Assembly: GCA_017469545.1 (NCBI GenBank)
Contig: JAFUGE010000008.1
Coordinates: 30,941 to 94,940, forward strand
DNA length: 64,000 nucleotides
Direction of reading: 5' to 3'
Source of the DNA: Clostridia bacterium
GTDB lineage: Bacteria > Bacillota > Clostridia > TANB77 > UBA1234
Shown: one piece after another, positions 1 to 64,000 of the stretch
Position numbering within the stretch: the stretch's first letter is position 1
Layout: the number at the start of each line of letters is the position of its first letter
Program-made: the position numbers and the translations under genes
The notes under the pieces: generated by a model
What the model was told of the DNA's origin: nothing
The model's input: the letters and a program-made list of their open reading frames with translations, nothing else
Databases searched by the model: none

Positions 1-10
1 TGGCAAATAT

Positions 11-586
11 TTGCTAAATTCTAGAGGCGTCAAGAGCAATTGGCAGCCTACGGATAACACCAAGCCAGTTTATATGATTAAGAGGAGACTTGCTGGAAAT
101 CAGGTAATTATTGCATATATGCAGAAAGTAGGAGCTTTTAAGAGCTTTGTGCTAAATCCAATGATGTTTGCGAAGAGGCAAAATACGAAGTTCCAGCCAT
201 CTGGCGGGCAGGTTGTTTTGATTAAAAATGATATTAAGATTGACTTTGTTTTTGAAGTTGTAAGGAGAAATACTGGCTGGGAAGAGAAGTTTATGGAGAA
301 AATGAAGCTTTATGAAGAGTTTTATGAAAACTTCCAATCCAAGGATTGTAATTTTGATAAAAAGCCGCAATTAGTAATTGTGGGAGAGGACGACGAGCAT
401 TTGATTGAAATTTTTAAGGCGTATAAGAAAGCAAAAGTGGAGCTTAAGGGCATTGAGGCTTATTATACGACGGATTTAAGACAGCTTAGTGAGGAGCTTG
501 ATACATCGCTTATTTCATTTAAGCTTGACGAAGAGATGCAGAAGTATAAGATGGAGATAATTAAGACGTCGTTATTAGAGAAATAA
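11..586 (+). CDS. hypothetical protein, possibly mobile-element associated
   Basis: ORF of 191 aa adjacent and divergent to a conjugative coupling-ATPase-like gene; no recognisable catalytic motifs. Confidence 0.3.
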   Translation: MLNSRGVKSNWQPTDNTKPVYMIKRRLAGNQVIIAYMQKVGAFKSFVLNPMMFAKRQNTKFQPSGGQVVLIKNDIKIDFVFEVVRRNTGWEEKFMEKMKLYEEFYENFQSKDCNFDKKPQLVIVGEDDEHLIEIFKAYKKAKVELKGIEAYYTTDLRQLSEELDTSLISFKLDEEMQKYKMEIIKTSLLEK

Positions 587-596
587 TAAGAAAGAA

Positions 597-622
597 CGGG
601 CAGCGTGGTACACTGCCCCTAC
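597..622. repeat. REP-like GTAG-flanked palindromic element, reverse orientation (CGGGCAGCGTGGTACACTGCCCCTAC)
   Basis: Matches family consensus GTAGGGGCAGCGT-loop-ACGCTGCCCG in reverse complement; intergenic between convergent genes. Confidence 0.7.
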
Positions 623-680
623 GCATGCATATGCATCATAAAAAATAGCCGCCCCACAAGGACGGCCATTTTCATTTTTC

Positions 681-3155
681 TTATTTCTTGAAATCAATGA
701 TTACAGAATCATTGCTGTTCATATTCGACAAATCAACGGTTGCACCGCTATTATCATTTTTCTTTCTTAGAATGGAAGAATCCACTACGACGTCTACTAC
801 GTTGTCGTCGCTGGATGCCATTCTTTCTTTGTCATTATTTCCAGTAAAAAAGTGTGAATCTGCCTTTGCATTTTCTGAAGCAGAGGAGCTATTGGCGTCT
901 GCATATAGTTGGAAATCGTATTTCGAGCATTTATGCTCTTCATAATATTTCTTATCAATAAAGTCTGCCATACCACGGCCAACGATTGTCTTACCGCCAG
1001 CATTTTTTGTCTTATAAATACATTGTTTGAATTTAAGTCCCACAATCTTGCCAGCCTTGTAATATTCTTCTGGCGCTTTCTTCTCGGCCATTAATGCTTC
1101 CGTTTGTGCCTTAGAACTGTCTGCATCTTTGTCGTCGTAAATCTTCTTTGCACGATATGTCCATTTCTTGTATTTACCAAGTTCGCCTTCCCAGAAAATA
1201 CTTTCTTCGTTCGTCATATCACCAAATAGAATTTGTGTTTTTGTATTGGTAATCACAACGTCTTTAAAATAGGCAAGGGAAGAAGTTTTCGTTAATTGTG
1301 ACAAGTTCTGTATTGTAATTAATGTTCCGCAGCGATACTTTCTAAACAAAGTAAAGAATGCTTCTGTATCTTTGTTGACGTATAGTGGGAACTCGTCAAT
1401 GTAAATGAAGTGTGGCGTTCTTGTGTTTTCGTCGCCAGGTCTTCTAAGCACGGCATCTTTAAATGACAAGATTACAAACATACCAAATGCTTTTTGGTGT
1501 GTTTCACCCAAGTCACCTTGTCTTGTACAAGCGGTGATTATTTCGCCGTTTTGAAGTGCTTTATCTAGGTCAATATTGTTATTTCTGCTACAAAGTACTC
1601 TCTTTACACCAGGATTTCTAAGGAAGTTGTCAAGCTGCGTAATCGCACCATACACGTGCTTTTCCGTCTCTTTTCTGCCGCTACCATAAGTAGAAGCGAT
1701 TTCATATCCGTGGATATTTACTGGTGGTTTATAGAAGTTCTTTTCAAAGTATCCGATTAATGATTTGTAATCTTCAGCAAGCTGAGGGTCTTTTTTCAAG
1801 ACTTCGCACATTTCTTCTGCGATATCAAAGTTATTTAAAATGCTAAGCATATCTTCTAGTGTAGGAATTTCGCCATTATGCATTCTTGGATATACTAGCT
1901 TTAATAGAATTGCCAAATTTTCGAAAGCCTGTTGCGTCACGTTTGCGAAGAAAGCACTGCTCTCGCTATTTTCTGCTTGGTACATTCCTTTTAATACCGT
2001 AGAAATGATAGCTGCAACTTTGGCTGGGTCTTTTCCTGTGAATGGGTTAATACCGTACGAGTTAGGGTCCATCGGGTCGATCACATTAACGTCCATACTG
2101 TAGGCATTTGCTACTTTTCTTACTCTTTCAATACAAGCATTATCAGGCGCAACTAGCGTAAATCCAAGGCCTCTGTAGTAGATTTCGTTTGTTGCTGGGT
2201 CTACGTAGGTAATCATGTCTTTCATGTAGTCTTTGTATTCTTTCATTCTGCTATCTCTTGGCTTTAAGAAGTTAAGAGTAAAGTTTCTGTTTAGGTAGTC
2301 ATTGCTATAAGGAACTGTCATATCTGCAAGGCCTGTTTGCAAAGCGTTGTAGCCAAGCTTTTTGCTTAATTCTCTGAAGAAATACTTTCTTTCGATATCA
2401 TTTGCACACATTGGTTCAACCATGGTAGAAGTTTTACCTGTACCCGTGGCACCTTGAACCATTGTTGCTTCAAATCTTTTCTTTTCTGGAATGAAAACAA
2501 CTTTACCTGTCTTATCGTCCACACAAATTGGTGCATTGCACTCGAAGGCCTCTGGCAATGTATCTTTCTTTTTCTTGAAGCTTAGCTTTGTTCCACCGTA
2601 TTCCTCGAAAGATTCAATCCAATCAGAATCGCCGTCAACCACATTTCCCATATAGTATTTCCATCTTCCTCTGAAAGTAGATACGGGAATAATTAAGGAA
2701 AGTCCAGCAACCGCAGGGGCGATAACCTCTGGCATATTCGTCGCGATATATTTAAAGTTACTTAAGTTCATTAAGCAGAAGTAAATAATTTCATTAGACC
2801 ATTGTGCCGTCATTCCTAGGAATATTCCATAAAAGCATAGGGAGAAGAATACGAAAAACTTCATTGGATGCCTTAGGGTAACATTCATTGGCGAGCCACA
2901 CATAAATTGGAAACCAGCGACACACGCTAAATATGCAAGTGTATATCCGATTGGCGACCAGTATGTAGCAAGCTCTCCCGTAAGAAGTACGCGGAATAGT
3001 TCAGCAACTCTATCTACTGCCAATACGACGCAAATAACGGCAAAGATATATGCGACGTATTCGTTAAGATTCACTTTCATTTTTTCTACTAAAAACCACC
3101 CTAATAGAAACAATATTAGGACAGCTACTAATCCATAAATAATATAGGTTAACAT
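681..3155 (-). CDS. type IV secretion coupling protein-like ATPase (TrwB/TraD/VirD4 family)
   Basis: N-terminal hydrophobic helices, Walker A QGATGTGKTS (TrwB-like GATGTGK), Walker B-like HFIYIDEF, downstream TLITIQNLSQL motif; GGAGG RBS before Met at 3155 (11th codon of the tracked ORF). Confidence 0.5.
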   Translation of the reverse strand: MLTYIIYGLVAVLILFLLGWFLVEKMKVNLNEYVAYIFAVICVVLAVDRVAELFRVLLTGELATYWSPIGYTLAYLACVAGFQFMCGSPMNVTLRHPMKFFVFFSLCFYGIFLGMTAQWSNEIIYFCLMNLSNFKYIATNMPEVIAPAVAGLSLIIPVSTFRGRWKYYMGNVVDGDSDWIESFEEYGGTKLSFKKKKDTLPEAFECNAPICVDDKTGKVVFIPEKKRFEATMVQGATGTGKTSTMVEPMCANDIERKYFFRELSKKLGYNALQTGLADMTVPYSNDYLNRNFTLNFLKPRDSRMKEYKDYMKDMITYVDPATNEIYYRGLGFTLVAPDNACIERVRKVANAYSMDVNVIDPMDPNSYGINPFTGKDPAKVAAIISTVLKGMYQAENSESSAFFANVTQQAFENLAILLKLVYPRMHNGEIPTLEDMLSILNNFDIAEEMCEVLKKDPQLAEDYKSLIGYFEKNFYKPPVNIHGYEIASTYGSGRKETEKHVYGAITQLDNFLRNPGVKRVLCSRNNNIDLDKALQNGEIITACTRQGDLGETHQKAFGMFVILSFKDAVLRRPGDENTRTPHFIYIDEFPLYVNKDTEAFFTLFRKYRCGTLITIQNLSQLTKTSSLAYFKDVVITNTKTQILFGDMTNEESIFWEGELGKYKKWTYRAKKIYDDKDADSSKAQTEALMAEKKAPEEYYKAGKIVGLKFKQCIYKTKNAGGKTIVGRGMADFIDKKYYEEHKCSKYDFQLYADANSSSASENAKADSHFFTGNNDKERMASSDDNVVDVVVDSSILRKKNDNSGATVDLSNMNSNDSVIIDFKK

Positions 3156-3286
3156 GTTTACCTCCATAAGCTTACTTGTTGACAAATCAACACATCTATA
3201 TTATCCTATATTTTGAGGAAAAAAACAAGTCATTTTGCGTAATTTGTTCAAAAAATTATGTAAATATTAGGAAAAGAAAGGTGGAA

Positions 3287-3848
3287 ATGCAAATGATAGT
3301 GGTAGGCCTACGGAAATCCGGGAGAGCAGTACAAAAATACAAGACACAATGTTGGATTTAAAGCAGTGGATAAGATTGCAGAAAAGTTGAATATTGAAGT
3401 GAATAAAGAGAAATTTAGTGGACTTTTTGGGGAAGGAATGTATAATGGCAAGAAAATGATGCTCCTAAAGCCAAGTACATTTATGAACTTAAGCGGAGAG
3501 AGTGTGTGCGAAATCATTAATTTCTATAAAGTGCCGCTATCGGATTTACTTGTCATTTATGACGATATTGATATTGATGTTGGGAAGATTAGAATTAGGC
3601 CGGAGGGCAGCAGTGGCACTCATAATGGTATGAGAAATATTAGTGATATGCTAGGGAGCCATGACTTTGCGAGAATTAGAATTGGTACAGGTAAGCCATT
3701 GGAAGGAATAGATTTGGCGGATTATGTGCTAAGCAATTTCTCGACTGAGGAGAGCAAAGAGATTGATAATGCTGTGAATATGGCGGCGGATGCTGTGCTT
3801 GAAATCATGGATAATGGCGTGGAAAAGGCTATGAATATTTATAATTGA
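3287..3848 (+). pseudogene. pth: peptidyl-tRNA hydrolase with +1 frameshift (extra C at 3311)
   Basis: Frame 1 encodes MQMIVVGL then RKSG.. to stop. Frame 2 continues GNPGEQYKNTRHNVGF..VDKIAEKL..GTHNGMRN..GTGKP (Pth catalytic His region). Deleting c3311 (cta-C-gga) restores MIVVGLGNPGEQY. Confidence 0.75.
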
Positions 3849-3851
3849 AAG

Positions 3852-3877
3852 GTAGGGGCAGCGTATCACGCTGCCCG
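3852..3877. repeat. REP-like element GTAGGGGCAGCGTATCACGCTGCCCG
   Basis: Exact family consensus; 9-bp stem GGGCAGCGT/ACGCTGCCC; between pth and rng. Confidence 0.8.
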
Positions 3878-3896
3878 TAAAAGGTGGTGTAATAAA

Positions 3897-5051
3897 TTGC
3901 AAAACGTAATCATTAATCAAACAAATGACGAGACGTCGGTATACATTTTAGAAAATAATAAGCTGTGTGAAATGTATTGCTACAGAAAGGACATAGAGAG
4001 TACTTTAGGCAATATATACAATGGAAAAGTGACAGATATTGTGAATGGCATGCAGGCGGCGTTTATTAATTTGGGGCTAGAAAGAAATGCCTTTATTTCC
4101 GTGAAAGATGCTTTGAAAAAAGTGGATGTGGCGAAAGAAGAGCAAGATACCAATCTTAAAATGTCGGATGTATTGAAAGTGGGCCAAAATGTGCTAGTTC
4201 AGGTAAAGAAAGAACCGACGGACGGCAAGGGAGCCAGAGTTTCGACACATATTACTTTGCCAGGGAAATATATTGTTTTGATGCCGGGAACGGATATTTT
4301 GACGGTTTCACAAAAAATAGAGGACGAAGCAGAGCGTGAGAGGCTAAAGCAGATTATTAGCCGTGTGTTACCGGGAGAGTTTGGGGCGATTATTAGAACA
4401 GACGCCATAAATGCTAGTGAAGAGGCGCTTACAAGTGATGTAGCTAGTTTATTTGATAGCTGGAATGATATTTTGGAGAAGGCCTCTCAAAGTGACGATG
4501 TTGGCATTTTATATGACGATCACGATATCGTAGAAAGAACGATTAGAGACGCTATTAATCAGAATACACAGAAGGTATATGTAAATAGTGAAGTGGTGTA
4601 CTCAAGAGTATGTAGCGCTTTAGGGGACGAGAGATGTATTTTAGATAAAGACGCTGATTTGGTTTCGAAATTTGGATTAGAGGCGGAGATTGCCAGGGTA
4701 CAAAATCGAAAGGTTTATTTAAATTGTGGTGGACATATTGTGATTGACAAGACCGAGGCGCTGACGGCTATTGATGTGAATTCGGGGAAATATACGGGCT
4801 CTAAGGACTTGGAGAGTACGACTTTGAAAGTGAATTTGGAAGCGGCCACAGAGATAATGAGACAAATCAGGCTGAAGGATATTGGTGGAATTGTGGTTGT
4901 GGATTTTATCGATATGCATACCGAGGAAAATAAGAATAAAATCATTGAATTAATGAGAAAAGAAGCGAAAAAGGACAGAAGCAAGGTGGACGTGAGAGAC
5001 TTTACGCAGCTTAATTTAGTGGAACTTACTAGGAAGAAGATGTATGTGTGA
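3897..5051 (+). CDS. Rne/Rng-family ribonuclease (RNase G-like), C-terminally short
   Basis: S1 domain GNIYNGKVTDIVNGMQAAFINLG; catalytic region TEALTAIDVNSGKYTG and DIGGIVVVDFIDM; TTG start. Confidence 0.6.
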   Translation: MQNVIINQTNDETSVYILENNKLCEMYCYRKDIESTLGNIYNGKVTDIVNGMQAAFINLGLERNAFISVKDALKKVDVAKEEQDTNLKMSDVLKVGQNVLVQVKKEPTDGKGARVSTHITLPGKYIVLMPGTDILTVSQKIEDEAERERLKQIISRVLPGEFGAIIRTDAINASEEALTSDVASLFDSWNDILEKASQSDDVGILYDDHDIVERTIRDAINQNTQKVYVNSEVVYSRVCSALGDERCILDKDADLVSKFGLEAEIARVQNRKVYLNCGGHIVIDKTEALTAIDVNSGKYTGSKDLESTTLKVNLEAATEIMRQIRLKDIGGIVVVDFIDMHTEENKNKIIELMRKEAKKDRSKVDVRDFTQLNLVELTRKKMYV

Positions 5052-5142
5052 ATTTGCGCTTGCAAATGGATAGAAGGAGTGGTATACTTTAGATAATTTA
5101 ATACTTGTGAACTCTTCTGGGAAATAGAAAGGAAGGAGAAGT

Positions 5143-5466
5143 ATGAACATCGCTGGCTTACTTGTTATCCTGGCAGTAGTAGCAATTTATGCATTCATGT
5201 TTTTGAAGAAGCGGACTAGCAGATATGACAATCTCATTTACTATGGAACGTTACTTGTTTTATGCGTGTTTATGATCGTCAATCATCCTCTTGTAGGTAC
5301 TCTTTGTACGTTTATGGGGGCTGTGGTGATTTTGATGTTTCACCTCGACGATTTGACACGCAGGGAGTTACCGCAGAGCATTTTGATGGTGTATGTGGTT
5401 TTTGGCCTGTTTGCTTTGTTGATGCTTTTGGGAATGGTTGAGCTTGTTGTTGGAAGATTGTTCTAA
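5143..5466 (+). CDS. small hydrophobic membrane protein, hypothetical
   Basis: 107-aa ORF with three predicted TM segments; RBS GGAAGGAG upstream. Confidence 0.35.
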   Translation: MNIAGLLVILAVVAIYAFMFLKKRTSRYDNLIYYGTLLVLCVFMIVNHPLVGTLCTFMGAVVILMFHLDDLTRRELPQSILMVYVVFGLFALLMLLGMVELVVGRLF

Positions 5467-5472
5467 GTTTTT

Positions 5473-5501
5473 GGTCACTCGAATTCGAGTGACCTTTTTT
5501 G
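5473..5501 (+). terminator. rho-independent terminator
   Basis: Perfect palindrome GGTCACTCGAA/TTCGAGTGACC followed by TTTTTT. Confidence 0.75.
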
Positions 5502-5511
5502 TAGAAAATGT

Positions 5512-5540
5512 TTGACAAGTGGCAATAAGCGTAGTATAAT
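5512..5540 (+). promoter_or_regulatory. consensus sigma-A promoter for rplU-rpmA
   Basis: TTGACA, 17-bp spacer, TATAAT. Confidence 0.6.
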
Positions 5541-5637
5541 ACTCCTTGTGTAATCCGCCTAATTATGGTTATAAATGCCGTCAAACGGCTACCTAAGTAA
5601 GAGATTAGCGAGTTTTATATAAGAGGAGGTGCTAGAG

Positions 5638-6003
5638 ATGTACGCAATCATCGAAGCATGTGGTAAACAATACAAAGTATCAGAAGGAGATTTGGTTTTT
5701 GTTGAAAAACTAGAAGCCAACGAAGGCGAAAAAGTAGTATTTGACAAAGTATTACTAATTTCTGATGGCGAAAAAGTAAAGGTTGGAACACCTACACTTA
5801 AGAGTGCAAAGGTTGAAGCCACAGTTGTTGAGCATGGTAAGGCTAAGAAAGTTCTTGTTTATAAGTATAAAGCTAAGAAAAACGAGAGAAAAACACAAGG
5901 CCACAGACAACCATACACAAAGATTAAGATTGAAAAGATTAGCCAAAGAGCTAGTTCAAAGAAAGCTGCAGAGACGGCTGAAACAGCAGAAGCTGCTGAA
6001 TAA
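5638..6003 (+). CDS. rplU: 50S ribosomal protein L21
   Basis: [25 protein letters not shown]; RBS AGAGGAGGTG. Confidence 0.9.
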
Positions 6004-6059
6004 TAGTTGCATTTTAGAAAGAGACAAATAGAAATTATGACGAGAAAGGGGAGAGAAAA

Positions 6060-6320
6060 ATGGCACATAAAAAAGGTATGGGTAGTACCAAGAACGGACG
6101 TGATAGTGAGTCGAAAAGACTTGGTGCCAAAAGAGCTGATGGACAATTTGTTTTAGCTGGAAATATTCTAGTTAGACAAAGAGGAACAAAGATCCATCCA
6201 GGTACAAATGTAGGAATCGGAAGCGACGATACATTGTACGCAAAAGCTGACGGAATCGTTAGATTTGCAAGAAAAGGTAGAGATAAAAAACAAGTATCAA
6301 TCCAAACGATTGAGGAATAA
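6060..6320 (+). CDS. rpmA: 50S ribosomal protein L27 (no Prp-cleaved N-extension)
   Basis: [29 protein letters not shown]; no ysxB/prp gene between rplU and rpmA. Confidence 0.9.
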
Positions 6321-6327
6321 TGAATCT

Positions 6328-6352
6328 GTAGGGGCAGCGTATCACGCTGCCC
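6328..6352. repeat. REP-like element
   Basis: GTAGGGGCAGCGTATCACGCTGCCC followed by ATTTTG; immediately after rpmA stop. Confidence 0.8.
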
Positions 6353-6372
6353 ATTTTGCATTTTTGTTGTAA

Positions 6373-7701
<1,329 letters not shown>

Positions 7702-7729
7702 TACACCCAAATATTACCTATAATATACT

Positions 7730-7755
7730 GTAGGGGCAGCGTAATACGCTGCCCG
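7730..7755. repeat. REP-like element GTAGGGGCAGCGTAATACGCTGCCCG
   Basis: Family consensus with AAT loop. Confidence 0.8.
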
Positions 7756-7786
7756 CCAAATAACAGCATATCATAGGAGGATTAAG

Positions 7787-8023
7787 ATGGGCAAATATTC
7801 TCATAACGAAAACCTGGCAAGCGAAGAAATGAAAGCAGAACTTCTAGGTGAGCTTGAAAGAGCTATTTTAGATTTGAATGTGGCACTAGAAAATTATAAT
7901 AGTGCCGCACCGGAATTAGTTGATTATTATTCATATCAAATAAAGGCTATGCAAGCAAAGTATGATTATTTGCTAAAACTTACAAAAGATATGAATTTAT
8001 CAAAATTTAAAAAAATTATATAA
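7787..8023 (+). CDS. YaaL-like (DUF2508) small protein
   Basis: 78 aa, size and position immediately upstream of bofA as in Bacillus yaaL-bofA. Confidence 0.4.
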   Translation: MGKYSHNENLASEEMKAELLGELERAILDLNVALENYNSAAPELVDYYSYQIKAMQAKYDYLLKLTKDMNLSKFKKII

Positions 8024-8033
8024 GGAGGGCAAT

Positions 8034-8282
8034 ATGGGAGAAATTATTCTTTTTATTGTAGCGATTGCTGTAATAGCGCTTGTTTTAAAGCTATTAGGCA
8101 AGTCTATGAAAGTAATTGGAGGAGTGCTAATTAATGCTCTAGTTGGCGGACTAATCATTTGGCTTCTAAATATTTTTGGATTAGGAATCGCATTTAACTG
8201 GTTAAATGCATTGCTTGTAGGATGTTTAGGTATCCCTGGCGTGATTATCGTTTTAATCTTAAAATTTGTATTTCATGTATAA
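8034..8282 (+). CDS. bofA: pro-sigma-K processing inhibitor BofA
   Basis: 82 aa, two TM helices, C-terminal GCLGIPGVIIVLILKF resembling BofA GFLGIPGIAALV. Confidence 0.6.
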   Translation: MGEIILFIVAIAVIALVLKLLGKSMKVIGGVLINALVGGLIIWLLNIFGLGIAFNWLNALLVGCLGIPGVIIVLILKFVFHV

Positions 8283-8291
8283 TACATAATT

Positions 8292-8366
8292 GTAGGGGGT
8301 AGCGGAATATGCTGCCTGTTTCTATATCGAAATTTTTTTGCGGGCAGCGTGTTACGCTGCCCCTAC
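8292..8366. repeat. inverted doublet of REP-like elements (BIME-like)
   Basis: Degenerate forward copy GTAGGGGGTAGCGGAATATGCTGCC (8292-8316), 24-bp spacer, reverse copy CGGGCAGCGTGTTACGCTGCCCCTAC (8341-8366). Confidence 0.7.
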
Positions 8367-8438
8367 AAATTTTTTATTGTAATATTTCATATGATTGTAT
8401 ATAATGTTCCTAAGAGAGAAAAACAAAGGAGAGGGAAA

Positions 8439-9533
8439 ATGAACATACTGCTTGTAACCATGAGCATGCAAATCGGGGGAGCGGAGACTCACGTATTAGA
8501 GCTTGCTAAAGGCTTAAAGAGGCTTGGCTATACGGTTTATGTGATGTCGAATGGCGGAGATTATGTGCAAGAATTAGAAGCAAATCAAATCGAACATATT
8601 AAGGCTCCAATGCATAATAGAAAAATAGGCAATATGCTAAAATCATATCGAATTTTAAAGCAAACTATCAAGGAAAAACAAATTTCTGTGGTTCACGCGC
8701 ATGCGAGAATTCCGGCAATGATTGCGGGTTATGCCTGCAAGGTGACCCGCACTCCGTTTGTGACAACGGCGCACGGAGTATACAAAGTAAATCCTGTTTT
8801 GAAGCTTTTGACAAGCTGGGGTGAAAGAACGATTGCCGTGAGCGAAGATGTGAAGGAATATGTGATTAAGGAATACGGCATAAAAGAAGAAAATGTTTCT
8901 GTGACAGTTAATGGCATTGATATGAATAAGTTCCAGAAAGGAACGGATTACGCACGCCTTGAGGCAGAGTTCTCACAAGAGAAAGAGAAGAAGAAAATTG
9001 TGCACGTTAGCCGCTTAGATAAAGAGACTTCAATGGTGGCTCATTCGCTTATTTCGCTTGCGGAGAATTTAGAGGGAATCCAAGTAGTCATTGCGGGAGG
9101 TGGCAACGAGTTTGACGCTTTGAATGCTGAGGCACAGGAAGTAAACGCAAAGCTTGGTGCTCAAAGAGTGATTATGGCCGGCCCAAGAACAGACATTAAT
9201 CAATTTGCGGCTTTGGCAGACATTTTTGTAGGAGTAAGCAGGGCGGCACTGGAGGCCATGGCAAGCGAAAAGCCTGTGATTTTAGCAGGAAATCAAGGGT
9301 ATTTAGGAATATTCGACGAGTCTATTTTAGATAAGGCTTTGGAGACGAATTTCTGCTGTAGAGGATTTGAATTGCCGAGCAGTGAAAAAATAGAGAGGGA
9401 CTTGAAAAAGCTACTAAATGGTAGTGAACAATCCCTTGCAGAAATGGGTAAGTATAACCGTGAAACAGTAAAAAAATATTATTCTTTAGAGAGAATGATT
9501 GGCGACGCCGTGAAAATGTATGAAAGCGTATAA
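8439..9533 (+). CDS. glycosyltransferase family 4 (GT-B fold)
   Basis: MNILLVTMSMQIGGAETHVLELAKGL N-terminal GT4 signature; tracked ORF start at 8349 reads through the REP doublet and is spurious. Confidence 0.7.
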   Translation: MNILLVTMSMQIGGAETHVLELAKGLKRLGYTVYVMSNGGDYVQELEANQIEHIKAPMHNRKIGNMLKSYRILKQTIKEKQISVVHAHARIPAMIAGYACKVTRTPFVTTAHGVYKVNPVLKLLTSWGERTIAVSEDVKEYVIKEYGIKEENVSVTVNGIDMNKFQKGTDYARLEAEFSQEKEKKKIVHVSRLDKETSMVAHSLISLAENLEGIQVVIAGGGNEFDALNAEAQEVNAKLGAQRVIMAGPRTDINQFAALADIFVGVSRAALEAMASEKPVILAGNQGYLGIFDESILDKALETNFCCRGFELPSSEKIERDLKKLLNGSEQSLAEMGKYNRETVKKYYSLERMIGDAVKMYESV

Positions 9534-9551
9534 ATTTTCTGTAAAAATATG

Positions 9552-9615
9552 TTGACAAAAACGAACCTTGGTGGTAGAATTAACTAGCAAACCGCGTAAA
9601 GGTTCTTTTTTTTTG
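9552..9615 (+). promoter_or_regulatory. sigma-A promoter for rpmG-secE-nusG embedded in a hairpin plus T-run
   Basis: TTGACA (9552-9557), 17 bp, TAGAAT (9575-9580); GAACCTT (9563-9569) pairs with AAGGTTC (9600-9606) followed by T9. Confidence 0.45.
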
Positions 9616-9661
9616 AATGCAAAAAGCGGGAAAGCCTTGAGGCGTTACGGAGGTGTAAGAA

Positions 9662-9811
9662 ATGAGAGATAAGATTACATTAGCTTGTACTGAGTGTCAA
9701 CAAAGAAATTATGACTCTAAAAAGAATAAGAAAAATGACCCAGACAGACTAGAAATGAAAAAATATTGCAAATTCTGTAAGAAACATACAGTACATAAGG
9801 AAACAAAATAG
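9662..9811 (+). CDS. rpmG: 50S ribosomal protein L33
   Basis: [49 protein letters not shown], 49 aa, below the ORF-track size cutoff. Confidence 0.8.
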
Positions 9812-9858
9812 TTTCAGTGGGCTACATGTTTGAGAATTGGACAAATTAGAGAAAAGGT

Positions 9859-10077
9859 GTGGTGAATATGCCAGAAGTAGAAAATAAACCTAAAAAAGGC
9901 TTTTTCCAAAGTATGAGAGCCGAACTTAAAAAAGTGATTTGGCCATCTGCATCGCAAACTGCAAAGAGCACAGGCGCTACAATCGCGTTTGTATTATTAA
10001 TTGCTTTAATACTAATTGTGCTAAACTTTGCTTTTCAAGCGTTAGATTCACTTTGGTGGAATACAATTATTAAATAA
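9859..10077 (+). CDS. secE: preprotein translocase subunit SecE
   Basis: Small protein with single C-terminal TM helix, between rpmG and nusG; true start may be ATG 9868. Confidence 0.7.
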   Translation: MVNMPEVENKPKKGFFQSMRAELKKVIWPSASQTAKSTGATIAFVLLIALILIVLNFAFQALDSLWWNTIIK

Positions 10078-10089
10078 AGGAGGAGTAAA

Positions 10090-10632
10090 ATGCCTCAAAA
10101 TAATGATACAAATACTACGGAAGTTGCAAGATGGTATGTTGCGCATACTTATTCAGGATATGAAAACAAGGTAAAAGATACTCTTGAGAAATCTGTTGAA
10201 AACAGAAATATGCAGGATCTTATCCAAGAAGTTGTTATTCCAATGGAAGAGCAAATTGAGATAAAGGATGGCAAGAAGAAAACTACCTTGAAGAAAGTAT
10301 TTCCAGGCTATGTGCTAATTAAAATGATTATGACGGAAGAGTCATGGTATGTAGTAAGAAATATTAGAGGGTTAACTGGATTTGTTGGCGCTGAGGGCAA
10401 ACCTGTGCCACTTACTGACGAAGAGATTAGGAATATGGGATTTGAAGAAATGCCTGTTAATATCGACTATGAGGTTGGGGACTCTGTAAAAGTTGTTTCT
10501 GGCCCATTGGAGAGCTTCGTTGGCGTAGTTGAAGAGATTAATATGGAAAAATCGAAAGTAAGAGTTTTAGTATCTATGTTTGGAAGAGAAACTCCTGTAG
10601 AACTAGAATTTTCACAAATACAGAAAACATAA
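10090..10632 (+). CDS. nusG: transcription antiterminator NusG
   Basis: NGN domain WYVAHTYSGYENKV, KOW domain GDSVKVVSGPLESFVGVV. Confidence 0.9.
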   Translation: MPQNNDTNTTEVARWYVAHTYSGYENKVKDTLEKSVENRNMQDLIQEVVIPMEEQIEIKDGKKKTTLKKVFPGYVLIKMIMTEESWYVVRNIRGLTGFVGAEGKPVPLTDEEIRNMGFEEMPVNIDYEVGDSVKVVSGPLESFVGVVEEINMEKSKVRVLVSMFGRETPVELEFSQIQKT

Positions 10633-10648
10633 GTAGGAGGTGTTTAAA

Positions 10649-11077
10649 GTGGCAGAGAAGAAGGATGTAACAATTATAAAATTGCAAATTCCAGCTGGTA
10701 AAGCGACTCCAGCTCCACCAGTAGGACCAGCACTTGGTTCAAGTGGTATCAATATTATGCAATTCGTAAAAGAGTTTAACGACAGAACAGCAGATCAAGC
10801 TGGTATGACAATCCCAGTTGTAATCACTGTTAATAAGGATAAGTCTTTTTCATTCATAACAAAGGTTCCACCAGTTGCTGACTTACTATTAAAGGCTGCT
10901 AAAATCGAGAAAGGTTCTGCAAAACCTAACAGAGATAAAGTAGCTACAGTAACAAAAGCTACTGTTGAGGAAATTGCAAAAACAAAGATGCAAGATTTAA
11001 ATGCAGGAAGTTTAGAAGCTGCAATGAGTATGGTTAAAGGTACAGCTCGTTCTATGGGCATTGTTGTAGCTGAATAA
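10649..11077 (+). CDS. rplK: 50S ribosomal protein L11
   Basis: [21 protein letters not shown]; GTG start 10649 with AGGAGG RBS 10635-10640. Confidence 0.9.
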
Positions 11078-11124
11078 TTTATTGATGGGAGGCTTAAAAG
11101 CCGTTAGTACCAAAGGAGGAAAAA

Positions 11125-11805
11125 ATGAGAAGAGGAAAGAAATATCAAGATAGCGTTAAAATGATTGATAAGACAGCATCTTATGATTCAAAAGCAGCGC
11201 TAGAATTAATCGAAAAAATGCCAAAGGCTAAATTTGACGAAACTGTTGAAGCTCATTTTAGACTAGGTGTTGATTCAAAACACGCTGATCAACAAGTTAG
11301 AGGCGTTATCGTATTACCTCATGGAACAGGTAAGACACAAAGAGTTTTAGTATTTGCAAAGGGAGAGAAGGCTAAAGAGGCTGAGGCTGCCGGTGCAGAT
11401 TTTGTTGGAGCTGAAGATTTAGTTCCAAGAATTGAGAAAGAGAACTGGTTCGATTACGATGTAATCGTAGCTACACCAGATATGATGGGTATCATTGGTA
11501 GATTAGGTAAAGTTTTAGGACCAAAAGGTTTAATGCCTAACCCAAAATCAGGAACAGTTACAATGGATGTTGCCAAAGCTGTTAGCGAGATTAAATCTGG
11601 TAAGATTGAATATCGTTTAGACAAAAACAACATTATCCATTGCCCAATTGGAAAGCTTTCTTTCGGCGCTGAGAAGTTAAATGATAACTTCCAAGCTTTA
11701 TACGAAGCAATCGTTAAAGCAAAACCAGCTGCTGCAAAGGGACAATACATTAAGAGTATGTCTTTATCAAGCACAATGGGCCCTGGCGTTCCAGTAAAAG
11801 CTTAA
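11125..11805 (+). CDS. rplA: 50S ribosomal protein L1
   Basis: MRRGKKYQ..., position after rplK. Confidence 0.9.
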
Positions 11806-12047
11806 TAACCAAAGACAGTAGGTTGCAAATGTTTGCATAAAATATTCCTACCGAGGTAAAGGATCGGATTTTATCCAAGACATTTATTTCGGTGGAATAG
11901 ATGTCTTGGATTTTTTTGTAGGGGCGGTGTAATACGCCGCCCGCGGGTAGCGTACTACGCTACCCCTACAATGAATTTGGGCGCCCGGAGGGTGACCAAC
12001 GGACAGCCTACCACAATGATGGATTATCAATAAGAGGAGGTGTAAAA
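11806..12047 (+). promoter_or_regulatory. rplJ leader region with hairpins and an embedded REP doublet
   Basis: Hairpin CCAAGACAT...ATGTCTTGG (11877-11910) plus REP doublet 11918-11969, in the position of the L10(L12)4 autoregulatory leader. Confidence 0.3.
11918..11969. repeat. inverted doublet of REP-like elements with compensatory stem variants
   Basis: GTAGGGGCGGTGTAATACGCCGCCCG + CGGGTAGCGTACTACGCTACCCCTAC; each stem carries paired compensatory substitutions relative to consensus. Confidence 0.75.
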
Positions 12048-12551
12048 ATGCCAAACGCAAAAGTTTTAGCGCAAAAGCAAAATGACGTAGCAGCATTAAA
12101 AGAAAAATTCGAAAAATCTAAATTAGTGATTTTAACAGACTATAGAGGAATTAACGTAGCTGATATTACAAAGATTAGAGCTGACTTAAGAAATGCTAAC
12201 TGTGAATATCAAGTTGCGAAAAACTCTACTTTAAAATTTGCTGCAAAAGAAGCAAATTTAGAGGGATTAACAGAAATACTAGAAGGCCCTACAGCTGTCA
12301 CATTTAGCTATGAGGATTACGTAGAGCCAGCAAAAGTTTTATATAACTATGCGAAAGATTCAGAGTTTTATAAAATTAAAGGCGGAGTAATGGATGGTAA
12401 GATTATTTCAGTTGACGAAGTTTTGAAACTTGCAAAACTTCCATCAAGAGAAATGCTACTTACTCAACTTGCTACTGCATTGCTTGCTAATATTAGAAAC
12501 TTAGCTGTTGTTCTTGATCAGACTAGGGAGAAGTTAGAAGAAAATGCATAG
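12048..12551 (+). CDS. rplJ: 50S ribosomal protein L10
   Basis: Typical L10 sequence and position. Confidence 0.9.
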   Translation: MPNAKVLAQKQNDVAALKEKFEKSKLVILTDYRGINVADITKIRADLRNANCEYQVAKNSTLKFAAKEANLEGLTEILEGPTAVTFSYEDYVEPAKVLYNYAKDSEFYKIKGGVMDGKIISVDEVLKLAKLPSREMLLTQLATALLANIRNLAVVLDQTREKLEENA

Positions 12552-12677
12552 AGAAACGCGTGATAAGCAGCAATTTGCTGCGTCAAATGAATTTCGAGTG
12601 TCCTCAACGTGCCAGCGCACGCCTCCGGTACTCTCGATTCATTTTCCTTGCAACTTACTACTTCTGACGCGTTTCTC
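12551..12677. repeat. 127-bp intergenic element with perfect 10-bp terminal inverted repeats GAGAAACGCG/CGCGTTTCTC
   Basis: Abuts rplJ TAG stop; internal hairpin GCAGCAATTTGCTGC; enlarges the rplJ-rplL spacer to 185 bp. Confidence 0.45.
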
Positions 12678-12736
12678 GGAGGTAAATTTTAGTAGGTGCG
12701 AGATATGAAATTTAAATTAAAAAGGAGATTATTAAA

Positions 12737-13108
12737 ATGGAAAAAATCGAAAATTTATTAGCTGAAATCGAAAAACTTACAGTTTTAGAATTAGCTGACT
12801 TAGTAAAAGCAATTGAGGACAAATTTGGTGTATCTGCAGCCGCTGCTGCAGTTGTAGCTGCTGCTCCAGGTGCTGGCGCTGCTGCTGCTGAAGAAAAGAC
12901 TTCTTTCAACGTAGTATTGAAAGAGGCTGGCGCTAACAAGATCGCTGTTATCAAAGTTGTTAGAGAAGTTACAGGATTAGGATTAAAAGAAGCTAAAGAC
13001 TTAGTTGATGGCGCTCCTAAGACAGTAAAAGAGAACGCTTCTAAAGAAGATGCTGAGAAAATGAAAGCAGACTTAGAAGGTGCTGGAGCAGTTGTTGAAT
13101 TACAATAA
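12737..13108 (+). CDS. rplL: 50S ribosomal protein L7/L12
   Basis: [33 protein letters not shown], Ala-rich hinge. Confidence 0.9.
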
Positions 13109-13122
13109 TTGAATCAAATATT

Positions 13123-13158
13123 GTATGGGCAGCGTATTACGCTGCCCGCTTTTTTTAT
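13123..13158 (+). terminator. REP-like hairpin (GTATGGGCAGCGTATTACGCTGCCCG) + T-run as rplL terminator
   Basis: Family hairpin followed by CTTTTTTTAT. Confidence 0.75.
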
Positions 13159-13212
13159 CCGCTTTTTCTTGATTTTGACTATGCGTAATGATAAAATGAA
13201 TAGCGTAAGGAA

Positions 13213-15783
13213 GTGATTTTTGTGGAAGAATTGACGCCTATGATGAAGCAATATATGGAGGTAAAAAATCAATATCAAGATTGTATTTTGATGTATCGTT
13301 TAGGCGATTTTTTTGAGATGTTTTTTGACGATGCGATTACGGCGTCGAGAGAATTGGAATTGACACTTACTGGCAGAGACTGTGGCTTAGCGGAGAGAGC
13401 ACCAATGTGTGGTGTGCCTCACCATGCGATTCAAAGCTATTTGGCGAAGCTTGTGTCCAAGGGATATAAAGTCGCTGTTTGTGAGCAGATGGAAGATCCT
13501 GCGCTTGCAAAGGGCATCGTGAAAAGAGAGGTAATCAGAGTTGTTACGCCTGGCACAGTCATTGAATCGAATATGCTAGACGAGAAGAAAAACAACTATA
13601 TTGCGGCAATTTATAGAATGGGAATATATTATGGGTTGGCCTATTCTGACGTTTCCACGGGCGAGTTTGCTACGACGGAGATTGTAGAGGGTAACAACTA
13701 TAACAAACTTTTAAATGAACTTGCAAGATTTGAACCGGCCGAGATTGTGGTGAACGAAGAACTTTTTGGTGATGCGACAACGATGGAAGAAATCAAAGAA
13801 AGATTTAAAACATATATTACTCCTGCAAGTCCAGAAAACAAAGTAGAGGTAAACGTCGAGCTTCCTAGGGCTATCGAGAAATTGGTATACGCAAAAGAAG
13901 CGACGAATATGCTTCTTTCGTATATCAAAGAAACACAAAAAATTGATATGAAGCATATCAACAATATCGAGATTTATGAGATTAATCAATACATGGTATT
14001 GGATGGGACAGCAAGAAAAAATTTAGAATTAACAGAGACGTTACGTGACAAAAACAAGAGAGGAAGCTTACTTGGTGTGTTAGATAAAACTTCTACCTCT
14101 ATGGGTGGCAGATTGCTTAGAAAGTGGATTGAGAAGCCTTTAATGAATACCCAAGACATCCACCAAAGGCTACTTGGGGTAAAAGAGCTTAAGGATGCCG
14201 TTATGGTAAGAGGCGAAATGCGAGAAGTTTTGAAGAAAGTTTATGATATTGAACGCCTTACTGGTAAAGTGGCTTATGGCACGGTAAATGCTAGAGATTT
14301 AATCGCCCTTAAAAATTCTTTATCACAACTACCAGAGGTAAAGAAGCTAATTGAGGGCTCGAACGCAGAAATACTAACAAGCCTTAATACGCAAATGGAC
14401 CTACTAGAGGACGTTGTACAGCTAATTGACGATGCGATTGTTGAAGACCCACCAGTTTTAATCAAGGAGGGGGGCATCATTAAATCCTCGTACGACGAAA
14501 ATGTAGATAAACTAAGAACTGCCGCTACGGAAGGGAAGAATTGGATTCTTGCATTGGAGGCCAAAGAGAGAGAAGAAACGGGCATTAAAAATTTGAAGGT
14601 TGGATTTAATAAAGTTTTTGGCTATTACATTGAAGTAACAAAGAGCAATATTCCATTCGTACCAGATCGATATATCAGAAAGCAGACACTAACCAATGGC
14701 GAAAGGTATATTACCAACGAGTTAAAAGATATAGAAGATACGATTCTTGGCGCGCAAGAAAAAGTGGTAAATTTGGAGTACGAAATATTTTTAGGTGTTA
14801 GGGATAAAATTGCAGCACAAATCAAGAGATTGCAGCAGACGAGTAATGCTGTTGCTACACTAGATGTGCTTGCGACTTTGGCGGAAGTGGCTGATAAAAA
14901 TGATTATGTGATGCCAGAAGTGGACGAGTCAGAGGAGATTATCATTAAAGATGGCAGACATGCTGTAGTGGAAAGTTTAATTCCAAGTGGTAGTTTTGTA
15001 CCGAATGATACAACACTAAATACAGGCGAAGATAGGGTAAATATCATTACAGGCCCTAATATGGCTGGTAAATCGACGTATATGAGGCAAGTGGCACTGA
15101 TTGTGCTTATGGCACAAATGGGAAGCTTTGTCCCAGCGAGCTTTGCCAAGATTGGAATTGTCGATAGGATTTTTACGAGAATTGGTGCGTCGGACGATTT
15201 ATCGACAGGGCAGTCTACGTTTATGGTTGAAATGAATGAGGTTTCTAACATTTTGATTAATGCGAATAAGAAGAGTTTATTAATTTTGGACGAGATTGGT
15301 AGAGGAACTTCTACATTTGATGGACTTTCTATTGCCTGGTCTGTGATTGAATACATTAGTGAGAAGGTTGCGGCGAGGACCTTGTTTGCAACGCATTATC
15401 ACGAGCTTACAGATTTAGAAGATAAAATGGAAGGAATCAAAAATTATTGTATCGCTGTCAAAGAAAAAGGCGAGGATGTCATTTTCCTTCGTAAAATTAT
15501 TCGTGGTGGGGCAGACGAGAGTTATGGTGTACATGTTGCCAAACTTGCTGGAATACCAAATGCAGTAACCAATAGAGCAAACCAGATTTTAAAGCAGTTA
15601 AAAGAAAGCAATGTGATTAATACCAGCGAGAAGCCTAGTAAGAAAATGAGCAATGTGCAAGAAGTAGATTTATTTAATTATCGATTGGCGGAAATCGCGA
15701 GTGAGCTAGATAAAATTGATGTGAATGCATTGACGCCAATTGAGGCACTAAATACACTGTCAAAATTGAAAATGAAACTGTAG
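13213..15783 (+). CDS. mutS: DNA mismatch repair protein MutS
   Basis: TPMMKQYMEVKNQY N-terminus, Walker A GPNMAGKST, full length 856 aa; start may be GTG 13222 or ATG 13240. Confidence 0.9.
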   Translation: MIFVEELTPMMKQYMEVKNQYQDCILMYRLGDFFEMFFDDAITASRELELTLTGRDCGLAERAPMCGVPHHAIQSYLAKLVSKGYKVAVCEQMEDPALAKGIVKREVIRVVTPGTVIESNMLDEKKNNYIAAIYRMGIYYGLAYSDVSTGEFATTEIVEGNNYNKLLNELARFEPAEIVVNEELFGDATTMEEIKERFKTYITPASPENKVEVNVELPRAIEKLVYAKEATNMLLSYIKETQKIDMKHINNIEIYEINQYMVLDGTARKNLELTETLRDKNKRGSLLGVLDKTSTSMGGRLLRKWIEKPLMNTQDIHQRLLGVKELKDAVMVRGEMREVLKKVYDIERLTGKVAYGTVNARDLIALKNSLSQLPEVKKLIEGSNAEILTSLNTQMDLLEDVVQLIDDAIVEDPPVLIKEGGIIKSSYDENVDKLRTAATEGKNWILALEAKEREETGIKNLKVGFNKVFGYYIEVTKSNIPFVPDRYIRKQTLTNGERYITNELKDIEDTILGAQEKVVNLEYEIFLGVRDKIAAQIKRLQQTSNAVATLDVLATLAEVADKNDYVMPEVDESEEIIIKDGRHAVVESLIPSGSFVPNDTTLNTGEDRVNIITGPNMAGKSTYMRQVALIVLMAQMGSFVPASFAKIGIVDRIFTRIGASDDLSTGQSTFMVEMNEVSNILINANKKSLLILDEIGRGTSTFDGLSIAWSVIEYISEKVAARTLFATHYHELTDLEDKMEGIKNYCIAVKEKGEDVIFLRKIIRGGADESYGVHVAKLAGIPNAVTNRANQILKQLKESNVINTSEKPSKKMSNVQEVDLFNYRLAEIASELDKIDVNALTPIEALNTLSKLKMKL

Positions 15784-15908
15784 GAAACGAATGAAAATCG
15801 GCATCTCGCTGTGTCACTGCGATTGTTTGCGGTGCTCGACGTACCATATGTACGACTCCGCTCCGCACAATCTGGTTCCTTGCGATATACCAATTTTGCT
15901 TCGTTTCT
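15783..15908. repeat. 126-bp intergenic element with GGAAACGAA/TTCGTTTC termini, related to 12551-12677
   Basis: Abuts mutS TAG stop; shares termini, length and a TTCCTTGC motif ~33 nt from the 3' end with the rplJ-rplL element. Confidence 0.4.
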
Positions 15909-15917
15909 GTAAAAAAT

Positions 15918-15969
15918 GTAGGGGCAGCGTATTACGCTGCCCGCTGGCGGCATGCTATGCCGCCCCTAC
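15918..15969. repeat. REP doublet: consensus copy + variant hairpin GGCGGCATGCTATGCCGCC ending CCCCTAC
   Basis: GTAGGGGCAGCGTATTACGCTGCCCG then CTGGCGGCATGCTATGCCGCCCCTAC; second stem entirely different sequence but same architecture. Confidence 0.75.
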
Positions 15970-15991
15970 AAAAGAAAGGAGATAAAACCAA

Positions 15992-17986
15992 ATGGGTTCT
16001 ATTGTGCTTTTGGACGATTTAACGATTAACAAAATAGCGGCTGGTGAAGTAATTGAAAGGCCGGCCAATGTCGTAAAAGAATTAGTGGAGAATTCGATTG
16101 ATGCCGGTGCTACTTCTATTTCGGTGGAGATAGAAAATGGCGGCATTACCTATATTAGAATTACGGACAATGGAAAAGGCATTAGCCCCGACGACGTAGA
16201 AATTGCTTTTGAAAGGCATGCTACTAGCAAGATTAGAAAAGCAGCTGACTTGGTAAAAGTATCTACGATGGGCTTTCGAGGTGAGGCATTGGCAAGTATT
16301 GCCGCCATTGCAAAGGTGGAGCTGATTAGTAGAACGGCCGATAGCGAGCTTGGTACAAGAATTGTAGTAGAAGGCGGCAAAACGATTCTTATAGAAGAAT
16401 GCGGCGCGCCTGTAGGGACGACAATTACAGTCAAAGAATTATTCTTCAATACGCCTGTCCGTTATAAATTCTTAAAAAGAGATTTTACAGAGGGAGGATA
16501 TATTGAAGACGCTGTTTCCAGAATTGCGCTTATTAATCCAAACATCTCTTTTAAAATGACGAACAACAAAAAAGAAATTTTGAGGACGAGTGGAAATGGC
16601 GATATTGCGGCAGTAGTGTATAGCATTTATGGAAAAGACATTGCACAGAATTTGATAGACGTAGAATACGATTATGAGGGAATAAAAATTACTGGTGTCA
16701 CTGGAAAGCCTGAAATTGCCCGCTCTAACAGAGCAAATCAATTATTCTATATCAACGGAAGATATATCAAAGATAAAATTTTATCGGCTGCGGCAGAGGA
16801 AGCATACAGAACTTTGATACCACATGGAAAGTATGGATTTTGTATTTTAAATGTGCAAATGAATCCAGAATTAGTTGACGTGAATGTGCACCCGGCCAAA
16901 TTAGAAGTGCGTTTTTCAGAAGAGGGGAAAGTTTTTAAAGCCGTTAATGGCGCACTAAAAACAGCCTTATTAAAGCAAGATATTACTTCTGAAGCCACTG
17001 TGCCGGGCGGCGAAAGTGAAAAAGAAGAAAAGAAAGAAGAGACATTTACAAAGACAGAACATTCCAAAGGACTATTTGATATTTTTAGACCAAGGCCTGT
17101 TGAAAAGAGAGATAATGTGATTGTAGCAGACTTCGGTAATAGAGTAGAGGAAGAAAAAGAAGCGTATCATGCTGCACCGAAATCGGAAAGCTTAGTCGAT
17201 GAACTATTCACGAATAGTTCGGAGGCTAACTATCAAGATGGTGATAGTTCGGCAGCTAACTATCAAGCGAATGAAAATTCAAAAGAAGGAAATGCTGCTA
17301 CTGAGAGTGCGGAAATGAATCAGACTGTGGAAGAGAAGCCTGTGGAAATGTCGAAAAAATCACAGCAGATGTTTGAAGATATTGCCATAATAGAAGAGAA
17401 AGCAAAAGTACCTGAATACAAAATATTAGGTGTCGCTTTTTTAACATACATCTTTTTGCAACTTGAAAATGATGTCTATATTATTGATCAACACGCGGCA
17501 CATGAAAGAGTATTATTTGAAAAAGTAAAAGAGAACTTTTACAAAAATGGTGGAAAGGAAGCACAAATGCTACTTTTGCCAGATATTATTGAGCTATCAA
17601 AGCACGACATGCGTACTGTAAGGGAGCATATGGATTTATTCCAAAATGCTGGATTTGAGATAGAGGAATTTGGCGACAACACAATCCGAATTACGAGTGT
17701 GCCTTCTATTTGTTTTGAAATGGATACCAGAACTTTGTTTATGGATATTCTAGATGGATTTGATATTACGAATAGAACGACGAAGCAAGAAGTAGAGCAA
17801 AAATTCCTTGCAACTGTAGCTTGCAAAGCGGCCATCAAAGCGGGGATGCATATTGAGGAAAGAGAAATAAGGGGATTATTAGACCAATTATTGGTTTTGG
17901 AAAATCCTTTCACATGTCCACATGGCAGACCAACAGCAATTAGAATTACGAGGGCGGAGATAGAGAAGAAGTTTAAACGAAGATAA
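15992..17986 (+). CDS. mutL: DNA mismatch repair protein MutL
   Basis: N-terminal GHKL ATPase IAAGEVIERPANVVKELVENSIDAG; C-terminal dimerisation domain. Confidence 0.9.
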   Translation: MGSIVLLDDLTINKIAAGEVIERPANVVKELVENSIDAGATSISVEIENGGITYIRITDNGKGISPDDVEIAFERHATSKIRKAADLVKVSTMGFRGEALASIAAIAKVELISRTADSELGTRIVVEGGKTILIEECGAPVGTTITVKELFFNTPVRYKFLKRDFTEGGYIEDAVSRIALINPNISFKMTNNKKEILRTSGNGDIAAVVYSIYGKDIAQNLIDVEYDYEGIKITGVTGKPEIARSNRANQLFYINGRYIKDKILSAAAEEAYRTLIPHGKYGFCILNVQMNPELVDVNVHPAKLEVRFSEEGKVFKAVNGALKTALLKQDITSEATVPGGESEKEEKKEETFTKTEHSKGLFDIFRPRPVEKRDNVIVADFGNRVEEEKEAYHAAPKSESLVDELFTNSSEANYQDGDSSAANYQANENSKEGNAATESAEMNQTVEEKPVEMSKKSQQMFEDIAIIEEKAKVPEYKILGVAFLTYIFLQLENDVYIIDQHAAHERVLFEKVKENFYKNGGKEAQMLLLPDIIELSKHDMRTVREHMDLFQNAGFEIEEFGDNTIRITSVPSICFEMDTRTLFMDILDGFDITNRTTKQEVEQKFLATVACKAAIKAGMHIEEREIRGLLDQLLVLENPFTCPHGRPTAIRITRAEIEKKFKRR

Positions 17987-18017
17987 CTGATTGAAAAATA
18001 AAATGAGATAAAAAAAT

Positions 18018-18043
18018 GTAGGGGCAGCGTAATACGCTGCCCG
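18018..18043. repeat. REP-like element
   Basis: GTAGGGGCAGCGTAATACGCTGCCCG. Confidence 0.8.
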
Positions 18044-18061
18044 CATAAAGGATGGTAAAAA

Positions 18062-18964
18062 ATGAAACCAAAGGTGATTGTGATTGTTGGGCCGACGGCG
18101 TCAGGAAAGTCTGGCGTGGCCATCGAGCTTGCCAAGAAAATCAATGGAGAAATTGTATCGGCAGATTCTATGCAGGTATACAGAGAAATGAATATTGGCA
18201 CAGCAAAGGTTACGGAGGAGGAAGCGGCAGGCATCAAGCATTATTTAATAGATGTCGCAAGTCCTGCCGAAACCTTTAATGTAGCGATGTATAAAAGCAT
18301 GGCAGAAGAAGCTATCCGAGAAATTATTGCCAAAGGAAAAACGCCTATTGTTGTTGGAGGGACGGGGCTATATGTGAGTACGCTTGTCAATGGTATAGAA
18401 CTTTCAGAAGTAAAAAATGACGATAGGATTCGAAAAAAACTAGAAGAAAGGCTTACGAATGAGGGAATTGATGTGGTGTTCCAGGAACTGCAAAAAGTAG
18501 ACCCAGAAGCGGCACAAGTCATTGATAAGAATAATACAAGAAGAGTCATAAGAGCGCTAGAAATTTATGAAGCGACTGGAAAGACGAAAACGCAGCTTGA
18601 TAGAGAGTCTATCAAGGAAGTAGCATTTGATTATCAAATTTTTGGAATCTTGACGGACAGAGAAGAACTATATGATAGAATTAACAAAAGAGTAGATTGC
18701 ATGATAGAGCAGGGACTTATTGAAGAAGTGAAGAGTTTGCGAGAAAAGTATACTTTTTCGCAAACGGCACTACAAGGCCTTGGCTATAAAGAGGTCATAG
18801 AATTTTTGGATGGAACGATAACAAAAGAAGAAATGATTGAAAAGCTAAAAATGGAAACGCGAAGATACGCCAAAAGACAAATGACATGGTTTAGAAGAGA
18901 CGACAGAATCCATTGGGCTACACGAGAAAATATTCTTGCAGATATTATGTCTATGACATTGTAA
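18062..18964 (+). CDS. miaA: tRNA dimethylallyltransferase
   Basis: P-loop VIVGPTASGKS, DSMQVYREMNIGTAK. Confidence 0.9.
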   Translation: MKPKVIVIVGPTASGKSGVAIELAKKINGEIVSADSMQVYREMNIGTAKVTEEEAAGIKHYLIDVASPAETFNVAMYKSMAEEAIREIIAKGKTPIVVGGTGLYVSTLVNGIELSEVKNDDRIRKKLEERLTNEGIDVVFQELQKVDPEAAQVIDKNNTRRVIRALEIYEATGKTKTQLDRESIKEVAFDYQIFGILTDREELYDRINKRVDCMIEQGLIEEVKSLREKYTFSQTALQGLGYKEVIEFLDGTITKEEMIEKLKMETRRYAKRQMTWFRRDDRIHWATRENILADIMSMTL

Positions 18965-19017
18965 TATTTTTTGTTTTTGTATATAATGATTGTAATTGAG
19001 TTACAAAGGAGTAAAAA

Positions 19018-20283
19018 ATGGCGAATAAAAAAAATCAGTATCAGCAAAATATTGCTTTAGTTGTTTTGTCGATTATCATTATTTTAGTTGTTCTTTTTGT
19101 GATTAAAACAATTAGCTTGCTTAGAAAGCCGACTTTAACGACCATTGTAAAAAATGGTGAATTGATTAAGTATGAAGAAGTGACGGGCTATGTGATTCGA
19201 AAAGAAGAAGTAGTGGATACGAGTACATATAGCGGCATTATCAACACTGCCATTTCTGATGGTTATCGCGTGGCGAAGAACGGAACTATTTCTGCCTATG
19301 TTTCTAATACGGAAAAAAATTTGGTGAAAAAGATTTCAGAGTTAGACGATAAAATTCAGGAAGTCATGAACAGTCAGCAAACGACGCTCCCGAATGATGT
19401 TAAAGTGCTAGATACAAGTATTAAAGCCAACTTATACAATGCCGTTAAGAATAAAGAAGATGTTTACATGGTTTCGGAGTATAAGTCTGCGATTAACCAG
19501 AGCATACAAAAGAAAGCAAAGATTGTGGGAGAGCTTAGTCCGAGCGGTTCGAAATTAAAAGAATTGATCGACGAGCGATTAAAATATGAGGCAGAATTAA
19601 ATAATTCGAAGCAAGTTTTAAAGGCGCCAGTAGCAGGACTTGTGTCATACCGAGTAGATGGCTATGAAAATATATTGACGCCAAATAGTTTGTCGAGTAT
19701 TTCTATTAAAGAATTGGAAAAGATAAAAATCAATGTGGGGCAGATTATTCCGATTGATACGTCGAAAGTGAAAATCATTGATAATTTTTCCTGCTTTATC
19801 GCGATTCCAATGAGTTCTGAGGAAAGCAAAGATACAAAACTAAATGATAAAATAAAGCTAAGATTTGATAATACCGGAGACGAGCTAATTCAAGGAACAG
19901 TGGAATACATATCGGAGGAAGATTCACAAAGACTAATCGTGGTAGAGATTACTTCTAATATTGAGGAGTTATCAAAGTATAGGAAGATTAATTTGGACGT
20001 AGTTTGGTGGAGAGATGCAGGACTGAAAGTTCCAGATAATGCGATAAAATTTACTTCTGTGACCAATAGCGAAACTGGCATGGTAATCGAAAATATTCCA
20101 ACCGTGACCATACAAAAATCGTCTTACACCGAGACAGCTTGGGTCAAAATCATTAGACAGGCCAACGATTTTTCTATTATTGAGAACTATACCGACGACG
20201 AATTATTGGAGATGGGCTTAAGTGAAGAACAAGTATCTAATAGGCAAACCATCAAATTGTATAGTGACGTTGTACTGGAATAA
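19018..20283 (+). CDS. HlyD-family membrane-fusion/periplasmic-adaptor-like protein
   Basis: N-terminal TM anchor, long coiled-coil region, C-terminal beta domain; no partner transporter adjacent; hfq absent downstream of miaA. Confidence 0.35.
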   Translation: MANKKNQYQQNIALVVLSIIIILVVLFVIKTISLLRKPTLTTIVKNGELIKYEEVTGYVIRKEEVVDTSTYSGIINTAISDGYRVAKNGTISAYVSNTEKNLVKKISELDDKIQEVMNSQQTTLPNDVKVLDTSIKANLYNAVKNKEDVYMVSEYKSAINQSIQKKAKIVGELSPSGSKLKELIDERLKYEAELNNSKQVLKAPVAGLVSYRVDGYENILTPNSLSSISIKELEKIKINVGQIIPIDTSKVKIIDNFSCFIAIPMSSEESKDTKLNDKIKLRFDNTGDELIQGTVEYISEEDSQRLIVVEITSNIEELSKYRKINLDVVWWRDAGLKVPDNAIKFTSVTNSETGMVIENIPTVTIQKSSYTETAWVKIIRQANDFSIIENYTDDELLEMGLSEEQVSNRQTIKLYSDVVLE

Positions 20284-20409
20284 TATTACAATAATGTTAC
20301 AAGAAAATTAAAAAAATATTACAGTGTCAGAATAGATTGACTTTAATCGAAAAAAATATAAAATATAGATATACAGATGACGAAAAAGGTATATAGGGGG
20401 TTTATATTA

Positions 20410-20862
20410 ATGGGTAACAAATTTGTGAACAAGATATGGAATTTATTAGGTGTGGAGAATGACGAGTACGAGGACGAGTACTATGACGAGGAGACTACTT
20501 ATGCTCCAGAAGAAAAGGAGTACACAGCTCCAACAAACACAAAAAAGAGTAAGGTTGTAGGTATGCCAGGTGTACCACAAGTTAAAGTGATTATTTCACA
20601 ACCAAGTACTTTTGAACAATCTGAGGAAATTTGTGAGCATTTAAAGGAGAAGAAGTCAGTAATTGTTAATTTAGAATATGTGAATAAGGACGTAGCTAGA
20701 AGAATTATAGACTTTATCAGTGGCTCAGTGTATGCTTTAGATGGAAATATTCAAAAAATCTCTAATTCTATCTTTTTAGTAGCTCCATTCAATTATGAAA
20801 TTACGAATGAAGTCGTAAAAGACGATATTAAAAATAAATTATCTGTATCTTGGATAAAATAG
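20410..20862 (+). CDS. sepF: cell division protein SepF
   Basis: ICEHLKEKKSVIVNLEYVNKDVARRIIDFISGSVYALDGNIQKISNSIFLVAP matches SepF core; start MGNKF with AGGGGG RBS. Confidence 0.75.
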   Translation: MGNKFVNKIWNLLGVENDEYEDEYYDEETTYAPEEKEYTAPTNTKKSKVVGMPGVPQVKVIISQPSTFEQSEEICEHLKEKKSVIVNLEYVNKDVARRIIDFISGSVYALDGNIQKISNSIFLVAPFNYEITNEVVKDDIKNKLSVSWIK

Positions 20863-20881
20863 AAATTAGGTGGTTAGTAGT

Positions 20882-21337
20882 ATGATTACTCCTTTGGATA
20901 TTGAAAATAAGACTTTTAATAAGCAATTAGTCAATGGTTATAGTACAGAGGAAGTACATGAGTTTATGACGGCTGTATTAAAGGATTATGAAAGAATTTA
21001 TAAAGAAAATATTGAATATAAGGATAAGATTGCAGTTTTAAATCAAGGAATACAGCATTATAAGTCAATAGAGGAGACTTTGAGAAATGCCTTAATTGTT
21101 GCACAAGGTACAGCAGATTCTGTGAAGAAAAATGCCAAAGTAGAGGCGGATAACATTGTAAAAAATGCTGAACTGAATGCAATGAAGGCAGTGGACGACA
21201 TTAATCAAAAAGTTGTAGAAAAGCAGTTGCAACTTGACGAAACGAAGAAACAATTTGACGTATACAAAGCAAAGATGGAGTCTCTTTTGATTTCACAACT
21301 TGAAATGTTAAAAGAAATAAATAGAGACCAAAATTAG
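20882..21337 (+). CDS. divIVA: DivIVA-domain cell division protein
   Basis: MITPLDIENKTFNKQLVNGYSTEEVHEFMTAVLKDYE DivIVA N-terminal domain + coiled coil. Confidence 0.75.
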   Translation: MITPLDIENKTFNKQLVNGYSTEEVHEFMTAVLKDYERIYKENIEYKDKIAVLNQGIQHYKSIEETLRNALIVAQGTADSVKKNAKVEADNIVKNAELNAMKAVDDINQKVVEKQLQLDETKKQFDVYKAKMESLLISQLEMLKEINRDQN

Positions 21338-21409
21338 ATGTAGTTAATGGGTCGATAATTTATTGGCCCATTTTTCTAGATATAAAAATATCTTATTTCG
21401 GAGGTTAAA

Positions 21410-22165
21410 ATGAAAAAATTTTTATTTGTTATTTTAGCGGTAGTATTGGTTTTTGGCTTGGTTGCTTGTGATTTTGGAAAGAAACCAGGTGGTAATGATG
21501 TGAAGAATCCAGAAGCAACAGGAGGCAAATATGCCAATGCAAAAAATCCAGTTGTTACTATGACGATGGAAAATGGAGATGTTGTTAAAATAGAGCTTTA
21601 TCCAAATATCGCTCCACAAACTGTTGAAAATTTTGTTTCATTGATTAACAGTGGATTTTACAATGGATTGACATTCCACAGAGTCATTCCTGGATTTATG
21701 GCGCAAGGAGGAGACCCAGAAGGAACTGGCACTGGCGGAGCTGATTACAATATCTATGGAGAGTTCTCAGAAAATAATTTCAATAACACATTGTCTCATG
21801 ATGTTGGCGTTATTTCTATGGCTAGATCAGAAGATTACAATTCAGCTAGTTCACAATTCTTCATTGTAACAGGCGAAAATGTAAAGGCTGATTTAGATGG
21901 CAAATATGCTGCATTTGGAAAAGTAATTGATGGAATGGAATATGTTTATACAATTGTTAATTCAGAAGTAATCAGAACAGATTATTCAGAAGAATTCTAT
22001 AATGCATATCTTGCTTCTGACAGACAATTAGAAGCTGGTACAGAGCTATTTGATTTATACTATAAAGAGACTTTGGAAATGGATAAACCAGTAAACCCAC
22101 CTGTAATCGAAACAATGACGGTAGATACGTATGGCGTCACATATGATCAACCAACTAAATATTAA
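21410..22165 (+). CDS. cyclophilin-type peptidyl-prolyl cis-trans isomerase lipoprotein
   Basis: Lipobox LVAC; FHRVIPGFMAQGGDPEGTGTGG cyclophilin signature. Confidence 0.85.
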   Translation: MKKFLFVILAVVLVFGLVACDFGKKPGGNDVKNPEATGGKYANAKNPVVTMTMENGDVVKIELYPNIAPQTVENFVSLINSGFYNGLTFHRVIPGFMAQGGDPEGTGTGGADYNIYGEFSENNFNNTLSHDVGVISMARSEDYNSASSQFFIVTGENVKADLDGKYAAFGKVIDGMEYVYTIVNSEVIRTDYSEEFYNAYLASDRQLEAGTELFDLYYKETLEMDKPVNPPVIETMTVDTYGVTYDQPTKY

Positions 22166-22184
22166 AATGATTTTGCAAAATTTT

Positions 22185-22219
22185 CGCGTGTTCGCTTGAC
22201 TGGAACACGCGTTTTTGTT
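22185..22219 (+). terminator. rho-independent terminator
   Basis: CGCGTGTTC/GAACACGCG stem followed by TTTTTGTT. Confidence 0.75.
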
Positions 22220-22239
22220 ATGCTTATGCATATAGCACT

Positions 22240-22265
22240 GTAGGGGCAGCGTACTACGCTGCCCG
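22240..22265. repeat. REP-like element
   Basis: GTAGGGGCAGCGTACTACGCTGCCCG. Confidence 0.8.
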
Positions 22266-22295
22266 CAAAACAAATTATATATTAGGAGTGAGAAA

Positions 22296-22895
22296 ATGTT
22301 TGCATATATCAGGGGGACACTAGAGGAAAAAGGAACAGATTTTGTAGTGATTGATGTACAAGGTGTTGGATATAAAATTTTTGCGCCTGCTACGACGATT
22401 CAAAAGTTAGGTGAAATTGGAAATGCTGTGAAAGTTCATACGTATCTTCAAGTAAGGGAAGACGATATGAGTTTGTATGGTTTTTCAAGCAAAGACGAGC
22501 TTAGATTATTTGAATTATTAATTGGGGTTAGTGGAATAGGGGCAAAGTCAGCCAATACGATTTTGGCCAATATTTCGCCTTCTAAGCTTGCTTTGGCAGT
22601 CATTACCAATGATGTGAAAGAATTAACAAAACTTCCAGGAATCGGGGCTAAATCCGCTCAGAGAATGATTTTGGAATTGAAAGATAAATTAAAGACAGAA
22701 GACGCTTTGTTGCAGGCTGACATGGAGACAACGCAAATGATTACTTCTGATAATAATTTGCAGGAAGCAATTTCGGCTTTGCAAGTTTTGGGATATCCTG
22801 CCAAAGATGCTGCTAAGGCTGTCACATCAGTGGATACAACGGGATTAAATGTGGAAGAAATAATCAAACAATCTTTGAAATATTTTGCGAATTAG
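22296..22895 (+). CDS. ruvA: Holliday junction DNA helicase RuvA
   Basis: MFAYIRGTLEEKGTDFVVIDVQGVGYKIF; HhH motifs GIGAKSA. Confidence 0.9.
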   Translation: MFAYIRGTLEEKGTDFVVIDVQGVGYKIFAPATTIQKLGEIGNAVKVHTYLQVREDDMSLYGFSSKDELRLFELLIGVSGIGAKSANTILANISPSKLALAVITNDVKELTKLPGIGAKSAQRMILELKDKLKTEDALLQADMETTQMITSDNNLQEAISALQVLGYPAKDAAKAVTSVDTTGLNVEEIIKQSLKYFAN

Positions 22896-22910
22896 AAAGG
22901 AATTTTTAAC

Positions 22911-24164
22911 ATGGCAAATCAAAATCCTTTGGCGTATCGTATGGCGCCAGAGACAATAGAAGAGTATGTGGGACAAGAACATATTTTATCAAAAGATAAA
23001 ATGCTATATCGATTAATTAAGGCGGATAGATTATCGAGTATTATTTTATGGGGGCCACCTGGCTGCGGCAAGACTTCGCTTGCGAGAGTGATTGCGAAGT
23101 CTACTAAAAATAAATTTGAAAAGCTAAATGCAGTTGCGGCAGGAGTGGCTGACATCAAGAGGATTGTGGACGATGCGAAAAATGTTTTTATGAATCCTTC
23201 GGGAAGAGTCGTTTTATTTATCGACGAGATCCATAGATTTAATAAATTGCAACAAGATGCACTTCTTCCTTATGTGGAAGACGGAACAGTAATTTTAATT
23301 GGTGCGACTACTGAAAATCCGTACTTTTCAGTGAATAAGGCTTTGATTTCGCGTTCTACGGTATTTATGCTTAAACCTCTAACAGAAGCAAATGTGAAGC
23401 AGATTTTAAAAAATGCAATCACGAACAAAGAAAGAGGCCTTGGCAATTATAGTATTAAAATCGAAGAAGAGGTTTTGGATTATATTGCTAATCTTTCTGG
23501 AGGAGATGTGAGAGTCGCCTTAAATTCGCTAGAACTCGCAATTTTAACAACGGATATGAATGCGGATGGATTTATTGAAATTACAAGGGAAGTTGCCAGT
23601 GAATGCATTCAAAAGAAAGTGGCACAGTTTGATAAAGACGGAGATAGCCATTACGATAATATTAGTGCATTTATTAAGTCGATGCGCGGAGGAGACGCAG
23701 ACGCCGTTTTATTCTATTTAGCGAGGGCTTTGTATGCAGGGGAAGACCCCATGTTTTTGGCAAGACGAATTGCTATTTGTGCTTCGGAAGATGTGGGAAT
23801 GGCAAACTCCAATGCACTTGTTGTTGCAAACGCTGCACTTCAAGCTATCCATCAAATCGGTATGCCAGAAGCGAGAATTCTTTTGGCGCACGCTGCGACT
23901 TATGTGGCAAGAAGTCCTAAGTCTAATGCGGCTTATTTGGGAGTTGATAAGGCTTTGCACGACGTAGAAAATATGGATACCGGTACAATTCCAATGCACA
24001 TTCGAAATGCACCTGCAGAGGGAATGGCGAAAGAGGGATATGGCGTGGGATATAAGTATCCGCACGATTTTCCAAACCACGAGGTGGAGCAACAATATTT
24101 GCCAGATAAAATGCTAGGTACAAAGTATTATGTACCAGACGAAACAGAAGAAAAATTGAAATAA
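22911..24164 (+). CDS. rarA: replication-associated recombination protein A (MgsA/RarA AAA ATPase), in the position where ruvB is expected
   Basis: MAPETIEEYVGQEHILSKDKMLYRLIKADRLSSIILWGPPGCGKTSLARVIA matches RarA not RuvB. Confidence 0.8.
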   Translation: MANQNPLAYRMAPETIEEYVGQEHILSKDKMLYRLIKADRLSSIILWGPPGCGKTSLARVIAKSTKNKFEKLNAVAAGVADIKRIVDDAKNVFMNPSGRVVLFIDEIHRFNKLQQDALLPYVEDGTVILIGATTENPYFSVNKALISRSTVFMLKPLTEANVKQILKNAITNKERGLGNYSIKIEEEVLDYIANLSGGDVRVALNSLELAILTTDMNADGFIEITREVASECIQKKVAQFDKDGDSHYDNISAFIKSMRGGDADAVLFYLARALYAGEDPMFLARRIAICASEDVGMANSNALVVANAALQAIHQIGMPEARILLAHAATYVARSPKSNAAYLGVDKALHDVENMDTGTIPMHIRNAPAEGMAKEGYGVGYKYPHDFPNHEVEQQYLPDKMLGTKYYVPDETEEKLK

Positions 24165-24258
24165 ACATTTTTCGTAGTGGAGCACAATGTGCTCCATTTT
24201 TTGTATGTAAAGAGTATACATTATTCAAAATGATTCATAATAACTATGAGGTGTTTTT

Positions 24259-24597
24259 ATGGTTTATGTGATTGGACTTGCCGGAGGAATTGTTGGAGGC
24301 CTTTTTGGAGCAGGAAGCGGTATGATTATTTTACCAGCGATGGTAACTTTGTTAAAAGAAGACGAATACAAGGCAAGAGGTACGACTTTATTGATTGTGC
24401 TTGTCATTACTTTAACGAGCGCCTTCTTTTATTATAAAAATGATTTTTTTGATTTTGGTTCCGCCATTCAAACTGCAATTGGTGGCACAATCGGAGGTTT
24501 TTTAGGAGCGAAATTTATGAAAAAAATTCCTAAATTTTGGCTATCAATTATCTTTTATGCGTTTATGATTTTGGTGGCAATTAGAATGCTCTTGTAG
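24259..24597 (+). CDS. TSUP (TauE/SafE, DUF81) family transporter, 4-TM half-size protein
   Basis: GLAGGIVGGLFGAGSGMIILPAM motif; 112 aa. Confidence 0.55.
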   Translation: MVYVIGLAGGIVGGLFGAGSGMIILPAMVTLLKEDEYKARGTTLLIVLVITLTSAFFYYKNDFFDFGSAIQTAIGGTIGGFLGAKFMKKIPKFWLSIIFYAFMILVAIRMLL

Positions 24598-24627
24598 AAA
24601 TTTTACTTTCTAGAATTAGGAGGAAGT

Positions 24628-24987
24628 ATGCTAATCTTAACAGGAATGGTATCTGGAATCATTTCGGGCATGGGAATGGGTGGAGGAACGATTTTAATCA
24701 TTATCTTAACGAATATTTTTAAAGTGGAACAGCATATCGCACAGGCAAACAATTTAATATTCTTTATTCCAACTTCCATTGCAGCAATCTATGTTCATTC
24801 GAAAAATAAAAATATGGATAAAAAAATAGTAATGAAAATGCTTCCAACGGGGATTATAGGAGCTATGATTGGCGCTTCAATTTCGGCTAAGATGGAGGGA
24901 GAAAATTTAAAAAAATTTTTTGGAATATTTTTGCTGTGTATTGGTGTGTATGAAATCGTCATAACAGTAAAGAATAAGAAAAGATAA
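24628..24987 (+). CDS. TSUP family transporter, second 4-TM half-size protein
   Basis: GMVSGIISGMGMGGGTILIIIL motif; own RBS AGGAGG; 119 aa. Confidence 0.55.
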   Translation: MLILTGMVSGIISGMGMGGGTILIIILTNIFKVEQHIAQANNLIFFIPTSIAAIYVHSKNKNMDKKIVMKMLPTGIIGAMIGASISAKMEGENLKKFFGIFLLCIGVYEIVITVKNKKR

Positions 24988-25037
24988 AATTGGAGGGACA
25001 GCAAATCATGCTGCCCAAAATTGAAAGGAGAATGAAT

Positions 25038-25181
25038 ATGAAAAATTTGGTAACAGGTATGTTGATAGGAGCAGTTATTGGTGGAATGGTAGGCACAGTC
25101 GCTAGCGACGAGATATATGACATGAAGAAAAAAATAATGAAAAATGGCAAGAAATTCATGAGAAAGTGCAACATCATATAA
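25038..25181 (+). CDS. small membrane protein, hypothetical
   Basis: 47-aa ORF MKNLVTGMLIGAVIGGMVGTV with AAGGAG RBS; tracked longer ORF reads through a degenerate REP copy (24995-25016). Confidence 0.25.
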   Translation: MKNLVTGMLIGAVIGGMVGTVASDEIYDMKKKIMKNGKKFMRKCNII

Positions 25182-25203
25182 CAACGATATTGATAATAGG
25201 AAG

Positions 25204-25231
25204 TTGCATTTTTCTGAAAATGTGTTATAAT
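25204..25231 (+). promoter_or_regulatory. candidate promoter for the large ncRNA
   Basis: TTGCAT, 16-bp spacer, TGT-TATAAT extended -10. Confidence 0.4.
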
Positions 25232-25237
25232 AACAAG

Positions 25238-25810
25238 TAGTGGTGTGCTATTCTAGTGATTGCTATGGATTGCGAGGACGGGCCTAAAAATCCGTTGAAA
25301 GGGCATATCGATGAAGTTCTTTAGTTTGGCTCGCGACGCCCAGTCGAGGGTCTCTCTAGGGAGTAAGGTTTAAGGGCGATCTGCAATGGCATGTAGGCGT
25401 TGACCCTTCTACCGTGGAGACACTTCAGTGCGAGCAAAATTTCGCCTGAAGTGATAAACCTGCAAGGCTAATATATTTTGCAAAAAATATTCGTTAGTAC
25501 ACAGTGTAGCTTTCCTTGAGTGAGAATGGCGAATTGCAAATGAAACCATTGTTGCAAAAGAGGATAAACAATCATTTTAGCGATACCGAGGAAATCTCCT
25601 AGAGCATTCTATTAAGAGATGCATTGAGGATTGAAGTGTGGACTAAGTGGTAATCTAGGCTCTTTACCGGCGACGTAAAGATGCTGCCTTTAAAGGGAAA
25701 CCGCTAAGATGGCGATATCTTAGGAGGCAGTAGGGAAATCCTTCTAGACCTAAGCCGCAAAATTTACTTGATGCATTGCCACTACTATTTTTTTAAAATA
25801 ATTGATGGAG
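25238..25810 (+). ncRNA. ole: candidate OLE (ornate large extremophilic) RNA
   Basis: ~575-nt non-coding, stop-rich, GC-enriched structured region immediately upstream of a small 4-TM protein gene, near spoIIIA; assignment by context and size only. Confidence 0.4.
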
Positions 25811-25814
25811 ATTG

Positions 25815-25840
25815 CGGGCAGCGTGGTACGCTGCCCCTAC
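25815..25840. repeat. REP-like element, reverse orientation
   Basis: CGGGCAGCGTGGTACGCTGCCCCTAC. Confidence 0.8.
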
Positions 25841-25875
25841 ACAATATTTTGAATACAGTATGAAAGGTGAGAAAG

Positions 25876-26415
25876 ATGTCAAATAAAACGGAGCAAAATG
25901 TACATAACCATTGGCTAGTAAAAGTGTTTTTTATTACTTTTATTTTGTCATTGATATTTAATTATTTGTCCACGGAAGTGGTGGAGAGTGTTAGTATCGT
26001 TACGTCCATCATTATATTAATTGTTGTAATTTTGATAGGAATTCTATTTGATTTGGTGGCGACTGCCGTTACGGCGGCAGACGAAGCGCCGTTTCATGCA
26101 AAAGCTTCTGATAAAAAGAAAGGGGCAAAGCAATCGGTTAAATTAGTGAAGAATGCAGATAAAGTTTCTAATTTTTGTGCAGACGTTGTCGGAGATATTT
26201 GTGGAATATTAAGTGGAGCGACAAGTGCACTTGTATCAGTAAATTTAAGTAATGCGTTGGGACTTAGTAATATCACGATTGTGACAATGTTAGTGACAGC
26301 AACAGTGACGGCACTAACGGTTTTAGGAAAGGCCTTAGCAAAACACATTGCGATTGATAAGGCAGAAGAAATTATTACGACGCTTGGAAAAGTAATGGCT
26401 GTATTTTCTAAATAA
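25876..26415 (+). CDS. small 4-TM membrane protein, candidate OLE-associated protein OapA
   Basis: 180 aa, predicted 4 TM helices, immediately downstream of the candidate OLE RNA. Confidence 0.4.
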   Translation: MSNKTEQNVHNHWLVKVFFITFILSLIFNYLSTEVVESVSIVTSIIILIVVILIGILFDLVATAVTAADEAPFHAKASDKKKGAKQSVKLVKNADKVSNFCADVVGDICGILSGATSALVSVNLSNALGLSNITIVTMLVTATVTALTVLGKALAKHIAIDKAEEIITTLGKVMAVFSK

Positions 26416-26498
26416 ATATATTTTTGAAAAAATTACATAGAATCATCCTTATTTGTCAATAATAGTAATATGAAATTGACGAATAAAGGGTGATTTTT

Positions 26499-27173
26499 TT
26501 GTATAGAAAAATAATAATTTTTGGTTTAATATTTTTGAATATTTGTCTTGTGGCGAGCGTTTATTTGGTTAACCATGATCCTTCTACAGAGGAAGTATTA
26601 TCTAGATATGGTTCGAGCGGCAGTGAAGTGAGAGAAATTCAAACAAGGCTAAAACGATGGGGATATTATAATGGGGCTATTGACGGAATTTATGGAAGCC
26701 AAACGGTAAATGCAGTCAAATATTTTCAAAGGAAAAATGGACTAACAGCAGATGGAATTGCAGGCAGCAAAACGCTTGCAGCAATGGGGATTGCAGGTTC
26801 CAATAAAGCTTCTAGTAATAATCAATCCAATTTGAATTTGTTGGCACATGCAGTTTATGGAGAGGCTAGAGGAGAACCATACGAAGGAATGGTAGCGGTG
26901 GCAGCAGTTATTCTAAATAGAGTGAGAAGTTCGAATTTTCCAAGTACAGTTGCAGGTGTGATTTATCAGCCAGGCGCCTTCACGGCGGTAAGCGATGGAC
27001 AGATTAATCTAGAACCGAATCAGGCTGCCTACAAAGCTGCACAAGACGCCTTAAATGGTTGGGACCCAAGTGGGGGAGCAATCTATTATTTTAATCCTAA
27101 TACAGCAACAAACAAGTGGATATGGTCAAGACCACTGACTGTTGTAATCGGAAAACATCGTTTCTGTAAATAG
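26499..27173 (+). CDS. sleB: spore cortex-lytic enzyme SleB-like (PG-binding domain + hydrolase_2 domain)
   Basis: SEVREIQTRLKRWGYYNGAIDGIYGSQTVNAVKYFQRKNGLTADGIAG then NLLAHAVYGEARGEPYEGMVAVAAVILNRV. Confidence 0.7.
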   Translation: MYRKIIIFGLIFLNICLVASVYLVNHDPSTEEVLSRYGSSGSEVREIQTRLKRWGYYNGAIDGIYGSQTVNAVKYFQRKNGLTADGIAGSKTLAAMGIAGSNKASSNNQSNLNLLAHAVYGEARGEPYEGMVAVAAVILNRVRSSNFPSTVAGVIYQPGAFTAVSDGQINLEPNQAAYKAAQDALNGWDPSGGAIYYFNPNTATNKWIWSRPLTVVIGKHRFCK

Positions 27174-27229
27174 AATAACCCAAGGGGGGCCAAGGGGGAT
27201 GTCCCCCTTGGGTTATTCTTGTCTTTTTT
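27173..27229 (+). terminator. strong rho-independent terminator
   Basis: AATAACCCAAGGGGGG ... CCCCCTTGGGTTATT stem followed by TCTTTTTTT. Confidence 0.8.
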
Positions 27230-27294
27230 TGCGATATGTTTTAGTTCTAAGATTCCTTTTTTATGCATATATATTCTAATAGAGGTGAAAGGGT

Positions 27295-28203
27295 GTGTAT
27301 GAGAAAATATATGCTGAAATTCTTTCTTTTTTTCCTTCTTCGCTAAGTGAAATTGTTAATCTCAATAAAAATATTTGGAATACTGCTGAGGAAATACGAG
27401 TGCGTCTTGGACAAGCAATTTGTATTAGGCAAAGTTCGGAAGAAATATTTTTAAGCAAAGTTGTTAATCAGGAAGATATGCTTCGACTTTTAGAAAATTT
27501 TTCGAACAACTCTATTTATAGTGTGCAATCTGAGCTCAATAATGGCTTTATTACACTAAAAGGCGGGCATAGAGTTGGAGTAGCGGGAACGAGTATTTTA
27601 GAAGATGGTAAAGTGAAAAATATTAAATACATTTCAAGTTTGAACATAAGGATTGCACGAGAAATGAAAGGTTCTAGTTTGAATGTTATGAAATACATAT
27701 TAGATAAAAATAACTTTTCGAATACGCTTATTATTTCTCCTCCCGGCTGTGGAAAGACAACAATGTTGAGAGATATAGTTAGGTGCCTAAGTAATGGATT
27801 TGAAGGATTTAAAGGAAACAATATTGGGCTCGTCGACGAACGTAGCGAAATTGCTGCGATGTATAAAGGTGTTCCACAAAACGATGTCGGAATTCGAACG
27901 GATGTTATGAATAATTGTGTTAAGCATATTGGAATGAATATGCTGATTAGAAGTATGGGGCCACAAATCATTGCCACAGACGAGATTGGCGGGAAAGACG
28001 ACGAGGAAGCGATTAGAAGAGCAACATATTCCGGTATCAAGCTTTTACTAACAGCCCATGGAGACGATATTCAAGATATTTCGAAAGACATTATGGAGAA
28101 AAAGATTTTTAAGAATGTAGTTGTTTTAACGAGAAACAATAGGCCTGGCGAAATAAAAAATGTCTACAAATTGAAGGAGGATCAATATGTTGCTTACTGT
28201 TAA
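27295..28203 (+). CDS. spoIIIAA: stage III sporulation protein AA (ATPase)
   Basis: Walker A LIISPPGCGKTTMLRD; GTG start. Confidence 0.85.
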   Translation: MYEKIYAEILSFFPSSLSEIVNLNKNIWNTAEEIRVRLGQAICIRQSSEEIFLSKVVNQEDMLRLLENFSNNSIYSVQSELNNGFITLKGGHRVGVAGTSILEDGKVKNIKYISSLNIRIAREMKGSSLNVMKYILDKNNFSNTLIISPPGCGKTTMLRDIVRCLSNGFEGFKGNNIGLVDERSEIAAMYKGVPQNDVGIRTDVMNNCVKHIGMNMLIRSMGPQIIATDEIGGKDDEEAIRRATYSGIKLLLTAHGDDIQDISKDIMEKKIFKNVVVLTRNNRPGEIKNVYKLKEDQYVAYC

Positions 28204-28714
28204 AATTATTTTGCTGTTTTCGATATTTGGTGTTTCAACTTTGGTGGGATATTTGATTTCCAATAGATATTCTTCAAGAGTAAAAGAATTGCAGGATTTG
28301 ATTACGTCATTGGAGTTATTTGAGACGAGAATTAATTATACATATGATACGATTCCAGAGTGCTTTCAATATATTGCCAAATACATAGAGGGTAGTGTAG
28401 GAAATATTTTTAGAAGGACGGCAGAAATTTTAGAAGACGAAAATAATTTGTCTGCGGGAGATTGTTTTAAAAATATCATTGACGAAGAAAGATATTTGCT
28501 TAATTTAAAAGATGTGGATGTAGAAACTATTAAGGGACTATCTGTTTCGCTCGGGCAAATTGATTTAGATAGCCAAATAAAAAATATAAGGCTTATTATC
28601 CACACTTTAAATAATTGTTTGGATCAGGCAGAAGAAGAGAAAAAGAAAAACTTTAAGTTGTACAGAAATATGGGAGTTCTTACGGGATTGGTATTAATGA
28701 TTGTGTTGATTTAG
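28187..28714 (+). CDS. spoIIIAB: stage III sporulation protein AB
   Basis: Size, overlap with AA stop, position. Confidence 0.75.
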   Translation: MLLTVKIILLFSIFGVSTLVGYLISNRYSSRVKELQDLITSLELFETRINYTYDTIPECFQYIAKYIEGSVGNIFRRTAEILEDENNLSAGDCFKNIIDEERYLLNLKDVDVETIKGLSVSLGQIDLDSQIKNIRLIIHTLNNCLDQAEEEKKKNFKLYRNMGVLTGLVLMIVLI

Positions 28715-28723
28715 GAGGAAAGT

Positions 28724-28918
28724 ATGGAAGTTCAATTATTGTTTAAGATTGCTGCGATTGGAATTTTGGTAGCCGTGCTGCACCAAGTGCTAGTAAAAGC
28801 AGGGAGAGAAGACCAGGCAATGATGACGACGCTAACAGGATTGGTAATCGTTTTAGCAATGGTAGTAAAGGAAATTAGCAACTTGTTCAACACCGTAAAA
28901 ACACTGTTCAACCTGTAA
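28724..28918 (+). CDS. spoIIIAC: stage III sporulation protein AC
   Basis: 64 aa, two TM helices, MEVQLLFKIAAIGILVAVLHQVL. Confidence 0.8.
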   Translation: MEVQLLFKIAAIGILVAVLHQVLVKAGREDQAMMTTLTGLVIVLAMVVKEISNLFNTVKTLFNL

Positions 28919-29080
28919 ATGATGCAATTTCGGGGTGGCAGAAAAGTGCGCAAGCTGGGAAAAACTGGGAGGATGCGCATTTTCGGCGACGCCGAAAATG
29001 CGCGTTCTGGCAGAAAATGGAAAGATGCGCGTTTTCGGGGTGGCAGAAAATGTAGCATCATTTATGATAGGAGAATGCAT
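28919..29080 (+). repeat. repeat-rich 162-bp insert between spoIIIAC and spoIIIAD
   Basis: GGCAGAAAA(G/T)G three times, GATGCGC(A/G)TTTTCGG twice, perfect palindrome GCGCATTTTCGGCG/CGCCGAAAATGCGC at 28972-29002. Confidence 0.55.
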
Positions 29081-29467
29081 ATGGAGATTGTGCAAATCAT
29101 TGGGATTGCTTTTGTGGCGACATTTATTGTCGTTTTATTAAGGCAGTACAAGCCAGAATATACCATACATATTTCGATTATCGCTGGGATTATTATTTTC
29201 GGATTAGTTGTTTTTAAACTTTCTGCCATAATAGAACTTTTACAAACGTTATCAAACAAACTAGGTGTGAATGCAAAATTCTTTGCAATATTAATAAAGA
29301 TTACAGGCATTGCATATCTGTCTGAATTTGCGGTTAATATTTGCAAAGATTCTGGAGAAAGTGCAATCGCTGCCAAGGTGGAGCTAGGTTCTAAAATTTT
29401 AATTGTTAGTATGTCTATTCCCATTTTAGGGGCACTATTAGATACAATGGCAAGTATTCTACCATAA
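29081..29467 (+). CDS. spoIIIAD: stage III sporulation protein AD
   Basis: MEIVQIIGIAFVATFIVVLLRQYKPEY; the tracked 182-aa ORF N-extension through the repeat insert is spurious. Confidence 0.8.
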   Translation: MEIVQIIGIAFVATFIVVLLRQYKPEYTIHISIIAGIIIFGLVVFKLSAIIELLQTLSNKLGVNAKFFAILIKITGIAYLSEFAVNICKDSGESAIAAKVELGSKILIVSMSIPILGALLDTMASILP

Positions 29468-29478
29468 AGGGGCTGTTT

Positions 29479-30582
29479 TTGATAAAACGAATTATCATAT
29501 TTTTAGTATTATTTTTATGCCTTGGAAACATAGTATTTGCAATTGATTTAAGTGAGTTTTCCAGTGAAATTAAAAAATATAGTAATGAATATTTTCCAGA
29601 ATTGAAAGACGAAAATCTTGTGGAGAATGTGACAAACATAGAGGATACTTTTAGTGTGTCCAATTTGCTGCATAAACTTTTACATAGTGTTACGGGAGAA
29701 TTAAAGAACAATATTTCTTTGATTTTTAAAATCATAGGAATAGCTATATTGTGTGCTGTTTTAAAAAGTATACAATCCAATTTTGGAGAGACGGGGATTA
29801 GCGAGATTGCGTTTTATGTTTGCTATTTATTGGTGGTAATTTTAATTGTCACTTCTTTTACCAATATCGTAGAACTATGTAGGAGCACAGTGAATCATTT
29901 GAGTCAGTTTATGGAATTTCTCATTCCCATTGTCATTAGTTTTTTGGCAGTTACGGGGAAAATCACAACGGTGGCGATGCTTCAGCCGGTGCTACTTGCC
30001 ATGATTTCAATCATTACTGTGATGCTTACAAATTTCATTATTCCCGTGTTTTTTATCTCTACAGTAATCAATATTATTAGCAATATTTCAGAGCATATCA
30101 ATGTGAAAAGAATTAGTGAATTGCTAAAAAAGAGTGCCTTGTGGTGCGTTGAAATATCGCTTGTGATATTTGCATCGGTTCTTTCGCTAGAGGGGTCACT
30201 TGCTGCTAATGTAGATGGCGTTACGGCGAAAACGGCAAAAAGCGTAGTTTCTAATGCAATTCCTGTCGTCGGAAAACTATTGGGAGATACAGTAGATAGT
30301 GTGATGGGTGGACTTTCTATTACTAAAAATGCGGTTGGGACGATTGGAGTGATGGTAATTATAGCAATGACCATTGTTCCATTAGTTAGGACCCTAATTT
30401 TAATGTTTACTTTCAATTTGGCGGCGGCAATTATAGAACCGATTGCGGACGGAAGAATTGTAAAGTGTATGTCAGCAATCGGGGATTCCGTCAAAATTTT
30501 ATTCGCCATTCTTGCGACAACAACATTTTTGTTTGTTATTGCCATTACATTAATGATAAGAATGACTAATTTCAGTGTATGA
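29479..30582 (+). CDS. spoIIIAE: stage III sporulation protein AE
   Basis: Signal peptide plus multiple TM helices, size and position. Confidence 0.8.
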   Translation: MIKRIIIFLVLFLCLGNIVFAIDLSEFSSEIKKYSNEYFPELKDENLVENVTNIEDTFSVSNLLHKLLHSVTGELKNNISLIFKIIGIAILCAVLKSIQSNFGETGISEIAFYVCYLLVVILIVTSFTNIVELCRSTVNHLSQFMEFLIPIVISFLAVTGKITTVAMLQPVLLAMISIITVMLTNFIIPVFFISTVINIISNISEHINVKRISELLKKSALWCVEISLVIFASVLSLEGSLAANVDGVTAKTAKSVVSNAIPVVGKLLGDTVDSVMGGLSITKNAVGTIGVMVIIAMTIVPLVRTLILMFTFNLAAAIIEPIADGRIVKCMSAIGDSVKILFAILATTTFLFVIAITLMIRMTNFSV

Positions 30583-30629
30583 CGCAAAAGCTGGTAGTAG
30601 TGCTTTTGCAAAATTGTTGGAGGGAACAA

Positions 30630-31181
30630 ATGATAGAGATGTTTTCTAATTTTGCTTCGTCACTGGTTGCAGCAATCATTGCAATCACGATTGCGGAAAT
30701 GCTGCTTCCGAATAGTAAAAATAAGAAATATGTGACGTTTGTCTCTACTATGATTTTGTGTGTTGTGATTATTAATCCCATCATTTCATTACTGAATCAA
30801 AATGTGAATATTGAAGATTTTTTGGAGAAGCAGGAAACAGAAATTGCTAGTAGTGAGTATACGGCCAAAATGGAATATGCTAAAGAAAAAAGTATCAATG
30901 ATATGTATCGTGATGCCTTAAAACAAGATATTATCACAAGGCTTAAGGATAATGGATATATTGCCAAAAATATTTCCTTTGAGATAGATAGCGTATCATA
31001 TGAACCCACTAAAATGGAACTTGAAATAGAGCATAAGGATGGAGATATAGAAAAAGTCGTTATTGATGTATCAAGCAATATTTCTGAAGATATTTCTTTA
31101 GTGGAGAAAGCAAAAGTAAAAGATATTTTATATTCAGCTTATCATATTGATAGGAAAAATATACGTATCAATCATAATTAG
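30630..31181 (+). CDS. spoIIIAF: stage III sporulation protein AF
   Basis: N-terminal two TM helices, position; start uncertain (30579/30630/30639). Confidence 0.65.
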   Translation: MIEMFSNFASSLVAAIIAITIAEMLLPNSKNKKYVTFVSTMILCVVIINPIISLLNQNVNIEDFLEKQETEIASSEYTAKMEYAKEKSINDMYRDALKQDIITRLKDNGYIAKNISFEIDSVSYEPTKMELEIEHKDGDIEKVVIDVSSNISEDISLVEKAKVKDILYSAYHIDRKNIRINHN

Positions 31182-31191
31182 GAGGCTAACT

Positions 31192-31749
31192 ATGGATAAA
31201 ATATTAGAGAAAATAAAAACGAAAAATCCAAAAAGAATGATTGAAAATGCAGTCATATTTGTTGTACTACTTGTCATACTTATAATAGTGATCAATAGTT
31301 TATATACGCCGGAAGAAGAAAATACGCTGCCAACCATCATTGCAACAGAGAGCCCCAAGAATGATACGTTAGAAAGCAAATTAGAAAAAGTATTGAGCAT
31401 GATAGACGGTGCGGGGAAAGTGAATGTTATGATTTCCTATTTATCTTCCGAAGAGCAAATTCCTTTGTATGATGTGAAAGAAAATACGACGGTAACGGAG
31501 GAGAAAGACAAAGAGGGCGGCACAAGGAAAACAGAACAGACAAGTACAGAGCAAAGTATCATTTTTTCAGAGAGTAGTAATAATAAGCAGCCCTTTATCA
31601 AGCAAACCACAACACCTAAAGTAATAGGCGTGATAGTAGTAGCAGAGGGGGCCAGCAATATGAAGGTGAAAGAAAATTTAATCAATGCTGTGGAGGCTGT
31701 GCTAGATGTGCCATCACATCGAGTACAAGTTTTTACAAAACAAAAATAA
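31192..31749 (+). CDS. spoIIIAG: stage III sporulation protein AG
   Basis: AGGAGG RBS, single TM, C-terminal VIGVIVVAEGASNMKVKENLINAVEAVLDVPSHRVQVF. Confidence 0.7.
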   Translation: MDKILEKIKTKNPKRMIENAVIFVVLLVILIIVINSLYTPEEENTLPTIIATESPKNDTLESKLEKVLSMIDGAGKVNVMISYLSSEEQIPLYDVKENTTVTEEKDKEGGTRKTEQTSTEQSIIFSESSNNKQPFIKQTTTPKVIGVIVVAEGASNMKVKENLINAVEAVLDVPSHRVQVFTKQK

Positions 31750-31762
31750 TGGAGGAGATAGT

Positions 31763-32338
31763 ATGAGCGTGACATTTAAGGTAATCAAGAAAAATCAAAT
31801 TTTAGTGGTGGCGGTTTTACTAATGCTGGTGGTGGCTGGATATTTAAATTATCAATATGACCCTAATTCTGTATATGACGTGGAACTTACTGGCGTTATT
31901 GAAGATAATTTGGGGGATGCTGTCTTTGTAAATAGTAATAGTGTGGAGTCAAATATCGAAGAGGTTGCTAGCAGCATCCAAGACGCTGATTCGGAGGGGT
32001 ATTTTATTCAAACCAAAATAGATAGAGCAAATTCTTATGCAGAGCAGATTGAAATTTATGAAAAAATGCTGGAGAATCCGAATATCCCACAAGATCAAAA
32101 AGAGACTGCACAAGAGCAAATTCGTCATATTAATGCAGAAAGAGATGCTATTACTATTTCTGAAAATTTAATAAAGCTAAAAGGTTTTCAAAAAGTGGTG
32201 ATTCTAGTCAATGGCAATAGTATCAATGTCATTATTGAAGAAGAGGAGCTAAGTAGCAAACAAATAGCACAAATTCAAAACATTGTGCAACATGAGTTTG
32301 ATGCCGAAGTAAGCAATATTCATATTACTGTGAAATAG
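31763..32338 (+). CDS. spoIIIAH: stage III sporulation protein AH
   Basis: Single N-terminal TM, last gene of operon, GGAGG RBS. Confidence 0.65.
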   Translation: MSVTFKVIKKNQILVVAVLLMLVVAGYLNYQYDPNSVYDVELTGVIEDNLGDAVFVNSNSVESNIEEVASSIQDADSEGYFIQTKIDRANSYAEQIEIYEKMLENPNIPQDQKETAQEQIRHINAERDAITISENLIKLKGFQKVVILVNGNSINVIIEEEELSSKQIAQIQNIVQHEFDAEVSNIHITVK

Positions 32339-32501
32339 GGGAAATTCAGGTAATGGTTGATTTTTCTCACAAAACGTGATATAACATGAATGTAGCAAAA
32401 CGGATTTTTCATTTCTCGGTAATGGAAGAGAAAATTCCGCCTGAAATGGCGTTCATATATAGCTCTTGTTAACCAATAACGTGATACAGGAGGCGTGAAA
32501 A

Positions 32502-33203
32502 ATGAAAAGGCTTCTTGCTTTTTTGGTAATGCTAGTAGTTGTGTGTGCATCGACGGTTTCACTGGCAAATGGAGACTTGGGCTATTATTATAGTCGGAGC
32601 GGCATCGTGATTTGCACGAATGTGTCTATTCGCGAGAGCCCGAGTACTAGCGCGAAAGCGTATGGACAACTCCATAATGGCGATTCGTGCTTAATTGTTG
32701 GCAGACAGGGAAACTGGCTACTCATTGACTTAGCGTCTTGCGGATTCAAAAATAATCCTGAAGGCGTTGGGTATGCAAAAGCTAGCCTCATATCGGAGGA
32801 GCCGTACTGGATTGTGCTTACCAAGTATACGGTGTTGTATACTGATCCTTGGGGCACAGGCGATTCCAATGGCGAAAAGAGCGCGGGCACACCTCTCTTA
32901 GTCACAAGCGAAAATGGAGAATTTTATTGTGTACAGACTAAGAGTGGCTCTGCAGGAGCTTCTTTCATTCGCAAAAGGGATGTCGGTTGGTACAGCAATT
33001 CGCAGTACGCCCAGTACATTGTGATTGATGGCGATGTTCCACTTTACGATTACTATGGCGCGGGCAGCAATCAAGTTGGCAAATTAAAAACGCTTACGAT
33101 TGTAGACGTTATCTCGTATGGCGGGGCCTATAGCTATATTTGCTATGGGAATGATAACTATGCTTGGATTGAAACTCAACATCTTCAGCGAATTGCAAAC
33201 TAA
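32502..33203 (+). CDS. secreted protein with bacterial SH3-like repeats, hypothetical
   Basis: Signal peptide; GC-richer than neighbours. Confidence 0.4.
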   Translation: MKRLLAFLVMLVVVCASTVSLANGDLGYYYSRSGIVICTNVSIRESPSTSAKAYGQLHNGDSCLIVGRQGNWLLIDLASCGFKNNPEGVGYAKASLISEEPYWIVLTKYTVLYTDPWGTGDSNGEKSAGTPLLVTSENGEFYCVQTKSGSAGASFIRKRDVGWYSNSQYAQYIVIDGDVPLYDYYGAGSNQVGKLKTLTIVDVISYGGAYSYICYGNDNYAWIETQHLQRIAN

Positions 33204-33324
33204 GTGATGTATGGGGGCACTTTTATTAGCGCCCCTGTATTTTTATGAAAATTCCGTTAAAATAATGCTTTTTTAGATATTTTGTAATATAATGAGATTA
33301 TAAATATAGAAAGGGGATACGAGT

Positions 33325-33645
33325 ATGTTAGGTTTGGAAAATATTGGAGAAAAAATAGGAGATTTGGTTAGCAGTAATTTAGGAGATGCTGCTAAAGAAA
33401 AGCTTGAGGGTGTAGTAAATGCTAGTGGCGATAATTCAGCTGAATTTAATACGTTAGTGCAAGAATTAATTGCAAAAGTGACAAGTAAAGTTGGAGACGT
33501 ATCTACTGCAGATAGCACGAAACTTGAAGAGGCTATCCAATCGGTAATGAGCAACGTTAATTTAGAAAATATGGATAAGGGAAAGCTTGTAGCAGCGGTA
33601 AAACAGGGAATTGACATACTAAAAAGAACGTTAGGAAATAAATAG
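33325..33645 (+). CDS. hypothetical protein
   Basis: 106-aa hydrophilic ORF with GGGGA RBS. Confidence 0.3.
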   Translation: MLGLENIGEKIGDLVSSNLGDAAKEKLEGVVNASGDNSAEFNTLVQELIAKVTSKVGDVSTADSTKLEEAIQSVMSNVNLENMDKGKLVAAVKQGIDILKRTLGNK

Positions 33646-33658
33646 GTATTTGATATGC

Positions 33659-33690
33659 AAAAATCCACCATTTTGGGTGGATTTTTTGTT
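33659..33690 (+). terminator. rho-independent terminator
   Basis: AAATCCACC/GGTGGATTT stem + TTTTTTG. Confidence 0.7.
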
Positions 33691-33759
33691 GAATGGGGCT
33701 ATGTTTTGTGATATACTGACGGCAAATAGGAGAAAATATGGGTATGAGGAGAATGAAAG

Positions 33760-36369
33760 TTGAAAAAGTTAGTTGCAATTGATGGAAATAGTATTATGAA
33801 TCGAGCATTTTATGGAATTATGAATTCTAAAATGCTGGTAACGACGGATGGCACATATACCAATGCGATTTATGGCTTTTTATCCATTTTGTTTAAACTT
33901 TTAAATGAAGAAAAGCCAGATTATGTTTGTGTCACATTTGATTTGAAGGCGCCTACTTTTAGGCATTTGAAATATGAAGGCTATAAGGCGACAAGAAAAG
34001 GAATGCCGGACGAATTGAGAATGCAAATGCCTATTATTAAAGATATTCTAAGAGCTATGAATATTGCTATTTTGGAAATAGAGGGATATGAGGCGGACGA
34101 TATTCTTGGTACGCTTGCTAAATATGGCGACGAAAACCATATACAAGTGTTACTTTTAACAGGGGATAGAGATTCTCTTCAATTGGTTTCTGACAATGTA
34201 ACCGTTAGAATTCCAACGACCAAAATGGGAACGACAGAAAGCACAGACTATACGCCAAGTGTCGTGAAAGAAAAATATGGAATTGAGCCGATAGAATTTA
34301 TCCAAATCAAGGGACTAATGGGAGATACTTCGGATAATATTCCTGGTGTTCCTGGAGTCGGCGAAAAGACTGCCTTTTCTTTGATTAAGCAATATCATGA
34401 TGTGGATTATATATATCAACAGCTAGAAGCGGGAAACGAATTAGAGGGTGTTAAAGGTAAATTAAAAGAGAAAATATTAGAGAATAAAGACTTAGCCTAT
34501 TTATCTCGAGAATTGGGAACGATTAATAAAGAAGTGCCTATTGCCATCAATGTAGAGAATCTTGAAACAAAGGAATTTAATCAAAAAGAATTATACGATA
34601 TTTTCGTGAGATTGCAATTTAGAAATTTCATTGAAAAGCTTGGCCTTAGCGGAGAGGAAAGTATTGCGACTAATGTGGTAGAGGACGAGCCAATAGAGGT
34701 AAAAGAGATAAGTGAATTAACACTTAATCAAAAAGAAATTGCCTATTACTTGAATTCTGGCCTTGCTGTTTTTGATGGGGAAAATGTTTTTTATACAGAA
34801 AATCCGACGAAAGAATTGCTGCAGAAAATTTTTGAAAATGATATTTTAAAAATTGGATTTGAAGAAAAGGAAGACTATTTATTTTTAAAGAGAAATGGCA
34901 TTCAGCCTCAGAATATGATGTTTGATTTGACGATTGCCTCTTACATTCTCAATCCATCAAAAGATAGCTATAAGCTAGACGACTTAATCTTAGAAGAACT
35001 AGGAATTATGCTAAATTCCGCAAAAGAGGAGACACAATTAACGCTTGAGGGGTTTAGTGAGGAAAACGACAAAGAGAAAAATGCAAAGTATGCTAAATAT
35101 ATTTTCTTAGCGAAACAAGAATTGGAGAAAAAATTAAAAGAAAAAGAGCAGTATCAGTTATTTAATGAGATTGAAATGCCACTTGTGAAAGTCCTTGCTG
35201 AGATGGAATACAAGGGTGTACTTGTCGACAAGAAAATGTTAGAAGACTATTCTGTGGATTTTTCTAAGAAAGTGGATAGCTTAATGAAAGAGATATGGGA
35301 TATGGCAGGAGAACAGTTTAACATTAATTCTACCAAACAGTTAGGCACCGTACTATTCGAAAAATTGAACTTGCCTGTCATTAAGAAAACGAAGAGTGGC
35401 TATTCTACAGACGCTGAAGTGCTTGAAAAACTAAAAAACGAGCACCCTATTATCGATAAAATATTAGAATACAGAACGGTTAGCAAACTAAAAGCAACTT
35501 ATGTGGACGGAATGTTACCACTGATTAGCAAAGAGGATCATAGAATTCATGCAAACTTTAAGCAAACAGTAACTGCTACAGGAAGAATTAGTTGCACAGA
35601 CCCTAATTTGCAAAACATTCCAATTCGAACAGAACTAGGAAAAGAGCTTAGAAAAATATTTATTGCGCCAGAGAATTATATTTTTATTGATGCGGACTAC
35701 TCGCAAATTGAACTAAGAGTACTTGCTCATATTTCACAAGATGCAAAAATGATAGAGGCTTTTAACAATGATAAAGACATTCACGCAGCTACGGCGTCGC
35801 AAGTATTTGATGTGCCGCTAGAAGAAGTCACAAAGCAAATGAGAAGTGAAGCAAAAGCCGTTAATTTTGGCATTGTCTATGGCATTAGTGATTTTGGCTT
35901 GGCAACGAATTTGGGCACAAGTAGAAAGAAAGCAAAATCATATATTGATAAATATTTTAGAGAGTATCCTAATATTAAAGCATATATGGATGGTTCTGTT
36001 AAAAAATGCAAGGAATTAGGATATGTCGAAACATTATGGGGCAGAAGAAGATATGTGCCTGAAATCAAATCGAATAATTTTAATGTAAGACAATTTGGAG
36101 AGCGTGTGGCAATGAATGCGCCAATTCAGGGTACAGCCGCCGACATTATTAAGATTGCTATGATTAATGTAGAAAAAGAATTAGAAAAAAATCATTTGAA
36201 GTCAAAATTAATTTTGCAAGTACATGACGAATTAGTTATTGAGGCGCCAATAGAAGAAGAAAAAATAGCAAAAGAAATTCTTGTCGGCTGTATGGAAAAT
36301 GTAATGAAAATGGCAGTGCCACTAAAGGCAGAAGCACAAGAGGGAAAGAACTGGTATGAGGCACATTAA
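33760..36369 (+). CDS. polA: DNA polymerase I
   Basis: 5'-3' exonuclease, inactive-looking 3'-5' exo region and polymerase motifs; 869 aa. Confidence 0.95.
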   Translation: MKKLVAIDGNSIMNRAFYGIMNSKMLVTTDGTYTNAIYGFLSILFKLLNEEKPDYVCVTFDLKAPTFRHLKYEGYKATRKGMPDELRMQMPIIKDILRAMNIAILEIEGYEADDILGTLAKYGDENHIQVLLLTGDRDSLQLVSDNVTVRIPTTKMGTTESTDYTPSVVKEKYGIEPIEFIQIKGLMGDTSDNIPGVPGVGEKTAFSLIKQYHDVDYIYQQLEAGNELEGVKGKLKEKILENKDLAYLSRELGTINKEVPIAINVENLETKEFNQKELYDIFVRLQFRNFIEKLGLSGEESIATNVVEDEPIEVKEISELTLNQKEIAYYLNSGLAVFDGENVFYTENPTKELLQKIFENDILKIGFEEKEDYLFLKRNGIQPQNMMFDLTIASYILNPSKDSYKLDDLILEELGIMLNSAKEETQLTLEGFSEENDKEKNAKYAKYIFLAKQELEKKLKEKEQYQLFNEIEMPLVKVLAEMEYKGVLVDKKMLEDYSVDFSKKVDSLMKEIWDMAGEQFNINSTKQLGTVLFEKLNLPVIKKTKSGYSTDAEVLEKLKNEHPIIDKILEYRTVSKLKATYVDGMLPLISKEDHRIHANFKQTVTATGRISCTDPNLQNIPIRTELGKELRKIFIAPENYIFIDADYSQIELRVLAHISQDAKMIEAFNNDKDIHAATASQVFDVPLEEVTKQMRSEAKAVNFGIVYGISDFGLATNLGTSRKKAKSYIDKYFREYPNIKAYMDGSVKKCKELGYVETLWGRRRYVPEIKSNNFNVRQFGERVAMNAPIQGTAADIIKIAMINVEKELEKNHLKSKLILQVHDELVIEAPIEEEKIAKEILVGCMENVMKMAVPLKAEAQEGKNWYEAH

Positions 36370-36431
36370 GGAATTTGCGCTATGATGATGCTAACGCAAA
36401 AAGGAAATAGTAAATGGAGAAATATCAATTT

Positions 36432-36461
36432 GGCAGAGATGGTTTCTCTGCCATTTTTTTC
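36432..36461 (+). terminator. rho-independent terminator of polA
   Basis: GGCAGAG/CTCTGCC stem + TTTTTTT. Confidence 0.75.
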
Positions 36462-36501
36462 TGACGAGGGAAGTAGCAAAAAGTTTCTGTTTTTTCTCTC
36501 T

Positions 36502-36536
36502 TGTAACTTGGGTGTAACTTTGGGTATTATATAATT
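36502..36536 (+). promoter_or_regulatory. direct-repeat operator (TGTAACTTGGG TGTAACTTTGGG) overlapping -35, then TATAAT
   Basis: Two tandem 11/12-bp repeats immediately upstream of -10 element before the ABC transporter operon. Confidence 0.4.
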
Positions 36537-36564
36537 TGACTGTAAGAGGAAAGGAGTTTTATTT

Positions 36565-37245
36565 ATGGAAATTTTGAGAGTAGAGAATTTGACGAAAATT
36601 TATGGCAAAGATACGACACAAGTAGTGGCTCTTGATCATGTTTCTTTTTCAGTCAATAAGGGAGAATTTGTGGCCATTGTAGGGGCTTCGGGAAGCGGAA
36701 AATCGACACTTTTGCATTTGATTGGTGGCGTGGATAGACCAACTAGCGGAAAAGTGTTGATTGATGGCCAGGATATTTTTAGTCTCAATGACGATAAGCT
36801 TGCCATTTTTAGAAGAAGACAAGTAGGGCTAATTTATCAGTTTTATAACCTCATTCCTATTTTAAATGTGGAAGAAAATATTACGTTGCCATTGGCTTTG
36901 GATAATAGAAAAATTAATCAAAAGACTTTAAATGAGTTATTAAAGTTATTGGGACTTGAAAGTAGAAGGACGCATCTTCCTAATGAATTGTCCGGTGGCC
37001 AGCAGCAAAGGACGAGTATTGGTAGAGCTCTAATTACCAATCCTACGATTATTTTAGCTGACGAGCCAACGGGAAATTTGGATTCAAAATCAAGTGACGA
37101 AATTGTAGAATTGCTAAAGAAATCTAATAAAGAGTATAAGCAAACGATTATTATGATTACGCATAATATGGAGATTGCAAAAGAGGCAGATAGAATTATC
37201 AAAATTGAAGATGGAAAGATTGTGAAAGTGGGGGATAATCAATGA
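36565..37245 (+). CDS. ABC transporter ATP-binding protein (MacB/FtsE-like)
   Basis: Walker A GASGSGKST, signature LSGGQQQR, Walker B ILADEPT. Confidence 0.85.
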   Translation: MEILRVENLTKIYGKDTTQVVALDHVSFSVNKGEFVAIVGASGSGKSTLLHLIGGVDRPTSGKVLIDGQDIFSLNDDKLAIFRRRQVGLIYQFYNLIPILNVEENITLPLALDNRKINQKTLNELLKLLGLESRRTHLPNELSGGQQQRTSIGRALITNPTIILADEPTGNLDSKSSDEIVELLKKSNKEYKQTIIMITHNMEIAKEADRIIKIEDGKIVKVGDNQ

Positions 37246-39836
37246 ACTTACTTAGCAGACTAACTATCAAGAATTTGAAATTGAATCAAAAGAGAACAAT
37301 TGTTACGATTATTGGTATTATTCTATCTGTGGCACTTGTGACGGCTGTTTCTTCGATGTATGCGAGTGCGATTGCTTCGCTTATCAAATTTGAAGTGACA
37401 GAAAAAGGTAATTTCCACCTCGCTGTTCACGATGTGCCGATTAGCCAATTGAGCTTTTTTCAGAATAACCGTCATATCGAGAAAATTTATTTGACAAAAA
37501 ATATTGGCTATGCCAAATTGGAAGATTCGCAAAATGAGTATAAACCATATGCGTATGTAAAGGCTTTTACCAAAGGAGCATTAGAGAATTTATCTGTCAG
37601 ACTGCTAGAGGGAAGATTGCCGGAGAATGAAAACGAGATTGTCATTCCTTTGCATTTAGAAACGAATGGCAGAGTGAAGTTAAATGTGGGTGACACGATT
37701 ACACTAAATGTAGGAAGAAGAATCTCGAAAGAGGGCCATGAGTTAAACCAATATAGTTCGTATCACCCGGACGATGCAACAGAAGTAGTCGTGGATGCAA
37801 AAACGAATGAAGTCATTGAAACAATTTATGCTGAGGCAAGCAATGAAAGTATTGTGGATACGAAAGAAATCACATACAAAATTGTGGGCGTAATTCGCAG
37901 ACCGGCAAACAATATCGAAGGATATTCTGCACCTGGATATACATTTATTACGTATATGAATGATAATGATTTGGGTGATAAGGTGGATGTTTATGCGAAA
38001 TATACAAAGCAGGCAGTAAAAGATGCAGAGACAATTACCAATGGCATTATTAGTACGCGTGATTATGATATTGTAGAATCCAATACTTATTTGATAAAAT
38101 TGCAGACGAAGCCTTTCGAAGAAGTGGCGGGCCTTGGTACTGTTGTGATTATTGTGTGTGTAGTGATTGTGCTTACATCCGTATTTTGTATTAAAAATAG
38201 TTTTGACATTTCGATTACTGAGAAAACAAAGCAATATGGAATGCTTGCCAGCATTGGGGCAACGAAAAAACAAATTAGGAAGAATGTCTTTTTTGAAGCA
38301 ACCATATTAGGACTTATCGGCATTCCGATAGGAATTCTTTGTGGCTTTTTGGCTTCCTATATTTTGATAGCCGTCAGCAATTATTTTGTCAGTGATATGT
38401 TAACGATAGATTTGATTTTCCGCTTTTCGTGGGGAGCAGTGTTCCTTGCGGTTATACTGGGAGCTGTGACAATTTACTTATCTGCTGTGAGAAGCGCGTG
38501 GAAGGCCTCTAAAATTATGCCTATCGTTGCCATCAGAAATGGCGGAGATATTAAAATTAAGGCACGTAAAATAAAAGGTTCCAAAGTGATTAGCAAATTG
38601 TTTGGCGTCGGAGGAAATATTTCGTATAAAAACTTGAAGAGAAATAAAAAGAAGTATCGTACGACTGTTATATCAATTGTTGTGTCAGTGGCTGTATTTA
38701 TTGCGATGTATTCTTTTAGTAGAGATGTTTACACGGCAATCAAGGCAACTTACAGTACGACAGAATACAATTTACTGCTTAATGTTCACATTGGTGACAA
38801 CGAAGAATTATATCAAAAAGCAATCGAGACGACAAAACTAAATAACATTAAAGAAGTTACTCTTTTAAGGGAAGTCGGATTCGTTGTGGAAGACGTGAAA
38901 TATACGAAAGAATATAGAGAGTTTCTCCATATAGACGACGAAGACGAGAAGGCCTATGTGAATGTTTTTGCTTTGGGGGAAGAAGCTTACCGAAATTATT
39001 TGAAAAAATTGAATCTTAGCTATGACGATATGAAAGATAAAATCATTATTTCCGATTCCAATAAAGTAATGATTCCTAATGAGCAGAATGGTAATGACGA
39101 ATATGTTCCTATGAAAAAGCTAGACTACCAAATGGGGGATAAAATAAGTGGTATTTTGGAAAGCGAAGAAGAAATCACGATGGAAGTCGGATATTTAACG
39201 ACGGAAGTGCCATTTGGTTTTTCAATCTATGGTGAGAGTATCAAGGGCTTTGTGAGCGACGAATTCTTTCAAAAAATCAATCCGCAGAGCAACTCTTGTA
39301 TCATATACTATGACTCAAGCAAGCCAAATCAGTTGCAAAATGACATTGAGGAAGTTTTCAAAGGATATGATCGCGAAATTTATATGAATAATATTGCAGA
39401 AAATGTGAAAATGATGGAAAATCTTTATACGCTAATCGCTATTTTCCTATATGGATTTATCATAGTCATATCTTTGATTGGAGTAACTAATATTTTTAAT
39501 ACTATTACAACCAGTATGGAGCTTAGAAAGCCAGAATTTGCAATGCTAAAATCGATTGGAATGACGAAGAAAGAGTTTCATAGAATGATTAGATTAGAGA
39601 GTATTTTTGTGGGAGTAAAAGCACTTGTGTTTGGCATCCCGATAGGCGTGATTTTATCTTACGTGATATTTCGATTGTTAAATGCTTATGGATTTATGGA
39701 CTATCGTTTTCCAATCGTAGCCATAGCTATTGCAGCACTTGCCGTATTTTTGCTAATTACTTGCATTATGAAATTTTCTATGGGCAAGATTAACAAACAA
39801 AATATTATTGAAACGATTAGAAACGAAAACATATAA
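37242..39836 (+). CDS. FtsX-family ABC transporter permease with two FtsX/extracellular-domain repeats
   Basis: 864 aa; N-terminal TM followed by large extracytoplasmic domain and TM bundle, repeated twice. Confidence 0.75.
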   Translation: MNLLSRLTIKNLKLNQKRTIVTIIGIILSVALVTAVSSMYASAIASLIKFEVTEKGNFHLAVHDVPISQLSFFQNNRHIEKIYLTKNIGYAKLEDSQNEYKPYAYVKAFTKGALENLSVRLLEGRLPENENEIVIPLHLETNGRVKLNVGDTITLNVGRRISKEGHELNQYSSYHPDDATEVVVDAKTNEVIETIYAEASNESIVDTKEITYKIVGVIRRPANNIEGYSAPGYTFITYMNDNDLGDKVDVYAKYTKQAVKDAETITNGIISTRDYDIVESNTYLIKLQTKPFEEVAGLGTVVIIVCVVIVLTSVFCIKNSFDISITEKTKQYGMLASIGATKKQIRKNVFFEATILGLIGIPIGILCGFLASYILIAVSNYFVSDMLTIDLIFRFSWGAVFLAVILGAVTIYLSAVRSAWKASKIMPIVAIRNGGDIKIKARKIKGSKVISKLFGVGGNISYKNLKRNKKKYRTTVISIVVSVAVFIAMYSFSRDVYTAIKATYSTTEYNLLLNVHIGDNEELYQKAIETTKLNNIKEVTLLREVGFVVEDVKYTKEYREFLHIDDEDEKAYVNVFALGEEAYRNYLKKLNLSYDDMKDKIIISDSNKVMIPNEQNGNDEYVPMKKLDYQMGDKISGILESEEEITMEVGYLTTEVPFGFSIYGESIKGFVSDEFFQKINPQSNSCIIYYDSSKPNQLQNDIEEVFKGYDREIYMNNIAENVKMMENLYTLIAIFLYGFIIVISLIGVTNIFNTITTSMELRKPEFAMLKSIGMTKKEFHRMIRLESIFVGVKALVFGIPIGVILSYVIFRLLNAYGFMDYRFPIVAIAIAALAVFLLITCIMKFSMGKINKQNIIETIRNENI

Positions 39837-39857
39837 ATGAAAATCGCGTGCAACTCT

Positions 39858-39883
39858 GTAGGGGCAGCGTATCACGCTGCCCG
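39858..39883. repeat. REP-like element (exact consensus)
   Basis: GTAGGGGCAGCGTATCACGCTGCCCG. Confidence 0.8.
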
Positions 39884-39918
39884 AAAAATATTGCCAATTG
39901 AATAAAGGAGAATATCAT

Positions 39919-40575
39919 ATGAACATCTTATTAGTGGAAGACAATCTTACGATTATCAAAGGCTTAAAATATTCTTTTGAGAAGAATCAATATCAGTTAA
40001 TGGATAAAACGACAATCAAAGACGCCAAAGCACTTTTCAAGGAAAATTTTAAAATTGATTTGGTCATTTTAGACATTACCTTACCGGACGGAAGCGGATT
40101 TGATTTATACGAAGAAGTAATCAAACCGCTTGGCATTCCTACAATCTTTTTGACGGCAAGAGACGAGGAAGAGACAGTGGTAAAAGGCCTCAATATGGGG
40201 GCGGAAGATTACGTGACGAAGCCTTTTTCTACAAAAGAATTATTAGCCAGAGTGAATAAAGTATTGCTTCGAGCCAAAAAGCAGACGGTGATTAAAGTCA
40301 AAGATATTCAGTTTGATATGGATAAAATGACGGTTTATAAAAATGAAGAGAAAATAGATCTAACAAGTTTGGAATTAAGATTGCTTCATTTGCTATTTTT
40401 GAACATTAATAAAGTAGTGACAAGAAGCGTGATTTTAGATAAAATATGGGAGTGGACGGGAAATGATGTTGACGACCATACGGTAACCGTTTATTTAAAG
40501 CGAATTCGAGAAAAGCTGGGAACGGATATGATTATGACGATAAAAGGAATAGGGTATAGAATTGACAATGATTAA
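39919..40575 (+). CDS. OmpR-family response regulator
   Basis: Receiver domain LDITLPDGSGFDL, winged-helix C-terminus. Confidence 0.85.
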   Translation: MNILLVEDNLTIIKGLKYSFEKNQYQLMDKTTIKDAKALFKENFKIDLVILDITLPDGSGFDLYEEVIKPLGIPTIFLTARDEEETVVKGLNMGAEDYVTKPFSTKELLARVNKVLLRAKKQTVIKVKDIQFDMDKMTVYKNEEKIDLTSLELRLLHLLFLNINKVVTRSVILDKIWEWTGNDVDDHTVTVYLKRIREKLGTDMIMTIKGIGYRIDND

Positions 40576-41473
40576 TTTGGTATTTTTATTAGTGGGAATA
40601 GGAATTGCATCGTGTATATTTTTTATCTATCGCTATCAGAGAAATCGAGAGATTACGCGAATGATAAAGTATGTGGAAGAAATTAATAGCAGAAATTATT
40701 CGATTAATATGGAAGAGTTTAAAGAGGGAAGGCTATCTATTTTGAAAAGTGAGCTATATAAAACGACGATTATGTTAAAAGAAAGCGCTGACAATTCTTT
40801 AAAAGATAAACAAGATTTGAAGAAGTCGTTAGAAGATATTTCACATCAATTAAAGACACCGCTCACGTCCATTTTAGTAATGCTAGATAATTTGATTGAC
40901 GACGAAGAGATGGCAAAAGAAACGAGAGAAGATTTTCTAAGAGATATCAAACGAGAAATTACAAGTGTGAATTTTTTAGTACAGTCTATTTTGAAACTAT
41001 CAAAGTTTGATGCTAATACGATTGAGTACAACAAGGAAAAGTGCAAATTAGAAGAAATTGTGAAAGTAGCCCTCAAAAATGTATCTACCTTGTGCGATCT
41101 GAAAAACATTATGATAAGCCTTTCGGGAGACACGGGTGCAGAAGTTTTTTGTGACTTTCGATGGCAAGTGGAAGCGGTAACTAATATTATCAAAAACTGC
41201 GTAGAACATTCGAAAGAGAATGGCAAAATCAATATTCGTTATGAAGAGAACAAAGTGTACTCTTTGATAGAAGTGCAAGATTTTGGGGAGGGCATTGATA
41301 GTGCAGATTTGCCGCACATATTTGAGAGATTTTATAAGGGCAAAAATGCTTCTCCAGATAGTGTAGGCATTGGCCTTGCCCTTTCGAAGACAATTGTGGA
41401 AAATGATAATGGAAGAATTAGCGCAGAGTCTGACGAAAGTGGCACGAAATTTATCATAAAGTATTTTAAATGA
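40562..41473 (+). CDS. sensor histidine kinase
   Basis: N-terminal TM, H-box SHQLKTPLTSI, HATPase_c motifs. Confidence 0.8.
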   Translation: MTMINLVFLLVGIGIASCIFFIYRYQRNREITRMIKYVEEINSRNYSINMEEFKEGRLSILKSELYKTTIMLKESADNSLKDKQDLKKSLEDISHQLKTPLTSILVMLDNLIDDEEMAKETREDFLRDIKREITSVNFLVQSILKLSKFDANTIEYNKEKCKLEEIVKVALKNVSTLCDLKNIMISLSGDTGAEVFCDFRWQVEAVTNIIKNCVEHSKENGKINIRYEENKVYSLIEVQDFGEGIDSADLPHIFERFYKGKNASPDSVGIGLALSKTIVENDNGRISAESDESGTKFIIKYFK

Positions 41474-41600
41474 TAGGAAAAGTGTATTGTGTGGGCGGCT
41501 TAACAAGCCGCCCATAAATTGCCTCTTGACAAATATGTGTTTGGGCGTTAAACTATGAATTGCAAGGAAATGTAAAGGTATGAAAGGAGTGAGATACGAT

Positions 41601-41897
41601 ATGAAAAAGCTATTAAAGATAATAAAAATAGCTGTATTGACAATGATTATGATTTCACTAGTTGTTTCGAATATGTTATCTCACGACGAACACCATTTGG
41701 AGACTTGCGAAGTGGAAGATTGTACTACTTGTCATATGATTATGCTTGCGCAAGCGATTGTGAAAGTTATGACCTTTGTGATAATAGTTAGTACGCTAAC
41801 TTTTGTAATCTATTTTGTTTTATCAAGAATGCACAAGGTTTTGAAAGTTGATATTGAAAAATCTTTAGTGTTTCAAAAGGTTCAGTTTAATAATTAA
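41601..41897 (+). CDS. small membrane protein with His/Cys-rich motif
   Basis: HDEHHLETCEVEDCTTCH between two TM helices; immediately upstream of znu-like operon. Confidence 0.35.
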   Translation: MKKLLKIIKIAVLTMIMISLVVSNMLSHDEHHLETCEVEDCTTCHMIMLAQAIVKVMTFVIIVSTLTFVIYFVLSRMHKVLKVDIEKSLVFQKVQFNN

Positions 41898-42058
41898 TTG
41901 ATGATTCTTTTTAAGTAGGCAATTTCTATGCTTACTTCTATTTTCAGTGCAATAAAATAATGGATACCTAAGGTACTTAGGTTTATTTGTAATGCTTAAA
42001 AATGATATTTTTTAAGTTTTATTTGTGATACAAAAAAATAGGTGGGAGGAATTTTAAA

Positions 42059-43042
42059 ATGAATATAAAGAGAATTTTGTTTATCATTCTTGCAGTAGCA
42101 ATTGTGGTAGGAGTTGTTTTTGCCATTGTCAATGTAAAAAAGCAGGATACACTTGTATCTAGTAATGATCATTTGACAGAAAAGTTGAAAGTGGTTTCAA
42201 GTAATTTTGCAAGTTATGATTTTTTAAGAGCAATTATTGGAGAGACAGAAAATGTGGAATTAACGTTTTTGTTAGGGCCTGGTAAAGATGCACACAGCTA
42301 TGACCCAACAGCGAGTGACCTAATTAAAATTCAAAATGCAGATTTGTTTGTATACGTTGGCGGAGAAATGGAAGGCTGGGCAGATAGAGTGATTGAATCT
42401 TTGGATAACAAAGATATTGCGATGGTGTGTATTGCCGACTATGTAGAAACAATGGAAGAACAAGAAGTGGATGGCGCAGAAGAGGAGGAGGAAGAAGAAG
42501 AGGAAGGCGCTTTCGACGAGCACATTTGGACGTCGCCAGAAAACGCTGTGAAAATGGTAAATGCATTAGAGGAATCTATGGAAAGATTAGACCAAGGCAA
42601 TAGGGAAAAATATAGGGAAAATGCAGACAAATATATTGCTCAAGTCAAAGAAGTAGATAGTAAAATTCAAAATATTGTAGATAACAAAGTAAGAAACAGA
42701 TTGTTGTTTGGCGATAAAATGCCAATGCAATATTTTATGGATTACTATGGACTGGAAGTAAGTGCGGCTTTTAGTGGCTGTAGTACAGAGACAGAGCCAT
42801 CTGCCCAAACAATAGCCTATTTAATTGGAAAGGCAAAAGAAGAAAATATTCCAGTCATTCTATATATTGAGCTAAGCAGTGGAAAAGTGGCAAAAGTCAT
42901 TGCTGACGAAGTGGGGAATGGTTGCTGTGCTATGCAAATTCAAACGCTTCATAATGTTAGCTTAGACGATTTTAACAGAGGTGAAACTTGGGTAAGCCTC
43001 ATGAATAGGAACTTGGATGTTCTAAGGGCCGCTTTGCAATAA
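42059..43042 (+). CDS. znuA: metal (Zn/Mn) ABC transporter substrate-binding protein, ZnuA/TroA family
   Basis: Acidic/His loop EVDGAEEEEEEEEEGAFDEH typical of ZnuA. Confidence 0.8.
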   Translation: MNIKRILFIILAVAIVVGVVFAIVNVKKQDTLVSSNDHLTEKLKVVSSNFASYDFLRAIIGETENVELTFLLGPGKDAHSYDPTASDLIKIQNADLFVYVGGEMEGWADRVIESLDNKDIAMVCIADYVETMEEQEVDGAEEEEEEEEEGAFDEHIWTSPENAVKMVNALEESMERLDQGNREKYRENADKYIAQVKEVDSKIQNIVDNKVRNRLLFGDKMPMQYFMDYYGLEVSAAFSGCSTETEPSAQTIAYLIGKAKEENIPVILYIELSSGKVAKVIADEVGNGCCAMQIQTLHNVSLDDFNRGETWVSLMNRNLDVLRAALQ

Positions 43043-43085
43043 TGAACAAGGAATAAAATAAACTTTTAGGAGGCGAATAGGGAAG

Positions 43086-43761
43086 ATGTCACTGATAAAA
43101 ATGAAACATTTGTATTTTAATTATCCTACGAAAAAAGAAGCACTTAAGAATATCAATCTGGAAATAAAAGAGGGAACATTTAACTGCATTGTGGGAGAAA
43201 ATGGCTCTCGGAAAGACGACTTTGCTGAAATGTATTCTGGACTTAAACAAAGGATATACGGGAGAAATTGAAAAAGAAAAGCATATTGGATATTTGCCTC
43301 AAAAAAGTGAAATTCAGGCGAATTTTCCAGCAAGTATTGAGGAAGTGGTTTTGTCTGGAACAATTGCGAATCACCCACAAAATATCTTTTACAACAAAGA
43401 AGATAAAGAAAATGCGAAAAGTGTGATGCAAAAATTAGGAATATATGAAATGAGAAAAAAGTGCTTTGCAGATCTTTCTGGGGGCCAACAACAAAGAGTT
43501 TTGATTGCAAGAAGTCTATGTGCGACGAAAAAATTGATTATTTTGGACGAACCAACAAATGGCCTAGACCCAAGCATTGCAAGACAAATTTATGAACTGC
43601 TAAGAGATTTGAAAGAAAAAGATAACATCACTATTTTAATGGTTTCGCACGATATCGAGAGAGCATTAACATATGCGGATAATGTCATTGAATTAATCAA
43701 TGGAGAAATTAAGTTTGTTGGAAAGCCGCAGGACTTTCAGTTTGGAGGGGAGAAGAAATGA
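43086..43761 (+). pseudogene. znuC: metal ABC transporter ATP-binding protein ZnuC with +1 frameshift in Walker A (extra C at 43209)
   Basis: Frame 1 VGENGSRKDD..., frame 2 MALGKTTLLKCIL; removing c43209 gives GENGSGKTTLLK; signature LSGGQQQRV intact downstream. Confidence 0.75.
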
Positions 43762-44580
43762 TAGAAATAATGACTGAAATGTTATCTCACGCATTTATAC
43801 AGAGAGCAGTTTTAGTGGGGAGCTTGGTAAGTTTATGTGCGGCACTTTTAGGAGTGAGTCTGGTTTTAAAAAGATATAGTATGATTGGTGACGGACTATC
43901 ACACGTTGGATTTGGAATACTAACCATATCTACCGTTTTGGGAGTGACATCACCGCTATACATTGCAATCCCCGGCGTAGCAATATTTGCAATCATTCTT
44001 CTGAAAATAGATAACAATAGCAGAGTGAAAAGTGATAGTGCCATTGCGCTAATCTCTAGCTCTGCTCTTGCTATTGGCGTGGCAGTAACTTCGGTAACAA
44101 CAGGAATGAATACGGATGTATGTAATTTTATGTTTGGAAGTATCTTAGCAATGAGCAAGGGAGACGTCATTCTAAGTGTGATTGTTAGTATCGTTGTTGC
44201 TATTTTGTTTTTTGTTTATTACAGAAAATTATTTGTGGTAACTTTTGACGAAAATTTTGCTAAAGCAAGTGGACTAAAGGCAAAGAGATATACCAATATT
44301 ATTGCAGTTCTAACGGCACTAATTATCGTGATTGGTATGAGAATGATGGGAGTAATGCTAATTAGTAGTATTATTATTTTCCCTGCACTTACTTCTATGC
44401 GCGTGTTTAAAACATACAAGAGTGTTGTAATCAGCTCTGCTATTATTAGTATGATTACTTTTTGGCTACGGAATTTATTTATCCTATGTCTATAATATTA
44501 GTACAGGGGCAATGATTGTCATTGTTAATCTCATTGCATTTATTCTATTTTCACTGATAGATAAAATCAAAAATAACTAG
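43758..44580 (+). pseudogene. znuB: metal ABC transporter permease ZnuB with +1 frameshift (extra C at 44469)
   Basis: Tracked ORF ends ...FWLRNLFILCL*; removing c44469 gives ...FWLGIYLSYVYNISTGAMIVIVNLIAFILFSLIDKIKNN*, a normal ABC-3 permease C-terminus. Confidence 0.65.
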
Positions 44581-44589
44581 GAGGCGGAT

Positions 44590-45138
44590 ATGAAGAATAG
44601 TACAGTTTTGGTGATAGGAATTGTGATTGTATTAGTAGTGGCAGGTACTGCCTTTGCAATGAATGGCAATAAGAGGCAAGTGAATCGTGCGAATGTAGAA
44701 GAGTTGGTTTCTATTGCAGTGCCAGACGAAAAAGAGGGAGCTAATGTTAGAAAAATGGATAAATTTCTTCCAAGCATAGACGAAACAAATATTTTGGAAA
44801 TCAAAGAAAATTATTTTATAGAATCTACCAATGATGTGTATTTAAATCTTGACGATTATTTGGGCAGAAGTGTGAAAATACAGGGATATGTTTATACGTA
44901 TCGTGATAATAACGGAGATATCTGTTATGCTGTCGTTAGAAATACACCTGGATGTTGTGGAAACGATGGACTTGCGGGACTCGATATTAGATATGCGGGG
45001 GAGTATCCAGAAGAAGGCGATTGGATTGAAGTGGTAGGCATTATTGGAAAAGATAATATTTTTAATTCCGATAAACCCGCCATATACGTTTATCATATGG
45101 AAGAAACAGAAGTGGGAAATATTTTTGTAAATCGTTGA
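44590..45138 (+). CDS. membrane-anchored hypothetical protein with CCG motif
   Basis: N-terminal TM; NTPGCCGNDG; immediately downstream of the znu operon. Confidence 0.35.
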   Translation: MKNSTVLVIGIVIVLVVAGTAFAMNGNKRQVNRANVEELVSIAVPDEKEGANVRKMDKFLPSIDETNILEIKENYFIESTNDVYLNLDDYLGRSVKIQGYVYTYRDNNGDICYAVVRNTPGCCGNDGLAGLDIRYAGEYPEEGDWIEVVGIIGKDNIFNSDKPAIYVYHMEETEVGNIFVNR

Positions 45139-45209
45139 TATTACTCTGATTTTGTGATAATATGTTATTTGTGCATTGAGCATCAATTAATGAATCAAAC
45201 AAGGAGGAT

Positions 45210-45656
45210 TTGGTTATGAATAAAGAAGAAATGAAAGAAAAAATTGCTGAGTTAAGTGAGAAAATGAAAGGATTGGAAGATAAGGCAAAAGACTCTATTG
45301 AGTCTGCTCAAATTGCCGGATTGTATGCTAAGGATAAAGTAGACGTAGCTATTAATGAGACGAAAAGTAGCGCAAATGCTTTAAAAGAAAATTTTAGAAT
45401 CTTTTCTGAAAAAGTAAAAGGAAAAGCTTCTTCTGAATTAATAAAGGCACAAATGAATATTGATGTTGCGAAAAAAGAATTAGAAGCGAAAAAAGAAGAG
45501 CACGATAAAACAAAACTTGCCGAGTATATAGAAGATATGGTTGAATATGCTTCAGCGTGTGTGGAATTATCTTTGCTTGCTGCAGAGGAAGCAAAACTTG
45601 CCACATTAGAGGCAGCAGGCGCACAAGCAGAATATGACGAGTTGTACGGAGAGTAA
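45210..45656 (+). CDS. hypothetical coiled-coil protein
   Basis: Lys/Glu-rich helical ORF with AGGAGG RBS. Confidence 0.35.
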   Translation: MVMNKEEMKEKIAELSEKMKGLEDKAKDSIESAQIAGLYAKDKVDVAINETKSSANALKENFRIFSEKVKGKASSELIKAQMNIDVAKKELEAKKEEHDKTKLAEYIEDMVEYASACVELSLLAAEEAKLATLEAAGAQAEYDELYGE

Positions 45657-45671
45657 AATTTCTTTGTTTAT

Positions 45672-45700
45672 GTAGGGGCAGCGTAATACGCTGCCCTTTT
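45672..45700 (+). terminator. REP-like hairpin + TTTT
   Basis: GTAGGGGCAGCGTAATACGCTGCCC followed by TTTT. Confidence 0.7.
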
Positions 45701-45821
45701 GGCATGCAAATCACCCATTGTTTTATGCCCATCCTGCCTCACTGGTCAGTTTGGTTGAAACTGTTTGATTTTTGTGATATGATTACCAAATAGGGAAAAA
45801 AGCGAGTAATGGGGTGAAGTA

Positions 45822-47525
45822 ATGAAAAAGGAATTTAAATTTTTTGAAACTTATGAGATAAATGACTTAAAAGATATGCTTTTTAAAACAACACAAAGGA
45901 ATAAAAATAGAGTTGCTTTTCGATTAAAAGATAGCAATGGAAAAATATATACAAAGACGTATGCAGAGTATAAGAGTGATGTTGAAGCGTTGGCGACTAA
46001 AATGATTCGCGATGGCTTTCAAGGGAAAAGAATTGCTGTGATTGGCAAGAATAGCTATGAATGGGCCATTTCGTATTTGGCATCTGTGATTATCGGCGTA
46101 GTGGTTCCAATCGATAAAGAGTCGTCCGACGGCAATATCAAAGAGTTTTTTAACAAGGCGAAGGTGACGGCTGTTTTTGGAGACGAAAAATATATCAAGC
46201 GAATTGAAAAACTAATGCCAGAATTAGAAAGCAAACCGAAATTATTCAATATGAATGCAGATATGGAGGGGCTAATTAGCGCGGGCAAAGAGTTACAGGC
46301 AAATGGAGATCAAGAATTTGAAAAAATAGAAATTGACCCGAATGAAATGAGAATTTTACTGTTTACTTCTGGTACAACGGGCAATTCTAAAGGCGTTATG
46401 CTATCGCATAAAAATATTTGCTCTGATATGATTGCCGTCGCGAAAACGGTAAAAGTCGACCATACGACTTCTGTTTTGTCGATATTACCAATCCATCATA
46501 CTTATGAATGCACATTAGGATATCTGCTTGTTATTTACGGTGGGGGCAATATTGCTTACGTGGAAGGCCTAAGATACATTACGAAAAATATTGCAGAATA
46601 CAAACCAACTTTTATCTTGTGTGTTCCGCTTTTGTTAGAAAATGTGTATCAAAAAATATTGAAAACATTAAAGGCAAGTTTGCCAGAAAAATATACAGCT
46701 GATGAGAATGCCATTATGGATAAACTGCCATTTTACTTAAAAGTAATTGTGAAACATAAAGTGAAGAAGTCTTTGGGGGGTAGAATGAAAACATTTATCG
46801 TTGGCGCCGCGGCTATCAATCCTGCCATTGTAGATGGCTTCTTTAGCATGGGGATTAAAGTGTTGCAAGGATATGGACTAACGGAATGTTCACCATTAGT
46901 GGTAGGTAATAACGACTATTATCATAAAGCTGCCTCTTGTGGTATGCCGATTCCAGGCGTTGAGTACGCCATAGAAAATCCAAATGAAGAAGGCGTTGGC
47001 GAGATTATTGTAAGAGGCCCAAATGTGATGCTTGGCTACTACGAGAATGAAGAGGAAACAAATAAAGTTTTAAAAGACGGATGGTTTCATACAGGCGATT
47101 TGGGATACAAGGACGACGAGGAATTTTTATATATTTCTGGTAGAAGCAAAAATATGATATTGACGAAAAATGGAGAAAATATTTATCCGGAAGAAATAGA
47201 GGGAATTTTAAATAGCGAAGAATTGATTGGAGAGGCCATTGTCATTGGTGCTTCTGATGGGAAAGACGACGTACAAGTGAAAGCAAAAATTTTCCCTAAT
47301 ATGGAGGCAATTAAAGAATACTTGGGCAATAAAATTCCGTCTAAAGAGGAAATTCGTAAGGTAATATCTGACGTCATTAAAAAAGCGAATGAAAAATTAC
47401 CAAATTTCAAACATATCAAATCTTTTAAAATTATGGAGGAGGACTTCGAGAGAACGACAACGAATAAGGTTAAGAGATTCGGTAAAAATGTGGAAGACTA
47501 TGACGAGAAGAAAGAAGAGAAATAA
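45822..47525 (+). CDS. AMP-binding enzyme (long-chain fatty acid-CoA ligase-like)
   Basis: AMP-binding motif LFTSGTTGNSKGVMLSH; 567 aa. Confidence 0.75.
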   Translation: MKKEFKFFETYEINDLKDMLFKTTQRNKNRVAFRLKDSNGKIYTKTYAEYKSDVEALATKMIRDGFQGKRIAVIGKNSYEWAISYLASVIIGVVVPIDKESSDGNIKEFFNKAKVTAVFGDEKYIKRIEKLMPELESKPKLFNMNADMEGLISAGKELQANGDQEFEKIEIDPNEMRILLFTSGTTGNSKGVMLSHKNICSDMIAVAKTVKVDHTTSVLSILPIHHTYECTLGYLLVIYGGGNIAYVEGLRYITKNIAEYKPTFILCVPLLLENVYQKILKTLKASLPEKYTADENAIMDKLPFYLKVIVKHKVKKSLGGRMKTFIVGAAAINPAIVDGFFSMGIKVLQGYGLTECSPLVVGNNDYYHKAASCGMPIPGVEYAIENPNEEGVGEIIVRGPNVMLGYYENEEETNKVLKDGWFHTGDLGYKDDEEFLYISGRSKNMILTKNGENIYPEEIEGILNSEELIGEAIVIGASDGKDDVQVKAKIFPNMEAIKEYLGNKIPSKEEIRKVISDVIKKANEKLPNFKHIKSFKIMEEDFERTTTNKVKRFGKNVEDYDEKKEEK

Positions 47526-47526
47526 T

Positions 47527-47559
47527 TTTAGGGTCAGCGTGATACGCTGACCCTAAAAT
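47527..47559. repeat. REP-like variant, fully symmetric (TTTTAGGGTCAGCGTGATACGCTGACCCTAAAA)
   Basis: Compensatory GGGTCAGCGT/ACGCTGACCC stem; sits between convergent genes. Confidence 0.7.
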
Positions 47560-47560
47560 G

Positions 47561-47950
47561 TTAATATAGATTTACTGGTTCGTCTAGTTGAATGATGGAG
47601 TCTTTCTCAGCACTTAGTACGTATTCATTGCTTTCAAGTTCTGCAATCAGATTATCTAATTCCTCAATAGACATATCTCTTTCTGTTTTAACAGCATACA
47701 TATTGAAATTTTCATAATCATAAATGATTTCTAAATGGTATTCCTCGAATAACTTCATTACTTCGTCTTTGGTAGCTGCAACATCTACTGATATAATGAG
47801 TGTGTTTTTGCTATACTGCTGCAAATCACTATTTCCATCAATTTCACCAATCTCTTCAATGTTAGTATTGTCTTGAGGAACAACTTCACTGTGTTCTTGA
47901 GTGCAAGCTGTTAATGAGAACAAAAGAATTAAACATAAAATTACTTTCAT
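47561..47950 (-). CDS. lipoprotein, hypothetical
   Basis: MKVILCLILLFSLTAC lipobox. Confidence 0.4.
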   Translation of the reverse strand: MKVILCLILLFSLTACTQEHSEVVPQDNTNIEEIGEIDGNSDLQQYSKNTLIISVDVAATKDEVMKLFEEYHLEIIYDYENFNMYAVKTERDMSIEELDNLIAELESNEYVLSAEKDSIIQLDEPVNLY

Positions 47951-48092
47951 ATAAATCATCCTTTCTTAATGTTTAGACAATATATTATCTAAAATGTTCC
48001 AAATAATCAATAGATTTATGAGGATGTTGATTATTGGACATTTTTATGGTATTATGATTTCGAAGAATAACGGATATAGGGGGATTATATAT

Positions 48093-48551
48093 ATGGAATG
48101 TTTGTACAAAACAACTACAAAATATACATTAGAGGAGTATAAGAAATTTAACAATGCTATTTTGATGAAAAGACACACTTTGCTTTTATTATTGGCAGGA
48201 CTAGTTTTTATCTTGCTTGGGGGAATTATACTACGAAGTGAGTTTTTAATAATATTTGCAATCATATATCCATTCTTTTTTATTATAATTAAAAATAGTA
48301 GTGTAAAGAAAGTATTTAATTCGAATAAACTTACACAAAATGTTGATGTAACATTTGAATTTTATGAAGATCATTTTGAAGAAAATCATGAAGCTGGTCA
48401 AGCTAAGATACCATATGAAAAACTTCATGAAATAATAGAAACAAAAACTAATTTTTATTTAATGATTGCCAAAAATCAGGGTTACATGCTTGCAAAAGAA
48501 AATATGCCAGAAGGTTTAGAAGAATTTATAAGAACTAAAAGTAAGGTATAA
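48093..48551 (+). CDS. YcxB-like hypothetical membrane-associated protein
   Basis: Two central TM helices; AGGGGGA RBS before MECLYK. Confidence 0.3.
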   Translation: MECLYKTTTKYTLEEYKKFNNAILMKRHTLLLLLAGLVFILLGGIILRSEFLIIFAIIYPFFFIIIKNSSVKKVFNSNKLTQNVDVTFEFYEDHFEENHEAGQAKIPYEKLHEIIETKTNFYLMIAKNQGYMLAKENMPEGLEEFIRTKSKV

Positions 48552-48626
48552 ATAGAGAATTATAGTTTGTTCGTAATATTGTAATATTACACGCAAGTTA
48601 GAAAATATAATTAGGAGTGATTTATT

Positions 48627-48859
48627 TTGGCGACATCAAAAGAATATAAAGATTTTATAATAGAACAATTAGATTTATTAGATAATGTAACTTGCAAAGC
48701 AATAATACAAATAAAAAATATAATATGCAAGAGCAGTTACCTTATGAAAGTACAAAGCCTATGTATTTAGTTGATGATGTAGATAATATGGAATTATTAA
48801 AAGAAATTATACTTGAAACTTGCAAAGGTTTACCAAATAAAAAGTTTAAAGGAGTTTGA
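48627..48859 (+). pseudogene. TfoX N-terminal-domain gene remnant (internally deleted/frameshifted)
   Basis: TTG-start LATSKEYKDFIIEQLDLLDNVTCKAIIQ resembles TfoX_N MASSKEYLDFILEQL...; TfoX-like C-terminal end LPYESTKPMYLVDDVDNMELLKEIILETCKGLPNKKFKGV in another frame. Confidence 0.4.
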
Positions 48860-48914
48860 TGTATAATGGAAAATTTAGAATTGGAAAGATTGAATTATAA
48901 GAGGTGTTTGCAAA

Positions 48915-49469
48915 TTGACTGAAAAAGAGAAAATGTTGGCAGGACAAATTTATGATGCTAATTATGATAAGGAACTAATTGAGTTAAGATTAAATGCTAA
49001 GGAATTGTGTTATGAGTATAATAATTTAAGACCAAATGAGTTAGAAAAGAAAAAAGAGATAATAGAAAAGTTATTACAAAAATCACTTGGAGCTTTTACA
49101 ATAGAACCAAATTTTTATTGCGATTATGGATTTAACATTGAACTAGGAGAAAACTTTTATGCAAATCACAATTTAGTCTTATTAGATGCTAATAAAATAA
49201 AGTTTGGAGATAATGTTTTTATTGGACCAAATTGTGGATTTTATACTTCTGGACATCCGCTTGATTATGAAACCAGAAATAAAGGATTAGAATATGCCAA
49301 ACCTATAACCGTAGGAAATAATGTGTGGATTGGCGGAAATGTTTGTGTAATGCCAGGCGTAACAATAGGTGACAATGTTGTCATAGGAGCAGGAAGTGTA
49401 GTGGTAAAAGACATCCCTTCAAACGTTGTTGCTGTTGGAAATCCTTGTAAGGTAATGAAAGAAATATAA
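48915..49469 (+). CDS. sugar O-acetyltransferase (maltose/galactoside acetyltransferase family, hexapeptide repeat)
   Basis: N-terminal Mac domain, left-handed beta-helix hexapeptide repeats VFIGPNCGFYTSGHP. Confidence 0.8.
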   Translation: MTEKEKMLAGQIYDANYDKELIELRLNAKELCYEYNNLRPNELEKKKEIIEKLLQKSLGAFTIEPNFYCDYGFNIELGENFYANHNLVLLDANKIKFGDNVFIGPNCGFYTSGHPLDYETRNKGLEYAKPITVGNNVWIGGNVCVMPGVTIGDNVVIGAGSVVVKDIPSNVVAVGNPCKVMKEI

Positions 49470-49518
49470 AGCATATGATAGATGTAAAAAATAAAATTGT
49501 CAAGGAGGAATATGTGTT

Positions 49519-50505
49519 ATGGAAAACAAATTTGGATTAGTGTATCAAAATGCAATTACTGAAAATGAAGTAGGAAAGGTAAATATAAGACCAGTAGAGT
49601 ATGAAATTGATGGTATAAAAGTTTCAGCAAATCTTTACTTGCCTGCAAACTTTGACGAAAATCAAAAATATGCAGGAATTACGGTTGCTCACCCAAATGG
49701 TGGAATCAAAGAGCAAGTGGCAGGACTATTTGCACAAAATTTAGCAGAACTTGGATATGTAACGATTGCCTGTGATGCACGTTATCAAGGAGCATCTGGC
49801 GGAGAACCAAGAAACAGAGATTATCCAGAAAATAGAATAGACGATATTAGTGGAATGGTAGATTATCTTTCAAAATTAGATTTTGTAGATAACAATAGAA
49901 TTGGCTCACTTGGAATCTGCGGTGGTGGTGGCTATACTTTAGCTTGCGCTCAAACGGATAAGAGAATAAAAGCAGTGGCAACTTTAAGTATGTTTAATAC
50001 AGGTAGAGTAAGAAGAAATGGTTTCTTGGATAAAGACATAGCAACTATACAAGACAGATTAAACAAGTCAGCAGAAGCAAGAAATAAAGAAGTAAATGGA
50101 GAAGTTCAATACGAAGGTGAAACACCTCCTATGACAGAAGAACAATTAAGAAATATGATGGAAGGACTTCCTACTGGATTATATAGAGATGGCATTGAAT
50201 ATTATGGAATTACACATGCCCATCCAAATTCAACAGCTAAATATACAACAGCATCCTTAATGAAGTTAATGGCTTTTGATGTAGAAGATAGAATGGATTT
50301 AATTAATCAACCTTTACTTATGATGGGTGGCGATATTGCTGATACTTTATATATGACAAAAGATGCTTTTGAAAAAGCAACAGGAACAGAAAATAAAGAG
50401 TTATATTTGATTAAAGGTGCAACACATATTAGAACATACTGGGTTCCAGAATATGTTGAAGATGCTACAAATAAATTAAAAGATTTTTTCGGAAAAAATC
50501 TATAA
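49519..50505 (+). CDS. alpha/beta hydrolase (dienelactone hydrolase/esterase-like)
   Basis: GITVAHPNGGIKEQ, nucleophile elbow GICGGGGY. Confidence 0.6.
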   Translation: MENKFGLVYQNAITENEVGKVNIRPVEYEIDGIKVSANLYLPANFDENQKYAGITVAHPNGGIKEQVAGLFAQNLAELGYVTIACDARYQGASGGEPRNRDYPENRIDDISGMVDYLSKLDFVDNNRIGSLGICGGGGYTLACAQTDKRIKAVATLSMFNTGRVRRNGFLDKDIATIQDRLNKSAEARNKEVNGEVQYEGETPPMTEEQLRNMMEGLPTGLYRDGIEYYGITHAHPNSTAKYTTASLMKLMAFDVEDRMDLINQPLLMMGGDIADTLYMTKDAFEKATGTENKELYLIKGATHIRTYWVPEYVEDATNKLKDFFGKNL

Positions 50506-50644
50506 AATGGAAGTGATTATTTCGCGGGGATAATATAGCTTGCGTTAACAAATAGTTCATACAATCTAAACTATTTTATACTTCTTTTTCTGATCAAGTA
50601 CATATATAATACAATTAGAAATTAAAGAAAAGGAGAGAAAAACT

Positions 50645-51490
50645 ATGGAATATTTTGAATTGAATGATGGCAATAAAATGCCAGTTATAGGAATCGGAAC
50701 ATTTATGCTTACACCTGCTCAAGCGGAAGAATCTACTTTTAATGCTTTAAAAGCAGGTTACAGATTAATTGATACAGCTAATGCATATGTAAATGAAAAA
50801 GCAGTAGGCAGAGGAATGAAAAAGTCAGGAGTAGCTAGAGAAGATATTTTCTTAACTACAAAGCTTTGGCCAACCGTTTATGAAAATGAAAATGCAATCG
50901 ATAAAACTTTAGAAAGATTAGACACAGACTATATTGATTTATTATTACTTCACCAACCAGCTGGCAATTACATTAATGCATACAAGATGATGGAAAAAGC
51001 AGTTAAAGAAGGAAAAGTAAAATCTATAGGTTTATCAAATTTTGATACGAATCAAATTCAAGAGATTATAGATATGTGTGAAATTAAACCAGCTATTTTG
51101 CAAGTTGAGGCTCATCCATATTATACAGAGGAAGAATTAAAAGCTTTTGTTAAACCTTATGGCGTAAGGCTTATGGCTTGGTATCCATTAGGACATGGAG
51201 ATGCGAGTTTAATAAATGAAGAAGTATTTGCAAAGCTTGGAGAAAAATATGGTAAGTCTCCTGTACAAATTATTTTAAGATGGCATGTACAGATGGGCCA
51301 TGTCGTAATTCCTGGTGCAACATTAGAAGAACATATTAAAGCTAATATCGAAATTTTAGATTTTGAGCTTACTAGTGAAGATATGGCTGAAATTGCAAAG
51401 GTAAATAAAAATAAAAGATACTATGAACCAAATCCTGAAATAATTGCTAGCTATGCACAGATGGCACCAGATATGGATGGACAAGAATAA
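50645..51490 (+). CDS. aldo/keto reductase (2,5-diketo-D-gluconate reductase-like)
   Basis: IGIGTF, IDTANAYVNE, LLLLHQP, IPGATLEEHIKANIE motifs. Confidence 0.8.
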   Translation: MEYFELNDGNKMPVIGIGTFMLTPAQAEESTFNALKAGYRLIDTANAYVNEKAVGRGMKKSGVAREDIFLTTKLWPTVYENENAIDKTLERLDTDYIDLLLLHQPAGNYINAYKMMEKAVKEGKVKSIGLSNFDTNQIQEIIDMCEIKPAILQVEAHPYYTEEELKAFVKPYGVRLMAWYPLGHGDASLINEEVFAKLGEKYGKSPVQIILRWHVQMGHVVIPGATLEEHIKANIEILDFELTSEDMAEIAKVNKNKRYYEPNPEIIASYAQMAPDMDGQE

Positions 51491-51509
51491 ACTAAAAAGA
51501 TGTGACTAA

Positions 51510-52412
51510 TTAAGTCACATCTTTTTCCATATAATCTTTTATACAATTAATAAAGAATTCAAAACTTTTAGTTGGATTTTTTGAATAAATTATACCATAA
51601 GGAACTTCAACTTTATTTTTAAAAGGAATATTCACAAGCGAAGGATGGACATCTTTCCAGGCATTCAAGCTCATTAGAACATTTCCGTTTTCTTCACAAC
51701 GATTAAACACATCAATATCATACCAAAATGGAGTTGGTTCAATAGTAACATTTTTACTTTTTTCTAAAATAGATTCTCTCAAGTAATTTGATTTTTCGCT
51801 ATCGCCATCACAAATCATCATTATTGTTTCATTATCAAGATCGGAATAATCAATTTTTTTCTTGTTTGATAATTTATGGTTTCTAGGAACAGATGCAGTA
51901 TATTCGTAATTTCCAAGTTGAAGGAAGTTTAATTTTGTTTTCCACTCGGCAGAATCGCAAGGAGTAACAATGCAATCGAAATCAAAATCCTTTCCTTTTA
52001 GCGTTGTTAAAATATCAGTATGATTATCTTCGAATGGAACTATTTTAATTTTATAGTTAGGGTACTTATCATTAATTTTATACCATATATCCATTAATGG
52101 CTTGCAAGGGCAAATCACTGATGTACCGACTGTTATGGTGTTACTATCATTTTGTACAAGTTTATTTACATGACTTATTGAGTTTTTACAATACTGAACA
52201 ATATGTTTGGCATCTTTATATATTTGCTTACCAGCATTAGTTAATTTAATTCCATGATTTGTTCTTTCTAATAGTTTAACGCCAACATCATTTTCCATTA
52301 AATTCATTTGCTTCATAATTGCAGTAGAAGAAATAAAAAGCTTTTCAGAAGCTTTTGTAAAGCTGCCACATTCTACTACTTCAATAAATATGTCAAGATA
52401 CTTATTATACAT
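51510..52412 (-). CDS. LysR-family transcriptional regulator
   Basis: N-terminal HTH YLDIFIEVVECGSFTKASEKLFISSTAIMKQMNLME; divergent to cupin-flavodoxin genes. Confidence 0.75.
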   Translation of the reverse strand: MYNKYLDIFIEVVECGSFTKASEKLFISSTAIMKQMNLMENDVGVKLLERTNHGIKLTNAGKQIYKDAKHIVQYCKNSISHVNKLVQNDSNTITVGTSVICPCKPLMDIWYKINDKYPNYKIKIVPFEDNHTDILTTLKGKDFDFDCIVTPCDSAEWKTKLNFLQLGNYEYTASVPRNHKLSNKKKIDYSDLDNETIMMICDGDSEKSNYLRESILEKSKNVTIEPTPFWYDIDVFNRCEENGNVLMSLNAWKDVHPSLVNIPFKNKVEVPYGIIYSKNPTKSFEFFINCIKDYMEKDVT

Positions 52413-52556
52413 GAATTTCATCCTTTCACATGTAGAGTATATATTAATTTGTATCAACTTTAGGTTAATGCTATTATAACTAATTTGATATTCCAAAGTC
52501 AAGTATTTTTAGATATACTTCAAGTAGATAAAAATATTTATGGAGGGATAAAGATA

Positions 52557-52976
52557 ATGAATAAAGAAGAATTTGATAAAGTTAATGTATTTGGTCAAGG
52601 AGAGCCAAATGTAAATTTTGCTAGGTATTTTATTGGTAATTCGTATTTGAATCCATTAGCAAAAACAGATAATATGTTTTTAGCAAATGTCACATTTGAA
52701 CCAGCATGTCGAAACAATTGGCATATTCATAAAGCTACAAAAGGTGGAGGACAAATTTTAATATGCACAGCAGGGGAAGGATGGTATCAAGAAGAAGGAA
52801 AAGATGCAGTAGAATTAAAACCAGGTGTAGTAATTACGATTCCAGCCAATGTAAAACATTGGCATGGTGCAAAGAAGGATTCATGGTTTAGCCATATTGC
52901 AATAGAGGTGCCTGGGGAAAATACTACCACAGAATGGTGTGAACAAGTTATTGACGAGGAGTATAACAAACTATAA
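52557..52976 (+). CDS. cupin-domain protein
   Basis: NWHIHKATKGGGQILICTAGEGWYQEEG cupin motifs. Confidence 0.6.
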   Translation: MNKEEFDKVNVFGQGEPNVNFARYFIGNSYLNPLAKTDNMFLANVTFEPACRNNWHIHKATKGGGQILICTAGEGWYQEEGKDAVELKPGVVITIPANVKHWHGAKKDSWFSHIAIEVPGENTTTEWCEQVIDEEYNKL

Positions 52977-52997
52977 AAACATGAAAGAGGGATTATT

Positions 52998-53483
52998 TTG
53001 AAAACACTTATTGTATATTACTCACAAGCTGTTGGAAATACAGAAAGAATTGCAAATATGTTGCAAGAGAGCTTGAATGCAGATATGGAGAAGATAGATA
53101 CTGTTGTACCATATACTGGCTCTTATCAAGAAATATCTGAACAAGGGCACAAAGAAGTAAATAGAGGATATATGCCTGAGTTAAAACCAATTAATAGCAA
53201 TCTTGATATGTATGAAAGAATTATTGTTGCAACTCCAACTTGGTGGTACACAATGGCACCCGCGATACACACATTTTTAGCAAATCATGATTTATCTGAA
53301 AAAGGAGTTGTATTAGTACATACACATGCAGGATGGCCAGGCCATTGCTTAGAGGATATGGAGAAGCTTTGCAATGGTGCAAAAATTATTTCTAAAAAAG
53401 ATATTAAATTTGACTCTGATGGTGGAAATAATTTAGAAACATCAATGACAGAAATTGAAAAATGGATTGAGAGTATTAAATAA
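52998..53483 (+). CDS. flavodoxin-like protein
   Basis: MKTLIVYYSQAVGNTERIA FMN-binding N-terminus; TTG start. Confidence 0.7.
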   Translation: MKTLIVYYSQAVGNTERIANMLQESLNADMEKIDTVVPYTGSYQEISEQGHKEVNRGYMPELKPINSNLDMYERIIVATPTWWYTMAPAIHTFLANHDLSEKGVVLVHTHAGWPGHCLEDMEKLCNGAKIISKKDIKFDSDGGNNLETSMTEIEKWIESIK

Positions 53484-53520
53484 AACTGGCTGTGTAAATT
53501 AATCTGTGAAAAAATATTTG

Positions 53521-53546
53521 TAGGGGTCGGCCTCTGGACGACCCGA
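53521..53546. repeat. REP-like variant GTAGGGGTCGGCCTCTGGACGACCCG
   Basis: Same GTAGG...CCCG frame with different compensatory stem GGGTCG/CGACCC. Confidence 0.65.
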
Positions 53547-53562
53547 AATAGGGGGTTATAAT

Positions 53563-54210
53563 ATGAAAAGAAATATTTTAGTTTTAGGAATTTTAATGAT
53601 TGTAATGATTTTAGGATTATGTGCATGTGGGGAACAACCAATAGATAATAATGAAAATAATGTTGAAAATAATAATTCAAATGAAGTTCAAATAGGTAAT
53701 AATAATGAAACGGAGGAAAATGCAGTGACTACAAATAGTGAAGGAAATGCTTTAGTAGTATATTTTTCTTGGGCAAATCATACGGAAAAAATGGCGAGCG
53801 TAATCGCCGCTGAAACAGGAGCAGATGTTGCAGTGATTGAACCTGTTAATGCTTATCCAACAGACTATAATGAATGTACGGAAGTAGCTTTGGAAGAACA
53901 AAGAAGAGGAGAAAAACCAGCGATTAAAGATTTAGGACTTGATTTAGAGGACTATGATGTAATATACTTAGGTTATCCAATTTGGTGGATGGATATGCCA
54001 CAAGTATTATATACTTTCTTAGAAAACAATGATTTCTCTGGCAAAACAATTTATCCTTTTACAACAAGTTATAGCTCAGGTATTATTGGCACGTTTGATA
54101 AAATTAAAAATATTGCAACAGGTGCTGATGTGGAAGAAGGACTTCATATTTTCCAAAGAGAAATTGATAGAGACAACTACGAAGAAACAATTAAAGATTG
54201 GCTTAAATAA
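53563..54210 (+). CDS. flavodoxin-like lipoprotein (extracytoplasmic)
   Basis: Lipobox GLCAC; LVVYFSWANHTEKMA and GYPIWWMDMP flavodoxin-like motifs. Confidence 0.65.
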   Translation: MKRNILVLGILMIVMILGLCACGEQPIDNNENNVENNNSNEVQIGNNNETEENAVTTNSEGNALVVYFSWANHTEKMASVIAAETGADVAVIEPVNAYPTDYNECTEVALEEQRRGEKPAIKDLGLDLEDYDVIYLGYPIWWMDMPQVLYTFLENNDFSGKTIYPFTTSYSSGIIGTFDKIKNIATGADVEEGLHIFQREIDRDNYEETIKDWLK

Positions 54211-54226
54211 TGAGGTATGATACTAA

Positions 54227-54251
54227 GGGTCGCATATTATGCGACCCCTAC
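54227..54251. repeat. REP-like variant, reverse orientation (GGGTCGCATATTATGCGACCCCTAC)
   Basis: Compensatory stem GGGTCGCAT/ATGCGACCC with CCTAC flank. Confidence 0.65.
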
Positions 54252-54313
54252 GATGTTATAGCGGCAATGTGACTAATACGATGTTATAGAAGAAATGAAA
54301 AGGAGCTAGTAAG

Positions 54314-54995
54314 ATGGAAATAAAGACGAAGAAACGAATCAAAATAATAGTTGATATTTTGATGTATGTTTGTTTGATTACACTAATGGGTTATCATATT
54401 ACAAATAATCTCATTCATGAAATTCTTCGGAACAACTATATTTGTTCTATTTATCATACATAATGCTTTCAATTTCAAATGGTATATGACACTGTTTAAA
54501 GGGAAGCACGACTTGCGTAGAAATTTTCACATATTAATTAATGCACTGCTATTAGTTGCAATGATATTAACGATAATAAGTGGCGTTATGATGTCTCGAA
54601 GTTTATATACATTTGTTAATTTTGGCAAAGCAGCACTTGCAAGAAGAATGCATTTGATTGCGAATAGTTGGACTCTTGTTTTAGTATCAATTCATTTAGG
54701 AATGCATCTTACGCCAATGACGTCAAAAATTAGGACAAAACTGCAAGCAAGTAGAATTAAGTATGCGGTATATGTAATCCTTGTGTTATTTGTGATCCTT
54801 GGAATATATTTATTTATCAAAGCTGGATTCTTCCAAGATATGTTTGGCATCACTAGTTTTAAGTTTATGGATACAGAAGAAAATCCAGTAGTGTTTTATT
54901 TGAAGCAATTAGATATATCACTTACGATAGCATTGGTTACCCATTGGTTATGGAATGTGAAAAGCGCTAGGAGGAAATATGAGAAAACTAGATAA
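54314..54995 (+). pseudogene. DUF4405-family membrane protein with +1 frameshift (extra C at 54428)
   Basis: Frame A MEIKTKKRIKIIVDILMYVCLITLMGYHITNNLIHEILRNNYICSIYHT*; removing c54428 gives ...LIHEILGTTIFVLFIIHNAFNFKWY continuing into the tracked 192-aa ORF. Confidence 0.55.
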
Positions 54996-55653
54996 TTTCT
55001 TGAAAAATAGGAGTATTGATACTGCAAAATTATTGGAGTATGGATTTACTAAGCAAGGAAAAGAATATGTATATCACACCAAAATATATGAAGAACAATT
55101 TGAAATGTTTGTAAGTTTTTCTGCCAAGCAAAACATAGCAAAGATTGTTGACATTGCAAACGAGGAAGAGTACGTACTTGTGGATAATCCAAATTCAGTA
55201 GGGAAATTTGTTGGCAAGCTTAGAGAAGAATACGAAAATAAGTTGCAGGATATGATTGAAAAGTGCACGATTTTGGATGTATTCAAAGAAATGCAGTCAA
55301 AAGAAATCATTCAATTGGTAAAAGAAAAATATCAGGACGATTTAGAGTTTTTGTGGAAGAAGTTTCCCGATAATGCGATTTGGAGAAACAAAACGAATCG
55401 TAAATGGTATGCCGCGTTATTAACTGTTTCGGAAAGAAAATTGGGGATTGATTCGGATGCGGTTGTGGAGATTATCGACTTAAGGTATCAAAAGGATAAA
55501 ATCAAAGAATTGGTTGATAACAAGTTTGTATTTCCTGGTTATCATATGAATAAAGATAGTTGGATTACGATAAAATTGGATGGTAGTGTGGATACAGAAA
55601 AAATTTTAGAGCTATTAGAGAATAGCTATCAATTATCGCTAGAGAAAAAGTAG
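54979..55653 (+). CDS. MmcQ/YjbR-family domain protein with extra N-terminal domain
   Basis: C-terminal WRNKTNRKWYAALLTV...FVFPGYHMNKDSWITIKLDGSV resembles YjbR/MmcQ. Confidence 0.45.
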   Translation: MRKLDNFLKNRSIDTAKLLEYGFTKQGKEYVYHTKIYEEQFEMFVSFSAKQNIAKIVDIANEEEYVLVDNPNSVGKFVGKLREEYENKLQDMIEKCTILDVFKEMQSKEIIQLVKEKYQDDLEFLWKKFPDNAIWRNKTNRKWYAALLTVSERKLGIDSDAVVEIIDLRYQKDKIKELVDNKFVFPGYHMNKDSWITIKLDGSVDTEKILELLENSYQLSLEKK

Positions 55654-55729
55654 TTTGTGGAGGAGAGTATGCATTACATTGAGGCGAAATCATTGCTGAC
55701 AAGGTGGAATGGTATGGATGTAGAGCGGA

Positions 55730-55759
55730 TTGACAAAAGTGGCCTTTTGGAGGTATAAT
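55730..55759 (+). promoter_or_regulatory. sigma-A promoter for tcdA copy 1
   Basis: TTGACA, 18 bp, TATAAT. Confidence 0.45.
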
Positions 55760-55771
55760 GGCGAATATGCA

Positions 55772-55795
55772 GGGCAGCTTTGTTTGGCTGCCCGC
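55772..55795. repeat. degenerate REP-like hairpin
   Basis: GGGCAGC TTTGTTT GGCTGCCCG lacking GTAG flank. Confidence 0.4.
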
Positions 55796-55823
55796 AAATG
55801 ATGTACATAAAAGAGGGGACGAA

Positions 55824-56576
55824 ATGTTAAATCAATTTTCAAGAACAGAATTGTTGATAGGTAAAGAGGCATTAGAGAAACTAAGTAATGCAAAGGTTGC
55901 CGTTGTTGGAATCGGAGGAGTTGGCTCTTATGTAGTGGAGGGCTTGGTCCGCGCTGGAGTAGGAAATTTTGTGTTAGTGGACGACGATAAGGTTTGCCTT
56001 ACGAATTTAAATAGACAGCTAATTGCTACGAGGAAGACGGTTGGAAAGTATAAAGTGGAAATGGCAAAGGAAAGAATTTTAGAGATAAATCCAAAGGCGA
56101 ATGTGGAAACTTTTCAGGAATTTTTCTTGCCGGAGACCGAAGGAATTATTGACGAGAGTGTGGATTACATTGTGGATGCGGTGGATACCGTTACGGCAAA
56201 AATCGAACTTGTGATGAGAGCGAATAAGCTTCATATTCCGATTATTTCTTGTATGGGTACGGGCAACAAATTAGACCCTACCAGATTTGAGGTAACAGAT
56301 ATTTTTAAAACAAGTGTATGTCCACTTGCTAAAGTAATGCGAAAGGAATTAAGGACGAGAGGAATCAAGCATTTAAAAGTGTTGTATTCCAAAGAGGAAC
56401 CGATAAAACCTGACGAGACTTTGGAATGCAGCTGTAAGACGGGCTGTATCTGCCCTCCTGGAACGGTCAGAAAATGTACGCAGAGAAACCAAGTGCCGGG
56501 AAGTATTTCTTTTGTGCCATCCGTTGCCGGATTAATCATTAGTGGCGAAGTAATTAAAGATATTATCAATCTGTAG
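55824..56576 (+). CDS. tcdA: tRNA threonylcarbamoyladenosine dehydratase (TcdA/CsdL, ThiF/MoeB family), copy 1
   Basis: Rossmann VAVVGIGGVGSYVVEGLVRAGVGNFVLVDDDKVCLTNLNRQ; stop codon TAG lies inside GTAG of the following REP. Confidence 0.75.
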   Translation: MLNQFSRTELLIGKEALEKLSNAKVAVVGIGGVGSYVVEGLVRAGVGNFVLVDDDKVCLTNLNRQLIATRKTVGKYKVEMAKERILEINPKANVETFQEFFLPETEGIIDESVDYIVDAVDTVTAKIELVMRANKLHIPIISCMGTGNKLDPTRFEVTDIFKTSVCPLAKVMRKELRTRGIKHLKVLYSKEEPIKPDETLECSCKTGCICPPGTVRKCTQRNQVPGSISFVPSVAGLIISGEVIKDIINL

Positions 56577-56598
56577 GGTCAGCGTAGCACGCTGACCG
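56573..56598. repeat. REP-like variant GTAGGGTCAGCGTAGCACGCTGACCG
   Basis: Compensatory GGGTCAGCGT/ACGCTGACC stem; overlaps tcdA-1 stop. Confidence 0.75.
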
Positions 56599-56620
56599 CT
56601 ATGAAAAAGGAGAATAGAGT

Positions 56621-57379
56621 ATGAATAAAAAATTGATTTTTGGTTTAATTTTATGTATTTTGACAATTGGGTTAGTTGCTTGCACGGAGCAAAATGAAGT
56701 GATTGATAATCAAGATAACCCAGTCGAAGAACAAGTGCAAGAAAATGTAGAAGTAGTGGATAATGGCGAAGAACAAGCAGTGGAAAATAATGAGAATGAA
56801 GCTGAAGTAGTGGAGAAAAACAATAATGAAGAAATAAATGTTGAAAATAGTGAGAAGAAAATTTTAATTGCTTTTTTCTCAAGAGCTGATGAAAATTATT
56901 CAGTAGGAACAGTAGATGTTGGAAATACAGAAATCATGGCAGGATTTATCAAAGATTATTTAGGCGATAAGGCTGATACATTTAAAATAGATCCTGTTGT
57001 TGCATACCCAAAAGATTATAAAGAGTGTACAGAATATGCAACAAAAGAATTAAATGAAAATGCAAGACCAGAATATAAAAATGCAGATAGTTTAGATATG
57101 TCAAAGTATGATACAGTTATATTAGGCTACCCAATTTGGTGGGGTGATGTTCCAATGATTATTAATACATTTTTAGAGAAATACGATTTTTCTGGCAAGA
57201 CAATTTACTTGTTTAATACACACGAAGGAAGCGGAAATAGTGGAACATACACATCAATTAAAAATAAAATGACATCAGCAAATGTAGATACTAATGGCTT
57301 AGCAATTAGGGGTGCTGAAGCAAGAAAAGAGTCTTCAAGAAACACAGTAGAAAACTGGCTAAAAGGATTAGGTTTATAA
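56621..57379 (+). CDS. flavodoxin-like lipoprotein, paralog of 53563-54210
   Basis: Lipobox LVAC; ILIAFFSRADENYS, GYPIWWGDVP, DFSGKTIYLFNT shared with the other lipoprotein flavodoxin. Confidence 0.65.
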   Translation: MNKKLIFGLILCILTIGLVACTEQNEVIDNQDNPVEEQVQENVEVVDNGEEQAVENNENEAEVVEKNNNEEINVENSEKKILIAFFSRADENYSVGTVDVGNTEIMAGFIKDYLGDKADTFKIDPVVAYPKDYKECTEYATKELNENARPEYKNADSLDMSKYDTVILGYPIWWGDVPMIINTFLEKYDFSGKTIYLFNTHEGSGNSGTYTSIKNKMTSANVDTNGLAIRGAEARKESSRNTVENWLKGLGL

Positions 57380-57507
57380 AGGGAAATAGCTGAATTACTA
57401 TTTGTATGACACTATTAAAAGCTATGGACTAAGCAAAGAAAAAATGAAAAATTGTAGAATTAAAAGTTGCATTTTAATTTTTAATTTGCTAGAATTAAAT
57501 CGTAAAT

Positions 57508-57533
57508 TGTAGGGGCAGCGTATCACGCTGCCC
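57508..57533. repeat. REP-like element (exact consensus)
   Basis: GTAGGGGCAGCGTATCACGCTGCCCG. Confidence 0.8.
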
Positions 57534-57556
57534 GTGAAGAAAGGAGGAAAACACAC

Positions 57557-57619
57557 ATGACAAACCTTGTAACCGTTGGGGCTGTACACACACACACACA
57601 CACACAAGTAATTCGTTAA
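57557..57619 (+). CDS. candidate 20-aa small ORF MTNLVTVGAVHTHTHTQVIR containing the (CA)10 tract
   Basis: AAGGAGG RBS 57541-57547, ATG 57557, stop TAA 57617; could be fortuitous. Confidence 0.2.
   Translation: MTNLVTVGAVHTHTHTQVIR
57588..57607. repeat. (CA)10 dinucleotide microsatellite
   Basis: cacacacacacacacacaca read directly; only SSR of this kind in the window. Confidence 0.9.
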
Positions 57620-57656
57620 ATATAGAATTTTATAATAAAATACGCGATGGATAAAG

Positions 57657-57767
57657 TTTCCTAAAAGGGCGCGTACAGACGGGAGTAAAATGTGCACGAA
57701 AACAATTTGCAGAGACAAATTGAAATGCACATTTTAGTCCTGTGTGTACATGTCCCTTTTAGGAAAC
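57657..57767 (+). promoter_or_regulatory. long imperfect inverted repeat (42-nt arms, 27-nt loop) followed by T-run upstream of pilin-like gene
   Basis: GTTTCCTAAAAGGGCGCGTACAGACGGGAGTAAAATGTGCAC vs TGCACATTTTAGTCCTGTGTGTACATGTCCCTTTTAGGAAAC then CTTTTTGTTTC. Confidence 0.45.
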
Positions 57768-57805
57768 TTTTTGTTTCAATAAAAAATAATGGGAGGTAAC
57801 AATTT

Positions 57806-59452
57806 ATGAACAAAAGATCAAACAAAGGCATATCTTTAATTGCCTTAATCATAACAATAATCGTAATAATAATTTTAGCAGCAATTGTTATTGGTGGAGT
57901 GTTCAACACACCTAATGACGCAAAATTCGCAAACTTCTGCCAAGAGTATGACAGAGTGCAAACAGCAATTCAATTAAAGTACTATGAATTATATCAAAAA
58001 TATGCAATATCAGTTTCAACAGAAGTGCCAACACATTATGAAATGTATAATGAAGTAGCAACAGGCACAAAGGCAGACACGCTAACAGGAGCAAATAATA
58101 TAGACTCAGATAAATGGGTAACAATATCAGAAAGTCAGTGGGGAATAGGCAGTAACAAGATATGTGCAAAGCCATCATTTGCTGGTAATTGGTATGTAAG
58201 ATTAAATGATGGAAAACTAGCCTATGCAGGATTTGAAAAAGGCGAGCAAGATATGTATTATACACCTACAGCACATACAACAGGAAATAGGACTGCACAA
58301 GCGGTGGATTATTTTAATGGATTAACTTTAGGGACTGCCGCAGATAGTGAAACGCAAAGTGGACTTTTGGCACTAGTGCTAGGCGAAGGTGGAGGAAGTA
58401 GCAATGGAAGTGGAGACGGTGGTGCAGAAACATTACCAGAGCTAGAAGAAGGCGAAGCATATCTAGCACAAGTAGCCAAAGTAGGAGACTATGTAAAATA
58501 TGTAGCAGATAGTGGCACATGGACACCAGACCCAACTAAAACAGGAAACAGTAATGCAACACCACTAAGAACAGATACAAGTACTGCTTGGAGAGTATGG
58601 GAAAACAATGGAACAACAGTAACACTAATACCAACAAGCCCAGTAAACACATTATATTTAGGAACTAGGGCAAGTACAAGTAACACAAGTTCTCCAGCGC
58701 CAACAGATGATACAGGTGCAACATATGGAGTAGCAGGATATGTGAATGGACCAAGCCTAATGAATGAAATAGCAAGAACATTATATAGTAAGAGTGGATA
58801 CACTAGCAGCGTAAGACATATGACATATGAAGATATACAAGCAAAATTAAAAACACCATTTACACCGACAGCAAATAAATATGCGTATTTTAAAAGTGGA
58901 GATAGCTCGACGTTATCTGCAGGTTCAGCCTATATGAAGAGGACACACACGACAAGTTTATATAATGGAATCACAGAGCCAAGATTTTATACCTGGGACA
59001 CAGATGGAGTAACATATGATACAGACCCAACTTCAGAAACATATCAAGTAAGGACAGATAGTAATGGAAGGACATATATGACACCAACAACAGGACACCC
59101 AGTATATGTGACATATACATATATCAAATCTTCGATAGCAGCAGATAATTGGGCAGATGTAACAGATACACATGCAACAGGCACAACAACTTATGGAAAT
59201 ATTTTGGGAGGTTCGTATAGTTGGCTGGCCTCGCCGTGCGTGTATTTGAGCACTGGCGGTGCGCACTTCTACATGCGCATTGTTGCTTCGGATTACTTGA
59301 ACGGCAATTCCTTGGCTGGCTCGCATGGCGAATCGGCCTCTCGCAGCAATAGTCTTCGCCCCCTAGTAACGCTTAGCTCTTCGGTCAGAGTAAATACAAC
59401 GGATAGTGCCAAAAACGGCTCTACAACAGCAAATGCATGGATAATCAAATAA
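57806..59452 (+). CDS. large N-terminally anchored pilin-like surface protein (prepilin-like leader lacking Glu5), Thr/Gly/Ser-rich
   Basis: MNKRSNKGISLIALIITIIVIIILAAIV resembles class III signal peptide/KG-cleavage site; codon usage (ACA/GCA/GGA-rich) and a GC-rich C-terminal segment 59210-59400 differ from neighbours. Confidence 0.45.
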   Translation: MNKRSNKGISLIALIITIIVIIILAAIVIGGVFNTPNDAKFANFCQEYDRVQTAIQLKYYELYQKYAISVSTEVPTHYEMYNEVATGTKADTLTGANNIDSDKWVTISESQWGIGSNKICAKPSFAGNWYVRLNDGKLAYAGFEKGEQDMYYTPTAHTTGNRTAQAVDYFNGLTLGTAADSETQSGLLALVLGEGGGSSNGSGDGGAETLPELEEGEAYLAQVAKVGDYVKYVADSGTWTPDPTKTGNSNATPLRTDTSTAWRVWENNGTTVTLIPTSPVNTLYLGTRASTSNTSSPAPTDDTGATYGVAGYVNGPSLMNEIARTLYSKSGYTSSVRHMTYEDIQAKLKTPFTPTANKYAYFKSGDSSTLSAGSAYMKRTHTTSLYNGITEPRFYTWDTDGVTYDTDPTSETYQVRTDSNGRTYMTPTTGHPVYVTYTYIKSSIAADNWADVTDTHATGTTTYGNILGGSYSWLASPCVYLSTGGAHFYMRIVASDYLNGNSLAGSHGESASRSNSLRPLVTLSSSVRVNTTDSAKNGSTTANAWIIK

Positions 59453-59460
59453 ATCATAGG

Positions 59461-59484
59461 TGGCGCTCGATTGGGCGCCATTTT
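59461..59484 (+). terminator. rho-independent terminator
   Basis: TGGCGC/GCGCCA stem + TTTT. Confidence 0.5.
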
Positions 59485-59661
59485 AAATTTTGGGGGACGG
59501 AGGAAAAATTTAAAAAATAATATAATCGTAAAGTTGTCATTATAAAGGACTAAGCAAGTAGTTGTTGAAAACTGCTTGCTTTTGTGTTATTATTTAGTCA
59601 AATAAATGTGATTTTAATGAAGTTTGTAGTAATTATAAAAATCACGAAGGAGTAAGTAATA

Positions 59662-60414
59662 ATGTTAAATCAGTTTTCAAGAACAGAATTATTAATAGGC
59701 AAAGAAGCCTTAGATAAATTAAGTAATGCAAAAGTAGCTGTTATAGGAATTGGAGGAGTCGGCTCTTATGTGGTTGAAGGGTTGGTAAGAGCGGGAGTTG
59801 GCAATTTCGTTTTAGTTGATGATGATAAAGTTTGTTTGACTAATTTAAATAGACAGCTTATTGCTACAAGAAAAACAGTTGGAAAATATAAAGTTGAAAT
59901 AGCGAAGGAAAGAATTTTAGAAATCAATCCAAAAGCTAATGTAGAAATTTATCAAGAGTTTTTCTTGCCAGAGACACAAGGCATCATTGATGAAAGTGTT
60001 GATTACATAGTGGACTGTGTTGATACAGTTACTGCAAAAATTGATCTTGTGATGAGAGCAGATAAGCTAAACATACCAATTATTTCTTGCATGGGAACAG
60101 GCAATAAACTAGACCCAACAAGATTTGAAGTTACTGATGTTTTTAAGACTAGTGTTTGCCCGCTTGCTAAAGTGATGCGAAAAGAATTAAGAGCAAGAGG
60201 TATCAAACATTTAAAAGTGCTATATTCAAAAGAGGAGCCAATAAAGCCAGATGAAACACTGGAATGTAGTTGCAAAACAGGCTGTATATGCCCACCAGGT
60301 ACGGTAAGAAAATGTACACAGAGAAATCAAGTGCCAGGAAGTATTTCGTTCGTACCTTCTGTTGCTGGATTAATTATTGCTGGCGAAGTTATAAAAGATA
60401 TCATAAAAATGTAG
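59662..60414 (+). CDS. tcdA: tRNA threonylcarbamoyladenosine dehydratase (TcdA/CsdL), copy 2
   Basis: ~95% aa identical to copy 1 but many synonymous nucleotide differences; stop TAG inside following REP. Confidence 0.75.
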   Translation: MLNQFSRTELLIGKEALDKLSNAKVAVIGIGGVGSYVVEGLVRAGVGNFVLVDDDKVCLTNLNRQLIATRKTVGKYKVEIAKERILEINPKANVEIYQEFFLPETQGIIDESVDYIVDCVDTVTAKIDLVMRADKLNIPIISCMGTGNKLDPTRFEVTDVFKTSVCPLAKVMRKELRARGIKHLKVLYSKEEPIKPDETLECSCKTGCICPPGTVRKCTQRNQVPGSISFVPSVAGLIIAGEVIKDIIKM

Positions 60415-60436
60415 GGGCAGCGTATCACGCTGCCCG
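60411..60436. repeat. REP-like element (exact consensus) overlapping tcdA-2 stop
   Basis: GTAGGGGCAGCGTATCACGCTGCCCG. Confidence 0.8.
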
Positions 60437-60459
60437 CAAAAAAAAGGAGCTTTGTATTA

Positions 60460-61553
60460 TGGAGAAGAAATTAGGTTTTGGGTGTATGCGCCTTCCAATG
60501 AAAGGCGAAGAAGTTGATTATGATGAATTTAATAAAATGATTGATTATTATATGGAACAGGGGTTTAATTATTTTGATACTGCTCATGGATATATTGGGG
60601 GTAAGAGCGAAACTGCAATTCGTGATTGTTTAGCGGCAAGGTATCCAAGAGAAAGCTATATCCTTACTGATAAATTGACGAAGCCATATTTTAATACAGA
60701 GGAAGATATTAGACCATTTTTTGAAAGTCAATTAAAACTAACAGGAGTAGAATATTTTGATTACTATTTAATGCATGCACAAGATAGAGATAATTATAAG
60801 CATTTTCAAAAATGTCACGCATATGAAGTTGCGCAAGAATTAAAGGCAGAAGGAAAAGTTAAACATGTTGGAATATCTTTTCATGATACTGCAGATATGT
60901 TAGAAAAAATATTAACTGACCATCCTGAAATAGAAATTGTACAAATACAGTTTAACTATATAGATTTTAAAGATGCTGGTGTACAAAGTGAGAAATGCTA
61001 TGAAGTTTGCAGAAAGTATAATAAACCTGTTCTAGTAATGGAACCAGTTAAAGGTGGAGGACTAGTTAATTTGCCAGATGAGGCTAAAGCCGTTTTTAAT
61101 GAGTTAAATAAAGACTTAAGTTATGCTAGCTATGCAATTCGTTTTGCAGCATCGTTTGATGGAATATATAAAGTACTTTCTGGGATGAGCAATTTTGAAC
61201 AACTAAAAGATAATGTCAGCTACATGAAAGAGTTTGAACCACTAAATGATGAAGAATATATTGCAATAAATAAAGTTGTAACAATACTTAAAGAAAATGG
61301 TGGTATTCCATGTACAGCTTGTAGATACTGCACAGATGGATGCCCAATGAGAATTTCAATTCCTGATTTGTTTGCTTGTTACAATGCAAAGAAACAATTT
61401 AAAGATTGGAATTCATCATACTATTATGATGTACATACAAAGACAAATGGTAAAGCATCTGATTGCATTAAGTGCGGTCAATGTGAAAGTGTATGTCCAC
61501 AACATTTAAAAATAACAGAACTATTAGAAAAAGTTGCAGAAACATTTGAATAG
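60460..61553 (+). CDS. aldo/keto reductase fused to C-terminal 4Fe-4S ferredoxin domain
   Basis: GFGCMRLP, YFDTAHGY AKR motifs; C-terminal CTACRYCTDGCP and CIKCGQCESVCP cysteine clusters; tracked start at 60270 reads through the REP and is spurious. Confidence 0.75.
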
Positions 61554-61601
61554 TAAATAAAAACAGTACTACGATTATGTGTAGTACTGTTTTTTTGAAA
61601 A

Positions 61602-61841
61602 CTAAATTGATTTAGAATTTTCATATAATTCATTAGGATCTATATCTTCACCATCTGGCCATTCAATTGTTGTATCAGCAGATTTTAGAAGCAAGAAATA
61701 TGCTATATTTTTTAATTTTTCATAATATGGATGAATTAACTGTTTTTGCATATTATATAATTTCTTTTCTCCATCGTAATATTCTATTTCAATATCATAA
61801 TTTTCAAATGCTTTAACACTTTTGATTCTAGGTGGAATCAT
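61602..61841 (-). CDS. DUF2442-like small protein, hypothetical
   Basis: 79-aa ORF, RBS AGGAGG upstream on minus strand. Confidence 0.35.
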   Translation of the reverse strand: MIPPRIKSVKAFENYDIEIEYYDGEKKLYNMQKQLIHPYYEKLKNIAYFLLLKSADTTIEWPDGEDIDPNELYENSKSI

Positions 61842-62016
61842 AAAATAACCTCCTTTATTTCAAAGGCTCGATTTGTGTTTACCAAATACTAATTTGGTAA
61901 GATGATAGTAACACGAAAAAAATAAAAATGCAATAAATTTTAAAAAAGTATATATATTAAAAAAACTGATTATTGAATATATAAATTGCACATAATATGC
62001 AAAAGGATGTGATTTT

Positions 62017-63532
62017 GTGAATTCATATTGGATTGACTCTGTTGATAAAATTGAAGGAAAAACAATTGACAAAGATTATGAAGCTGATGTTTGCATTATT
62101 GGTGCAGGGATAACTGGACTTAGTACGGGGTATTATTTAGCTAAAGAAGGATTAAAAGTTATTATAATTGATAAGAAAGGAATAGGAGAAAAAGCATCAG
62201 GCCATACAACTGCAAAAATTACTTTGCAGCATAATTTGATTTATGATTATTTGATTAATTCTTTTGATGAAGAATTTGCACGCAAATATTTTGAAGCAAA
62301 TGATAATGCAATTAAAAATATAAAAGAAATAATAGAAAGTGAAAAAATAGATTGTGATTTTGAATATCAGCCTAATTTTGTATACACAGAGAATCAAGAT
62401 AAAGTACTAAAAATTCAAAAAGAAGTAGATGCAATAAATAAACTGTCACGGTGAAAATAATTATGCAGAGTTTGCAACTAAATGTGAATTACCTTTTAAA
62501 ATTGCTGGTGCAATAAAGATTAATAACCAAGCACAATTTCATCCAGTTAAATATATGCATGGATTAGCAAACGCAATTGAAAAATATAATGGAATTATTT
62601 TTACAAACTCTATTGTTGATGATGTACAAAGAGATGGTGACGATTTTAAGGTCTTTAGCAATAATCATGAAATAAAAGCTAAGTATGTAGTGATTGCATC
62701 ACATTATCCATTTTTAAATTTCCCAGGCTTTTATTTTTCTAAAATGTATCAATCAACATCATATGCAATTGCTATTGAAACTAGTAAAACAATTCCAGAC
62801 GGAATGTATATTAATGATGAAGAGCCAACACTTTCTTTTCGAACTGCTAAATATGGAGACAAAAGAATTTTAATCATTGGTGGCGGAAATCATAAGACTG
62901 GATTTTCGCCAGATAGCGATGAGAATTATGGATATGATTTTTTGGAGAGACAAGCAAAAAAATATTATCCAGATTGTAATGTGCTATACAAGTGGAATAC
63001 GAGAGATTGCATAACTCTTGATAAAGTACCATATATTGGAGAGTTTTCACACTTTATGCCAAACATGTTTGTCGCAACAGGTTTTAATAAGTGGGGAATG
63101 ACTTCATCTAATGTTGCTGCAAATATTATTTCTGATAGTATTTTAGGAGTAGAAAATGAATATGCAGATGTTTTTAATTCTATGAGAATGGAACCAGTAA
63201 AAAATAGAGGAGAAATGAAAAATATGTTGGGACAAGTTTTTCAGTCATTTGTTACAAATAGAATTAAAATACCGGACGAAGATTTATCCGTAATAAAGAA
63301 CGATAATGGTGGAATTATCAAGTTAGATGGTACAACTATTGGGGTTTATAAAGATAAAGAAGGAAATGTATGCGCAGTTGATCCAACTTGTACGCATTTG
63401 GGATGCTTATTAACGTGGAATAATGTGGATAAGACATGGGATTGTCCTTGCCATGGCTCGCGATTTAATTATGATGGCAAAAACCTGTATGACCCAGCTT
63501 TTAAGGACTTAGATAAGTATGAAATATATTAA
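62017..63532 (+). pseudogene. FAD-dependent oxidoreductase with C-terminal Rieske [2Fe-2S] domain, +1 frameshift (extra C at 62449)
   Basis: N-terminal DVCIIGAGITGLSTGYYLA FAD motif; frame breaks at tca-C-ggt; downstream frame continues to CTHLGCLLTWN...CPCHGSRF Rieske motif. Confidence 0.6.
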
Positions 63533-63689
63533 AATCTTACCAAAAAGGCTTGTAATCCGTTACAAGCCTTTTTTAATGAAAAATTTTACAAATTACTACA
63601 CAAAGTCGAAAAAGTGTGATAAAATGAGCGTGATGTGGGACGCAAGCCATGCGACCCGGGAAATGTATATAATTTAGGAGGTAAATTTT

Positions 63690-64000
63690 ATGTCAGGACA
63701 TAGCAAATGGAATAATATTAAAAACAAGAAAGAAAAATCAGATGCACAGAGAGGAAAAATATTTACTAAGTTAGGTAGAGAAATCCTTATTGCTGTAAAA
63801 GAAGGTGGCCCTGACCCTGCATCTAACTCTAAGCTTAGAGATGTTGTTGCAAAATGTAAAGCAAATAATATGCCAAATGATAATATTGAGAGAAGTATTA
63901 AAAAGGCTGCTGGAGACGGAAATGCGGCTAATTATGAAGATATTACATATGAAGGATATGGTCCAAATGGTGTTGCTATCATTATTGAGGCTATGACGGA
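63690..64000 (+). CDS. YebC/PmpR-family transcriptional regulator (DUF28), 3'-truncated by window end
   Basis: [32 protein letters not shown] matches YebC N-terminus; GGAGG RBS. Confidence 0.8.

Follow-up and report, generated by a model that had tools for sequence, protein, structure and literature searches.

Two tcdA copies with near-identical proteins and divergent codons in a Clostridia genome, one of them possibly a xenolog from a related lower-GC lineage

The window, a 64-kb stretch of Clostridia DNA that was analysed as a whole, carries two intact genes for TcdA-type ThiF proteins in direct orientation, 3838 bp (~3.8 kb) apart. The genes and sites around them are the following.

54417-55653, + strand: DUF4405 membrane protein (PF14358) and YjbR-family protein (PF04237), upstream of copy 1
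55730-55759, + strand: sigma-70-type promoter-like site upstream of copy 1, TTGACA-18-TATAAT, a 12/12 consensus match only
55770-55796, + strand: REP-like hairpin GGGCAGC-loop-GCTGCCC, presumed 5' leader of copy 1, inside a 272-aa extended reading frame
55824-56576, + strand: tcdA copy 1, 753 nt, 250 aa, TcdA-type ThiF protein
56573-56599, + strand: T-variant of the REP, GGTCAGCG..CGCTGACC, with compensated stem, giving the TAG stop of copy 1
56621-57379, + strand: flavodoxin-like (Flavodoxin_4) lipoprotein, 252 aa, GC3 0.20
57509-57535, + strand: canonical host-type REP between the flavodoxin gene and the 548-aa gene
57653-57770, no strand: imperfect inverted repeat of 118 nt, upstream of the 548-aa gene
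57806-59452, + strand: 548-aa protein with prepilin-like hydrophobic N-terminus, GC3 0.26, with a GC-rich patch at 59220-59376
59458-59483 and 59552-59581, + strand: two terminator-like hairpins before copy 2, consensus match only
59565-59593, + strand: promoter-like site with extended -10 before copy 2, consensus match only
59662-60414, + strand: tcdA copy 2, 753 nt, 250 aa, TcdA-type ThiF protein
60411-60437, + strand: canonical GTAG-tagged REP giving the TAG stop of copy 2, in the same register as in copy 1
60459-61553, + strand: aldo-keto reductase (AKR) with 4Fe-4S domain
61602-61841, - strand: DUF2442 protein
62017-62454 and 62555-63532, + strand: split DAO/Rieske oxidoreductase
63690-64000, + strand: 5' part of yebC, GC3 0.19-0.23, the gene running past the window end

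The segment between the copies thus holds a flavodoxin-like lipoprotein and a pilin-like protein, as had been predicted. No family match was found for the 548-aa protein, which forms a singleton protein cluster, and no Rfam match for the 118-nt inverted repeat. The 272-aa extended reading frame of copy 1 was rejected as spurious; the start codon at 55824 (ATG) follows the letters AGAGGGG and lines up with copy 2 and every homologue.

TcdA catalyses the ATP-dependent cyclisation of t6A37 to ct6A in tRNA; TcdA/CsdL and YrvM are tRNA t6A37 dehydratases of the ThiF/MoeB/E1 superfamily that form ct6A or ms2ct6A. Both window proteins contain the Pfam ThiF domain PF00899 (residues 10-247; E-values 9e-42 for copy 1 and 1e-41 for copy 2) with the glycine-rich ATP motif VGIGGVGS. 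The top NCBIfam model for both was TcdA NF011696 (2e-45, against 1e-27 for MoeB/ThiF), with scores of 155.5 and 152.8 bits that lie below the equivalog cutoff of 304 and a match limited to residues 3-178; the model is based on proteobacterial TcdA, and both window proteins depart from it in the C-terminal third. Among PDB structures, E. coli TcdA was closest (5.5e-38; TcdA entries 4D7A, 4YED and 4RDH matched at about 5e-38), followed by yeast Tcd1 (2e-29), with E1 and ThiF behind. In public annotation both proteins are called tRNA threonylcarbamoyladenosine dehydratase. The gene of relatives is often found beside tsaD, mnmA or a PP-loop ATPase gene: among 50 related tcdA loci the upstream neighbour was MnmA in 10 and TsaD in 6, and the downstream neighbour a PP-loop ATPase in 9 and a class-V aminotransferase in 2. 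Neither copy in the window adjoins tRNA-modification genes of that sort. Both copies are intact and encode TcdA-type proteins, presumably with the corresponding activity.

The two proteins align without gaps and share 235 of 250 residues (94.0%, where ~95% had been predicted), while the DNA is identical at 613 of 753 positions (81.4%). The differences fall on codon positions 1, 2 and 3 as 15, 4 and 121 among 251 codons, so that 48% of third positions differ, in line with the predicted divergence at synonymous sites. NG86 gave dN 0.034, dS 2.6 and omega 0.013; omega was 0.029 by LWL85 and 0.006 by ML, and the spread of these estimates indicates that dS is saturated. TcdA is highly conserved in the clade, with 80-88% identity between species whose other proteins share 50-75%. 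Pairs of TcdA-family orthologs at 94-96% protein identity usually differ at 0.07-0.32 of third positions; the value of 0.48 is thus at the extreme, and the pattern is unusual for the family. Copy 1 is indeed the GC-richer one (40.5 vs 34.8% overall; GC3 0.39 vs about 0.22-0.23).

That both stop codons are supplied by a REP was also borne out, since the TAG of the GTAG tag is the stop codon in each copy. The element, (T)GTAG-GGGCAGCGTAnnACGCTGCCC-GC, has 17 sites in the window where none was expected (0 in 100 shuffles); sites of one orientation have (T)GTAG on the 5' side and GC on the 3' side, and sites of the opposite orientation the reverse. With GTAG at the foot of a GC-rich palindrome and many dispersed copies, it is a GTAG-tagged REP. 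No member of the family turned up in the loci fetched from other species, and among these it appears to be species-specific.

Codon composition divides the region sharply. In bulk genes (those at 13-47 kb and those that follow yebC), as defined from only about 70 kb of the host genome, four-fold G is about 0.23-0.26, while in the blocks 47994-54210 and 56621-63532 it is 0.07-0.09, with A above 0.5. Copy 1 (0.29) is of the bulk type, as are the DUF4405 and YjbR genes (four-fold G 0.23; GC3 0.31 and 0.35), and copy 2 (0.13) is near the block type. Copy 1 is therefore presumed to be the resident gene and copy 2 an imported xenolog. Each copy is compositionally homogeneous, so neither is chimeric. 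In 40-codon windows, GC3 was 0.30-0.45 over copy 1 and 0.07-0.30 from 56621 onward, and the genes from AKR to DAO/Rieske (60459-63532) have values of 0.14-0.23. Ribosomal-protein genes have a separate, T-rich signature with more C in two-fold codons; the low GC3 is thus not expression-linked codon optimisation. Compared with relatives it is the host backbone that stands out (GC3 of tex 0.40, vs 0.27 and 0.20 in relatives), which places the low-GC segments at the relatives' level.

Both edges of the second low-GC block, hereafter the block, are sharp against the genome backbone, as expected of imported DNA. On the left it begins at the REP that ends copy 1 (56573-56599). On the right it ends within yebC, past the window end at ~64044 (read in assembly L002), where codon 118 marks a rise in GC3 from 0.19 to 0.45 (Fisher p=3e-5, permutation p=0.002); in the downstream genes dtd, tex and rbr GC3 is 0.36-0.41. 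No such switch was seen in the yebC genes of relatives. One low-GC sister lineage (locus L090; GC 31%, YebC 95% identical) also has DUF2442 upstream of yebC, a linkage shared with the block that counts for import. The third-position distance between the window yebC and that of L090 was 0.30 in codons 1-118 and 0.47 from codon 119 to the end; the latter equals the value between the two tcdA copies (0.48).

We lean towards the reading that copy 1 is resident and that copy 2 is a xenolog (pseudo-paralog) imported with ~7.4 kb from a related, lower-GC sister lineage. It is favoured by the codon composition, the yebC breakpoint and the asymmetry of synonymous change: when changes were polarised with 10 outgroups, 51 were derived in copy 1, of which 43 were AT-to-GC, and 24 in copy 2. 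The imported block would extend from ~56.6 to 64.04 kb and comprise the flavodoxin lipoprotein, the 548-aa protein, copy 2, the AKR-ferredoxin, DUF2442, the DAO/Rieske gene and the first 118 codons of yebC. As for direction and mechanism, we infer, from composition only, a one-sided homologous recombination in which the right-hand crossover would lie within the conserved yebC and the left-hand join would be illegitimate or REP-assisted, right after the REP ending copy 1. A join just past this REP would have kept the host tcdA rather than replaced it. Each copy has its own promoter-like site. The co-residence of the two genes is probably recent, and the two-copy arrangement is probably an ordinary product of gene transfer.

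Acquisition from a related lineage had been one of two explanations offered by the original prediction, and the three lines of evidence above speak for it, but the donor was not found: no lineage with a near-identical block was detected, the block proteins form near-singleton clusters, and the roughly 5.8 billion protein clusters contained, outside the host species, no TcdA above 88% identity. The other explanation, strong purifying selection on two copies, stood only in part. The omega of about 0.01-0.03 agrees with purifying selection, but selection on co-resident copies does not follow, because the divergence would mostly predate co-residence if copy 2 is a xenolog. The low dN/dS would then mainly be the mark of ordinary purifying selection on two orthologs, each the single copy of its own genome, before they met. 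The word 'paralogs' is probably wrong in its strict sense.

Several observations count against import and are shared with a second reading, possible but doubtful, in which a local event duplicated tcdA and its terminal REP once the lineage had separated from the nearest sampled species. Purifying selection would then have preserved both copies in one genome, the GC3 gap stemming from local regimes or later replacement of the flanks. Of about 5.8 billion protein clusters, none holds a closer relative of either copy than the other copy (next best 87-88%), and the NJ tree joins the two (bootstrap 191/200), as would also be expected from an internal duplication. They share one orientation, lie a short distance apart, end in a REP of one family at an identical register, and show symmetric amino-acid change (about 5-6 on each), neither of them decaying. 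Since this REP did not occur in the fetched loci of other species, a donor would need to share it, or the REP would have to have inserted twice at the same spot; a canonical host-type REP (57509-57535) also lies inside the block. An independent, much younger, gene-only tcdA pair in RGIG8531 (95.6% nucleotide identity over 797 nt, dS 0.14) shows that such local duplication occurs in the clade. Against an old duplication, shared mutational bias would be expected, yet copy 1 has about twice the derived synonymous changes, nearly all AT-to-GC. Furthermore, each copy agrees in codon class with the genes next to it, copy 2 belongs to a block that ends on the right in a change point inside yebC, and the flanking flavodoxin lipoproteins (53563-54210 and 56621-57379) share only 39% identity, which leaves no sign of a larger duplicated unit. 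Import is further weakened by the base of about 70 kb from which bulk composition is known, by the lack of any conspecific strain without the low-GC block among those found, and by the position of tcdA, which does not adjoin yebC in the closest sampled relatives.

Comparison with other species bears on the direction of transfer. Copy 2 is closer in third positions to every low-GC relative (0.44-0.46, vs 0.51-0.57 for copy 1), which favours its import. Its context is echoed elsewhere: in locus L009 a tcdA lies 2 kb upstream of an AKR-ferredoxin 73% identical to that of the block, an order that counts for import of copy 2, and in L049 and L075 yebC lies downstream of tcdA. Together with the DUF2442-yebC linkage of L090, these echoes would also suit the reverse event, in which copy 1 came with DUF4405 and YjbR from a GC-richer relative and copy 2 is native to a natively low-GC region. 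The YjbR/DUF4405 context has almost no echoes in other species, and copy 1 is slightly nearer to RGIG4463 in protein (32 vs 36 differences). We nevertheless regard this reversal as very unlikely. Copy 1 has the same composition as the conserved backbone genes that flank the region on either side (at 13-47 kb, and dtd, tex and rbr), and such genes account for most of the 70 kb seen; the 3' half of yebC and everything downstream are copy 1-like.

Extremely unlikely, in our view, is an assembly artefact that fused two strains or species at a repeat, so that the genes do not share one genome. The source is metagenomic, REP copies of 21-29 nt flank the segments, and Logan contigs break at these REPs; L001 ends at the REP 57509-57535, and contigs also break at 59376/59377. 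However, several independent assemblies, built from different samples with different assemblers and including a MEGAHIT k141 contig, span each of the joins YjbR-copy 1-flavodoxin-REP-548-aa gene and 548-aa gene-copy 2-AKR; the arrangement is present in L002, L003, L086 and L087, and the separate pieces are covered by short Logan contigs. The region has no Ns, and the copies, at only 81% identity, differ too much to be collapsed or wrongly joined. It had been allowed that close relatives might carry both copies in the same context, making the pair an old stable duplication; no such relatives were found, and the arrangement is confined to conspecific assemblies. Duplication of tcdA was, as predicted, uncommon: among the genomes of other species in 80 fetched loci, RGIG8531 alone had two copies.

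Import of copy 2, if correct, makes the locus a worked caution that a very low dN/dS between neighbouring copies is no proof of selection for two, since one copy may be a recently imported ortholog. For poorly known small-genome gut Clostridia, the locus also points to a conserved housekeeping gene, yebC, as a recombination edge, to a rise of host GC3 relative to relatives and to a dense GTAG-REP family that supplies stop codons. We consider it improbable, though worth stating, that the two TcdA proteins are kept for different jobs, namely different tRNA substrates (t6A vs ms2t6A), different expression conditions or a heterodimer. Copy 1 would then be expressed from its consensus promoter with the leader hairpin, and copy 2 within a redox/flavodoxin gene block. 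If true, the pair would offer a rare example from bacteria of ct6A synthases that have specialised, and the gene-only duplication of tcdA, seen twice independently in the clade, would be adaptive. A further improbable reading is that the direct REP copies, which exactly bracket the 3838-bp unit, mediated its insertion.

In relation to known systems, the copies share with TcdA/CsdL of E. coli and YrvM of B. subtilis the ThiF-type adenylating Rossmann domain and the GxGGxGS motif. They differ in that only residues 3-179 align to E. coli TcdA, the C-terminal 70 residues with a Cys-rich segment (CSCKTGCICPPGTVRKC) lie outside the aligned part, and two copies are present in one genome. The Firmicute homologue YrvM has been shown experimentally to make ct6A and ms2ct6A (PMC5389704). 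The REPs resemble the GTAG REPs of Di Nocera et al. 2013 (PMC3733652) in the 5' GTAG by a GC-rich palindrome, the high copy number, the intergenic position, the occurrence in both orientations and the BIME-like pairs; the host here is a Clostridia MAG, and the main text of that study mentions neither Firmicutes nor Clostridia. As in xenologous duplicates formed by homology-facilitated illegitimate recombination, divergent copies of a conserved gene of different compositional classes stand side by side, and one edge of the foreign block lies in a conserved gene (yebC) and the other is non-homologous. Unlike in such duplicates elsewhere, no closer relative of the resident copy is known than the putative foreign one, and the mechanism is read from composition. 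Finally, like TCD1 and TCD2 of S. cerevisiae, whose enzymes were studied in PMC13139853, two TcdA-family genes are kept in one genome; the yeast pair is eukaryotic, whereas the pair described here is bacterial and 94% identical.

The DNA belongs to the genome of an uncultured member of the gut Clostridia, recovered from ruminant gut metagenomes, and the same locus was also found on a 265-kb scaffold. The two tcdA genes (NCBI protein records MBQ9267193.1 and MBQ9267196.1) lie at:

55824-56576: copy 1, open reading frame of 250 residues
59662-60414: copy 2, open reading frame of 250 residues

The original prediction, that the two genes encode near-identical proteins from widely diverged DNA, was confirmed: 235 of 250 residues are the same, the DNA is 81.4% identical, and the differences at codon positions 1, 2 and 3 number 15, 4 and 121, with 48% of third positions changed. 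The dN/dS calculation that it had proposed gave a dN of ~0.03 and an omega of 0.006-0.03 by several methods, with dS saturated (between 1.25 and more than 5 according to method). Copy 1 is indeed the GC-richer one, with a third-position GC (GC3) of 0.39 vs. ~0.23 for copy 2. Some assemblies call copy 1 with 272 residues by extending it upstream across a hairpin resembling a REP (short GTAG-tagged palindromic repeat); the ATG at 55824 is preceded by a Shine-Dalgarno sequence and aligns with the start of copy 2 and of all homologues.

An assembly chimera was rejected because the two-copy arrangement recurs in assemblies made independently from several samples, one of them a MEGAHIT contig; short Logan contigs also cover pieces of the region. 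All sampled strains carry both copies. Both are intact and equally diverged in protein from the outgroups, and no sign of decay was seen in either sequence. Copy 1 is preceded by a perfect TTGACA-18-TATAAT promoter-like site (55730-55759) and copy 2 by an extended -10 promoter-like site (59565-59593) following two terminator-like hairpins. Nothing in these sequences demonstrates distinct functions for the two copies. Two strain variants of positions 55308-59376 were found, in which copy 1 differs only by three nonsynonymous changes in codons 220-223 (QRNQ to KTNH) and by no synonymous changes; the altered R and Q residues are nearly invariant in the family. The cluster could reflect a multinucleotide mutation or local selection.

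Both proteins belong to the ThiF family (PF00899, E about 1e-41). Their top curated model is TcdA (NF011696) with about 155 bits, below the 304-bit equivalog cutoff because the match is limited to residues 3-178; compared with E. coli TcdA, the C-terminal Cys-rich third lies outside the aligned part. Among solved structures, E. coli TcdA (E 5.5e-38) and yeast Tcd1 come closest, followed by the E1, ThiF and MoeB enzymes. In 50 related loci, the neighbours of tcdA include mnmA (10/50), a PP-loop ATPase (9/50) and tsaD (6/50), and a cysteine-desulfurase-like aminotransferase adjoins it in some related genomes. The Firmicute homologue YrvM has been shown experimentally to be responsible for ct6A and ms2ct6A (PMC5389704). 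Given the best model, the structures and the YrvM precedent, the TcdA assignment appears reasonable.

TcdA is exceptionally conserved within the clade, with 80-88% identity between species against 50-75% for other proteins of the same loci, so high protein identity combined with diverged DNA is partly a family trait. The divergence of the two copies is nevertheless extreme even for this family: third-position differences amount to 7-32% in ortholog pairs of 94-96% protein identity and to 48% between the two copies. The excess is explained by composition, as the GC3 of the relatives' tcdA genes is 0.07-0.26 and that of copy 1 has shifted to 0.39.

Among ~5.8 billion protein clusters searched, the two copies fall together at the 90% level in a cluster whose four members all belong to this species; the next best match is 87-88% identical. 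A neighbor-joining tree also unites them (bootstrap 191/200), and they are therefore sisters. Sister copies would arise either by duplication within the lineage or by import from a lineage that is nearer than all sampled species but itself unsampled. Neither a donor of copy 2 nor a strain lacking one copy turned up when tcdA, its neighbours and YebC were looked up by cluster and the nearest TcdA matches by context. Gene conversion between the copies was rejected since the differences are evenly distributed over the gene, nor does the KTNH patch represent a conversion tract, the flanking synonymous sites of copy 1 still being unlike copy 2. A larger tandem unit of flavodoxin lipoprotein and tcdA was likewise rejected, as the lipoproteins share only 39% identity and homology by blastn is confined to the coding sequence and the REP. 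Synteny was uninformative about the ancestral position of tcdA, its neighbours being poorly conserved over 80 species loci and yebC being preceded by polA or rplKAJL in the nearest relatives.

Codon composition divides the region into classes. In the genes of 13-47 kb and in the downstream dtd, tex and rbr, a bulk judged on only about 70 kb of genome, four-fold sites have 0.23-0.26 G and GC3 is 0.3-0.45. In two blocks, 47994-54210 and 56621-63532, four-fold sites have 0.07-0.09 G and above 0.5 A, and GC3 is 0.14-0.26. Copy 1 shows bulk-type usage, as do DUF4405 and YjbR upstream of it; copy 2 is near the block type (four-fold G 0.13). Low GC3 in copy 2 is not translational optimisation, because ribosomal-protein genes carry a third signature, with T-rich four-fold sites and more C in two-fold codons. 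Backbone GC3 is 0.20-0.28 in relatives (RGIG4463 and the P0135 lineage) vs. 0.40 in the host; the host backbone has become GC-richer, and the low-GC segments are at the relatives' level. When synonymous differences were polarised with ten outgroups, 51 were derived on copy 1 (43 of them AT-to-GC) and 24 on copy 2, whereas amino-acid changes were symmetric, about 5-6 per copy and all conservative. At third positions, every low-GC relative is closer to copy 2 than to copy 1.

The block that holds copy 2 has sharp edges. On the left, GC3 drops directly past the REP terminating copy 1; on the right, it rises from 0.19 to 0.45 at codon 118 of yebC (~64044, seen in the same-species assembly L002; permutation p=0.002).

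63690 to ~64415 (L002 14029-14754): yebC

The switch is not intrinsic to yebC, as the profiles are fairly flat in RGIG4463 and the P0135 lineage. A low-GC sister lineage (L090; GC 31%, YebC 95% identical) shares with the block a DUF2442 gene just ahead of yebC. Compared with the L090 gene, yebC of the host differs at 30% of third positions in codons 1-118 and at 47% from codon 119 to the end, the latter being the same as between the two tcdA copies. In all relatives examined, synteny breaks on the 5' side of yebC, with polA upstream in RGIG4463, rplKAJL-orf-orf in another lineage and DUF2442-DUF4160 in L090, while the downstream order yebC, small ORF, dtd, tex is conserved.

The REP family (T)GTAG-GGGCAGCGTAnnACGCTGCCC-GC has 17 sites in the window, about one per 3.8 kb, in both orientations:

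598, 3856, 6332, 7734, 8342, 11945, 13127, 15922, 18022, 22244, 25816, 39862, 45676, 47532, 56577, 57513, 60415: REP sites
54224-54250, ~11920-11944, ~15945-15975: REP variants

A second REP type takes part in BIME-like inverted pairs. The compensated T-variant GGTCAGCG..CGCTGACC is restricted to two sites, 47532 and 56577, each at the left edge of a low-GC block. As predicted, both tcdA stops are supplied by a REP, of the same family and in the same register (CTG TAG GGT CAGCG... and ATG TAG GGG CAGCG...). The insertion therefore either predates the split of the copies, so that a donor would have to share the family, or happened twice. None of the fetched loci from other species contains the GTAG family. 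Parallel insertion appears possible, because one fetched locus (L009) has a different REP family of its own directly after the tcdA stop and the donation of TAG stops by GTAG REPs has precedent (PMC3733652).

The codon classes, the sharp edges, the flat yebC profiles of relatives, the asymmetric synonymous change and L090 together fit a picture in which copy 1 is the resident gene and copy 2 a xenolog on imported DNA, and we lean towards it with modest confidence. The host lineage would have raised its GC3 and the sister clade not; a piece of sister-clade DNA bearing its own tcdA would then have recombined into the host, with one crossover inside yebC and the other join, non-homologous or REP-assisted, right after the resident tcdA. 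Counted against import are that no donor was sampled, the shared REP family and register, the lack of tcdA beside yebC in the nearest sampled relatives, and the bulk composition drawn from only about 70 kb. So is RGIG8531 (JAGAKS010000016.1), which carries an independent, recent, gene-only tcdA duplicate: its copies, 15.4 kb apart, are 95.6% identical over 797 nt (dS 0.14, omega 0.15), with homology from -47 to the stop. Local duplication thus does occur in the clade, and an old duplication of tcdA within the lineage is the less likely but still plausible alternative here. Between the RGIG8531 copies lie SLH/LRR surface proteins, a two-component system and a MacB-type ABC transporter. The idea, taken from these SLH proteins, that tcdA is a general anchor beside variable surface-protein genes was unsupported; the genes next to tcdA in the 50 related loci mostly serve tRNA modification, metal transport or repair. 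The original prediction offered either strong purifying selection on two copies or acquisition of one copy from a related lineage. The low dN/dS is real; if the import model is true, it is mainly a measure of the usual purifying selection acting on orthologs in two separate genomes, rather than of selection to retain both copies together.

Further features lie between and around the copies:

57586-57606: (CA)n microsatellite upstream of the 548-residue gene
57653-57770: 118-nt imperfect hairpin with 17-nt perfect outer arms, upstream of the same gene

Neither matched Rfam, and an Rfam search of 52-64 kb gave no credible match. The 548-residue protein (57806-59452) has a prepilin-like N-terminus, forms a singleton cluster and has no family match in Pfam or NCBIfam. 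A GC-rich patch (59220-59376, GC3 0.62) occupies part of the last 60-80 codons of its gene, with a change-point statistic reached by 0/300 permutations. Exactly at 59376/59377 lies an end or start of three independent contigs, suggesting a branch point in the population or a recombination edge. In the low-GC block, a Rieske-domain FAD-dependent oxidoreductase is split into ORFs in different frames (62017-62454 and 62555-63532) in both covering assemblies (L002 and L003), and is probably a frameshifted pseudogene. The other low-GC block (47994-54210, GC3 0.17-0.22) ends at a REP variant just ahead of DUF4405 and may likewise be imported, as a redox or detoxification island. Its products are a YcxB-like protein, a hexapeptide acetyltransferase, an alpha/beta hydrolase, an aldo-keto reductase, a LysR regulator, a cupin and two flavodoxins.

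On balance, the locus seems to have an ordinary explanation: a xenolog beside the resident gene, in a gut Clostridia genome that is rarely sampled and in this region mosaic and rich in REPs. The kind of event is already known; the example is new.

What the first reader, a model, noticed from the sequence alone, without database searches (positions are those of the whole stretch)
57508..59484. Large pilin-like surface protein gene preceded by REP, a (CA)10 microsatellite inside a 20-codon ORF, and a long hairpin
Gene 57806-59452 encodes a 548-aa Thr/Gly/Ser-rich protein. Its N-terminus MNKRSNKG|ISLIALIITIIVIIILAAIV resembles a class III (prepilin) signal peptide but lacks the Glu at +5. Its codon usage is strongly A-ending and it contains a sharply GC-rich segment (59210-59400), suggesting foreign or mosaic origin. 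Upstream, an RBS-equipped mini-ORF (57557-57619, MTNLVTVGAVHTHTHTQVIR) carries a (CA)10 tract at 57588-57607 encoding His-Thr repeats. Dinucleotide SSRs of this length are rare in bacteria and are classic slipped-strand phase-variation switches. A 2-nt unit change would shift the mini-ORF frame, giving possible translational coupling or attenuation control of the surface protein.
Basis: partly seen in the sequence, partly recalled or inferred. Interest (0 to 1): 0.6.

Follow-up and report, generated by a model that had tools for sequence, protein, structure and literature searches.

The report
Repeat-switched, hypervariable surface lectin gene
A gut Clostridia surface-protein gene appears to carry two separate variation devices: a CA-repeat "counter" in a small upstream reading frame that probably flips transcription on and off, and a retroelement-type hypervariable binding tip. 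The same repeat switch recurs in front of other surface genes and in phages.

Summary

**The switch.** The (CA)10 tract (57587-57606) lies in an RBS-equipped leader ORF. A 114-nt hairpin plus T-run follows it, then the 548-aa gene.
- Tract length differs (10, 16, >=13, >=11.5 units) between assemblies that are otherwise identical.
- The same module recurs upstream of homologues, other surface genes and a phage tail-fibre-like gene. It consists of RBS, ATG, a near-invariant 19-23-nt box, a dinucleotide repeat and a terminator.
- In 13 of 14 chromosomal loci, exactly one repeat frame gives a leader ORF that stops at or inside the terminator's 5' arm.
- This matches the proven Streptococcus gallolyticus pil1 leader-peptide attenuation switch. 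The window allele is predicted OFF.

**The "GC-rich foreign segment".** Segment 59207-59389 is not foreign. It is an adenine-depleted block typical of a diversity-generating retroelement (DGR) variable region, set in a C-type-lectin-like fold. It recurs in distant homologues and is hypervariable between near-identical ones. A related contig holds a true variable-region/template pair. No template or reverse transcriptase for this gene was found.

**Pilin likeness** is weak.

**Verdict:** a new variant of known mechanisms, in an unusual combination.

The parts
57467..57495 (+). Putative promoter TTGCAT-17 nt-TAGAAT for the leader transcript (inferred).
   Evidence: Read from the sequence. The consensus scan did not report it because the -35 hexamer matches only 3 of 6 positions. 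Its position is analogous to the promoters upstream of the leaders in L005, L006 and L021.
57508..57533 (+). REP-like hairpin (GGGCAGCGT-ATC-ACGCTGCCC), one of 16 copies in the window.
   Evidence: 16 matches with at most 3 mismatches, 0 expected. Other copies sit directly after the two ThiF genes (56572, 60410). Its role here is undecided: a 5' stabiliser, or the 3' end of the upstream transcript.
57540..57547 (+). Shine-Dalgarno AAAGGAGG of the leader ORF, 9 nt before the ATG.
   Evidence: All homologous leaders also have an SD-like sequence.
57557..57619 (+). Leader ORF as assembled (short frame, 20 codons, MTNLVTVGAVHTHTHTQVIR).
   Evidence: The stop ends 36 nt before the first paired base of the hairpin.
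57565..57587 (+). Conserved box CCTTGTAACCGTTGGGGCTGTAC, directly 5' of the repeat.
   Evidence: It is identical or near-identical in L012, L021, L030, L040, L023, L032, L038, L024, L031, L010/11 and phage L045/46. The only changes seen alter the amino acid (GGG/GAG, GTA/CTA, GTT/GCT); no synonymous change occurs. This indicates constraint at nucleotide level. Its function is unexplained.
57587..57606 (+). (CA)10 microsatellite, a three-state frame counter for the leader ORF.
   Evidence: Searches show it is unique in the window. Length is 16 in L001, >=13 in L002 and >=11.5 in L003, with identical flanks.
57640..57654 (+). ATA CGC GAT GGA TAA = IRDG-stop, the end of the long leader frame (reached at n = 12, 15...).
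   Evidence: IRDG-stop recurs in L006, L012, L020, L021, L030 and L039 with different Arg codons (AGG/AGA against CGC), Gly codons (GGA/GGT) and stop codons (TAA/TGA).
57655..57776 (+). 114-nt imperfect hairpin plus T-run (TTTTTGTTT), proposed to be the transcription attenuator.
   Evidence: dG -63 kcal/mol. Terminator hairpins occupy the same place in 13 of 14 related chromosomal leaders.
57791..57796 (+). Shine-Dalgarno GGGAGG of the main gene.
   Evidence: It lies outside the hairpin, so the hairpin does not occlude it.
57806..59452 (+). 548-aa surface protein gene. The exact protein is NCBI MAG 'Clostridia bacterium' IJ217_02795.
   Evidence: The family has no Pfam model. It comprises 578 clusters at E<=1e-3 among 1.84 billion representatives.
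57806..57895 (+). N-terminal basic segment plus a 22-residue hydrophobic helix (KG|ISLIALIITIIVIIILAAIV). It is pilin-like but lacks Phe1 and Glu5.
   Evidence: This is the most conserved part of the family. The family profile hits the pilin alpha1 helix in PDB (8tob, E 1.6e-5). GspG and PilA models match below cut-off. N_methyl and Flp1_like match below cut-off in a relative.
58691..59449 (+). C-terminal domain (residues 296-548) with a C-type-lectin-like fold.
59207..59389 (+). Adenine-depleted block, inferred to be a DGR-type variable region (residues about 468-528).
   Evidence: third-position A = 0 over 40 codons. The same block is present in L005, L006, L010, L012, L021 and L039, but absent in L004 and L030 and weaker in L020. 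It is hypervariable between near-identical proteins. Invariant A makes up 4 of 89 invariant columns inside the block, against 118 of 249 upstream.
59459..59483 (+). Intrinsic terminator of the gene.
   Evidence: stem of 11 pairs, followed by a T-run.

Best explanation
The locus encodes a cell-surface, lectin-like binding protein placed under two independent programmed-variation devices.

**1. ON/OFF switch.**
- Transcription starts upstream of a short leader ORF.
- Slipped-strand changes in the (CA)n tract inside that ORF set its reading frame.
- With n = 10, 13 or 16, or n = 11 or 14, the ribosome stops 36 or 44 nt before a long terminator hairpin. The hairpin forms and most transcripts end there, so the gene is OFF or low. 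The window allele is in this state.
- With n = 12 or 15, the leader ORF runs on to ...IRDG-stop. That stop ends 1 nt before the first paired base of the hairpin.
- The terminating ribosome then covers the 5' arm, the terminator cannot form, and RNA polymerase reads into the 548-aa gene (ON).

**2. Specificity.**
- The C-terminal C-type-lectin-like domain carries an adenine-depleted variable region.
- A diversity-generating retroelement encoded elsewhere in the genome (template repeat plus reverse transcriptase acting in trans) diversifies it, or did so in the past.

**3. Anchoring.** The N-terminal basic-plus-hydrophobic helix anchors the protein in the membrane or feeds it into a pilin-like assembly route.

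**Shown:** the anatomy, the repeat-length polymorphism, the frame geometry, the recurrence of both modules in relatives, and a true VR/TR pair in a relative.

**Inferred:** antitermination by the ribosome, activity of a DGR on this particular gene, and surface location.
For: **Switch**
- The tract is 10 units in the window and 16 in L001, which otherwise differs by 1 mismatch in 16,195 nt (at 54633). Two Logan contigs start inside the tract.
- Two more pairs with 100% identical 400-nt flanks differ only in repeat number: L012/L040 and phage L045/L046.
- The module of RBS, ATG, box, dinucleotide repeat and terminator recurs in 14 chromosomal loci and 2 phage loci.
- In 13 of the 14 chromosomal loci, exactly one frame ends between 8 nt before the hairpin's first paired base and 64 nt inside the hairpin. 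The other two frames stop 20-90 nt upstream.
- L006, L010 and L030 are currently in the long frame.
- IRDG-stop is kept with synonymous codon differences.
- Experimental precedent: in S. gallolyticus pil1/pil3, GCAGA repeats in a leader ORF set whether the stop lies 39 bp before the terminator (low) or within or next to it (high) (PMC3894217).

**Variable region**
- A-depletion is confined to 59207-59389.
- The same block occurs in homologues of 30-35% identity.
- Near-identical proteins differ almost only there, mostly at NNC/NNT codons.
- Almost no invariant A occurs inside the block.
- The fold is C-type-lectin-like.
- L048 holds the 3' end of a related target gene and, about 110 nt after its stop codon, its template. 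Of 149 aligned nt, 37 mismatch, and 27 of these are at template adenines.
- That fragment aligns in register with residues 473-529 of the window protein.
- L047 holds a homologous template directly after a bAvd gene.
Against: **Switch**
- The frame geometry alone is only marginally beyond chance. Per-locus P is 0.09-0.26, and Fisher combination over six lineages gives p = 0.053.
- The long-frame spacer of the human-gut group shows no third-position excess (9:5:3). Apart from IRDG-stop there is no evidence that the long peptide is under protein-level selection.
- The promoter is inferred and was not picked up by the consensus scan.
- L038 has the box and repeat but no terminator. In the phage loci all three frames read into the hairpin. 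The module may therefore act differently in some settings.
- The near-invariant box is not explained by this mechanism.
- Differences in repeat length between assemblies could partly be assembler artefacts.

**DGR**
- No template repeat, Avd or reverse transcriptase was found in the 64-kb window or within 10 kb of any of the ten relatives examined.
- All recovered copies of the window gene carry the same variable-region sequence.
Confidence: 0.6

Rival explanations
1. The CA tract and conserved box act at the RNA level rather than through the leader reading frame. One version has a trans-acting small RNA or RNA-binding protein recognise the box and repeat in a length-dependent way, as RepG sRNA does with the G-repeat of H. 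pylori tlpB. Another has the SD-like GRGG in the box promote ribosomal +/-2 slippage on CACACA, so that the frame is chosen during translation.
For: - The 19-23-nt box is conserved at nucleotide level with no synonymous changes across 12 or more loci, including phage. The frame model does not explain this.
- The R in GRGG (A or G) would keep pairing with the anti-SD sequence (my reading).
- The spacer is conserved as nucleotides, not as codons.
- L038 lacks a terminator.
- RepG precedent: PMC8295292 (abstract).
Against: - No complementary (UG)n or anti-box sequence exists in the window; the CA tract is the only dinucleotide repeat on either strand.
- No conserved secondary structure involves the box.
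- Every leader has an RBS and ATG in frame with the box.
- IRDG-stop sits at the terminator foot with synonymous variation.
Confidence: 0.15
2. The variable region is a relic. The gene descends from a DGR target, but no active retroelement acts on it in this genome, so the block is now an ordinary, fixed lectin surface.
For: - No template or reverse transcriptase lies in 64 kb.
- The variable region is identical in all recovered copies of the gene.
- Family members exist without the block (L004, L030), showing the feature can be lost or absent.
Against: - Third-position A is still 0 over 40 codons in a gene whose other codons end in A 51% of the time. Without continued constraint, mutation pressure in a 36% GC genome should erode this.
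- DGRs acting in trans on remote targets are established knowledge.
- The recovered copies probably come from one study and one strain.
Confidence: 0.3
3. One reading: the GC-rich 3' segment is horizontally acquired or mosaic DNA from a higher-GC donor.
For: An abrupt composition change occurs within one ORF.
Against: - The change is adenine-specific, not a general GC shift (A 15.5%, with C, G and T each about 28%).
- The same block sits at the homologous position in relatives of only 30-35% identity from different hosts.
- Variation follows the NNC/NNT pattern with invariant non-A columns.
- No donor-like sequence was found.
Confidence: 0.03
4. The N-terminus is only an uncleaved signal-anchor (one transmembrane helix), not a class III (prepilin) signal. 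The protein is then a membrane-tethered adhesin and never part of a filament.
For: - Phe1 and Glu5 are absent.
- N_methyl and TIGR pilin models match only below threshold.
- No PilB, PilC or PilD lies in the window or in the flanks of relatives.
- The N-terminal domain model has low confidence.
Against: - The N-terminal 30 residues are the most conserved part of a family that is otherwise about 30% identical.
- The same N-terminus heads small 160-170-aa proteins arranged in tandem like minor pilins (L020).
- The module occurs on many short proteins.
- The family profile matches pilin alpha1 beyond the hydrophobic part (positions 11-66, E 1.6e-5).
Confidence: 0.45

Closest known systems
Streptococcus gallolyticus pil1/pil3 phase variation by leader-peptide attenuation (Danne et al. 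2014, PMC3894217)
   Same: - A tandem repeat sits inside an RBS-equipped leader ORF upstream of a stem-loop terminator and a surface-appendage gene.
- In-frame alleles stop about 39 bp (here 36 or 44 nt) before the terminator and give low expression.
- Out-of-frame alleles stop at or within the terminator and give high expression.
- Switching is stochastic, through slipped-strand change.
   Different: - The repeat unit is 2 nt ((CA)n, or (AT)n/(TA)n in some relatives) rather than GCAGA.
- Only one of the three frames is long.
- A near-invariant 19-23-nt box precedes the repeat, and a conserved IRDG-stop ends the long frame.
- The module is spread over uncultured gut Clostridia, several unrelated surface-gene types and phage.
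- Nothing here has been tested experimentally.
DGR variable proteins with C-type-lectin fold (Bordetella phage Mtd, Treponema denticola TvpA)
   Same: - The variable region lies at the C-terminal end of a CLec-like domain.
- The block is adenine-poor, with variation at the first two positions of NNC/NNT codons.
- Several targets occur per genome.
- A true VR/TR pair (L048) and an Avd-adjacent template (L047) exist for the same scaffold.
   Different: - The cognate template and reverse transcriptase for this gene were not found and, if present, act in trans.
- The variable region ends about 60 nt before the stop codon.
- The protein has a pilin-like N-terminus.
- The target gene is also under a repeat-driven ON/OFF switch. 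I found no description of that combination in four literature searches.
Type IV pilins and pseudopilins (class III signal peptide, N_methyl motif)
   Same: - A short basic leader ends in Gly, followed by a hydrophobic helix of about 22 residues that is the most conserved part of the family.
- Small paralogues occur in tandem.
   Different: - There is no Phe/Met at +1 and no Glu at +5.
- Matches are below curated thresholds.
- The protein is 548 aa with a lectin domain.
- No assembly ATPase, platform protein or prepilin peptidase was seen.
REP (repetitive extragenic palindromic) elements
   Same: A short GC-rich hairpin occurs in many intergenic copies (16 in 64 kb), mostly just after genes.
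   Different: The sequence family (TGTAGGGGCAGCGTAnnACGCTGCCC) is specific to this lineage. A related TGTAGGGGC motif appears in L031.

Membership tests
SSR-in-leader-peptide transcription attenuation switch (S. gallolyticus pil1 type) | A hypermutable tandem repeat lies inside a translatable leader ORF (RBS plus ATG). | tested here: met
   AAAGGAGG-9 nt-ATG, with (CA)10 in codons 11-17. Repeat number differs between otherwise identical assemblies.
SSR-in-leader-peptide transcription attenuation switch (S. gallolyticus pil1 type) | An intrinsic terminator lies between the leader ORF and the regulated gene. | tested here: met
   Hairpin 57655-57768 (dG -63 kcal/mol) plus TTTTTGTTT. It is structural only; termination was not measured.
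SSR-in-leader-peptide transcription attenuation switch (S. gallolyticus pil1 type) | Repeat-dependent frames place the leader stop either far upstream of the terminator or at/within it. | tested here: met
   Distances are 36, 44 and 1 nt in the window, and the same pattern holds in 13 of 14 chromosomal loci. The chance expectation is not negligible: P = 0.23 for the window alone and 0.053 combined.
SSR-in-leader-peptide transcription attenuation switch (S. gallolyticus pil1 type) | Downstream transcription depends on leader translation and on the repeat frame. | not testable with these tools
   This needs reporter fusions, RT-qPCR or Term-seq.
Diversity-generating retroelement target (variable protein) | The variable region shows adenine-specific variation against a template repeat. 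| tested here: inconclusive
   - No template for this gene lies in the window or in any fetched locus.
- Indirect evidence: A-depletion, hypervariability with almost no invariant A, and a true pair in the related L048 (27 of 37 mismatches at template A).
Diversity-generating retroelement target (variable protein) | A DGR-clade reverse transcriptase (and usually Avd) is present in the same genome. | tested here: inconclusive
   - A regex search for RT motifs (YxDD and the G-x-x-SQ motif) found none in the 64-kb window or in L001-L019.
- No RVT Pfam hit appeared among the called neighbours of the relatives.
- bAvd was found only next to a homologous template on L047.
- The rest of the genome could not be reached.
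Diversity-generating retroelement target (variable protein) | The variable region is embedded in a C-type-lectin (or Ig-like) fold at the C-terminus. | tested here: met
Type IV pilin / pseudopilin | A class III signal peptide with the G|F(M)xxxE motif (N_methyl, PF07963/TIGR02532). | tested here: not met
   The sequence is KG|ISLIA, with no Phe1 or Glu5. There is no Pfam hit at E<=0.1. GspG and PilA NCBIfam models score 13-16 bits against cut-offs of 88 or more. N_methyl gives E = 0.015, below cut-off, in the relative P0071.
Type IV pilin / pseudopilin | A long N-terminal alpha1 helix packed on a small beta-sheet domain. | tested here: inconclusive
   Helices 11-31 and 35-68 are predicted, but pLDDT is 40-69 over residues 31-100 and below 55 over 91-210. 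The family profile matches pilin alpha1 in PDB at E 1.6e-5.
Type IV pilin / pseudopilin | A prepilin peptidase and assembly ATPase/platform are present in the genome. | not testable with these tools
   None appears in the window among the genes annotated.
REP element | A short palindromic sequence is repeated many times in intergenic DNA. | tested here: met
   16 copies in 64 kb, against 0 expected.

The most novel reading that the evidence does not exclude
The near-invariant box GTAACCGTTGRGGCTSTAC plus a dinucleotide repeat is a portable phase-variation cassette. Uncultured gut Clostridia and their phages share it. Its nucleotide-level conservation reflects a dedicated trans-acting partner (a protein or sRNA) or programmed +/-2 ribosome slippage on CACACA. 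Together with DGR mutagenesis, it gives a two-tier system (ON/OFF plus binding specificity) for a previously undescribed class of Glu5-less pilin-like lectins.
Probability: 0.25. Interest if true: 0.8.

Novelty: new variant of a known kind. Interest (0 to 1): 0.64.

Why it matters
**Phase variation.** In gut Firmicutes it is known mainly from invertible promoters. The leader-peptide/terminator repeat switch has been shown only in S. gallolyticus. This locus suggests the same logic, built on a dinucleotide repeat and a conserved box, is a common and transferable module. It sits in front of surface lectins, pilin-like proteins, a putative cell-wall-anchored (PYTGG-tailed) surface-protein operon and a phage tail-fibre-like gene in uncultured gut and rumen Clostridia.

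**Practical use.** The box gives a simple sequence handle for finding contingency loci in metagenomes. It also predicts a read-level heterogeneity signal.

**Combination.** An ON/OFF repeat switch paired with a DGR-type variable lectin tip on one gene is an unusually explicit case of layered, programmed surface variation. The organisms concerned cannot yet be cultured.

**Annotation.** A sharp, adenine-specific composition break inside an ORF should be read as a DGR variable region, not as foreign DNA.

Tried and rejected
**Template repeat searches**
- blastn with word size 7 in the window and in all 51 fetched loci found none.
- The genome-contig scan for the A-free stretch TGGCTGGCYTCGCCGTGYGT returned 7 further variable regions (two in one MAG), 4 unrelated hits and no template.
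- Two viral scans for variable-region patterns gave only spurious hits or nothing.

**Reverse transcriptase.** A motif regex found none in the window and L001-L019.

**Phage relatives.** The family has none in IMG/VR. The leader-bearing phage has no relative in INPHARED.

**RNA families.** Rfam has no family for the leader at E<=5.

**Structure searches.** Foldseek against PDB found nothing.

**Promoter-spacer role for the repeat.** Rejected, because no -35/-10 pair brackets the tract at 16-18 nt.

**Conserved structure or antiterminator involving the box.** None was found across loci. In the window only, GGGGCTGTACACAC is complementary to the 3' arm of the hairpin (GTGTGTACATGTCCC). This is not seen elsewhere, so it was not used.

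**His/Thr starvation attenuator.** Rejected. The downstream genes are surface proteins, and some relatives carry AT/TA repeats instead.

**Protein-level selection on the long leader peptide.** Not supported except at IRDG-stop.
Full report
**1. What is there**

- ORF 57806-59452 (+) encodes 548 aa. It is identical to a hypothetical protein of an NCBI MAG named "Clostridia bacterium" (IJ217_02795).
- The gene sits in a housekeeping chromosomal region. This 36% GC genome also carries an OLE RNA.
- From 5' to 3', the upstream region holds the following (coordinates):
  - a plausible promoter, TTGCAT-17-TAGAAT, at 57467-57495. I read it from the sequence; the consensus scan did not report it;
  - a REP-like hairpin at 57508-57533;
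  - AAAGGAGG, then 9 nt later the ATG of a 20-codon ORF (57557-57619);
  - (CA)10 at 57587-57606, inside that ORF;
  - a 114-nt imperfect hairpin at 57655-57768 (dG -63 kcal/mol) followed by TTTTTGTTT;
  - GGGAGG and then the main ATG.
- The 331-nt leader folds far better than shuffles (z = -10).
- The CA tract is the only dinucleotide repeat of 5 or more units in 64 kb. It is not expected by chance.
- The REP is genuine, with 16 copies in the window.
The repeat coordinates are off by one base.

**2. The repeat is unstable**

- The ENA scaffold L001 carries the same locus. Over 16,195 nt it differs from the window by one substitution (at 54633) and one 12-nt gap. That gap is the CA tract, 16 units against 10.
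- Two Logan assemblies of other runs carry the identical gene. Their contigs begin inside the tract, with at least 13 and at least 11.5 units. A 20-nt tract would not break a k = 31 assembly.
- Two other pairs have 100% identical 400-nt flanks and also differ only in repeat number: L012/L040 and the phage contigs L045/L046.
- Assembler error cannot be excluded for any single case. The pattern is nonetheless consistent across independent pairs.

**3. The leader is a conserved module**

- Distant homologues (30-35% identical) have the same layout upstream of the gene. It consists of RBS, ATG, 3-6 variable codons, a box CCTTGTAACCGTTGGGGCTGTAC (variants differ at 1-3 positions), a dinucleotide repeat, a spacer, a terminator hairpin with T-run, a second RBS and the gene.
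- The repeat is (AC)7-16 in most loci, (AT)7 in L006 and (TA)11 in L020.
- A metagenome scan for the 19-nt core gave 22 hits. Eight are followed directly by (AC)n of 7 or more units. The rest are chance matches in GC-rich DNA.
- The genes downstream of the true hits are of several kinds:
  - family members;
  - other proteins with the same N-terminus (167 aa and 681 aa);
  - an operon ending in a putative cell-wall-anchored surface protein with a PYTGG tail (my reading of the sequence).
- A viral scan found the module between tail genes of a phage, ahead of a tail-fibre-like gene.
- Some relatives lack the module:
  - L005 joins the same promoter and RBS directly to the gene, as if the cassette had been deleted between two ATGAA repeats;
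  - L049 has a decayed leader whose repeat has collapsed to 2.5 units;
  - L004, the closest homologue (50% identity), has an ordinary promoter.

**4. Frame logic**

- For each locus I computed where the leader ORF stops for n, n+1 and n+2 repeat units.
- In the window:
  - n = 10, 13 or 16 gives ...QVIR-stop, ending 36 nt before the hairpin;
  - n = 11 or 14 gives ...HK-stop, ending 44 nt before it;
  - n = 12 or 15 gives a 33-codon peptide ending IRDG-stop, whose last base is 1 nt from the first paired base.
- In 13 of 14 chromosomal loci, exactly one frame reaches the terminator foot or enters the stem.
- L006, L010 and L030 are now in that frame; the others are in short frames. L038 has no terminator.
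- This is the arrangement shown experimentally for S. gallolyticus pil1 and pil3. There, short leaders stop 39 bp before the terminator (low expression). Frameshifted leaders stop at or in it (high expression). The effect needs leader translation (PMC3894217).
- Caveats:
  - With dinucleotide-preserving shuffles of the spacers, the geometry has P = 0.09-0.26 per locus and 0.053 combined over six lineages. The two IRDG lineages are not fully independent.
  - The long-frame spacer of the gut group shows no third-position excess, so most of the long peptide is not under protein-level selection.
  - The exception is the end of the long frame. IRDG-stop is kept in the window and in six gut loci, with Arg as CGC, AGG or AGA, Gly as GGA or GGT, and stop as TAA or TGA. 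This hints at a role for the terminating ribosome or nascent chain.
  - The box shows only amino-acid-changing variants and no synonymous ones, so it is constrained as nucleotides. I could not find a conserved pairing partner for it. It remains unexplained.

**5. The "GC-rich segment" is a DGR-type variable region**

- The composition change is adenine-specific. A is 15.5% in the block against 40% in the rest of the gene. Third-position A is 6.7% against 51%, and reaches 0 over 40 consecutive codons.
- The same block lies at the same position in L005, L006, L010, L012, L021 and L039. It is absent in L004 and L030 and much weaker in L020.
- Proteins that are otherwise nearly identical (P0013, P0004, P0006, P0027, P0032) differ almost only there. 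The constant residues frame it as WLASPCV...F.VR...GVRPLV.
- At DNA level the variable codons are mostly NNC or NNT.
- In five related variable regions, only 4 of 89 invariant columns are A. The figures are 118 of 249 upstream and 32 of 82 downstream.
- A designed Asn-rich "template" peptide retrieved P0121. This pseudo-ORF lies directly after a bAvd gene on L047.
- A sister contig, L048, holds the 3' end of a target gene and, about 110 nt after its stop codon, the template. Of 149 aligned nt, 37 mismatch, and 27 of those are at template adenines.
- That target fragment aligns in register with residues 473-529 of the window protein (E 8e-4) and with P0084 (E 4e-5).
- Structure:
  - the C-terminal half of the AF2 model is confident;
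  - the domain-only model has pLDDT 87.6;
  - Foldseek found nothing.
- No cognate template, Avd or reverse transcriptase was found in the window or within 10 kb of ten relatives. All recovered copies of the window gene share one variable-region sequence. Activity on this gene is therefore inferred, not shown.

**6. Pilin likeness**

- The N-terminus is the most conserved part of the family.
- It recurs on small 160-170-aa proteins in tandem (L020) and on many short proteins.
- The family profile matches the pilin alpha1 helix in PDB (E 1.6e-5).
- Against this, Phe1 and Glu5 are missing. All curated pilin models score below threshold. The N-terminal domain model is poor. No pilus machinery was seen.
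- A plain signal-anchor is about as likely as a pilin-type signal.

**7. Verdict**

- The locus is best read as a surface lectin gene under a repeat-driven leader-peptide attenuator, predicted OFF in this assembly. It carries a DGR-type variable tip.
- Each mechanism is known. The dinucleotide-plus-box form of the switch, its spread to phage and unrelated surface genes, and its pairing with a DGR-type target were not described in the literature I could search.

Noticed in passing
window 25224-25798 (+): A full-length OLE (ornate large extremophilic) RNA scoring 414 bits against Rfam RF01071. A REP copy lies directly after it on the minus strand (25816-25841).
   Followed up: no
window 11791-11918 (+): Ribosomal protein L10 leader (RF00557, 51.9 bits).
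   Followed up: no
window, 16 sites (e.g. 6327, 39857, 56572, 57508, 60410): A REP-like family, TGTAGGGGCAGCGTAnnACGCTGCCC, with variable loop bases. It is mostly on the + strand and mostly just after gene ends. A related TGTAGGGGC motif appears in the unrelated metagenome locus L031.
   Followed up: partly
window 55758-56576 and 59662-60414: Two ThiF/TcdA-like paralogues (94% aa identity), each followed by a REP. They bracket a 3.1-kb segment that holds a flavodoxin-like lipoprotein gene and the 548-aa gene. This suggests a duplication or insertion event.
   Followed up: partly
L005 9880-10030 vs L006 9540-10030: The same promoter, RBS and ATGAA are joined directly to the gene in L005. In L006 about 345 nt of leader, repeat and terminator cassette lie between them, flanked by ATGAAAAAT repeats. 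This looks like gain or loss of the switch by recombination (a 'locked ON' allele).
   Followed up: partly
L045 3053-3175 and L046 2005-2125 (IMG/VR phage contigs): The same box plus (CA)n leader lies between a 554-aa tail-region gene and a tail-fibre-like gene. The two contigs differ by 3 repeat units and have identical flanks. All three frames read into the hairpin, so the mechanism may differ here (possibly translational).
   Followed up: partly
L020 14350-17280: A cluster of a 545-aa Glug-repeat protein, two small proteins (160 and 170 aa) with the same KGISLI..IITIIVIIIL N-terminus, and a 57-aa membrane peptide. It resembles a minor-pilin operon, but no ATPase is nearby.
   Followed up: no
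L047 57-595 and L048 39-715: Short contigs carry DGR parts: bAvd plus template repeat on L047, and the target 3' end plus cognate template on L048. Both share a conserved sequence after the template (aaacaaaccgttgtcctttag). No RT ORF lies on either contig.
   Followed up: partly
L049 8671-10000: Upstream of two tandem family genes lie sequences that look like tRNA genes (my reading; no tRNA scan was run) and a decayed leader, ATGAACAAAGCGCTTGAAACCATTGAGGCTGTACACACAATACAG, whose repeat has collapsed to about 2.5 units.
   Followed up: no
L012 3260-3300, L021, L030, L020 (spacer of gut-group leaders): A conserved small hairpin, GCUUGUAA...UUACAGGU, lies between the repeat and the terminator. Its 5' arm repeats the CUUGUAA of the box, so alternative pairing is possible. 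The window has no such hairpin.
   Followed up: no
L005 9655-9790 and L012 3395-3560: Long near-perfect inverted repeats (MITE-like) lie in the upstream regions of family genes.
   Followed up: no
window 681-3185 (-): An 834-aa ORF with no Pfam match at E<=1e-5.
   Followed up: no
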